A stretch of DNA of 52,247 nt from Octopus bimaculoides (Eukaryota). Below the pieces are notes generated by a model. It had not been told where the DNA came from. It did not search any database and was given only the letters and a program-made list of their open reading frames with translations. Below, one piece after another: positions 1 through 52,247 of the stretch. Numbering within the stretch: the first letter of the stretch is position 1; every line of letters begins with the position of its first letter. The stretch is taken from contig NC_068989.1 of assembly GCF_001194135.2 (NCBI RefSeq), forward strand, positions 32,110,044-32,162,290. The letters are read 5' to 3'. Made by a program: the position numbers and the translations under genes.

Positions 1-56
<56 letters not shown>
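1..56. repeat. (AT)n/(GT)n microsatellite
   Basis: Direct inspection. Confidence 0.95.
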
Positions 57-300
57 TGCATAAGGATTGAGCTCTGAGTGCACTGCTTGCTATTGCAAAA
101 ACAGCTGTAAGATAATGAAACTGATGATGTAATTGCCATTCTCTTATCATTCAATAATTAATACTACTTTTTGTACTTGCTTAACACTAAAGCATATGCA
201 TATTGAGTTGTAACAGCTTATTATTAGTACTGCGTAATCAAAATCATAAAATATATATATAAAATATTTTATCTTATATGTGTATGTGTGTTACTATAGT

Positions 301-650
301 GTGACTCTATAGTTAAGTGGTTTGCTTCCCAATTATGTGATCTCAGGCTCAGTCCCATTCATGGAACCTTGAATAAGTAACTTCTGGTATAGACTGGGCT
401 GATCAAAGCTTTGAGATTGGATTTGGTAAATGGAAACTGAAAGAAGCCTGTTGTGTTGTGTGTGTATTCCTTGCCAGCACATGATAGCTTTAAGTGAGCA
501 TCATTGTCATATAAATGATGTTTGTTGCTAGTCATATGAGAAAAATGTCTTGCGAAGGAAAAATATTACCTTTCTTAGAAACAGGTGAGTGTTGGTGACC
601 AGAAGAGTATCTGGTCATAGGAAATCTGTCTTAAATTTCGTCAGTTTGTT
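301..650 (+). mobile_element. Degenerate tRNA-headed SINE
   Basis: Head matches the copies at 866 and 7546 (cagtccc..ccttg..aag..ggatttggta.a.ggaaactgaaagaagcc). The tail resembles the copy at 28552. Confidence 0.65.
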
Positions 651-865
651 GCAAGTTACCTGTTGTATGATAGGTAAGTTTGGAAGTATAGCTTTTTTCC
701 TATGAGTAATATTAGGAAATATGGCATGTATACAATAATTAGAGTTTAATTTTTATGAAATCTGTTGCTATCTTTCCTGTGTTAATCTTGTACTTTCTTT
801 GCTGAGTTTTTTCTATTTTGTAGTTTCAGGAAACAATTGAAAAAAAAATTTACCCATACTTTATA

Positions 866-1215
866 GGTGCAGGTATGGCTGTATGGTAAAAAGCTTGCTC
901 CCCAACCACATGGTTCCAGGTTCAGTCTCACTGAGTGGCACCTTGGGCAAGTGTCTTCTGCTATAGCCCCGGGCTGACCATGGAAACTGAAAGAAGCCTG
1001 TCATATAGATGATATATGTATGTATGTGTGTATGTCTTAGTGTCTGTATTTGTCCCCCCCCCCCTGCTTGACAACTGGTGTTGGTGTGTATACATCCCTG
1101 TAACTTAGTAGTTTGGCAAAAGAAACCGATAGAATAAGTATTAGGCTTAAGAAAGAAAAGTCCTGGGGTTAATTTGTTCAACTAAAATCCTTCAAGGCAA
1201 ATAAAAGATAAAAGA
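866..1215 (+). mobile_element. tRNA-headed bipartite SINE (head + internal microsatellite + 3' module)
   Basis: A-box-like tggctgtatggta, B-box-like ggttcagtc, then ccttgggcaagtgtcttct; 3' module gcttgacaac..taacttag..gatagaataagta..aagtcctgggg shared with other copies. Confidence 0.85.
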
Positions 1216-1404
1216 AAATATAAAAGAAGATACACTTGAGTAACATTTGTTTTCACTCAAAAACACATTCCAAGCACATAAGTGCAGGAATCAAATTTGC
1301 TTAGGAGGTACAAACCCAGGTTCAAAATATCTTTACAAAGTTGATTTTTTTCTGTCTTAATATGAAAGCAAACATGGGTACAACAACAACAACAATAATA
1401 ATAA

Positions 1405-1617
1405 TGGTCTCAAATTTTGCCATAAAGGCAGCAATTTTGGGGAAGGGGATGAGTTGATTACATTGACCCAGTGTTCAATTGGTACTTGTTTTATTGACCC
1501 TGAAAGGACGAAAGGTACAGTTGACCTTGGCAGAATTTGAACTCAGAACATAGTGACAGGCAAAACACTGCTAAGCATATTGTCCGGTGTGCTAATGATT
1601 CTGCCAGCTCATTGCCT
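1405..1617 (-). mobile_element. Second SINE family (cephalopod-type), complete copy with (ATT)n tail
   Basis: The reverse complement reads ggcaatgagctggcagaatcattagc...ttctgagttcaaattctgcc...aataaaacaagtacc...caaaatttgagacc + (att)n. Related + strand fragments lie at about 33190-33340 and 33600-33690. Confidence 0.75.
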
Positions 1618-1655
1618 TTATAATAATAATAATAATAATAATAACAATAACAATA

Positions 1656-1707
<52 letters not shown>
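1618..1707. repeat. (TAA)n-(TTA)n inverted trinucleotide microsatellite
   Basis: Direct inspection. Confidence 0.95.
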
Positions 1708-1708
<1 letters not shown>

Positions 1709-2359
1709 TTTTGTACATCAATCAAACTGGCTAAATCCAAGTATTGTTTCAAATCAGTCAAAAAATGTTTCTGTGCTCATTCATGTTGGTGGTGAAGTTT
1801 TCAAGATGATGTTCAAAGCATTTTTATTGCTCCCTGAAAATTTTAGGAGGTGCAAGTGCACACCTTCATGAGCATATGTTCAACCATTGTAAATATGATG
1901 TGCTTGTTTATGAATGGTATATACACTGTTTACATCTTTTAATTGTTAACTGAAATAATTGTTAATTAAAAGGAAAATTTGATCAACATATTACTGTTTG
2001 CTTCAACCGGTCTGCATCTCTTTCTTGGTCAGCTAGCCTGTTCCTGTTTGGTTTTGTCTGTTTGTCTCTTTAATTATATCATTGAAAATCAGATATTTGT
2101 TGTTAATATCTATTCTTTACTGTACTAACCAGCTATAGTGTTTCTACAGATGTTTCTGCATTTTATTTGGAGTGGGTTGTAAATTTTTGAAGTAACTTAT
2201 TATTTTGATTATTTTCTGTTGTTTGAAAAAGACCTTGTGATTGAAATCAGTGTTTCTTTGAACTTTATATCTTTTTGATGTATATTAATTGATATATTGC
2301 TCATTAACATATGTTGTTTTATTTCCAGTTGCTGGCAAGGTGCACAACTCTGCAAAAAC

Positions 2360-2467
2360 ATGTCGAAGGCTAAGGCACAACAACCTGCTGTGATCCACAA
2401 AGTCATTATGGTTGGTAGTGGTGGTGTTGGCAAATCTGCCCTCACCCTACAATTTATGTATGATGAG
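2360..2467 (+). CDS. RAL: Ral GTPase, first coding exon ([36 protein letters not shown])
   Basis: Manual translation gives [14 protein letters not shown] (G1/P-loop) and [10 protein letters not shown], typical of Ral. Acceptor tttccAG at 2327-2328 gives a 31-nt UTR part; donor GTAAGT at 2468, phase 0. Confidence 0.97.
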
Positions 2468-3169
2468 GTAAGTTAGTTTAGTACTTCAGGTTTTTAGTAT
2501 TGCAGTGCTAAAGATTTCAGAAAATTGAATGTAAGGTTGAATTTGGTATACAGATGAAAATTATTTCTTTTACTTAAGTGAGATATATGATCCTTTTAAC
2601 TGTTTTTCTTTGCACAAATGTCACAAATTATTTTGTAAAAACACATATGGCATGTGCACACACACAACTAGGGGAAATATTACCTTGCTTGGAAACATTT
2701 GAGGGTTAGCAGCAGTAAGGACATCTGGACATAGAATTTTTATCTTGATGAGTCTTATTTGATCGATGCAAGCATAGAAAAGTGGACATTAAGCAGTGAT
2801 GATGTATGTATATGAGTGTGTTTGTATAACTGTGTGTCTTTATATGTGTATTTGTGTGAGTGTGTACTAGCTGAACTACATGGTGTTGCCTGAGTTGAAA
2901 ACTCAAGAAATTAGCAGCAAATCTTTTAAGTAAATCTTTTAGAAAAACATTCACCAAAGTTTTAGACTAAGTACACTTCATAGATTTTGTTTCTAAATAT
3001 ATATTTTTAGTTATTCTGTTTTAAATGTATTCAATTTTAATTCTGCAAAATATTGTACACAAATTCAAATCTTTTCATTTACCCAATTTGCATATAATTG
3101 TAATTTTAACCTTAACTTGGCACCCTAAGCTTAAGTGCTAACTATAAAACCTAGCCCTAAGCCCTTACC

Positions 3170-3327
3170 TTAACCGTTTAGCATTTAAACTGTCCATATT
3201 GGGCCCAAATATTCTTACTTTTTGTTGAAATTGGCCAGATCCAGCCTCTCACATCTACCTTACATGATCAATTAGAAAATTATGAAGCATTACATTTGAC
3301 AGAGTAATCTGAATGCTAGAGGATTAA
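3170..3327. mobile_element. MITE with TTAA flanks (piggyBac-like)
   Basis: Left TTAA-CCGTTTAGCATT; right AATGCTAGAGGA-TTAA (imperfect inverted termini with TTAA on both sides). Confidence 0.6.
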
Positions 3328-3459
3328 ACCCTCACTTCAAAATCCTAACCCAATCCCTGACTGTAATCCTATTTTTTGCACAGAATCGCCATCTCCCATG
3401 TTTAAAGCATATGCTTCTTGCAAAATGTTTTGAAAATGAAAAAGCTAACACCAAGTGTA

Positions 3460-5012
3460 TATCATAAAAGCCCATGTAATTTGCGCACCTGTGTAATTTA
3501 CGCAGGTGATTTTCAGGATAAAAATTGCTAAAGCTACTCGTATAAAACTCGCACCCAAAAGTTTTCAAAATTGCTGATATGGCCAGGGGGAAAAGGTTTT
3601 TAGTTTAGATGTATTTAGTATAATTTCACTTACTTATGATTAGATTTTATTAAATTTTCATTAAATAAAAATAATTTCTGTTTAACAGGTATCACATTGA
3701 AAGCTATTGAATTGCGAATTGTTTGTGTTGTTTATAATAAACTTTATTTTACATTTCTTGCCCACAAGAGATTATGTTCAATCTTTAGCATACTTTTCTG
3801 TATGTCTTCTCAAATCGCGATCACAGGAAAAGTTGTTAAGAATTATCAACAAAAACAAAGCTGATAAATATGCACAAGTGTTGCAAAATAAGTTTAATTA
3901 CCAATAAACATCAGCTTGGATGACACTTTACTCAACTGACAGAGGAAGGTGACTGATCAAACTGATTATGTAAACAGAATTCTGATTGGTCGAAAGTGTC
4001 TTCTTGTTTGAAGCTCTGATTTTCTGCCTATTCTTGTTGGAACCTTTAATATGGAGTATTGAAATTTTAATCCCTTTCACACTTATAAAATGTCAAGCAA
4101 ACTTAAAAAATTGTCATTACTCTTTTAGCTGGGAGACCAAACTGATAGTTTGGTAACCCACTAAAACAAACATTAAAAATCGAAAGGAGAAAATAAATAG
4201 CTTTGCAAGTTTAACTCAATGTTTATTGAACAAGTGAGGTGCGAAATTTAGAATATACACGTCTGTGAGGAAGCATAAACAAGAATAGCAAAAATCTGCT
4301 ATACCAAAAGAACTGGTAATACATACATTACAAGTGTTCTATGAAGAGAACATAAGATTGCTGCATAATTCAACATGAATGTGAAATGACATTAAACATC
4401 CTATAAGGTAAATGAAGGTTTCTGTAGGAACACTAAATAATATTTACTTCGTGAGTTTACATGCACAGGGATGAATTATGATGTTATCGTTGTCAGGTGC
4501 AGTAAAAGCTGGCAGCAGCGATGTTGGTGGTGATGAATTTCATTGTCCTAACACAGAGAAAGTGAGCAATAGCTTCCTGGAGACAAACACAAGCTAGACT
4601 TCTTAAGTGGAGAAAAACTGATCTATTTAAAGAAATTGCTGGGCTCCATTGTGATAGGTAGAAATTCCAAGCAATGTAAAATATGGCCTGGACCGTGATT
4701 ACCTGCATGAACATCAAACTTCAAAAAGTAGTTAACCATTTAATGATTTTAGTAAAGTTATTCAGAAAAAGTAAGCATTATACCATCCAGCATAAATAAA
4801 AGTCAACTTCATTATATTTTTTCTGTGAAAACCTATTCTGACATTAAATGAGTCAACTTCCTGTACGAATGTTTTACATTTGTACATCATTTTTCAACAA
4901 AAAAATTTCTGAAAAAATTCTCAATACAATCTACTCATGTAATTTACACATCCTCTAAAGTTTATTTTTGTTTTTGCGAAAAAAGTGCATAAACTACATG
5001 GGTTTTTATGGT
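3460..5012. mobile_element. Probable decayed DNA transposon with imperfect inverted ends
   Basis: cataaaagcccatgtaatttgcgcac (about 3462-3487) is an imperfect reverse complement of gtgcataaactacatgggtttttatg (about 4985-5010). No convincing transposase motif was read. Confidence 0.35.
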
Positions 5013-5219
5013 AATTTGAAACTAAGTGGGTAAAGAACTTATAAATAATTGCAGTTTTGAAAAGCTTTTTATTTACAGAATTGTAATTTCATTTCTAGTG
5101 TTTAAAAAATAACAATCAGGAGAAATTTTCAAATATATATATATATATATATATAAAAGCTGTGTGGGGTGTTATGACTTTGCCAAAAAAAAATATTGGA
5201 GCACTAAGTATACCAGTTT

Positions 5220-5930
5220 TGTAGGGTGTGGAATTTCTGTTGATATTTATGGAATCAATCTCATTAGGATGCATAAACCAGATTGATATATGAGCGTGAG
5301 GCAAGCCTCTTTTTTGCCATGTAAGTGTGTATATTAGCAATGTACTGGTTGAAATATGTGTGACATAGTCACAAGGTCTATCAATTTGAAAACCTTGAGA
5401 TGAAAAACACTTGCAATTAGGTGGTGTTGTCTGAGTATAAATGTCATAGAAAAAGCTTTGCTTGGATTTTGTTCCATTTAGCATTACAAGTTTAAGGGAT
5501 GGACAAATTTGGATGTTTATAATTACATACATATGTCATGCATTTTTCTTGGGCTTTCTATAAAACTGGATGTGAGAATACAGAGTTATCCTAGCTCTGA
5601 GTGGCAATATCATTGTAAATACCATCTTGTAAATGCATGTACAATTCTGAATATACTTCTTTTGATGCATTTTATATACCACAGCCTCTTACTCTATATT
5701 TTGGCATACATAACAATATATAGGTGAAAAAAGATCTTGGCAGTAATGAAAATAATTAAACAAATTGCTTTGAATCATCGATTGATAAGCATAATAATCC
5801 ATACAGTATACAATATATTTTTTTTTAAGTGATTCCATTAATATGTGGCATACCACCAAAGTGGTATTCATCATCTCCATCATGTTGTGCTTGGGCAGTG
5901 TTTGCTCTAAGAGAGCCAAGTCTGTGATTA
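5220..5930 (-). mobile_element. Helitron Rep domain relic
   Basis: ORF 5116-5532 has YTLTWQKRGLPHAHISIW (Helitron HUH motif EWQKRGLPHAHIL). ORF 5689-5919 has KKYIVYCMDYYAYQSMIQSNLFNYFHYCQDLF, matching the upstream Rep segment. Frameshifted. Confidence 0.75.
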
Positions 5931-7545
5931 AATTTGTTGTGGCACTTTGAAAGACAGCATAAATCTAATTTATCTATTAATTGTTGCTCAAAATTATGTT
6001 ATTTGTAAAGCACAGTCAGATGCTCAAATATTTTTGAGAAAGTGTTTTATTCTGAAGTGGTATTCAAAATGAAAAGCCATCACAAATTTTGATGGCTCAC
6101 TTATAAGTAAAAGGACCTTACCATTTGCCTAATGCTTAATGATTCTCTGTCACGTTTTGTATATAGAGTCCAGGCATACAATTTTTACAGATGCATAATC
6201 ATGATTAAGAATATAATTTAATGTCACACCCTGCTATTGAATTTATCCATACTTTTTCTGCAGATAGTCTCTGCAAAACTTTTCCTTTTTCATCTTATTT
6301 TTCATTCTTTTTCAGTCATATGCTCTATTTATTCTATCTTTTTCTCTCTCCCTTTTTTACAATTGTATTTTTTTCTTGTGCTTTTTTTATTTCTCTAATT
6401 CTCCTCTCCCTGTAATTATGTTACTCTACCTTTATCACTTTCTTGTTCTCTTGGTCATCTCTCATATTCTCTCTTTTTTGTAACCCTATTTTTATCTTTT
6501 TTTTTTTACTTTCTAATATTGTCTTGCTACTATGCACTGTTAATTTTTGAATTCTCATTCTATTATTTTCTTTTTTGCTCACTTGTGATGTTTCTTTTCC
6601 CTCTATATTTCTTTTATGCTCATAACTATTTTTGAGAAAGAGAGCATTGTAGTGATAGTTGTCAATTTGACCGCTCTATAATTCAGATATGTCACTTTTG
6701 AATGTGTATGATGAACAGAAGAATAATTTCTGTGATGAACCTGTAGAATTGTAGAATTCACTAATGCCAGCTAATTCAACATTAAAGACTTACATCCTGA
6801 TTATTATTATTATTCCTGCATTATGCTATTAGGAATTGCAGTTATTGCATAGTTACTGTACAGCTTCCTTTTGAAGAGTTTGGTCATTTATGCTGTTATT
6901 GAGTAATAGTGATACAGTTCTAAACATGCAATAATCATCACCCATGACTTTTTGAAAAAGATATGATTTTGTTCAATATTTTTCAATGGATTTAATGAAT
7001 TTAAACTTTAGATGGTTACTTTGCAAAGAGAATGGTGATTGACAATCTCAACCCCAAAGACTGAGAAGAGTGAAACAATACCAATTTCCTCCTTAGAAAG
7101 CTTCTTTTCTAACTTTGTGATAGATGACTGGCTAAGTACAATTTAAGTAAAGAAAAAAAAAATTACCAAATATTTCTCAAAAATACAGTGTTTCACCTTC
7201 CTTGTTGATTCTTGTTTGTAAAGAGTACAGTGATTAATCATGTCATGAAGCAAAAGTTATATGAGACTAAGCAATTGATAACTTCTTTAAAAGTTATCTG
7301 CTCCCAACTAGAAAAAGAAATACTTCAGTTGTTTCTGGTTAATTTCAGCTTAAATGTTAGTCAAATAACTGTGTGTATGTATGTGTGTGACAGAGAGGGA
7401 GACATGAGCAAAAGAGTGGTATGAAAGACAAGAAAGAGAAAGAAGAAAGAGAGAGTAAGAGAGAATGAGTTGCAAACGGGAATAAAAAGGAATGTAAAAG
7501 ATAGGGAGAGAGAAAGACAGAAAAAACAGACTTAATTGCAACTTA

Positions 7546-7718
7546 GGCGCAGGAGTGGCTGTGTGGTAAGTAGTTTGCTTACCAACCACATGGTTCTGGG
7601 TCCAGTCCCACTGCGTGGCACCTTGGGCAAGTGTCTTCTACTATAGCCTGGGGCCGACCAAAGCCGCGTGAGTGGATTTGGTAGACGGAAACTGAAAGAA
7701 GCCCGTCATATAAATGTA

Positions 7719-7751
<33 letters not shown>

Positions 7752-8438
7752 NNNNNNNNNNNNNNNNNNNNNNNNNNNNNNNNNNNNNNNNNNNNNNNNN
7801 NNNNNNNNNNNNNNNNNNNNNNNNNNNNNNNNNNNNNNNNNNNNNNNNNNNNNNNNNNNNNNNNNNNNNNNNNNNNNNNNNNNNNNNNNNNNNNNNNNNN
7901 NNNNNNNNNNNNNNNNNNNNNNNNNNNNNNNNNNNNNNNNNNNNNNNNNNNNNNNNNNNNNNNTGGCACATAAAATACACCATTTTGAGCGTGGCCGTTG
8001 CCAGTACCGCCTGACTGGCTTTCGTGCCGGCGGCACGTAAAAAGCACCTACTACACTCTCTGAGTGGTTGGCATTTAGGAAGGGCATCCAGCTGTAGAAG
8101 CTCTGCCAAATCAGATTGGAGCCTGGTGTAGCCATCTGGTTTCACCAGTCCTCAGTCAAATTGTCCAACCCATGCTAGCATGGAAAGCGGACGTTAAACA
8201 ACGATGATGATATATATGTGTGTGTGTATGTTTGTGTGTCTGTGTTTGTACCCCCAACATCGTTTGACAACCGATGCTGATGTGTTTATGTCCCCGTAAC
8301 TTAGCGGTTTGACAAAGAGACCCATAGAATAAGTACTAGGCTTACAAAGAATAAGTCCTAGAGTTGATTTGCTCGACTAAAGGCAGTGCTCCAGCATGGA
8401 TGCAGTCAAATGACTGAAACAAGTAAAAGAGTAAAGAG
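7546..8438 (+). mobile_element. Bipartite SINE with an RTE-type 3' tail piece (about 7964-8210) nested in its internal microsatellite; contains N gap 7752-7963
   Basis: Head 7546-7708 near-identical to the - strand copies at 49534-49695 and 50521-50684; 3' module 8230-8438; middle piece ends aacccatgctagcatggaaagcggacgttaaacaacgatgatgat. Confidence 0.8.
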
Positions 8439-8852
8439 TATGTGCATCTTTGTGAAATGCTATTTTCTTAGATTTGTATGTACAACATACATGATCGAGT
8501 AGATCTACAAGCTAAAGTATTCAAGCTATAAACTGTCTTTGTTTTATTCTCATCTAATGAGTCGTTCCATTTTTTAAAGATGGCAGTGTGTGATATTGAG
8601 GTAGATTTGGTTATTTCTGGTAACTGTGCAGAGATTTTCTCATTTAGCTTGAATGTGTATAGACATACATACACACATATAAATACTCAAACATTAATAC
8701 ATACATGTGTATATACACACACAAATAATACACAGATATGTACATATATGTATACATACCTATCTATCCCCACATGCATGCATACCTGTATACTTAGAGA
8801 TATCCAGTCATCCACTTTTTCTGCCCACTACTCCTGGGAGAGCCATGGGGGT

Positions 8853-9107
8853 AGATTGTTTGCCAACATAACATGGCAGTCCTGGTTTAGGACGAATGTT
8901 GCTGCAATTTAGCCCCAAGAGACATCGTCTCCAGCTGGTTATACAACATGATCTGTGTCCTTATATTTTCGAACAAGGGAACTGGGAACAAGGGAATAAG
9001 GACACAGATCGTATCGTATAGCCAGCTGGAGACAATGTCTCCTGGGGCTAAATTACAGCAACATTTGTCCTAAACCAGGACTGCCATGTTATGTTGGCAA
9101 ACAATCT
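8853..9107. repeat. Foldback/MITE-like inverted repeat (about 112-bp arms, 31-nt spacer)
   Basis: 8853-8964 is the near-perfect reverse complement of 8996-9107. Confidence 0.92.
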
Positions 9108-9540
9108 TTACTCCAAAGTACTGTTGCTGAATATCTCTTGTTGTGAGATTTAAAAATAGTAATTTTCAGACCATTGTTTGTTGTATATGTACATACTGTA
9201 GATTGGGAAAGTGGTCCAGAGTCGTGTATTATATATTTTGTTTGTACTGCAGTGGTGATGTTTATTATGAATTACTGGATTATGAGTATCAAGTGTATAA
9301 GTCTTTGTCAATCACTTAACTGTCTCAAGTGGGTTTGGATGAAGGACATTTGCTATGAAGTTCTGACTGATTTGAAATACCAGTCAGTGTAGTGTTTTAA
9401 AACTTAGTGACCTGCAATAGGAACCTATTAATACAGATCTTGGGATGTTTGAGTGAGAGATAGCTTTTAAGGTAAAGAAGATATTGAGAAGATCTGAAAA
9501 GTCAGTGGATTGGTTAAGAATAGTTCCAGTTTCTTTATAA

Positions 9541-9798
<258 letters not shown>

Positions 9799-10138
9799 TG
9801 AGTACATATCTTTCTGCCTTTTTTGCACATTTAAATGATGTTATAATTTCTTTGAATAAATGCTTATTTATGAATGTTGATAAAACTCTTGTTGTGATGT
9901 TTGGTAGTATGTGTAGTCCTTTGAGATAGATTTGAGTATGTTAGGTACAGTTTAGTTTCAATCAGATTATGTATATTAAATAAAAATAGCTGTTAACAGA
10001 GGTAGTACGTGGAACATAAAAATTTGGCTTGAAATAAATGCGTCTGTATTTGTGTGCATGTGATGTGCATAAATATATAAATATGTATGTTATTAACACC
10101 AAAGTGAATACATATTATAATGTATATATATATGTATG

Positions 10139-10388
10139 AAGCACGACCTTTGAACATTAGGCATCAGGCCTCACCGAGGCAGTGACTTCTGACCGAGACC
10201 TTTGGAAATATGCTGTGCGTGAGAAGACACGGCAAGCCAAGTGAGACCATAATCCAAGGCCTCTGCCAGGGGTGTAGCCAGCCCACTTATGTGTACCTTT
10301 CCTTTATTGGACACTAAACTCCGCTTGCAAAGACCTGTTGAGGCAAGTGAAATCGAAATCGAACTAAATTTGATGATGGCACCCATGA
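10139..10388 (+). mobile_element. RTE-clade LINE, ORF end/3' UTR fragment
   Basis: Homologous to the reverse complement of about 51480-51690 (gaagcacgacc..gagacctttgga.atatgctgtgc..aagccaagtgagac..gaggcaagtgaaat). Confidence 0.8.
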
Positions 10389-10389
10389 T

Positions 10390-11172
10390 ACTGTCAACTC
10401 GGATAGCTGGTCGCACTGTTGGGTCGACGTTCAGCAGACTCTCTTTCTCCCATTCATTCTCCTTGTTGAGCGACCTTTCATAGTGGCATCTCCAAACCTC
10501 TCTCTTTGCAGCCATGTTTAGTGCAAGTGAACCATCATCCATACATTTCTCTCTTTCGGCATCACGATTCTCTCTCACACACTGTCTTGCAACATGAAAT
10601 ACTTCAAGTCATTGGTCCTCACAGCGCAGAACATTGGCAAATTTTTTCTTATCTGCTTCTCCTCTGGCTAAATAAACCTGTCTCCTAGCTTCCCTTCTGA
10701 CAGTCTGATACAATTCCCTGCTACGACCGTTCTTCCAGTCCTTCCAAGCCTGTTTCTTTTCTCTAATAGCGCTGTCAACAACATTGTTCCACCACCATGT
10801 TATTTTGGGTTGAGAGGGGACTTTGCACCATCCACAGAACTGGTCAGTGGCCCTCAGCAGGTTGTCCCGTAGAAGCGTCCAGTTGTCTTCTACATCGTGT
10901 GAAGCTATATCCCCTTTTATTTCGTCAGAGGCTTCGAGTAATATGTCTCTAAATCTCTGTCCATTCGCAGGATCTTTGAACTTCCAGACCCTTCTCCTCC
11001 ATGCTGGTCGTCTTCTGGGCAACCACTTAGCCCTGATCCTGAAGTCACTAACTACTAGTCTATGTTGTGGGGTACATTCTTCGCCTGAGAAGGTTTTGGC
11101 ATTTATAAGCAGCCATCTTACCCTTTTTCTGGCGAGGATGTAGTCAATTTGGCTAGTGTGCCTGCCAGAACG
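10390..11172 (-). mobile_element. RTE-clade LINE, AP-endonuclease C-terminus + linker
   Basis: ORF 10609-11361 contains SQIDYILARK...EECTPQHRLVVSDF (APE C-terminal motifs) and an RTE-type linker. Confidence 0.88.
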
Positions 11173-11174
11173 GT

Positions 11175-11544
11175 AATATATAATATATATATAATATACA
11201 TATATATATATATATAATATACATATATATATATATAATATATATAATATATATATATAATATACATATATATATATAATATACATATATATATATAATA
11301 TATAATATACATATATATATATATAATATACATATATATAATATATATATATAATATACATATATATATATAATACACATATATATAATATATATGTATA
11401 TATATAATATATATATATATAATATACATATATATAATATATATGTATACATATATATATAATATATAATATATATATATATAATATACATATATATATA
11501 TATATAATATATATGTATACATATAATTATATAATATATATATA

Positions 11545-11592
<48 letters not shown>

Positions 11593-11612
11593 ATATACAT
11601 ATATATATATAA
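11175..11612. repeat. Compound (TA)n/(TATAA)/(TACA) microsatellite
   Basis: Direct inspection. Confidence 0.95.
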
Positions 11613-11616
11613 TTTA

Positions 11617-12537
11617 GGGTCATAGCCCAACTAATTAGGGAGTGAGTTAGTTTAGATGAGATGCAGTTTGGGTTCGTGCCAGGGAAAAGCACCACTGATG
11701 CTATATTTCTGGTAAAACAGCTTCAGGNNNNNNNNNNNNNNNNNNNNNNNNNNNNNNNNNNNNNNNNNNNNNNNNNNNNNNNNNNNNNNNNNNNNNNNNN
11801 NNNNNNNNNNNNNNNNNNNNNNNNNNNNNNNNNNNNNNNNNNNNNNNNNNNNNNNNNNNNNNNNNNNNNNNNNNNNNNNNNNNNNNNNNNNNNNNNNNNN
11901 NNNNNNNNNNNNNNNNNNNNNNNNNNNNNNNNNNNNNNNNNNNNNNNNNNNNNNNNNNNNNNNNNNNNNNNNNNNNNNNNNNNNNNNNNNNNNNNNNNNN
12001 NNNNNNNNNNNNNNNNNNNNNNNNNNNNNNNNNNNNNNNNNNNNNNNNNNNNNNNNNNNNNNNNNNNNNNNNNNNNNNNNNNNNNNNNNNNNNNNNNNNN
12101 NNNNNNNNNNNNNNNNNNNNNNNNNNNNNNNNNNNNNNNNNNNNNNNNNNNNNNNNNNNNNNNNNNNNNNNNNNNNNNNNNNNNNNNNNNNNAAAACCAA
12201 AGTCCTAATAAGTAGGAAGGTAGACAAAACACAAACCCCTTCAGGTAGATGGCCCTGCTTGATCTGTAGAAAAGGCATAGGTAGAATCTCTATAAGATGT
12301 ACCCAGTGTAAGCTATGGACACATAAGAGATGCAGCAATTTCAAAGGCAGGCTAACTAGGAAGTTAGTTTTTGTATGTGGCAGATGTTCAGGAGCAATAA
12401 ACATTGAAAATGTGCAGAAAACAACTTCTGTCACATTCCAGGGAGAAAAACTAGACATAGTTGATAGCTTCCGTTATCTAGGTGACCAAGTTAGTAGTGG
12501 GGGAGTGTGCGCTGAAAGTGTAGCTGCTAGAATAACC
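11617..12537 (+). mobile_element. RTE-clade LINE reverse transcriptase fragment (gap 11728-12192)
   Basis: MQFGFVPGKSTTDAIFLVKQLQ and CSICRKG..CTQCKLWTHKRC; highly similar to 40046-40920. Confidence 0.9.
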
Positions 12538-13519
12538 ATTCCTTCCAGGCATGGTTATATACTTACACAGAAACACATGGGTGCAGAAGGTGGTCAACAA
12601 TGAAAATATCAGGTTGACGGAAATTACATTTCTTAATACGATGGGCAGAAAGTAAATAAGAAATTTGTATGGGAAATAAAGAATTGTATGCATTGAAGTG
12701 AAATTTGCCAGAGAGCCAGTTTTGAAGGAACAGGTAAAAAAAAAGCTGTTAATAACAGAAAAACACAAACCTGTTGCAAAAGTAAATAAGGAATTTTTAA
12801 GGAAATGAGCTAAGGATACAGATTTTTAGTGAAATTGTTTGAAGTTACTTCTGTCAGTAAATTATGAACTTACTTTTATCAGGAATTCTCTCAACAAAAA
12901 AAAAAAAAAAGCACAAAATGTTGCAGATGTAATTTAGAAATTTGTAGGAAAATTTAATGAAGTGTACGGATTGAAGTGAAATTTATGGAGTTACATCTGT
13001 CAGTAAATTATGTATGAAATTACTTTCATCAATAATTGTGAAATTCTTTCTAACAGTAATTTGTCATTGTTGTTTGTAAATAGCATTTGAAAACTTGCAG
13101 TGAAAACAATAGAGAATGAGTGAAGATATAGAGAGAGGGGAGAGAGAGAGAGCTAGCTAGTTGGACAAATAAGATAGATAGATAAGATATAGACAAATGG
13201 AGATAGAGGTGTACAGATAGATATAGAGATGGATAGAGATAGATGGATAGAGAGATATACATATCACTGACTCTAGAAAACCGGAAAAATATTTTAAACT
13301 CTCAATGATGTGAATCTAATATAAAAAGCAATATCTTAAATTTTTTTTTGATGAAGATAATCAACTTCTGAAAGTTACTTTGCAAAGAGTTACTTCCCTT
13401 CTACATGTAACCCAGGAATGGGTGTTTTCTGCCCCCCTGGGAGGACCGTTACTCTTTATGTAAAAATGCAGCTGTTATAATCTTTTACAGACACACACAC
13501 ACACACACACACACAGAAT

Positions 13520-13555
<36 letters not shown>

Positions 13556-13948
13556 NNNNNNNNNNNNNNNNNNNNNNNNNNNNNNNNNNNNNNNNNNNNN
13601 NNNNNNNNNNNNNNNNNNNNNNNNNNNNNNNNNNNNNNNNNNNNNNNNNNNNNNNNNNNNNNNNNNNNNNNNNNNNNNNNNNNNNNNNNNNNNNNNNNNN
13701 NNNNNNNNNNNNNNNNNNNNNNNNNNNNNNNNNNNNNNNNNNNNNNNNNNNNNNNNNNNNNNNNNTACGTATATATGCATATACTCATTTACTATTTGTT
13801 TATATATATATGTGTATCTAAATATATAGATAGATACTTATATATGTGAAACAGAGAGAGAGAGAGAGAGAGAGCGATGTCTAAGTGTCACTCACTCTCT
13901 CTCTCATGCATGTGCACATACATCCAAAATGATGTATATATATGTACT

Positions 13949-14103
13949 AGGAGTGGTTGTGTGGTAAGTAGCTTGCTTACCTACCACACGGTTCTGAGTT
14001 CAGTCCTACTTCGTGGCACCTTGAGCATGTGTCTTCTACTATAGCCTCAGGCTGACCAAAGCCTTGTGAGTGGGTTTGGTAGACAGAAACTGAAGGAAGC
14101 CCA
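13949..14103 (+). mobile_element. SINE head
   Basis: Same family as 7546-7708. Confidence 0.85.
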
Positions 14104-14893
14104 TTATATATNNNNNNNNNNNNNNNNNNNNNNNNNNNNNNNNNNNNNNNNNNNNNNNNNNNNNNNNNNNNNNNNNNNNNNNNNNNNNNNNNNNNNNNNN
14201 NNNNNNNNNNNNNNNNNNNNNNNNNNNNNNNNNNNNNNNNNNNNNNNNNNNNNNNNNNNNNNNNNNNNNNNNNNNNNNNNNNNNNNNNNNNNNNNNNNNN
14301 NNNNNNNNNNNNNNNNNNNNNNNNNNNNNNNNNNNNNNNNNNNNNNNNNNNNNNNNNNNNNNNNNNNNNNNNNNNNNNNNNNNNNNNNNNNNNNNNNNNN
14401 NNNNNNNNNNNNNNNNNNNNNNNNNNNNNNNNNNNNNNNNNNNNNNNNNNNNNNNNNNNNNNNNNNNNNNNNNNNNNNNNNNNNNNNNNNNNNNNNNNNN
14501 NNNNNNNNNNNNNNNNNNNNNNNNNNNNNNNNNNNNNNNNNNNNNNNNNNNNNNNNNNNNNNNNNNNNNNNNNNNNNNNNNNNNNNNNNNNNNNNNNNNN
14601 NNNNNNNNNNNNNNNNNNNNNNNNNNNNNNNNNNNNNNNNNNNNNNNNNNNNNNNNNNNNNNNNNNNNNNACCATATAAATAGTTATAAAAACTCCAATA
14701 TACATGCCTATGCATGTATACATTACCATATGCAGATATACATGGATACAAAAACATAACTACATGAGTACATATATGTGTGCTCAGATGCACATACACA
14801 GATGGTTGCACATGCATACTAAAATAGTCAACAGTCACTGTCACCACATGTGAGGGGGACATACACATATCTATCCCCTCACACATACATACA

Positions 14894-14926
<33 letters not shown>

Positions 14927-15089
14927 GTATATATAAATATTCCCATACATACATGATCCCTGGTATGAACGTTATTCGTTGCATTTCAAAAGCTGTTTAT
15001 ATGTTAAAATTTGTTGGGTGCGTGTGTGTCAGTTCTGTATGTGGTGGAGGGGTCTATGTGTAAATTATTTCTTGAGAAGTTGTTGATAC

Positions 15090-15119
<30 letters not shown>

Positions 15120-15120
<1 letters not shown>

Positions 15121-15616
15121 TGCCTCACTGTTAACGATGCCTCACTGTTAACAATGCCTCACTGTTAACAAAACAAAATACAAACCGGAATGGTCATCGA
15201 CCGTATTATAAAGGACCACGTACTCGAATGATGAACCAGATTCGAGACGAAAAATCTGCTACTGGTTCAAATCTTCCCGACACACAGGAGCTGGAAGTAC
15301 CCCACAACTGGAATATTCCAACAGATGGCCATCCATGCTCATCACCAAACAACCAAATGAAAAAGAATGAAAAATGGTCTAGGGAAGATAATAAAGAAGT
15401 TCTTATGGCCTTCTACCATGCCATATATTTCCCCACAAATAAATCGAATACTGTACAAACCTGTTTCTTAAACATTCTCTAGAACAACACTATGTACAAA
15501 TCGAAATATATGGTACCCTAGGCATAACACCTACATGAACTTCTAACTTGTTGTCTCTTGAGGTCTCTGGGTGAGACTTGGATCCAACTTGTACAAATGC
15601 AAAGCAAAAGTCAAAC
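15120..15616 (+). mobile_element. Putative internally deleted R4/Dong-like element embedded in (AAT)n
   Basis: Three 17-bp tandem repeats at the start; KWSREDNKEVLMAFY resembles an RLE-LINE N-terminus; flanked by (AAT)n on both sides. Family assignment is from memory, not from a search. Confidence 0.45.
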
Positions 15617-15647
15617 ATAAAATAATAATAATAACAACAACAATAAT

Positions 15648-15785
15648 AATATGCCAACTTTTTAAAATTTGTGATGAGGTACTCTGTTATTTTTTCCTAT
15701 GGAGAAGATAAGGTCCTTCCAGTAGTGGGTATTAAGAATTCTGCTGCTATTTGGGGAGGGGTAACTTTTACTGCTAATTCCTCTC
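15648..15785. repeat. Unclassified dispersed repeat (second copy about 50961-51070)
   Basis: Shared aataatatgccaa.ttt...ttctgctgctatt.gggga.gg.taa.tt.tac.g.taattcc, each next to (AAT/AAC)n. Confidence 0.7.
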
Positions 15786-15878
15786 ATCTAATTGGACATC
15801 TATTGTTTTAAATTATCTAGACTTAGCTATGGTTGGATAGCCACTAACCAGTCAAAAAGGTTAGGCGTGAATGCATAC

Positions 15879-15909
<31 letters not shown>

Positions 15910-17691
15910 TACATGCGTGCTTTATAAATTTATACACATATACACACATGTATATACACACATATATACACACATACACACACATACCTTCATGCCTGTA
16001 TATACTTATATAGATGGAGTGTACATACAAATACAAAGATTAAATGAGTTATAGAATAGATTATTATGAAGTCTATATGCGGATACAAATAAATAAATAA
16101 ATAAATATCCATATGTATGTATACATACATACATACACGGCCACACTATAATAAGGGGTAAAGTAGCAAGACAAAGCCATAATATATTAAAACTATAAGA
16201 CTGCTCATATTTCACTTCATGGTATGTTGGCGTTAAGTTAGATTATGCTTAAGAGTTTCTATGTCTGACAGCAAGATTCTCTTTATAGTAGAGTCACTCA
16301 ACTAATGAACCACTACGGCAGTTATTTATAAACTTAGCGATTTGCGTGTAATTATATTTCATTATTTCTACTGTTAGGTTTATACATGGGATGTCATTTA
16401 CTATAGAGACAAGAGTGAATGGGGGTGACCCTAAGATTTGAGTTTCCTACATAACTAACTGTTAACCTACATAATTAATTATTATTGTTGTTGTTGCTAC
16501 CACCATCACCATTATTATAATGTATCCTACATAACTAACTAATTAACCAATACATTAGTTCAAATGAGTAGATAAGTAAATAATAATTGACTAATCAAAC
16601 AATCGAGGAATAAAACTGTCCAAACCTTGGCAGAATATCGTTGAGTACCAGAGACCTTAGCACGTAGTAGACAGTTACCCACACATCCTCATATATACAC
16701 ACTCAAAATGTGCATACACACACACACATATATATAGGTGCATGTACACTTATCCACATACACACTCACACAACTACACACATACATACCTGCTTACCTA
16801 TACATATAAGTCAACCTACATATCCACATAACTGTATTCGCACAACATTATATACATGTACATGCAGGCATAAGATACATACTTAATTGTCAAATAAGCA
16901 CGCACATACATACATACATACATACATACATACATACCCAGATACAAGTGCATACCCACCTATAACTACATATATCTATACGTCCAGATGTAAATATCTA
17001 AATATATACATCTACAAGCACACGATATTCCCATAAATGATTGTAAATATATAGGTACACATATACCCACACACAGACATACATACATATATATATATAT
17101 ATACATATATATAGACCCATAGACACACCCATACACACATATATACACATACATATACATACACCCACATATACACACATACATATACTCATACATATAT
17201 ATGTACCCTCACATACACACACATATATACTAACAAATAAATACATAAATAAATACACACAGGTGGAGTATTTATAGTAATAATAACAACAATAACATTA
17301 ACAATAATAACACATGTAGATACATCCATATGTGCATATACATATGCACACACCTATACCTATAGATACTTATATCAATACAGAGGTAGTACTTACAGTG
17401 ATAACTACTCGCTTGTGTATGTATGCCAACATCAACATAAATATATCAAACTAAATATATATACTTATTTATATATGTCGACTTAATTATTATATGTTAG
17501 CTAATACAATGTCAGTAAACTCTCATTAGTTATCATTAAAACAGATGTGGTGCTTTAGTACTAGGTTCTATATTTATATTAGATATATATATATACAGAT
17601 ATCACATTTAATCTCATACAATATTGGATAGAAATAGTGGTTAGCTTAAATAAATTCTATTACATCAGGGATGGTATCTTAATATTACGTT

Positions 17692-18780
17692 CTACTTGAA
17701 TTTAGAGAAGGTATACCCAATTTTATAAAGGCATGAATGGTTGCGTTCCTTCAGATTGTTAATAAGCGGAATTTTGGCCCTAATTAGGAAAAAAATTTCA
17801 TTTATGCATAATAAGCATTTTCTATTTTTATTATTGTATGCAGGTGCAGATGTCAATATTTCCCAGTTTAGGTTAAAGTTAGTACCCTTATATTTGAGTT
17901 CCCATATGTAGCTACTTAATCCGGTAGAATTTCTTCTGTTCCTGTTCCTAAACGTATAATTGTGGTAATTAAGTCTTTGTTTCATACTATTTTTAGTCGC
18001 ACCCACGTATACCCTATTATCATATTTTGTATTTACTACACATTGGTATACTACCTCCTTTCTCATGCAGCTATTTCCGAGCACGCAATTTTTACTTATT
18101 CTACAATTACAATTTTTACTTTGGTGCACATAGTTAATGTGATTGGTGTTAAAATTTGCCATGCTATTTATTCGGTTATTGTTGATCCCCAAGACGCTGT
18201 TATTGCTAATACTATTGTTATTATCAATGTTAGTATTCCTACTACTATTATTATTATTATTAATACTTCCATTGTTACTTGTACTATTATTATTATTACT
18301 ATTATTTTTATTGTTTATGTTAATGTTATTGTTTCCAGAATCAATATTAATATCATCATTACCATTACTATAATTATTATTATGACTATCATTGTTGCTA
18401 TATATGTTTGTGTTGTCTGTGTTATTTTTCCTACTCATATAGAAACTAACCAGCTTTCTGTTGTTAATTGAGGAGATTATGGTAGCCAGGTTGTGCATTA
18501 GGCTATATCCTATTCTTACTGTTATATTATTAATTAACTCCCAATATTTATTTTTTCCTTTTACAAATTGTTTATTGATTATACTGAAGATTGTTTTTAC
18601 TATGTCATTTTTGATCTGCATGGCAAAGGGGATTATTAGCCACAGAGTGTCTACCCCATTATTGTCTTTATAAGGGTTGCCTACATTATGTGTGGATCTT
18701 CCGGTATTATTCATATTTCTAATATTGTATTTAATATTATTCTTTATGTAACCGTTTTTGTTGCTGTTATTCTCTTGAAG
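17692..18780 (-). mobile_element. Penelope-like element C-terminus: linker + CxCx5Cx5C + GIY-YIG endonuclease, with an in-frame Asn microsatellite
   Basis: ORF 17692-18954: WLIIPF...VRIGYSLMHNLATIISSINN, then CNCRISKNCVLGNSC, VVYQC..YVGATKNSMKQRLNYH, GLSSYIWELK, WEIL, CLLCINE. Confidence 0.88.
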
Positions 18781-18814
<34 letters not shown>

Positions 18815-18819
<5 letters not shown>

Positions 18820-19017
18820 CTGTGTTTGTCCCCCCACCATCGCTTGACAACCGATTTTGGTGTGTTTACGTCCGTGTAACTTAGCATTCGGCAAAAGACT
18901 GATAGAATAAGTACTAGGCTTACAAAGAATAAGTCCTAGGATGAATTTCTTCAACTAAAGGCGATACTCCAGCATGGCCACAGTCAAATGACTGAAGCAA
19001 ATAAAAGAATAAAAGAA
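18815..19017 (+). mobile_element. SINE 3' module
   Basis: Matches 8230-8438 and the reverse complement of 49287-49500. Confidence 0.85.
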
Positions 19018-19454
19018 TGGCAACATACTACTTCACTCGCTCACTCTCTTTCTCTCTCTCTCTTGTCCATTTCATATACACATACATACATACATACATC
19101 TTTCACTTTCTCCTCTTTCATTTTAAAACAAAAGTAAGTAAAGAAATATTTTTTACGGAAATTAATGAACAAGTTGTTTATTTTGGTATTTCTGTGGGTT
19201 TAACTGACAATGTCAAAATATGCAATTGGAAAAGAACATTTTGCAGCAAAGGCACAATGGCAGACAATATCATAAAAATTATTAGAACTGGGAACCAATT
19301 GTGCAAACAACATGAAGTAAGTAGTAGTAAACTGCCCGAAGGGCAGTTTTTCTGTTAGTATACATACTAGTATGCATACCACAATGCCTTCCACAATGTA
19401 ACCTCGTGTATATCCTTGGTGATTTTTTCTTCCTCTGTCTTCCCTTCTTTGGAC

Positions 19455-19535
19455 TTTCCTATATTTCCGACGAAGAGCTTCGCTCGAAATGTCAAACTCT
19501 CTTTCCTTTCCTGAGCGTCCAGTAACACAATATCT
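19455..19535 (+). ncRNA. Degenerate hammerhead-ribozyme-like motif (Penelope-type terminal repeat fragment)
   Basis: CCGACGA-A-GAGC-TTC-GCTC-GAAA-TGT ... CGTC. Core U4 is changed to C and stem I is unclear. Confidence 0.5.
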
Positions 19536-19584
19536 GTATCACGTCCTCACGTTGTTGTTTTTTGTTGTTTTTCTTGTTTGAACC

Positions 19585-19626
<42 letters not shown>

Positions 19627-22600
19627 GTGTGTGTGTGTGTATTTAATGTGTATCTATCAGTGGTGTGTGATGACTTCCAAAGTTGGTCATGCAATAAATA
19701 CTTGGCTCACATTGCGGAGACGTTTTTTTACAGAAACCTACGGTTTTGGCTATGGAGATTCTGATTCTGAAAAAAGTTGTTTGTAAAATTTCAATTTTTC
19801 AAAGAAAAAAAAAGAATTACCCCAACCCCCTCCCCTTTTGATTTTATGGCCTTGAAGCAAACTATCCACATGCTAGAAGTAACAGCCAAATCTTACAGGA
19901 ATTTGTTGGGTGAAAAATCTGCGATTAAAATAATGAAAGAAATATGTATTCAATCTACTCACCTTTCTGCAAAGATTTCTTTCAGAGAAATTTCCCGTAG
20001 TAAAATGAGGTATATTGTGACAAAGTTGTAAAAAAAAGTTTGTTGGAGATTTGACTTATTTCTGCACTCATATCTTTTAAACTTTCAAGTTTTGTTTGGT
20101 AAAAAAAAACACTTTCAGTTGTAAAAGAGCAAACAATGAACTCTTTAATTTCATTCTGTCACAGTATACCTCATTTTACTGCGATTGTGAATTGTAAATC
20201 AGTTTGAACAAAATGGAAAGATAATCTTAGTAAAGCTATATTATATTTCTGATTTCAGAACTTTTTTTTCAATACAGAGAGGATGGTTAATGATAATAAT
20301 TTCAGAACTTACGACAGAGCAAAATAGATATTCCAAAGTCGTGGCAACATTTGAGCTGACTAATTAAGAATTATGGGATTGTTGATATGTTTTGGTCAGA
20401 ATTTTTACATGTCAAAAAGTCAAACCCATTTAACCATTTAGCCTGTCACATTAACTGCATCAATTACAAAGAATTGTTGACAAAGAAGAACTGATAGAAA
20501 GGGAGAGGAAGCTAAAACATGCGTTTTTTCTGAAAGCATGCTTTCTGTAGTTATTTATTGAGATAAAAAAGAATCTTTCAGGCATTGAAATGATAGTTAT
20601 TCAATGATAGGAAGGGGTGAGGCGAAGAACAAAAGATTTCATATGCATTTTACTTTAAGTATGTCTAGTGGAAGCAAAATGGAAACACAATGAAGTATCA
20701 ATCTGGACAGGTTTCCTTTGAAACAAAGTAACTATTTTAGTTCATTTTCCAATGATTTGGACAACTTTTCAATGTGGTTATAAATATATTATGTTCATAG
20801 ATTGATTTTTGAGTTATATAAAAATTAACGGACATGAGTAGTATGTCTCAACTGCACACCACTGGTATCTATGTATATAATGTGTGTGTGTGTGTATATA
20901 TATATTTAAAAAGTAGACATAATAAAAATGTTAGAAGAGGTTTAAGATAGAATATGCATCAGTGAATAAGTGCTGGATTCTGTATTTTTTTCCTTGATTT
21001 TGAAACTTTTTCTTTTGTTAAGTTTACTCTTGATTTAATGCCCCACTTTCAAATTTCCTCTAGTTTTTTTTTAACTCAGTAGTCTGTGAGAACTACATCA
21101 ACAGCATACAGAATTCTCAGGTAAAGCCACTTTTGAATTCCTCTGATATGGCTTTGATAACTATAATAAACAAGGATGTCTGAGAAATGAATCTTAATGG
21201 ACATATATCTGTATGCTAAATTCTTTACTGAACTCTGATTCTCATTTTACTGACAGGACCCCTGTGTATAGCTTGCTTGTCTCTGGAAAATCTTTAAACT
21301 ATATCTAATTTTCTTAATGATTAACAGACTACTGAGTACAATACCCTGTGAAAGGCCTTGTCCAGTTCAATAAATACTATTTAGAGTGGTTCACTCATGA
21401 GTAAGAACTTCTCTTGTAGCTGTCTTATCAAAATGAGGGCTTCAGTGGTTCTACATCCTGGTATAAACCCAAATTGCATCACATCTAAGATTATAATTTT
21501 CTTAATTAGCTGTCCTAATATTCTTTCTGCTACTTTTATAATAGTTGCTGCTGTAATTGCTCTTTTCTAAGGTATCTCCTTTACTTTTGTGGCAGTTAAT
21601 GATACTGTTGCTGTACTACATGATTAATTATGTGTGTGACAAGTGCATATCTGTGTCAAATACTTTCTGCATCTTGGTGAATATCCTTGACTGTCCTACT
21701 GTTTTCCTTATCTTTACATCATTAAGGCCCTTTTGATTGTATAGCTGGAACCTTAATTTCATAAATCTAGTATGTGGCTTATGGCAGGTTGTCCTATAGA
21801 GACTCCCAGTTTTCTGTTATAAGACTATCACATCTTCACCATAGGCACAATCTAATACTTTTATGAACAACCGTATGGCGAAGGCATTTTTCAGTTTTCA
21901 TACTTTTCTTCTCTAGTTTGTCTTGTGTCTGTAGGTGTGTTTAGTTCTTATCTCTTATCCTAATGTCACTAGGGGAAGATTTAGTATTCACATCCAGCAG
22001 TCATGTTTCTTGAAGAGTATGGACTCGTGTTCACTTGAGTGTTAGATGATCAAGTGTCTGCAAATTGTTGGGTCATTTGTGCCACAAAACATTGATCTGT
22101 TCTTCATTCTTTGTGTCATAACCATAACCTCCATGTATATTGGAGTAACAATTCTGTTGATCAACATGTCCATTAATGTCTCCAGCTATGCTGTTGCCTG
22201 TTATTGAGGTAGATAAAATAAAAATGTGTCTGAAATTTCAAAGTGCATTGGTGGAAGATTAAACTGCTTTTGTATTGTCAACTGGGGAAATGGTATGTCT
22301 GATTCATGCATTTTCTTCAAACTTTAAGAGTTCTTTGAATCTGTAATTGTTGCATTAGCATATCCATTAATTGAAGATTAAATTGCTGTCAAATGGATGA
22401 CATGTAGAATAGTGGGATATCTGTTTGAGCAACTTCAATATGTGACCAGTGACCAAACAGATGAACATGTGGCTATCCCCTCTGCTGATCTTATTCAGTA
22501 AATTAAGGTGTGAAACTTAGTTTCAGCATGTTTTCATTGCTGAGTAATCTTGGGAAATTTGTATTGATTTAGGCCCTTTCATTTATCTTGAATTGAAGTT

Positions 22601-23223
22601 TTTCCAATAAATTTGTAATTATTGTGACTTGATGATGACTAGGCTGTTTTTAATTAATGAGCAATTTGTGGAATGGTATAAAAGAGAATTGGTTAATTCA
22701 GCTGTTGTCTAACTGTTGCAATTTTCTAATGTTGTCTCTCTCGTGTTTTCTATACAATGACAGGCTGATGTGTGTTTGCATATATTTTTGATTAGATCAA
22801 CGTCAACAGTATATCCAGTCCCTACATGAAAGCCATATCAGCAGACCATAATTGAAAATATACATTAACCATTTAGATAAGTTGTAACAATTGCTCTAGC
22901 TATTGATTATTTATAGGGATTGAAAGACTCAAAATATTTTATTCATATTGACAAACATGTTGACAGTTTTTCCTACACCAAAGCTATTGCATTGATTTTA
23001 GTTCTATTTTATAAAATAGAACTAAAATTGCTTTTTAGTGTCATATTCTAGTATGTTTTCATTGAGATACAAATATTCAATTGCTGGTGATGATAATTTT
23101 AAAATGTGTGAATTGAGTAACTGCTCTGAGAGAAAGTTACACATTTGAAATTAATTTAATGTCACCAAATATGTTTTGATTTCTTCAAATTAGTAATGTT
23201 ACACTATTTTTTTCTTCCCCCAG

Positions 23224-23398
23224 GGAACAAATTCTAAGAGTTAAAAATGATGACAATATTCCATTCCTACTAGTTGGCAACAAAGCTGATCTTGAAGACA
23301 AGCGTCAAGTCAGTGCAGATGAAGCTAGTCAGAGAGCTGTCCAGTGGAATGTGTCTTATGTAGAAACTTCAGCTAAAACTAGGGCTAATGTTGATAAG
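23224..23398 (+). CDS. RAL: Ral GTPase, third coding exon (175 nt; G4, G5)
   Basis: (R)[58 protein letters not shown], with NKAD and ETSAK motifs. Polypyrimidine tract + CAG at 23221-23223; phase matches the previous exon; donor GTATGA at 23399, phase 0. Confidence 0.98.
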
Positions 23399-23759
23399 GT
23401 ATGAATTGTTGATTAATTATTGGCCTTTGTGTTTGAATATTGTTGGATATATTGCTTTTACAGATGGATTCCCTTCAAGCTACTAATCATTCAAGTCTGT
23501 AGTCTATCACTACAACCACAATTATTAATTTTTACTCAAGTTTTTATATTGGTGATCCATAGCAACCTGTAGGGTGTTCACAGGGTGATTAGCTCTGCTT
23601 GTATGATTAACGTTATCAAACCAGAATTTTTTCATAATTGATGTACGCTTTCTTATAAGCTCTGTAGAGCTTTACTCTGCTTTCCTTAGAGTTGCCCTTC
23701 TGTTTAGTTGTATCTAAATTGTCTTATCAGATTTTACCACTGTGGGATGTGTTGGGACT

Positions 23760-24330
23760 CCTGCTATCACACTCTCAATCAACTTGAATGTTTATCAGGG
23801 TTTGGTTTTATCCCCAACTCTCTTCCTTCTGTGCTTCAATGACCTACTTACTGCCACATCCAACAACACCCATGCTGATGACATGACCCTTCATTCCTCC
23901 TTAACATTCCCTAACCATATTTCATCCACACATAACCTACACACCACACACCAAACCTGGATTGATTCCAGAAATGAAAATCTTGAGAGCATACTCTGTG
24001 AGGCCTTGCTAACCTTGTCTCTTTTAACAACAAAAAGCTAAAGCACTACTCACAATGCCATCGTCCTCCTTAAGCATGTATGATAATCAGCTAGAGCCTC
24101 ACAGTCACTTCAAATGCTGGACCTCACTATCACCAAGGATTTCTCCAGGCAAAAGCACATCAATAAGGTAGTGAGGACCGTATCCACTTTAGGGTCAGAA
24201 CATATCTCAGCCCCTAACAGCTGTTGACTCTTTACAAAGCTCAACTGAGGCTTTCAGTGGAGCAGTGCACACACAAATGGAATGGTATTGCTACTGGACA
24301 CACAAACATCCTAAACTGCATCCAGAGAAG
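23760..24330 (+). mobile_element. CR1/Jockey-like LINE reverse transcriptase relic
   Basis: VYQGLVLSPTLFLLCFNDLL..HADDMTL (GVPQGSVLSP..YADD-like) and TLYKAQLR..EQCTHKW..LNCIQRR. Confidence 0.8.
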
Positions 24331-24639
24331 GATTATTATTAGTAAATGTTATAATTCATTACATATTTCTCCTTATTTTCTCAACTATATATTTCTGTTA
24401 GTATTAAATTCCAGATCTTCTGTCACTATTCTCTTCTACACACCTTGCACCTTCATATGTCCTGACACTTATCTCTACCATCTTTAACTCTCTTTCCTGC
24501 TTTTCCCATCCACCCTTATATAGTATGAGGTAGCCATGTATCTCTGCTACATCAGGATCTTGTTTGTCCATCTGCCATATGTGGCATACCTCTTCCCTTT
24601 CTACTACCCCACTCAGTTGAGAGCTCTATTTTGTCTTGT

Positions 24640-24853
24640 GAGTTACATGGCAACCTCATTTGTGCTGGTGCCATGAAAAAGCATTCAGTACACTCTGTAA
24701 TATGGTTGACATTAGGAAGAGCATCAAACATAGAAATTATGCCTTGGCAGACATTTAAGCTTGACACAGTCCTCTTGCATGTAGGATCTTGCTAAATTGT
24801 CCAACCCATGCCAGTATGAAAGGTAGACATTAAATGATGATGATGATGATGAT
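24640..24853 (+). mobile_element. RTE-type 3' tail fragment with (GAT)n tail
   Basis: Matches 8010-8210; ends aacccatgccagtatg...ttaaatgatgatgatg. Confidence 0.75.
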
Positions 24854-26723
24854 TGTGTGTATGTGTGTCTTTTTGCATCTCATCATCAATTAACATCAGG
24901 CTTCCATAAGTTTTAGCAATTCATAAGTTGTTTCAACACCCAGTCATAATGCTGCAGAAGCCATGTAAGTCAGCTTCTTCCTGAGCAGAAGCCCTGCTGG
25001 GTGTCAGGAAGCAAGTCATTATCTTCTAGGAATATGACCAGCTTCTTACTGACAGTTCATTCTATGAATTTGCTGGCATGTGAAGTTAGAGAGACACAAG
25101 CCTATAATTTTTAATGTCCTTTATGGATAGGACACATTTGTCACCTTTATGGACAGGACATATTTGCTTGTCTTTAATTTTCTGAGAAGTCTATCACTTG
25201 CAAGGAAGCTTTGGAAGATATGCAGTGGTTTTGCTTGGGCTTTTTTTTTTAATGTTTTTGAAGATTGCTGGGAATCCATCAGGGCTAGTGACTGAGTCTT
25301 AGCTCATTTGATCAATGGCTGATATTGCATCAGTTTTCTCTATTTCCATGTAATTGATAATTACCATTCCTTCATGTAGAGTGGTGGTGTCAAAGAACTC
25401 ATCTGGCATATTTATTTGCAAGTGTTCCAATAGAAATGTAGTAACACTTTTGTATTGCATATTTAATTTTTCACTTATTTTTTGGGGTGTCTGCAGTCAG
25501 TGAGCCATTTTCTTCAAACAGTGGCTCTATCTTGTACTGTATTGAAGCCGACTCTTTTGAAAATCTATTGAAGGCATTATGATTTGTTTTTACATATTTT
25601 ACAGCCCTAGCTTCTTTGTCTGCTCTCTATTTTGAGAGTGTTTTTTTAATTTCAAGCAGTGCTCACTTTACCTAGTAAGGAATTTTTTTTTATTCTGTTA
25701 AACTTCAGGAGTGCAAAGCTATAGGACCCATTGTTCACAGGGCTTTTAAAAAGTCATTACTACTTGTGTTATACTCAGATGATTTGAATCAAAGAATGTT
25801 CTGTGTTCAAATCTCACTGAGGTCAATTTTTGCCTTGCATTATTTGAAGGTTAATAGGATAATTACCAATAAAATACTGAATTGATTAAATCAACTTGAA
25901 TCACCTCCGAAGTTTGTTCAATTGTGGTGTTATCCTAATATTATGAACCATAATTATTTTCATTATAATTTTGCATAAAGCCTATAAAGTCTGAAAAATA
26001 GAATTATTTAAAACTTATAATGAAGTATACCCATGTTTACAAATTAAGAAATTTGTGTAAATTTGCTACAGTTCCATATAAAACATATACTGAGGTAAGT
26101 TTCATACCCTGTTTCAATGTTTTAATGATTAATTTGATTTAAAATAAAGAGGTGGGATATAATCTGGTATATTTTGAAATTATCAATAATCCTCAACCTC
26201 AATATTCTCTAGTTTAATTATGTAATACATCTTTATTGATCCTGAAAACATCCTTTGATGTATATTCTGTAAAATGTGATCCTTATAATAATTGTAGTAT
26301 TATTATTACTATCATTGATAATGACTTCTCAGGTAGGCACAATGTCATGTTTATTTGGAAGGATATAATCATCGAATTATTAGGGTACAGCTATAGTTTA
26401 ACATCAAACCCTGTCTAGTATATATTTTATCAACTCCATATAGATGAAAGGCAAATTCTATTTTGGAAGGATTTATATAGAAAATATAAAAAGGATGTAA
26501 ACACCACAAGATACTTAGTCTAATTGATTAGTGTATCAATCATTTAACTGCCCTGCCGCAATAATAATAATGATTTCTTTTATTTGTCACAAGGCATAGA
26601 TGAAGGGAATATTACAAGAATATACTTTTTGTGTGGGGGTTTACACTAAAGATGAGAGGAAAGAAAGGGAAAAGACAGTGAAATAAGATGAAAGCATGCA
26701 TTGTATATAAGCATGTGAATACA

Positions 26724-26766
26724 TGAATGATGCAATCCTCCTGATACAGGAGGATTGCATCATTCA
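26724..26766. repeat. Perfect 20-bp hairpin with a 3-nt loop
   Basis: tgaatgatgcaatcctcctg-ata-caggaggattgcatcattca. Confidence 0.95.
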
Positions 26767-26914
26767 AGGGCCAACTAGATCCATCATTACCTTGACAACC
26801 AAAAGCATGAGCCCTAACCCAACTGTTGTTCTCTAATCTACAAGTGCATGCTTAGAGTAGGTCCATTTACCCTAACCATTTTTGCAACAAATTTTTGCTG
26901 TTTTTTCCCAAATT

Positions 26915-26916
<2 letters not shown>

Positions 26917-26980
<64 letters not shown>
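26917..26980. repeat. (GA)n microsatellite
   Basis: Direct inspection. Confidence 0.95.
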
Positions 26981-26982
<2 letters not shown>

Positions 26983-27130
26983 ATTTCCCTCTCCACTCTC
27001 ACTTTCCTTTTCAAATGGAACTTAAAAAGTCAATGAAGGCTTGGCTGAAGAGGGAGGTCTCTTGACTCAATCCTTTCAGACTCATCCACCACACAGCCTC
27101 TTTTACCATAACCACTAGACAAAGGAATAA

Positions 27131-27165
<35 letters not shown>

Positions 27166-27341
27166 TTATTTGTTTCTTTGAATATTCTAATGTCTTTTAA
27201 GTCCTAATGTATAATTATGGGAATATAAGTTTGAGGCTGTTGCATAATTTATGTAGTTAACCATTACCATTGTTTTAACATTGTCTTTTTAGCCAAATCA
27301 TTAATGCACTATTACGTAAATTATTCTTTTTCTTTTTCCAG

Positions 27342-27482
27342 GTGTTTTATAATCTTTTATCATTAAGCCAGAAATGGAAACAGTCTGTTGGCTCTTCTCA
27401 GACCCAACATGCCAATATTTCTGTGGGAAATTCAAGCCACAGAAAGGGCACCAAACATAAAAAGAAATGTACTATTCTGTGA
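27342..27482 (+). CDS. RAL: Ral alternative terminal exon A (proximal): VFYNLLSLSQKWKQSVGSSQTQHANISVGNSSHRKGTKHKKKCTIL*
   Basis: Strong acceptor ttattctttttctttttccAG|G. Phase-0 frame is open for 46 codons, starts with VFY like the canonical exon and ends in a basic patch + CaaX (CTIL) + TGA. Predicted protein 210 aa. Confidence 0.85.
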   Translation: MFYNLLSLSQKWKQSVGSSQTQHANISVGNSSHRKGTKHKKKCTIL

Positions 27483-27548
27483 TTTTTGTAGCTAGCTTTA
27501 GCCTTCTTAAATCCTCCAAGTAATTCTTAAAAAATGTGCAAGATATCT

Positions 27549-27554
27549 AATAAA
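27549..27554 (+). promoter_or_regulatory. Candidate poly(A) signal for the exon-A isoform
   Basis: AATAAA 67 nt after the exon-A stop, followed by a T-rich tract. AATAAA is common by chance in this AT-rich DNA. Confidence 0.3.
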
Positions 27555-28551
27555 TTTCCTTTTCCTTGTTTTTCTTTCCCTAATTTATTTTGCTTTAATT
27601 CATCTCAGTTTTTATCTTCCACTCCTTATGCTCTTACTCTTACAATTTAAATTATTTTTGGTGAACCATTTTTTGTAATTAGTTTCAGTGTTAATTTTTG
27701 TAATGTAAGGTACAGCATGGGCTAAATACATTTCTGTATTTAGTTCCCCTAACTTGTTTCCAAGCTAAAATTCTATCAAAAGTCACTTAATACTCAGTAT
27801 TCTTTGGGCTGAAAAAAAAGTGTATATAATGTACTTAAGTTAAAATAATTGGCTTTGATACTTTTCTTTACAAAGTTACATAGTAAAACATCCTCCACCT
27901 CTAAAATATGAAAATTTATCCCCATTAGAGACAAAAGATTCAGAATGTATATCCATGAAAAACAGGGCTACACATTTTGTCCAATGTACTACCAATTCTG
28001 CCAATGCATGCACACTCTCATACACACACACACACACATGAAAAAAGAAAACTGGTATATTTTTAGAATTTTTCAAAAATTGGTATATTTTGCTATTAAA
28101 AAAATTTATTGTTAGCAATTTAACCTCTCAAAAAAAAAAAAAGAAAAAAAAAACAGTCCAATATTTTAGTTTCCTGGATTTTAAGCCAATGTCTCTACTA
28201 TGTAGACTTTTGATCTAATTTAATGTCAACATTGAATTTCTCTTCTTTCAGAGGTAGAATTGCTTCAAAATTTGGCAAGCTGCTTGTGTTTCTTAGTTTT
28301 GATTGTTGATAACTCATTTAATACTCATACTTTTGAAAAAGAAATGAGCATTGTGCAATCTCATATCTACATTTCTATAAATATGAGGTTTTTTGGTTAA
28401 AGATTCCATATTTTTGATTTGTGAGTGTACAACTATAACAAAATGTCTAATTAATGAATACATAGCTCTAAGAATATATACCAGGTCCATGAGCTGGTTT
28501 CAATTGGCTGTTAACTATTTAACACCACTTTTTCCTTCCCAGTGAACTTGA

Positions 28552-28800
28552 CTCTAGCAGGCATAGCTATGCAGTTAAGAAGCTTGCTTCCCAACCATGT
28601 AGACTTGGGTTCAGTCTCACTGTGTGGCAACTTGGGTAAGTGTCATCTAGTGATATTGCTCATTTCCAGTCTTCCTTTAGGGAGTATTAACTTGCTTGGA
28701 AACAAATGGAGATTGGCTGCAGGAAGGGCATCTGGTTGTAGAAAATCTGATTCAGAAACTACTGTTTGGCTCCTGCAAGCATAGAAAAGCACACAATGCA
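28552..28800 (+). mobile_element. Degenerate SINE (tRNA head + RTE-like tail) between the two terminal exons
   Basis: gcttgcttcccaaccatg..gggttcagtc..gtggcaacttgggtaagtgtc and caggaagggcatc..gtagaaaatctg. Confidence 0.7.
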
Positions 28801-28806
28801 AACATG

Positions 28807-28847
<41 letters not shown>

Positions 28848-29827
28848 TGGATAATAGAGGAGTTCTTTAGTACATTACTTACCTTGACTGAAATCTTGCT
28901 TAACCTTGTTAAATTATAATCCTACTCTTGATTCTGGAATGTGGAATTGGAGAGCACTTTTGGCTTTATAAAAACCACCCAAGCCTCTAATTTAAATCTG
29001 TCACAAATATCACACACACACATCTTTGCTGAATAGTGTGGGAATTTGTTGATGATGTCAATTTAATTACATCAGAATATTAATGATGGTACAACTGCAG
29101 CTGACAAATCAATAGGGTTACACTACTGACAAGATGCAGTGTCTGTATATATGGAGGTTCAGAGCCCCATTCCAGATTGCAATATGTCTTTGCCAAACAC
29201 ATAATGCATGTTCAGTTTATTCAGAGGTACATAAATATTAGAAGTTGTAAGAAATAAGCACACTACAATTATTTTATTAGCTTTATAGTGTTGACTCCAG
29301 TTATCCTAAAGTCCTGTTGAAGTTGGTAGTAATCACTTTGTATCCTTCCTTTTGAAATTTCTTTTGATTTTTCACCTTTACTTGCTGAAGACACTTTCAC
29401 AAGTGTACTTATTTTTGGTGGAGCAATAACTAAACTTTTATGCCATATCAATGAAGAAAATCATTTCTGATATTCTGGTTATGTGGATATAGTTATAGCT
29501 GGACCATGCTACCACTAATATCACAATCAGCCAAATCTTGGGTAGTTTGTTTGAAAATAAGTAGCTTTACTTCGCAACTATTATGGCTGGTAAATAATCC
29601 ACTAATTTTTCTTGTAACTCTATAAATAGCAATGCCCAACCTGTGGATGGAAAAAAAAGTTAAAAATAGGTATAAAAACATAGTAAAATATAAGAATTAA
29701 CAAATTTTCAGATTGTTGCTCTTGAGCCTGTTTTCTCATTTTCTCCCTTTTTTCACTTAACCTGAATTCATTTGCTACCTTTTTTTGTTGCTTTTCCCAA
29801 TCAATTCTCCTTCACTTTTGCTTGTAG

Positions 29828-29941
29828 GTATTTTATGATTTGATGAGAGAAATCAGTTCTCGGAAAATGGCTGCCAGTCGACAAAATAATGGCAAGAAGC
29901 ACAATGGAGACCGACGCAAGAAGAAGTGTATAATTCTTTAA
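29828..29941 (+). CDS. RAL: Ral alternative terminal exon B (distal, canonical-like): VFYDLMREISSRKMAASRQNNGKKHNGDRRKKKCIIL*
   Basis: Acceptor ttcacttttgcttgtAG|G. VFYDLMREI..RKM resembles vertebrate RalA VFFDLMREIRARKM. Polybasic RRKKK + CaaX (CIIL) + TAA. Predicted protein 201 aa. Confidence 0.95.
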   Translation, partial: VFYDLMREISSRKMAASRQNNGKKHNGDRRKKKCIIL

Positions 29942-30320
29942 CTGTGAGCAAGAGCAGTTGATCACTGACTATATTTCTGGTCCTTTTCCTTGCTTATCCT
30001 CCTTTCCTTCCATCTTGTTGGTCCACCCACTCTTTTGGTTCATCGACTACCATAACCTAGGCTATCACCTCCTCATCTCAACTGTTCCCTTGTGCATGTG
30101 CAAGGAAGTGTGTGTGTGTGTGTGTGTGTGTCTTTGCTTGCTTGTGTGCATTGATGCATGCACTTTGCATCTGTCAGTATAAATTTGCTAAACTTACACA
30201 TCAATGTGACAGACTGTATCAGTGTGATAGACTCTGAATACTTTATACAATTTCTTCCATTTTTCTCAGGAGGAGATTAAAGCTTTTCTTTTGCAGCTTA
30301 TGTTTGCAGAAATGCAAAAA

Positions 30321-30326
30321 AATAAA
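30321..30326 (+). promoter_or_regulatory. Candidate poly(A) signal for the exon-B isoform
   Basis: AATAAA about 380 nt after the exon-B stop; another at 30419-30424. Not distinguishable from chance without RNA data. Confidence 0.2.
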
Positions 30327-32264
30327 CTTTTTTATGCAACATAGAGACTTAATCTCTCTCTCTCTCAGTGGAACACTAAGCACACTCACTGCTGAATCTG
30401 ACATTTCTTTCTTTTTTAAATAAAATTTAAGACTTCTTGTTGTGTTGGAAGATAAAGCCATTGATTTATATGAATAATAAAGTGGCAGCAATAATTATAT
30501 TACCAATAATTATAAGGTTCAAACCAGGCAACTAATAATGAGGAAATGAAAAGTGGAGAAAAGACTCAGTTCCTGCAGAAATTTCGATTCTAGCAGTGTG
30601 TGTTTGTGTGAAATTATACTATCTCTGTTAGGGGCAGGTAATAGGATGGTATTATTGACACTGAAGATGTTGTGAGGAGTGGGGAACTCTTACTCATAAC
30701 AGGTGTGGAGAGAAGTTCTGTTAATTATCTGTAACTTAGAGGGAAAAGTGGCTTAAATTCTGTTATTTTGAAGCTCATCAATTTCAAATTTGTTGTACCC
30801 TAATAGCTTTTGATTTCAGACCAGACATTCATTTGTTAAACATTTTTTCTTCAGTAAGAGTAAATTCCCTCCTTCCACAATCTTAGTCATTTGATAAGTA
30901 AAAATGTTTTCAATAGCACCTGATTAATATATTGTTGTTGAAATAATAAATAACTTGGCCAGTTCTGTGATGAGACACTATTTAACTTTGAATGATAGTG
31001 ATACATTTTGCTGCTAGCATTTGAAATTCTTCTGGAGTATTGGAAATTGCTACTCAATGTTTGCATCTCTTCCAAGTCCATTCAGTGAGTTGATGGCAAA
31101 ATATCATATACTTGATTTGTTTTCCTTTTGAGTAAATATAGAATAAAAGAATGCATTGAAATTTATGCTATTTGATGATGTTTTGTGATGTTTGCTAACC
31201 ATCTCTAAGATCTAAAAAGATGTATTATTTTTCTTGTTTCTAATAATTGTGGTTGTAGAAGCTCAAAGTGATAATATAAATAATTATGTGAGAAAGAATT
31301 TTGAAAATAAGTGAAACAATTGCCATCATACAAGTTGACTGGCCATTTGATATGCAAGATATATTAAAAGTGAAAATTAAATCAAATTAACAAAATAAAG
31401 TATGATAAAAGAGAATTAATTTGACTGAGAAATCTCTGCCTTCATCTCAATCTCCTTAATAAAAAAATGTTTAAATCCCTCATTTTGTAGATTTTCATTG
31501 CAGCATTTACTTGTTTAACATTTAAATGAAGTTGGATGTTTTCATATGGACCATATACTATACGAAATTTTTGTTTACATTCCTTGTTTTCTACAAAATC
31601 TTCTTTTAAGAAAAAAATACTATCTGAAATCTGTGAATGCATATCTTGTTTATTACTATGAGGTGATGGAGGTATGATTCTATCATTACATCAATTCTAT
31701 TAGCTGTCTTTTACAATATTTCTATTTGTCTTTTAAAACTTTCTATACACCTTTTTTTTTTTACCATACTTTCACTCAACATACACATTTATTTATTTAC
31801 TGATTGCTAGTTATCAATCCAAAATCTTCATGTGAGTACTTGCAGCCCATTGTTTATCGAAAAAGTTTAAGTGTGTTTGTGTTGTGATTCTATTGAAATC
31901 CTGAAGCTGTACATAAACTAAGCATAGACTGCAAAATTTTTTCAATTCTATGTATTTAAGGTTTACTTAATTGCTCATTTAGCATTACTTATCCAGTCTT
32001 ACTAAAAATAACTCCTGATCAGCCACAATAAATGAACTTCTAGTAACAATTTCTTGGCATAGTCTTATTTTTTAATGTTTTTTTCTCTAGCCTTATCAGA
32101 ACTTTTTTGTTTTTAAAGTCTTGAGACATTCAGCTATTTGTTTTCCAGGCGAACAGAATTTCATTTTGTGTCTATATAGCAAAATAGAATTTCATAGAGA
32201 TGATAAAACACATCATACCAAATACGTTGTCCGCATATGCATGAGTGTGTGTGCGCACACACAC

Positions 32265-32265
<1 letters not shown>

Positions 32266-32363
<98 letters not shown>
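32266..32363. repeat. (CT)n microsatellite
   Basis: Direct inspection. Confidence 0.95.
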
Positions 32364-33189
32364 TTGGATAGTTGATGTCAGACATGATCCTAATACCATT
32401 TTGTGTTCAATCATTATTGTAAGCAGGTTTCAACATAGTCTTGAACAATTATCAATTATCAGTCAGAAAACTGGTCGAAGGGAAGCAATAATTGTCTGAT
32501 CAGATTATGTAGTTGAGAGTGGGAAAAGGACTTATTGTGCAGAATAATGACTAGTCAGTTTTTGGTGTGCATGTGTACTTAATACTTTTTATTTTCGTTT
32601 GTTTTAAAAATGATATTAAAGCTTGAACAAGATGAACTGCTTTTAATTTTGGCATTAGTTTACTGCGTTCTTAGTCACTAACCCTTTTAAAAACAGAATA
32701 TTTATTTTTTTGTCATAATATTTTTGTCTCAATATAACCTTGGAAGCTTGGCTATTCTTTGCCTACCTATTTCCATATATTTGTGTAAATACCTTTCACT
32801 CAGCTTTTCTTCACCTTAGCTCTTTGCTCATGACTAATTTGACTCTATTTTCTCTCTTTTCATTGTCCATCCATCTATCCATCTCTTTTTCTTCCCCTCT
32901 GTCTCTCTTACCTTTTTTCTTTTTTTTAAACCATAACTTAAAATGATTTTTTTGAGGCTTTATATCTGACCAGTCCTAAAAGTATGAAATGGCATTATAG
33001 TCAGAAATTTATGCATTTTTAAAATTTCAAATATAATAAACATTGCAATGGAGTGATAACTATTTTGACTTTTGTGTTTCTTGAATCGTTTAAGTTAAGT
33101 TTTTAAAATATAGCATTCTGTTTCTGCTAATTGGCAGAATTATTAGAGCATCAGACAAATTGTTACACAGTAGTTAGTTATGGACTTTT

Positions 33190-33340
33190 ACATTCTGAGT
33201 TCAAATATCACTGCCGTCAATTTTGCTTTTCCTCTTTCCAGGATTGATAAAATAAATACCAGTCAAGTACTGAGTTTAATGGTATTGACTAACCCCTTCT
33301 CTCTGATTTCAGGCCTTGTACCTATATTAGAAACAATTAT
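33190..33340 (+). mobile_element. SINE fragment, same family as 1405-1617
   Basis: ttctgagttcaaat..gataaaataaataccagt..gtactg. Confidence 0.65.
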
Positions 33341-35344
33341 ACTTGTGTGAGTGATGGACTTCCCAGTCAATAGACCACTTAACAAAATGACTTGCAAAAT
33401 TTCATTAGTTTCTTTTACAATCTGGTTCTGAATCCTGCTATGACTCAGTTAGCCTCCCTTTTGATAAAATTTTTAACTTTTAGTCAAATAGTGAGTGGGG
33501 TCAACTTAATTGACTGCACACTATTTTATGAATTTGAAGTTATAATAGAATTCATTCAAAAAGAATGCTGGACGAAATTCTTTGTGCTCTTTGGCTGCAT
33601 CTGTTTGCATTCTGAATTCAAATTGTGCTGTGGTTGACTTTGCTTTTTCATCTTTCCTTGGTTAATGAAATGTAGGATCAATTTTATACACCTCATTCCA
33701 AAACCAGTATTCTTGTGCAAAAGTTACAAGCTGTTATTGTTCCTGGCAAAAAAAAAAAAACACACCCTCCAGGCAGTTTTCTATTAGTGTGTGTAATATC
33801 TATAATCTCATCTTTTTATATCAGATAACATTGTTCATTGTCTTTAAATAACTTGTAAAAGATTAAAACTCGTTAAAATAATGAAATATGAATAACAGGA
33901 AACAGAGACCTTATAACTTTATTAAACATTAATAAGAAAACATGAAATAAATAGGGAAGTAACCTTAAAACATTTGATAAATGTTAAACACTTGTATGAA
34001 AAATTGCAGGTTATAAAACAGTAAGATGTGAAAGTGCATTGGTTGTAACAAAAAGTGTGGTGGTTTCAGTGTCAGCAAATGCTATTATGACACAATTAGT
34101 TGGAGATGTAATAATGCACCTAAACCATAGTTTTAATGACATAGATCAGTGGTTTAAGTACCAATGCTCAGCACAATGATAGATGTATTGAAATGGTTAA
34201 GAAATGGTTTTTAATGGCATGACTCAGTAGTTTTTAATGATACAGATCAATGTTGATTGTTATGAGACAGTGCAGATAGCTAAAATGAGAACTTGGTGTT
34301 GGCTGTCATGACATAACTCAGTGTTGCTTAGTGATGATTGTAATGACACAAACAAACTGTAGTTGTAATGAAACATTGTTTATAGTAAAGAGATTTTAGA
34401 AATTTTTTGTGGCAAATCAGTGGTGATTATAATGAAATAGCTTAATAGTGACTCTACTAATAAAACTTTGTGGTGATTTTAGTGAAGCAAACCAGTGATG
34501 GTAGTTGTTATGGTTTGGCTTTTATACACGCAGTGTATAAACAGCTAACACTTAACTGTTTTAGTGAAACAGCTAAGTATTAGTTGTATTGAAGTGGTTA
34601 AATGATGGTTGCAATGACTGAGCTTGTCGGTGAGATTTTTGCATTTTCTAGAATACACAGTTCAGATATGCTTATGAAATTCTTCAGCAGTGAGAAAACT
34701 GACTCAGTCTCCTGTATCTTTAATCTAGAGTCTCTGCTGAAAGCTGATTTTTGTGCTTGAGAAATCCTGGCAGAATCAGATTCCTTTTGTTTTCATTGAG
34801 GTTCATATGCTAGTATTTGGTTTGGTTTTCCAATCTCTTCTCTGATCTAATCACCCTTCTGTTACTTTATTGTTCAGCATTTGCTACCAGCTATTCAGAC
34901 ATAGCTGCCTACATTTGGTTTATGTGTAAAGCCTATTTTACAAAAGGTAAAAACTGAATATAACAAACATTATGTGGAAATAAAAAAAAAGCAGACAGTC
35001 CTATCAAGTTGAATAATTTCATTATTTTGTAGACCTCACAAATTATGTGATTCAATAAGAAAAAACTTTTTCTTTTTAACTATTCAATAACTAACAATTG
35101 TTGCACAGTATAACAATGGGAAATAAAAGAAACAGAACACAGAAACAGATTCTTTTGATAAAAATTGTAGTAGGGGTAGACATAAAATCAATGAGCACAA
35201 GCAAGTTAATGAATTGTTAAAAAGGTATTGATTTTTTTTTGTGTGTTTCTTGATTAAAAATAATGTAAAAAAAAATTTTATCAACATTATTGTAATGTGC
35301 ACCTTTGAAAACATGTCTGTGCATTTGTTGGTAAAATAATGTAA

Positions 35345-35660
35345 TGTGGCTTAGTGGTTAGGGCATTTGGCTCACAATTGTAAGGCTGTGAGTTCAGTTC
35401 CCATTGACGCATTGTGTCCTAGAGCAAGACACTTTATTTCCTGTTGCTCCTGTTCACTCAGCTGGCAAAAGTGAATAGTACCTGTATTTCAAAGGGCCAG
35501 CCTGCCTTGTCATACTGTGTCACGCTGAATCTCCCTGAGGACTACGTTAAAGGTACACGTCTGTGGAGTGCTCAGCCACTTGCATGTTAATTTCACGAGC
35601 AAGCTGTTCCGTTGATTTTATCATCTGGGACCCTTAGCATCGTAACCGACAGAGTGCTCC
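35345..35660 (+). mobile_element. Third tRNA-headed SINE family
   Basis: A box gtggcttagtggtta, B box gagttcagttc, then ttgtgtcctagagcaagacacttt. Confidence 0.7.
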
Positions 35661-36432
35661 CCCTAATGTAATATATCTCTTAGCGTGTGATTGAAATGAA
35701 AATATAAATACTTGGACATCAAAAAAAAATCCAATAAAGAAATAAATTATCCATTTATCAACATCATTCCAAGTGTTACCANNNNNNNNNNNNNNNNNNN
35801 NNNNNNNNNNNNNNNNNNNNNNNNNNNNNNNNNNNNNNNNNNNNNNNNNNNNNNNNNNNNNNNNNNNNNNNNNNNNNNNNNNNNNNNNNNNNNNNNNNNN
35901 NNNNNNNNNNNNNNNNNNNNNNNNNNNNNNNNNNNNNNNNNNNNNNNNNNNNNNNNNNNNNNNNNNNNNNNNNNNNNNNNNNNNNNNNNNNNNNNNNNNN
36001 NNNNNNNNNNNNNNNNNNNNNNNNNNNNCATTGAATCACTCATGGGTCAATTGGTAAATGTGGAGAATTATATTAAGAAATTTAATTCAAGTACTGAAAC
36101 GAAATAGTGTTTACTATACAGGTAAGTGATACAGCAGTTGTCAGAAATGTTACTGCTGTCTTTATATATCATAATGCTAAATGATTATTTTTCTACAATA
36201 TCCATTCTTTTAAAATAAAAGTTCGTATTCACTCTGCAGTAAACATTTCGTTTGTGTTTTGAAAACATGAAAGTATTAACATAATGAATATGCAATATGT
36301 GCTTAGAGTGTGTGTGCGTGTGTGCCTGTCATCACGAAGGCAACAAGCACAAAAAGAAGACAACATGGAAAGGTCTTATTTTTAAAAAAATGTTTTAGTT
36401 TAATTCTTAGGGAAAAATGGCATATGTATAAA

Positions 36433-37617
36433 GACAAAGGTAAGTCAAAAATTATCTGCACTTTCATGAAAACTTTCTTTAGGCTAGCCACGCTGCCTTC
36501 AGCACTCATGTGCTAAAAGATGGTACTCTTTTGATTACATTACCCAGGTTTGACCTTTGATTGCTCCAGTTTTCTGATGTTACAAAGTAAACATGGCCAG
36601 TGATTCAATTTCTCTGGTCTGAAGATGCATCAGTGACTGAAATTCACTGCAGGTTTTCGGTACAATATGGGAATAGTGCTCTACCACATAGAAATGTGTA
36701 TGGATCAAGAAGTTTAGAAATGGCCAAAGAAGCATGACGCATGAAGAAGTGGGGGTGCAAGATGCCCATCAACCTCCACCACTGATGTGAAACTGGAGAG
36801 ATAGTTTTGGCAAACCAACAAGTGACCATCTATGATGTGGCATATTCTCTGCAAATTAGTCATGGTTCTGTATACAAAACCATCCATGACAAGTTTTCCT
36901 TTTGTGAAGATCTTGCAAGATGTGTACCTAGAGAGTTTACTGAAGCCCATATGTACAATTGTATGGAGATCTGTCAACACTTATTCAACCGCTATACTGA
37001 TGAAGGTGAAGTTTCTTTGAAGAGAATAGACACTGGCAATGAGATCTGGACCCACTACTCTGAGCAAAAATTCAAAAGGCAGAGTATGATGTGGAAACAC
37101 CCAGAATTGCCAGCATAAAAGAAATTAAAGACCCAACCTTCTGCAGAATAAGTGGTGCTAACCATTTTTGGGCTGCAAAAGGGCCTATATTGGAACATTA
37201 CCTGGAAAAGGGACCTACAGTCACTAATGTAGGCTATAGTGAAAGGCTGGTCATCAAACTGAAACCAGCAATTCACACCAAATGCCAAGGTCTATTGTCA
37301 AAGCAAATGCTGCACAATAATACACCTTGTGCCCTGCATGCAGTCCATATCTCATCCCTTCTGTCTATCGCCTCTTTGGACTGCTCAAACCTCTTTTGCG
37401 AGGTTGTCAATTTGTTATAGATGAAGAAGTGCAGGAAGCAGTGCATAAATGGCTGTGTGGCCAGCCAAAAACCTTCGATGGGATAAGTAAGCTTGTGGAC
37501 CACTAGAAGAAGTGCATTGAAAAGAGACTATGTCAGAAATGAGGCAACTCAACTTTTGTTTTTGTTTGAATAAATTACAGAAACAAGGCTTTGTATAATA
37601 TTTAACTTACCATTGTA
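36433..37617 (+). mobile_element. Full-length mariner (Tc1/mariner) relic with TIRs; transposase pseudogene
   Basis: HGSVYKTIHD..ARCVPREFT..RIDTGNEIW..KRQSMMWKH; GPILEHYLEKG; RLFGLLK. Termini gacaaaggtaagtcaaaaattat and the reverse complement of ataatatttaacttaccattgta match at 19/23. Confidence 0.9.
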
Positions 37618-38590
37618 TGTATGTATTCAGTCTTATTTAAACATTTCTTGCCAATAGAGAAAGAACTGGTTTCTAACCTTGACCTAAGGCTCCTTCATTG
37701 AAATTTCAACATCAGGAGGGTATTTTTGCCTGTATGTGTGTATATGTGCAGATTTGTATGTTTTGCTTTATGTATTCTTATGCATATGGTTGCCTGTTTA
37801 GACATGTGCATGTATACTTAAATGATAAACTTCCGGAAAGTTTTACAGTTCCAGTGCTGGCTAGGATCTGTAGTCTTTGAATCAGCTTTCTCCTTTTAGG
37901 TTTTGAGAAGCCTGATTTCTTAAGAGTGGTATTTACTCAGTGTTACATATCCCAGTAACCCCATAATTACAGGTACAAACCTGGACTTGTAATCTGGGTA
38001 GAGTAACTCGATTTGTCAATAGTTCAGCAAAGGTATTTTCCTTTTCACTGACATTTAGCTGCATATTCACATCTGCTGGGCAGCTGATTTCTACTACAGG
38101 ACACAGTTTCTCATCTTTGTTCCAAATCATTATATCAGGTCTATTATGTTTACATTTTACTGAGGTTTTCACTGACACATTCTATCATTCTTATTATGAG
38201 TGGTTATGGCCTCTTCTATACTGTGGGCTTTTATTCCTTAGGCCTTAGGGTTACCATTTTGAAGGATCTCATAGTGCAGTGCCCTGGCTACAGCACCATG
38301 TCTTGTAGTTAGATAATACTCATGACATTTTTGAACAACTGCTTATGATGTAGGTGATGTCTTCAGTGTCAACTCCACAAAGTCTGCTTCGCTTATCACA
38401 TTTTGGTGCTTCCCCTGCATCTTTGTCCCTTTTGTGCATCAGATATTTCGTTGATATTTCTTGTTCTGGGATTGCAAACACACAACCTTCAAAGTGAAAG
38501 TTAGTAGTCTAGTTGTTGGTCCATGATAGATGGCTTTGATTATCATTGTTACTATCATCCTGGATCTTTCTGCTAACATATCTATGCATG
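37618..38590 (-). mobile_element. R4/Dong-like (RLE) LINE 3' fragment: Zn knuckle + PD-(D/E)xK-type nuclease + 3' UTR
   Basis: RLCGVDTEDITYIISSC; KHNRPDIMIWNKDEKLCPVVEISCP; homologous over its whole length to 46325-47295. Confidence 0.85.
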
Positions 38591-38609
38591 TTTTATGTAT
38601 GTATTATGG

Positions 38610-39390
38610 ATTTGCATTTATCTTCGCTAACCGACCCCTCCCCTCCTTCAAATGAGCCCACAACCTACGAGACCTCTTGTTCCACAGCTTCTTCCCTAAC
38701 CCACACTCCCAACCCAGCTCGTTCCCCTGCTCCTTCCCACGCTGCCACATTTGCCTATACCTCTCCAGCACCACCCTCCTCACCAGCACCCATCATCGAC
38801 CCTATCATATCACCGACTCCTCCATCTGCACTTCTAACAATGTCATCTACTGCATCCCTTGCTCTCTTTGCCCTTTTCTATACATCGGGCAAGCAGGACA
38901 CCACTTGGCTGACTGGTTTGCGGAACACCTCTGAGACATCTGACTCGGCACACCCCACCCTTGCTTTCCCCACTCTCCTCTCACCTATATCACAACACCA
39001 CCAAACAACACACTACCAAACAACACACCACCATACCACACAACACAATATCACATCACACCACCACTCACACACTAGCACTGACCACTTCCCAGCACCC
39101 ACACCATCATCCGCACGCCTACACATGCACACGTCAAGCTCACCAGCCCTCTTCTACATGCACATACATGATCTCTTATACACACATACGCGCACCTTCG
39201 TTATGGGATCACCACTACTTTATCTCCCCTTCCTAGCTCTCTAGATCGCGAGCAACTACACATTCTTTATTTTCTCACCCTGTTTCTTTCTGTGTTCATT
39301 TCTATGATAGAGCGTAGGCTTGAAATGTTAAAGACTTTTTCACTTCCCAAGCATTAGACTAATACATCTGTTTGTTGTCTACACCACCTG
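38610..39390 (+). mobile_element. Penelope-like element 3' end (Neptune-like Cys linker + GIY-YIG) with a terminal hammerhead remnant
   Basis: PLPSFK*AHNLRDLL; CSFPRCHIC; CTSNNVIYCIPCSLCPFLYIGQ..FAEHL; GAGC-GTAG-GCTT-GAAA at 39310-39325. Confidence 0.82.
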
Positions 39391-39414
39391 TTTTTTTTTT
39401 TTTTTGTGAATTCT

Positions 39415-39417
<3 letters not shown>

Positions 39418-39455
<38 letters not shown>

Positions 39456-39691
39456 CATAAATATACATATGTATATGTATATATATATATGTATATATAT
39501 CTATATATATACACATAAATATACATATGTATATGTATATATATGCGTATATATATGAGTATATATATGTATACATGTATATATATATACATATATATAT
39601 ATACATGCATATGTGTATGTATATATATATATATATACATGTATATATATACATATATATATATGTACATATATATATATATACATGTATA
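39418..39691. repeat. Compound (TA)n/(TACA)n microsatellite
   Basis: Direct inspection. Confidence 0.95.
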
Positions 39692-39790
39692 NNNNNNNNN
39701 NNNNNNNNNNNNNNNNNNNNNNNNNNNNNNNNNNNNNNNNNNNNNNNNNNNNNNNNNNNNNNNNNNNNNNNNNNNNNNNNNNNNNNNNNN

Positions 39791-41285
39791 NAAAGCAATT
39801 AAGAGTATGAAGACAGGGAAAGCCTCCGGCCCATCAGGAATGACTGCAGAGATGCTCAAAATATCTAGCAGTGTTGGCTATATCCTAGTCACCCGTATAG
39901 TTAACCAGGTGATACAAGAAGGAGTCATACCCAATGACTGGTGTAGCACCATCATAGTCAACTGCTATAAAGGTAAAGGTGACGCTTTAGATACAAATAA
40001 TTACAGAGGTATCAAGTTGTTGAATCAGGTAATGAAAGTCACGGAGAGGGTCATAGCCCAACTAATTAGGGAGAGTGTCAATTTAGATGAGATGCAGTTT
40101 GGGTTTGTGCCAGGGAAATGCACCACTGATACTATATTTCTGGTAAGACAGCTGCAGGAGAAATACCTAGCCAAAGATAAACCTCTGTACTTGGCTTTCG
40201 TTGACATGGAGAAAGCCTTTGACAGGGTCCCCCATCCCTTACCTGGTGGTCAATGAGGAAACTAGGGATAGAAGAATGGTTAGTGAGAGCTGTGTGAGCC
40301 ATGTACAGAGACGCTGTCAGTAAGGTGAGGGTTGGCAACGAGTACAGTGAAGAATTCCGGGTAGATGTAGGGGTCCACCAAGGTTCAGTCCTCAGCTCCC
40401 TCCTATTTATCATAATCCTCCAGGCAATAACACAGGAATTCAAGACAGGAAGCCCCAGGGAGCTCCTCTATGATGATGACATTGCACTAATTGCTTTGTC
40501 ACTATCAGAACTAGAGAAGTTTCAGGTGTGGAAGCAAGGACTACAATCGAAGAGCCTTAGAGTCAACCTAGCTAAAACCAAAGTCCTAATAAGTACGAAG
40601 GTAGACAAAACACAAACCCCTTCAGGTAGATGGCCCTGCTCAATCTGTAGAAAAGGCGTAGGTAGAAACTCCATAAGATGTATCCAGTGAAAGCTATGGA
40701 CACAAAAGAGGTGCAGCAATATCAAAGGAAGGTTAACTAGGAATTTAGTTTTTGTATGTGGCAGACGTTCAGGAGCAAAAAGCACTGAAAATCTGCAGAA
40801 AACAACTTCTGCCACATTCCATAGAGAAAAACTAGTCGTAGTTGATAGCTTCCGCTATCTAGGTGACCAAGTTAGTAGTGGGGGAGGGTGCGCTGAAAGT
40901 GTGGCTGCTAGAATAAGAATAGCCTGGGCAAAGTTCAGAGAGCTCTTACCTCTGCTGGTGACAAGGGGCCTCTCACTCAGAGTAAAAGGCAGACTGTATG
41001 ATGCATGTGTACGAACAGCCATGCTTCAAGGCAGTGAAACATGGGCCGTGACTGCTGAGAACATGCGTAAGCTCGCAAGGAATGAAGCCAGTGTGCTCTG
41101 CTGGATGTGTAATGTCAGTGTGCATACTCGACAGAGTGTAAGTACCTTGAGAGAAAAGTTGAACCTAAGAAGCATCAGTTGTGGTGCACAAGAGAGACGA
41201 TTGCGCTGGTATGATTATGTGGCAAGAATGGATGAGGATAGCTGTGTGAAAAAGTGTCACACACTAGTGGTTGAGAGAACCTGTG
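39791..41285 (+). mobile_element. RTE-clade LINE, RT domain and downstream region (stops/frameshifts)
   Basis: KTGKASGPSG..NYRGIKLL..QFGFVPGK..LAFVDMEKAFDRVP; GVHQGSVLSSLLF; LLYDDDIAL; KGRLYDACVRTAML.GSETW. Confidence 0.95.
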
Positions 41286-41886
41286 GAATTAAATACNNNN
41301 NNNNNNNNNNNNNNNNNNNNNNNNNNNNNNNNNNNNNNNNNNNNNNNNNNNNNNNNNNNNNNNNNNNNNNNNNNNNNNNNNNNNNNNNNNNNNNNNNNNN
41401 NNNNNNNNNNNNNNNNNNNNNNNNNNNNNNNNNNNNNNNNNNNNNNNNNNNNNNNNNNNNNNNNNNNNNNNNNNNNNNNNNNNNNNNNNNNNNNNNNNNN
41501 NNNNNNNNNNNNNNNNNNNNNNNNNNNNNNNNNNNNNNNNNNNNNNNNNNNNNNNNNNNNNNNNNNNNNNNNNNNNNNNNNNNNNNNNNNNNNNNNNNNN
41601 NNNNNNNNNNNNNNNNNNNNNNNNNNNNNNNNNNNNNNNNNNNNNNNNNNNNNNNNNNNNNNNNNNNNNNNNNNNNNNNNNNNNNNNNNNNNNNNNNNNN
41701 NNNNNNNNNNNNNNNNNNNNNNNNNNNNNNNNNNNNNNNNNNNNNNNNNNNNNNNNNNNNNNNNNNNNNNNNNNNNNNNNNNNNNNNNNNNNNNNNNNNN
41801 NNNNNNNNNNNNNNNNNNNNNNNNNNNNNNNNNNNNNNNNNNNNNNNNNNNNNNNNNNNNNNNNNNNNNNNNNNNNNNNNNNNNNN

Positions 41887-44835
41887 NCCTGCTGCTAATG
41901 AGAAAGAAAAATATAAGGAGTTTGAAAACAAGAGGTATGTCAAGCTCTTTATAAAATGACAGGCTCTACAGTGGAGAAACTGGGAAAATTAACAAGCTCA
42001 ATTTACGATACAAGGAAGGAATTGTTTGGAATGAAAGAGAACATCTGATTAGCGAAAGGAAAGTGTAGACCAAACAGGAGGATCAGGAAAATGAAACAGT
42101 TGAGGAAGGAAAAGACCAGCCTAAGAAAGCGGTGGAAATGTGCTGCAGAAGATGACAAACCTGGCCTCGCACTGCTGTATAACGATTTGAAAAGGAAATG
42201 TCGTTATGTGCAACGACATCTCCGCCGATATGAGCATCGAAAGGAAAGTAAAAGGACTCGGGGGCAGTTTCTGAAGGACCCATACATGTTTACTAAGAAG
42301 CTGTTCACTGAACCTAAGAGTGGCACATAATCATGCACGAAAGAAGAATTGGATGCTCATGTCAATGAAACCTACAGTGATCCACACCGTAACCAGCCAC
42401 TGCCACCTCTACATGGGCTAAAGCATCTCTTAGAAATTGATATCAAATTCCAAATTGAGGACATCAGGGAGAAAGAGGTGAATGATTTCGTAAGAAAAGC
42501 CAGAGCAAAAAGTGCCCCAGGCAGTGATGGCATCTCGTATAAAGTTTACAAATATTGCAATCGTCTGCGAAAGAAACTCTTTGTCCTACTCCGACAGCTG
42601 TGGTACAAAGAGACTCTAGTAGAGGATTGGTGTGAGGCAGAAGGTATATACCTGCCGAAGGAGGCCAATGCAGAGACTATAAAACAGTTTAGGCTGATAT
42701 CCTTATTCAATGTGGAAGGCATATTTACAGAGTAATGGAAATGTTGATGAATCTGTTCAAAAGGTCAGAATCCCTGGGATCCCTGGATGTGTTGAACACT
42801 GTTTTTCAATTTGGAAAATGATCCAGAATGCCAAAGAGAACAAGAGAAGTCTGAATGTGATATGGCTTGACCTAGCTAATGCATATGGCTCAGTGTCACA
42901 CGAATTACTAATGAGAGCCATGGACCACTTCCACATTCCAGACAAAGTGACCAAAATAATGAGGATGTGTTATAACAGTTTTGAGATGAGGTTTACAGCT
43001 GGAGATTTTACAACAGATTGGCACCGATTGGAGAGTGGCATTGCTGCTGGCTATACAATATCTGTCACATGGTTTATCTTAGTCGTGGAGATGATTTTCA
43101 AAGCCGTGGATTTTTCAGAACAAATCGCTCATGTACAATCGCCTAAGAAAGCCTTCATGGATGACGTGACACTTCTATCTACAGACAAGCAAATCATGCA
43201 GAATGCCCTCTTGAAACTAGACAAACTTGTGAGGTGGTCAAGGATGCGGTTTAGAGCAGAAAGTCACGTAGTCTGACATTTGTTAAGGGAGTGCAGAAAG
43301 AATTAAAATTTCAAATAGCTGAAGAAAGCATTCCAACAGTTAAAAAAGAATCTGTCAAAAGCTTGGGGCAAGTATATACTGGAACATAATCAGATAGAAG
43401 TCACGGGATGGAAATTATGAAACAAGCCGAGGCTGGATTATCAGCGATTGATAACTCAAAGTTACCAGGTAACTATAAAATTTGGTGCTTGCAGTTCGGT
43501 TTGTTCCCGCGACTTTCGTGGCCACTTCTAATATATGAGGTAGCCTTGTCATGAGTTCAGATCATTGAACAAAAATGTAATGTGTTCATTAGAAAGTGGC
43601 TAGGCCTACCTCGGATGTTGAACAGTTCAGCTCTTCATCGTAAAAGAGGTTCGTTGCAGTTACCACTAGCGTCAATAGTCGAAATATACAAACTAGGGAA
43701 GATACGGACGGTGATGATGCTGAGAGAATCAAAGGATACGGAAATCAGGCATAACCCACCAGAGGTGAAAACAGCCAGGAAGTGGAAAGCAGAAGCAGAG
43801 ACTGATGACATCTTGTCTTCTCTTATACACAGAGATATGGTGGGTGCAACACAGAACCATCGGAGAGGACTTGGTTTTGGCGCAAATCAGTTCAGACCGT
43901 TTGCAAGTATGATGCAGAGCGAACGCAGATCTGCTGTTAGCAACAGCGTCAAAACAAGAGAAGCAGAGAGAAGAGAGCTTCATTTGATCCGATGTAGTCA
44001 ACAAGGACAGATGACGAGATGGGAGGAACATGTTATTGAGAGAAAAATAAGTTGGAATGAGATATGGAGGTGGACCACATCTTGGCTAAGTTTTCTGATT
44101 TGTTCATTCTATGGTGTTTCGCCATCACCTACAAATTTAGTAAGTCTCAGAGAATGATATATGCAAATGCGGAAAGGTTGGAACACTGAAACATATTCTT
44201 TCCAACTGTTCATTAGCATTGAACAGGCATACATGGAGACACAGCCTGGTCCTTAAGGTTATCTTCAATGCTATAAAAAACCAAATTGATCTCAACAACA
44301 GTGAGAAAAACTGTTGAAAGTACCAACTAGAGATTTTATTACCTTTGTGCGCTCAGGACAGCGGATCCGTTTCAAGAAGAACAACAACAATCTTCCTGCG
44401 AGCGATGAAAAGTGGAACAGCTATTGGGAGGTGACTGCAGATTTATCAGGGTGCCAGGGACTCTCTTTCATCCCAGTTACAAAAAAAAAAAACCCCGGAC
44501 ATTTTAATGTGGTGTGAAGGAAAGAAAGTTGTGAATCTAGTCAAGTTAATGGTTCCTCATGAAGATAACATGGACACCGTTTGGGCTCAAAAGATTGACC
44601 GTTATGTAAACCTCCTTGAAGAATGTGAAGATGCAGGCTGGAAAGCAGAGCATTTTCCAATCGAAGTTGGATGTAGATGGTTTGTTGGACACAGTGTGAG
44701 ATGAATGTTGTTATCGTTAGGCCTAAATCATCATAAAGTAAATACCACCATGACTGATATCCAAACTACAGTGAAGAAGGCTAGCCACTGGATTTGGTTA
44801 AAAAGAGATGATGAGCGATGGCTAGAGGAATATTG
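41887..44835 (+). mobile_element. Hero-like (R2 superfamily, RLE) non-LTR retrotransposon, decayed; 5' end hidden by a gap
   Basis: FLKDPYMFTKKLF; KARAKSAPGSDG; WLDLANAYGSVSH; KAFMDDV; CKCGKVGTLKHILSNC..RHTWRH; LMVPHED..IEVGCR..KASHWIWLKR. Confidence 0.88.
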
Positions 44836-45033
44836 AGCTATATTTGATAACCAGTTGATCTAGCAAGCAGGGCCTCATATAAGTGAGGTGGGGGTGCACA
44901 TTAATGACATTGAGAGGTAGGCCTCAAAACGACACGCATTCTCTCCTGATGATCCCATACACTTGCTGGCTTCCAGTATGCAGAGTTCTCAACTGGTAGC
45001 ACTTGCAGGTGCAAGTTGTTTGCAAAACATCAT

Positions 45034-45035
<2 letters not shown>

Positions 45036-45088
<53 letters not shown>
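45036..45088. repeat. (TG)n microsatellite
   Basis: Direct inspection. Confidence 0.95.
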
Positions 45089-45090
<2 letters not shown>

Positions 45091-45275
45091 TATGGTAACT
45101 TTCTGAAACCTGGATAATTTGTTAATAAAATTTTCTACATTTACTTCTCAGATGGTGTAGATTAGCATTCTCCTCTCTCTTTTAGATAAACTCAAAGGTA
45201 GCCGGTTCTCAATGTGGTTGTTTAGTATGCTAGAAATAGCAGTTATTAAGCATAAAAAAGAGCCACTATTCTGAT

Positions 45276-45325
45276 CTCCTAGTATACTGCAAAGGGGCAA
45301 AAAGTCCTTTGCAGTATACTAGGAG
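45276..45325. repeat. Perfect 20-bp hairpin with a 10-nt loop
   Basis: ctcctagtatactgcaaagg-ggcaaaaagt-cctttgcagtatactaggag. Confidence 0.95.
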
Positions 45326-46324
45326 CCAAGATTAGATGATAGCATATGAAAAAAAAATGAGGGGAAAAAATATAACTCGGAGGTGAGAGGAGGATTCCGA
45401 GGGCTCACCCCACTCTGATTTCAGTGGGAAAAAGTCTTTGCGGTATATTAGATGAGATTACTTGATAGCACAAGAAAAAAGAAAAACGAGGAAAAACATT
45501 ATTTCTCACCAAAATCGAGTTGGGTGTTGTTAAACTATAAATTTAAACTACATCTAAACTACGCCTTTTAAAAATATTCTGGCAAAATCGGAAAGAAATT
45601 TAACAAGACCCAAAAGAAACTTTTATTTGTAGCATGTTGTTACGCTAAAGGAGATATACATAAAATGCAAATTGATAATAATTATTAATTGGAATTTTTC
45701 AGAAGCTAATTATATAATTACTGATTGTTTTTTTTCTATAGTCCTGTCTGTGTTGCAAGAATTTTGTTCCTTAGCTATATGTTTCTGGATTTAGCATCAG
45801 TATGTGACACCAAATGTTTACTACTATAGCCCCTGGTGTGTATGGGTGAGTGTGTGTATGTGTGTGTATGTGTGTGTGTGTGCATGTGTGCGTATGTGTG
45901 CATGTGTGTGTGTGTGTGTATGTGTGTGTGTGTGTGTGTAGTTGAGTGTTTATGCTTATCTGAAACCTGAATGGGTGCCACTGCAAAGAGATTTTCTCTT
46001 TTGAACAAGAGACAAGAAATTTTATCTCACCTCTCCCATCTTTCTCTCTCCCACTATACATGCACACACATACACACACACGTATGTGTGTGTATACAAT
46101 TCCCCACAAAATAAAAATACACATACATACAATCATACACATAAATACAAAGACTGCAACGAAACCACTATCAAAAATAATTGAACTTTTAACATTTAAC
46201 CATTGTAGCCAAAATACTCAGTACTGAATTCTTTTACACATACTCATCTATTTAACCATTTGCTTTTATCATTTTAAAAATATTTTTTGCTTTCTTTAAT
46301 ACATACATACATACATATTAATAT

Positions 46325-47295
46325 ATGCATGGACATGTCAGTAGAAAGCTCCATGATGATAGTAACATCGATCATCAAAACAGTTTATCATGGACCAACA
46401 ACCAGATTACTACCTCCCACATTGAGGGTATGTGTCTGCAATCCAGGAACAGGAAATATCAACCAAGTACCTGATGAACAAAAGGGATAGAGATGCAGGA
46501 AAAGCCGTAAAATGTGACAACTGATGCAGACTTTGTGGATTTCACACTGACGATATCACATACATCATAAGCAGTTGTCCAAAAATGTCATCACAGTATT
46601 ATCTACCAATGAGACATGATGTTGTAGCTAGGACACTCTATAATGAAATTCATCGGAAGGATAATCTTGAGGACAAAAAAATCAGAACCCACAATAAAGT
46701 AGGCCATATCCACTCATAACAAAAAGGAATACAGGTGGAATGTACCAGTGAAGACCTCGATAAAATGTAAGCACAACGGACCTGATATAATGATTTGGGA
46801 TAGAGAAGAGAAACTCTGCACAGTTGTGGAAATTAGCTGCCCAGCGGATGTTAACATAAAGTTGAAGATCTATGCTGAACTATTGACAAATCTGCAGTTA
46901 TTCTATCCAGATTACAAGTCCAGGTTTATACCTGTAATTATTGGAGCCCAGTGATATGTAACACACTGCCTAAATACCAATCTTGAGAAATTAGGCTTCT
47001 CAAAACCAGAAAGGAAAAAACAAATTCAAAGACTACAGATCCAATCCATCACCAGAACTGTAAAAATCTGTAAAATTTCCAGAAGTTTATCATTTAAATA
47101 TATATGAGCATGTCTAGATATGCATGAGAATACATACATAAAACATACAAATCTGCACATACATACATACATACATACATACATACATACAGACAAACAA
47201 AAATACCCTGTTGTTGATGTTGAAATTCCAATAAAGGAACCTTGAAACCAGTTTTTTCTCTATTTGCAAGAAATCTTGAAATAAACTGAATAACT
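46325..47295 (+). mobile_element. R4/Dong-like (RLE) LINE 3' fragment, second copy
   Basis: CRLCGFHTDDITYIISSCPKM..RHDVVA (from 46525); HNGPDIMIWDREEKLCTVVEISCP; FIPVIIGA. Confidence 0.87.
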
Positions 47296-47893
47296 CTATT
47301 CTATACTCTATACGCCATCCTTCTCTAATTCCCTTTTTCTCCCCCTCCCTCATTCACTGCTTTCTATCTGCCTTCTCTTGCTCTTTCTCTCCCTCTTTCT
47401 CTTTTTCTCTCTCTCGTTGTTCACGTGACAATCATCCATCTTTCTTTTCCTGCATGGACGTTCAAATGACTGGACGTTTTTTCTCTCTCTTCTATCTTTT
47501 CTCTTTTCAAAGAAAGTATTTCTCCCAGCATTCACTATTTTCCTCTCGTTCTGGTCTAACGACCCTCCATGTTTAGTTTTGTTTGGTTTCTTTGTATGTC
47601 CCTACTGTCCAGTTTTTGTTCACAACTTTGACTTTCCATGAATCCTAAATTTTATTTTAGAATTTGTGGGAACAGCTGTCTTTGAAGACTCATATCGTTG
47701 TTGAATGCTCAAAAGGAAGAGTAGATAGACAGCCGATAACAGATGAAGGGTCGTTTCTCTGTGTTTACTTGTAGTTTCCATTTTTCCTCATTTGCATATT
47801 TAACTCATTTGTTTACGTATTTTATGTTGTTTGCCCAGTTACTGACGTCCTGTACCATTATATGCATATATACATACATACATACATACACAA

Positions 47894-47924
<31 letters not shown>

Positions 47925-47974
47925 AAATACACTTTATTGAAATAAAAAGTTTCCCCAAAATTAAACATATACAA

Positions 47975-48017
<43 letters not shown>

Positions 48018-49286
48018 TGAGTGTGTGTAATGGATCTTGCATGCATGAAGTGGATTCGATCCACTATAGCCAAATTTAAATCAACACTGCAACAGAACTT
48101 TTCCCACGGTGGAACGATAGTTTTTTTCTGACAGCAGTTTAATATTTTCCAGATGCCTTTAGCTAGGCCGAAACAATGTCTTCACCACTTGACCCTTTCT
48201 AACCTCTTCTACATCACCAAAATCTAGAATAAAAGATAACAAGACCACCAACTAAATCTATTGTTCTCAATTATATATCTATTCTTCTAGATAGTTATAA
48301 AAGCAAGGAAACCCCAAGCAAAATTTAGTTTAGTCACCAGTCGGTGATGACTCAACCAGTAGTAGTCACTTGGTGAAGACAGAGCGAAGAAGCTAGTGAC
48401 AACTCAATTAGTTAGTGAACGGACATCTAGAGATATAGTCACAAGCAGGCAGCCACTAAAGACAAAACGACCAGAAGGAGAAAGAAGGTTACAACCAGCC
48501 AACTATGAGCCACAACCTCCCACACTCTACAACTTTCACTAGCTCAATTTCTTTTCTCTGTAACATTACCATATCTCTGTCTATAGACTGCTACAAGATC
48601 GTGTACACGCATATACAGACCGAAATTAACTTTCTTTACCTTGCATGCTTTACGAACTGTGTTATACTATTACACTAACCTACCCGTCGTGGTATGGCAT
48701 TTATTAAAGTAACGATAAATAANNNNNNNNNNATGTATAATACACTATAGTGAAATAAAAACATTTCCCCAAGATTAAATATATTTATAGAAACTGACAC
48801 ACAAAACATATGCACACATATATACATACATAATCTCACGTACATAATCTCACAGACATGCAAATATTTTAACCAAACATCCCCATAAATACTCCCAAAC
48901 ATTTACATACAAACATACTCATTGACCCTTACATTAAAAATATGATAAATTTCTTCAAATTCAGCAGCTAACCCAAGCAGTCTTGAATGAATGGGTTTAC
49001 TTTTTGATATCTTGCGTCACTAAAGTATAGAAAGTATATTTTTTTCTTTTTTTGTTTTTGAAACACCATGTAGATTTTTTAAAAAGACTTCAGGGAGGCC
49101 ACCTTTATGAAATGTCGCAGTTTAAAATGTGGCCCTCTTGAGCACAGGGTCCCCTTCAGCGCAGGACCAGATTGGGAGCAATCGGTCAAACCAGCTTAAG
49201 GTTGGCCTTGTATACACACACACACATATATATATATGTATGTATGTATACATATATATGTGTGTATATAGATATATATCTCTGTA

Positions 49287-49695
49287 CTCTCTTTTACTTT
49301 TTTACTTGTTTCAGTCTTTTGACTGTGGCCATGCTGGAGCACCGCCTTTAGTCGAGCAAATCGACCCCAGGACTTATTCTTTAGAAGCCCAGTACTTATT
49401 CTATCGGTTCTTTTGCCGAACCGCTAAGTTACGGGGATGTAAACACACCAGCATCGGTTGTCAAGCGATGTTGGAGGGACAAACACAGACACACAAACAC
49501 ATACACACATACATATATATACACATATATACGACGGGCTTCTTTCAGTTTCCGTCTACCAAATCCACTCACAAGGCTTTGGTCGGCCCGAGGCTATAGT
49601 AGAAGACACTTACCCAAGGTGCCATGCAGTGGGACTGAACCCGGGACCATGTGGTTGGTAAGCAAGCTACTTACCACACAGTCACTCCTACGCCT
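49287..49695 (-). mobile_element. Young bipartite SINE, full length
   Basis: The reverse complement shows head aggcgtaggagtgactgtgtggtaag, internal microsatellite and 3' module; very similar to 50287-50684. Confidence 0.9.
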
Positions 49696-49897
49696 AATTA
49701 GAAAATGGAGGATAATATGCTGAACCCAACGACTTGCAGACAGTGTATCCTGTTGAATTCATTAATTTAATTCATAGCTAAAGTGACAAAAAAACCCACA
49801 AAGTACAGGTGTTTATGACAAACCATGTTATTTTGACAACCTGGTTTACAGATAAAAGTACAAAGTACATAAGGAATTAGAGAATGAACAAAAGTTT

Positions 49898-50026
49898 AAT
49901 CTTACAGCTGTTTCGGCCTAGCTTTGGCATGACTCATTCTATCTGAATAGTTCCTGCCGGAGTAATTATCGGATGAAATGTTGAAATGGCGGTACATGCA
50001 TGATTCGCTAGGCCTCTTCAGAGATT
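49898..50026 (-). ncRNA. Type I hammerhead ribozyme with an intact core and 84-nt loop II
   Basis: Minus strand: AATCT-CTGAAGA-GGCCTAGC-(84 nt)-GCTAGGCC-GAAA-CAGCTG-TA|AGATT. Stem I 5 bp, stem II 8 bp, palindromic stem III, GUA cleavage triplet. Confidence 0.8.
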
Positions 50027-50286
50027 CACATAGAATTTCATACAAATATAGAGTAAGAGGTAAAAACAAAGGTGAAATAGAAACAAGAACAAAAACAAAA
50101 GCAAAAATAAAATAAAAATAAAAATAAGGGTACAGCAAGAAAAAAATAATAATAAAAAATGAATAAATGAAGAATGAAAATATAACATATAAGAAATATA
50201 AAAATATATAAAAACATAAAAATATAAGGCACATAAGAAGCCTACAAACAGTACAAATAGCTATAGACACTCCAATACATATATAT

Positions 50287-50684
50287 TACTCTTTTACTCG
50301 TTTACTCTTTTACTTGTTTCAGTCATTTGACTGTGGCCATGCTGGAGCACCACCTTTTAGTCGAGCAAATCGACCCAGGACTTATTCTTTGGAAGCCCAG
50401 TACTTATTCTATCGGTGTCTTTTGCCGAACCGCTAAGTTACGGGGACATAAACACACCAGCATCGGTTGTCAAGCGATGTTGTGGGGACAAGCACACACA
50501 TACATATATATACATATATACGACGGGCTTCTTTCAGTTTCCATCTACCAAATCCACTCACAAGGCTTTGGTCGGCCCGAGGCTATAGTAGAAGACACTT
50601 GCCCAAGATGCCACGCAGTGGGACTGAACCCGGGACCATGTGGTTGGTAATCAAGCTACTTACCACACAGCCACTCCTACGCCT
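50287..50684 (-). mobile_element. Young bipartite SINE, full length
   Basis: As 49287-49695. Confidence 0.9.
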
Positions 50685-51069
50685 ATATATGTGAGTCCAT
50701 GTGCATAACCATACTCAGATATCCCCTCAATCACATGTATACATATATAAGTATGTATACACAGGCATTCTACTACGTACGCGGTTCCCGTATTTAGAAA
50801 GTTGTATGTGTTTTTTAAAAGAAATTTTGCTGAGTGTATGCATGTCATTTCTATATATTTTGGATGGGTTTATGTGGAGGTTCGTTTTACACGAGTTATT
50901 AATGTTCTAGTAGCAACAACAGTGATAATGATGATGATGATGATAACAACAACAACAATAATAATATGCCAAACTTTCTAACTTTGCGGTGTAGGATATC
51001 CTGTTGCTTCTTCCAACGGTTAAAACGTTCTGCTGCTATTGGGGGAAGGTTAATTTCTACAGTTAATTC

Positions 51070-52232
51070 CACCGGAGGCTGCACCAGGCTCAGTCTGATC
51101 TGGCAAAGTTTCTACAGCAGGATGCCCTTCCTAATGCCAACCATTCTGAGGGTGTAGTGGGTGCTTTTATGTGCTAGCGGCACAAGTGCCAGCCAGGTGG
51201 TTCTGGCAACGACCATTCTCAAAAGGTTTCTTTACGTGCTACCTGCATGGGAGACAGTCCGGCGGCACTGAAATCGACCATGCATTATTGTTGTTTTTCA
51301 TGTGGCGGTAATACGATGCTGGCAACGATCATGCTCAAATGGTGCTTTCCACATGTCACCAGCACAGGAGCCAATCTGTGGCCCTGGCAATGATCACATT
51401 CGGATGTGCTTCTAACTTTCACTGGCACAAGTACCAATCAGGCGGTACTGTCATTGGCCACGTCACCGATTTTGATTTTCATTTCACTTGCCTCAATAGG
51501 TCTTCACAAGCAAGGTTTATTGTCCAATGAATGAGGGGTATTCATAAGTGGGCTAGTTACACCCACTGGCATAGGCCATGGGCTATAGTCTCACTTGGCT
51601 TATCGGGTTTCCTCAAGCACAGCATATCTCCAAAGGTCTCAGTCACTACTCATTGCCTCAGTAAGGCCCAATGTTCGAAGGTCGTGCTTCACCACCTCAT
51701 CCCAGTTTTTCCTGGGTCTACCTCTTCCACAGGTTCCCTCAACTGCTAGGGTGTGACACGTTTTCACACAGCTGTCCTCATTCATTCACAACACATCACC
51801 GTACCAGCGCAGTTGTCTCTCTTGTACACCACATCTGATGCTTCTTAAATCCAACTTTTCTCTCAGGGTGCTTATATTCTGTCGTGTATGCACACTGACA
51901 TTGCACATCCAGCAGAGCATACTGGTTTCATTCCTTGCAAGCTTATGCATGTCCTCAGCAGTCACAGCCCATGTTTCACTGCCATGTAGCATAGCTGTTC
52001 GTACACATGCGCCATACAATCTACCTTTTACTCTGAGCGAGAGTACCTTTGTCACCAGCAGAGGTAGGAGCTCTCTGAACTTTACCCAGGCTATTCTTAT
52101 TCTAGCAGCTACACTTTCAGAGCATCCACTCCTACTACTGATTTGATCCCCTAGGTAACAGAAGCTATCAACTACTTCTAGTTTTTCTCCCTGGAATGTG
52201 ACAGAAGCTGTTCTCTGCACATTTTCAATGTA
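51070..52232 (-). mobile_element. RTE-clade LINE 3' end (ORF C-terminus + 3' UTR)
   Basis: ORF 51786-52220: VDSFCYLGD..ARIRIAWVKFRELLP..GSETW, matching 40840-41220; continues into the UTR shared with 10139-10388 and 7964-8120. Confidence 0.92.
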
Positions 52233-52247
52233 GTGAGTGTAATAACA

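What the first reader, a model, noticed from the sequence alone, without database searches (positions are those of the whole stretch)
27342..29941. Ral gene with two alternative CaaX-encoding terminal exons (KRAS4A/4B-like architecture)
Seen: after the phase-0 donor at 23399 there are two separate phase-0 acceptors. Each opens with V-F-Y and closes with basic residues + CaaX + stop (exon A ...KGTKHKKKCTIL*, 46 aa; exon B ...GDRRKKKCIIL*, 37 aa). A chance intronic frame with this start, end and acceptor is very unlikely. Established: KRAS and CDC42 diversify membrane targeting through alternative last exons, whereas vertebrates diversify Ral tails through two paralogues (RALA/RALB). Inference: this lineage makes two Ral proteins from one locus by tandem duplication of the last exon. 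I am not aware of this being described for molluscan Ral, but I cannot search.
Basis: partly seen in the sequence, partly recalled or inferred. Interest (0 to 1): 0.85.

Follow-up and report, generated by a model that had tools for sequence, protein, structure and literature searches.

The report
Octopus Ral gene, two alternative tails
The octopus Ral GTPase gene really does carry two alternative last exons, each encoding its own membrane-anchor tail, but both isoforms are already in RefSeq and the same layout occurs across molluscs, a brachiopod and a nemertean, so it is an old shared feature rather than an octopus invention.

Summary
After the phase-0 donor at 23399, two AG-preceded phase-0 exons each encode VFY…polybasic-CaaX-stop: A at 27342-27482 and B at 29828-29941. 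This signature occurs exactly twice in the window and in none of 200 shuffles.

The window is Octopus bimaculoides. The two spliced products match RefSeq XP_014789607.1 (isoform X1, tail A) and XP_014789608.1 (X2, tail B) exactly.

Exon A is intact in O. vulgaris, O. sinensis and Argonauta hians. Between Octopus and Argonauta it is one of only three alignable islands around the last introns, with dN/dS about 0.4. An AATAAA follows its stop in all three genomes.

The order "exon 3, alternative exon, canonical exon" is present in genomic DNA of oyster, abalone, chiton and Lingula. Alternative-tail isoforms with identical G-domains are annotated in 11 species.

So the duplication is probably ancient, not octopus-specific. 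Both octopus tails are polybasic with CaaL, so the KRAS4A/4B contrast in lipid anchors does not apply here, though it does in most other molluscs.

I could not test RNA junction use directly. I found no paper describing this.

The parts
2360..2467 (+). Ral coding exon 1 (ATG at 2360; [36 protein letters not shown]; donor gtaagt). The exon probably starts at 2329 after ...tttccag. In the N-terminally extended isoforms, 2329-2359 is read as ..[10 protein letters not shown].
   Evidence: tblastn with human RalA and manual splice-site reading; O. sinensis and Argonauta extended isoforms P0018/P0017
9589..9797 (+). Ral coding exon 2 ([13 protein letters not shown]...ATAEF, switch I/II region); ends in phase 2 (CG|G)
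23224..23398 (+). Ral coding exon 3 (..[24 protein letters not shown]...[12 protein letters not shown]); phase-0 donor GT at 23399-23400. Read-through gives V then a stop (gta tga).
   Evidence: 100% protein identity in O. vulgaris and Argonauta
27313..27341 (+). Polypyrimidine tract and AG acceptor of exon A; conserved with Argonauta together with the exon
   Evidence: the alignable island spans 27313-27491
27342..27482 (+). Alternative terminal coding exon A: 46 codons plus TGA. It encodes the alpha5 region, a Ser/Gln/Asn-rich linker, HRKGTKHKKK and the CaaX box CTIL.
   Evidence: Exact match to XP_014789607.1. Orthologues in O. vulgaris (1 aa change) and Argonauta (67% aa identity, in-frame 1-codon indel, CVIL). 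dN/dS 0.395.
27549..27554 (+). AATAAA 67 nt after the exon A stop: candidate polyadenylation signal for a short 3' UTR specific to exon A
   Evidence: same offset in O. vulgaris; AATAAA 46 nt after the stop in Argonauta, in sequence that is otherwise unalignable
29828..29941 (+). Canonical terminal coding exon B: 37 codons plus TAA; VFYDLMREI alpha5, polybasic RRKKK, CaaX box CIIL
   Evidence: Exact match to XP_014789608.1/XP_052826522.1. 100% aa identity in O. vulgaris and Argonauta with 13 synonymous changes.

Best explanation
The window holds the single Ral small-GTPase gene of Octopus bimaculoides.

Shown:
- After exon 3, which carries all nucleotide-binding and effector motifs, the pre-mRNA can be joined to either of two homologous terminal coding exons.
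- The distal exon B gives the canonical 201-aa Ral. It has a VFYDLMREI alpha5 helix and a short basic linker, and ends RRKKK-CIIL.
- The proximal exon A gives a 210-aa Ral. Its G-domain is identical up to VDK164. Its alpha5 is strongly diverged (VFYNLLSLSQKWK), followed by a longer Ser/Gln/Asn-rich linker and the tail HRKGTKHKKK-CTIL.
- Exon A is conserved under moderate purifying selection across octopods.

Inferred:
- Exon A is used as an alternative last exon with its own nearby polyadenylation signal, as in CDC42 E6/E7, rather than as a KRAS 4A-type cassette.
- Both tails are geranylgeranylated (X = Leu) and use a polybasic second signal. The isoforms would therefore differ not in the type of lipid anchor but in the alpha5 surface and the linker.
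- That difference includes a conserved basophilic [RK]KG[ST]K site six residues before the Cys, present in tail A and absent from tail B. It could act as a phospho-electrostatic switch like RalA S194 or KRAS4B S181.
- Exon A is most likely the octopod version of an old alternative Ral tail exon shared by molluscs, brachiopods and nemerteans.
For: Anatomy and frames.

Chance excluded: (2 hits in the window, 0 in 200 shuffles).

Identity to annotated isoforms: XP_014789607.1 carries tail A and XP_014789608.1 carries tail B; O. sinensis XP_036362298.1 carries tail A; O. sinensis X1, 228 aa, tail A.

Conservation:
- The Argonauta exon A is open, with a polypyrimidine tract, an AG acceptor and CVIL.
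- In window 22-33 kb only exon 3, exon A (27313-27491, 75% nt identity) and exon B align collinearly to Argonauta.
- For exon A, Nei-Gojobori counts are 22 non-synonymous and 12 synonymous changes, omega 0.395, Fisher p = 0.03. The only indel is in frame.

Polyadenylation: AATAAA lies 46-67 nt after the stop in three octopods.

Wider distribution:
- Exon order exon 3, alternative exon, canonical exon is seen in DNA of C. virginica, H. cracherodii, Liolophura and Lingula.
- Eleven species have isoforms with identical cores and different tails.

Shared signature with the alternative-tail class: Leu at tail position 6 in 14/17 alternative tails against 0/88 canonical tails. There is a K-aromatic-K motif at positions 11-13, as in gastropods, where canonical tails have S-R-K. 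HMM scores favour the alternative-tail class by 2-7 bits.
Against: No RNA evidence could be examined here. The only support for use of the 23398-to-27342 junction is the existence of Gnomon models in two Octopus species.

The O. vulgaris annotation members seen include B-tail products and a truncated one, but no A-tail product.

Tail A lacks residues that are invariant or nearly so in all other Ral tails: D4, R7 and a hydrophobic residue at position 9. Its alpha5 may therefore pack differently. The AlphaFold model was too poor to judge this (pLDDT 45.7).

Sequence support for orthology with the alternative exons of other molluscs is weak, because the tails are short and evolve fast.

Decapodiform and nautiloid genomes could not be checked.
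Confidence: 0.8

Rival explanations
1. Octopod-specific origin. Exon A arose by tandem duplication of exon B within cephalopods, independently of the alternative tail exons of bivalves, gastropods, chitons and Lingula. Its resemblance to them would be convergence.
For: - Octopod tail A is very divergent from every other tail. It lacks D4, R7 and [MI]9, which the other alternative tails keep.
- Its anchor (single Cys, polybasic, X=L) looks like the canonical tail B, not like the CC/CxC alternative tails.
- The HMM preference for the alternative-tail class is only 2-7 bits.
- An upstream position is expected half the time by chance.
Against: - An alternative exon sits at the same place in all four molluscan classes sampled and in a brachiopod. 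A single origin is therefore more parsimonious.
- A and B share only the VFY start and the KKKC.IL end, at about 32% identity. Exon B is 100% conserved between Octopus and Argonauta, which implies that the A/B split long predates octopods.
- L6 and the K-aromatic-K motif are alternative-class signatures.
Confidence: 0.25
2. Exon A is a KRAS 4A-type cassette exon rather than a true last exon. It would be spliced on to exon B, which then serves as 3' UTR.
For: This is how KRAS4A mRNA is built (my knowledge; PMC9882654 describes alternative use of exons 4A and 4B). A weak GT (ttg|gtagct) lies just after the exon A stop.
Against: That GT is a poor donor and is not conserved in Argonauta. A canonical AATAAA lies 46-67 nt after the stop in all three octopods.
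Confidence: 0.15
3. Exon A is a non-functional relic or an annotation artefact: a decaying duplicate that is never, or only noisily, spliced.
For: No RNA data were examined here. omega of 0.4 is much higher than for exon B (0). Core alpha5 residues are lost. There is no A-tail product among the O. vulgaris annotation members seen.
Against: - The frame, acceptor, CaaX box and polybasic run are retained at dS about 0.6 from Argonauta, with an in-frame indel, while the flanking intron is unalignable.
- Blocks such as SQKWK, VGSS, QHAN and KG[ST]K are identical.
- Gnomon models exist independently in two species.
Confidence: 0.05

Closest known systems
CDC42 alternative last exons (E7 ubiquitous ...CVLL versus E6 brain ...CCIF)
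   Same: A single small-GTPase gene has two homologous terminal exons. Both start inside alpha5 in the same phase. Each encodes the hypervariable region, a CaaX box and a stop, and each probably has its own 3' UTR and poly(A) site. [quoted passage not shown] Most molluscan Ral alternative tails (CC or CxC, few basic residues) mirror the CDC42 contrast between polybasic and dual-Cys tails.
   Different: It is a different GTPase subfamily (Ral). In octopus both tails are single-Cys, polybasic, X=Leu, so the palmitoyl/polybasic contrast is absent. Tissue specificity is unknown.
KRAS4A/KRAS4B
   Same: The proximal alternative exon lies upstream of the canonical polybasic exon. The G-domain is identical, and the isoforms differ from alpha5 onward. 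Both exons are conserved over long evolutionary time.
   Different: KRAS exon 4A came from NRAS exon 4 inserted in jawed vertebrates (PMC9882654) and is a cassette exon with 4B as UTR (my knowledge). Ral exon A looks like a true last exon. The intron lies four codons further 3' than in KRAS (after VDK; my knowledge of KRAS codon 150/151). There is no palmitoylatable Cys in octopus tail A, and both tails end in Leu (geranylgeranyl rather than farnesyl).
Vertebrate RALA/RALB paralogues
   Same: Two Ral proteins with nearly identical G-domains differ mainly in the C-terminal hypervariable region. That region controls localisation and phospho-regulation (RalA S194, RalB S198; my knowledge).
   Different: Vertebrates achieve this with two genes from whole-genome duplication, whereas this is one gene with alternative exons. 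The field describes invertebrates as having 'a single Ral protein' (bioRxiv 10.1101/2025.08.28.672893).
Annotated alternative-tail Ral isoforms of other lophotrochozoans (for example Crassostrea virginica X1/X2/X3, Haliotis cracherodii X1/X2, Tubulanus polymorphus X2/X3)
   Same: Same gene, same intron, same exon order and identical cores. The alternative tails share FYxLL and K at position 13. The gastropod tails share the K-aromatic-K motif with octopus.
   Different: Octopod tail A has lost D4, R7 and [MI]9, and has a canonical-like polybasic CaaL anchor. Oysters have a third alternative exon that is absent from octopods.

Membership tests
Ral subfamily of Ras-like small GTPases | Full G-domain with Ral-type sequence and close identity to RalA/RalB | tested here: met
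   tblastn with human RalA gives 77-94% identity over exons 1-3. phmmer against the PDB gives RalA 2BOV at E = 2e-94. Precomputed PF00071 Ras is recorded on the orthologues.
Ral subfamily of Ras-like small GTPases | C-terminal CaaX box ending in Leu (a geranylgeranyl acceptor) preceded by basic residues | tested here: met
   Tail A ends KHKKKCTIL and tail B ends RRKKKCIIL. Actual prenylation is not testable with these tools.
Small-GTPase loci with alternative tail exons (KRAS4A/4B, CDC42 E6/E7) | Two homologous exons in tandem after one donor, in the same phase, each encoding alpha5, the hypervariable region, CaaX and a stop | tested here: met
Small-GTPase loci with alternative tail exons (KRAS4A/4B, CDC42 E6/E7) | Both exons are actually used in mature mRNA, mutually exclusively at the protein level | not testable with these tools
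   Indirect support only: the RefSeq Gnomon isoforms X1/X2 in O. bimaculoides and X1/X3 versus X2 in O. sinensis. For another mollusc-like animal, spliced Logan transcripts carry an alternative tail (P0012, six runs).
Small-GTPase loci with alternative tail exons (KRAS4A/4B, CDC42 E6/E7) | The two tails carry different second membrane-targeting signals (palmitoylatable Cys versus polybasic) | tested here: not met
   Octopus tails A and B both have a single Cys, 4-5 K/R in the six residues before it, and X=L. The feature is met at sequence level in 12 of 17 alternative tails of other species (CC or CxC, 0-2 basic residues).
Small-GTPase loci with alternative tail exons (KRAS4A/4B, CDC42 E6/E7) | Both exons conserved across species under purifying selection | tested here: met
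   Between Octopus and Argonauta, exon B has omega 0 and exon A has omega 0.395. Both are alignable islands in unalignable intron.
Pan-molluscan / lophotrochozoan alternative Ral tail exon | Located between exon 3 and the canonical exon | tested here: met
   The octopods, oyster, abalone, chiton and Lingula loci all show this order. A hemichordate locus has no such exon.
Pan-molluscan / lophotrochozoan alternative Ral tail exon | Sequence orthology of octopod exon A to that exon class | tested here: inconclusive
   L6 and the K-aromatic-K motif are shared. Mean BLOSUM score is 25.9 against 18.6, and the HMM gives 16.4 against 8.9 bits. However, D4, R7 and [MI]9 are lost and the margins are small.

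The most novel reading that the evidence does not exclude
The alternative Ral tail exon is a single ancient invention of the lophotrochozoan ancestor, retained for more than 500 million years in molluscs, brachiopods and nemerteans. 'Single-Ral' invertebrates would then have made two or three differently anchored Ral proteins all along, a splicing-based counterpart of the vertebrate RalA/RalB split. Octopods would have remodelled their copy into a second polybasic geranylgeranyl tail with a conserved [RK]KG[ST]K phospho-switch and a rebuilt alpha5 surface.
Probability: 0.5. Interest if true: 0.55.

Novelty: new member of a known kind. Interest (0 to 1): 0.4.

Why it matters
Ral tails decide where the GTPase sits and which kinases regulate it. 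Vertebrates split these roles between RalA and RalB. The invertebrate literature treats Ral as a single protein.

Public gene models and the genomic DNA examined here show that many lophotrochozoans produce two or three tail variants from one gene. This adds Ral to the short list of small GTPases (KRAS, CDC42) that diversify membrane targeting by alternative tail exons. A survey of the human RAS superfamily did not list Ral among them.

For octopus biology it flags a conserved, unstudied Ral isoform. It is not a new principle, however, and the isoforms are already in RefSeq.

Tried and rejected
- A tail-A-only profile search of the 5.8-billion protein set found nothing. The index holds 90% cluster representatives, and isoform A is hidden under a B-type representative. 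It says nothing about distribution.
- The Sepia pharaonis locus could not be fetched because the gene range is too long. Exon A therefore could not be dated in decapodiforms or Nautilus.
- Look-ups for Mya X2, Tubulanus X2 and Owenia returned 'not on record'.
- The AlphaFold2 model of isoform A from a 40-sequence alignment was poor: mean pLDDT 45.7, with a helix at 163-180 at only 52-66. It was not used as evidence, and no fold search was run on it.
- A third octopod tail exon like the oyster ...TTKCCVLM exon was looked for and not found.
- An alternative exon was looked for in a hemichordate (Glandiceps) and not found. One species gives no firm conclusion for deuterostomes.
- Five literature searches, including one for the RefSeq accessions, found no paper describing alternative Ral tail exons.
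- I considered chance open frames and rejected them. I also considered a pseudo-exon and rejected it.
Full report
**Observation**

- Exon 3 of a Ral gene (23224-23398) ends ...[12 protein letters not shown], followed by a GT donor at 23399 in phase 0.
- At 27342 an AG preceded by a long pyrimidine run opens a frame reading VFYNLLSLSQKWKQSVGSSQTQHANISVGNSSHRKGTKHKKKCTIL and then a stop (27482).
- At 29828 a second AG opens VFYDLMREISSRKMAASRQNNGKKHNGDRRKKKCIIL and then a stop (29941).
- A tblastn with human RalA places the other coding exons at 2360-2467 and 9589-9797. Joining exons 1-3 to A gives 210 aa and to B gives 201 aa.
- I defined a composite signature: AG acceptor, [VAITCG][FY][FY]xL[LM], an open frame, a basic cluster, then CaaX and a stop. 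It occurs only at these two places on either strand of the 52-kb window, and in none of 200 composition-preserving shuffles. Chance is excluded.

**Identity and prior annotation**

An exact-sequence look-up shows the window is Octopus bimaculoides. Both proteins are already public:

- The 210-aa product is XP_014789607.1, 'Ral-A-like isoform X1'.
- The 201-aa product is XP_014789608.1 / XP_052826522.1, 'isoform X2'.
- O. sinensis XP_036362298.1 (X3) and a 228-aa X1 carry tail A with one substitution.

I could not inspect RNA evidence. Support for junction use is therefore indirect. The O. vulgaris annotation members I saw contain B-tail products and a 165-aa read-through product, but no A-tail product.

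**Conservation of exon A**

I fetched the orthologous loci of O. vulgaris (L001) and Argonauta hians (L002).

- Exon A lies between exon 3 and exon B in both.
- In Argonauta it reads AFYSLLSMSQKWKQRVGSSHVQHANASASGSNHKKGSKQKKCVIL*. It follows ...ttctcttctatcttccag, and its only indel relative to Octopus is one codon, in frame.
- Between O. bimaculoides and Argonauta, the only collinear non-repeat alignments in window 22-33 kb are exon 3 (92%), exon A with its acceptor (27313-27491, 75%) and exon B (85%). The introns are otherwise unalignable.
- Nei-Gojobori counts for exon A are 22 non-synonymous and 12 synonymous differences, omega 0.395 (Fisher p = 0.03). Exon B and exon 3 have 13-14 synonymous and 0 non-synonymous differences.

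Exon A is therefore a constrained coding exon, though much less constrained than exon B.

**How it is probably processed**

A canonical AATAAA lies 67 nt after the exon A stop in both Octopus genomes. In Argonauta it lies 46 nt after the stop, in sequence that no longer aligns. There is no conserved donor after the stop.

I infer that exon A is a true alternative last exon with a short 3' UTR of its own, as in CDC42 E6/E7. It does not look like a KRAS 4A-type cassette. This is inference, not shown.

**Not an octopus invention**

A full-length search returned many RefSeq 'isoform X1/X2/X3' Ral proteins. I extracted the sequence after ...VDK from each.

- In eleven species the isoforms have identical cores from HKVIMVG to VDK but different tails: two octopuses, Haliotis, Mya, three oysters, Physella, Pomacea, Babylonia and the nemertean Tubulanus.
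- Genomic DNA confirms the same order (exon 3, alternative exon, canonical exon) in Crassostrea virginica, which has two alternative exons plus the canonical one, and in Haliotis cracherodii.
- The same order holds, from alternative exons I found by scanning, in the chiton Liolophura (AFYDLLKSMKTSK...HHCILL*) and the brachiopod Lingula (AFFLLLAITRDKK...KKKKKKKCILM*). Both have good acceptors.
- Six Logan transcript contigs from another animal carry a spliced alternative-tail Ral.
- A hemichordate locus has no such exon.

**Is octopod exon A the same exon as these?**

Canonical tails are extremely uniform: VF[YF]DLMR[EA]IRxRK, a single Cys, about 4 basic residues before it, and X=L in 82 of 88.

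Alternative tails have Leu at position 6 in 14 of 17, against 0 of 88 canonical tails. They never have Arg at position 12, and gastropods have K-[FY]-K at positions 11-13.

Octopod tail A has L6 and K-W-K. It scores higher against the alternative class than against the canonical class. BLOSUM means are 25.9 against 18.6, and HMM scores are 16.4 against 8.9 bits for Octopus and 18.5 against 16.6 for Argonauta.

The margins are small. Octopod A has also lost D4, R7 and the hydrophobic residue at position 9, all of which the other tails keep.

Exon B is 100% identical between Octopus and Argonauta while A and B share only about 32%. The A/B split is therefore far older than octopods. I rate a single ancient origin at about 0.5-0.6 and an independent cephalopod duplication at about 0.25.

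**What the two proteins differ in**

Both octopus tails end in CaaL with a single Cys and a polybasic run. By the established CaaX rules, both should be geranylgeranylated and use an electrostatic second signal. The defining KRAS4A/4B or CDC42 contrast, a palmitoylatable Cys against a polybasic run, is therefore not met in octopus. It is met at sequence level in 12 of 17 alternative tails of other species (CC or CxC with 0-2 basic residues, and X = L/M/Q/A).

The octopus isoforms differ in the alpha5 helix surface and in the linker. Tail A is 9 residues longer, has no acidic residues and is rich in Ser/Gln/Asn. It has a conserved basophilic site six residues before the Cys: HRKGTK in Octopus and HKKGSK in Argonauta. 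Tail B has no Ser or Thr in its last 20 residues.

My hypothesis, which is inference only, is that tail A is a phospho-regulated version of the anchor, by analogy with RalA S194 and KRAS4B S181.

The PDB comparison shows that isoform A aligns to RalA only up to about residue 172. An AlphaFold model was too poor to assess alpha5 packing.

**Comparison with the literature**

A study of RAS tail evolution surveyed all 167 human RAS-superfamily genes. It lists KRAS, CDC42 and eight others with C-terminal alternative splicing, not RAL. It states that only CDC42 behaves like KRAS (PMC9882654).

A 2025 Ral paper states that invertebrates signal 'to a single Ral protein', and it describes only N-terminal isoforms in C. 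elegans.

Five searches, including one for the accessions, found no description of alternative Ral tail exons.

**Verdict**

The feature is real and the architecture claim is correct. It is a new member (Ral) of a known kind (alternative tail exons in small GTPases). It is already present in public annotation, and it is widespread rather than lineage-specific. Interest is moderate.

Noticed in passing
window 23396-23404: Read-through of the exon 3 donor gives ...VDK-V-stop (gta tga). A 165-aa product ending this way, with no alpha5 and no CaaX, is annotated in O. vulgaris (CAI9728261.1, P0008). It may reflect intron retention or intronic polyadenylation.
   Followed up: partly
window 2329-2359: The 5' part of the first coding exon is open upstream of the ATG (..[10 protein letters not shown]). 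It is read as protein in N-terminally extended isoforms of O. sinensis/O. vulgaris (219 and 228 aa) and Argonauta (218 aa). These start in an exon upstream of this window.
   Followed up: partly
window 39543-40256 and 42710-43276 (+): Two ORF fragments match Pfam RVT_1 reverse transcriptase (E = 4e-11 and 1e-13). This looks like a broken retrotransposon downstream of the Ral gene. Neighbouring long ORFs at 38546-44157 have no Pfam hit.
   Followed up: partly
window 10609-18954 (-): Several long ORFs (250-420 aa) lie on the minus strand inside Ral intron 2 and have no Pfam match. They may be a degenerate mobile element.
   Followed up: partly
window 28813-28844 and 32262-32368: (CT)n microsatellites lie in the exon A-exon B intron and in the 3' region. 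They caused many spurious cross-species blastn hits.
   Followed up: no
L009 (Crassostrea virginica) 15531-15695, 16984-17085, 18074-18187: Oysters have three alternative Ral tail exons in a row: ...GCCQLL, ...TTKCCVLM and the polybasic ...KKRKCTIL. These match RefSeq isoforms X1, X3 and X2.
   Followed up: yes
L012 (Liolophura sinensis) about 12376-12534: There is an alternative Ral tail exon (AFYDLLKSMKTSKRS...HGHHCILL*) with a good acceptor. It is not reflected in the single chiton protein retrieved (P0061), so it is apparently unannotated.
   Followed up: partly
L013 (Lingula anatina) 8516-12225 versus 12401-16049: A tandem duplication of about 3.7 kb (88-92% identical) includes Ral exon 3, so exon 3 occurs twice (10348-10524 and 14183-14359). 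It could be a real duplication or uncollapsed haplotypes.
   Followed up: partly
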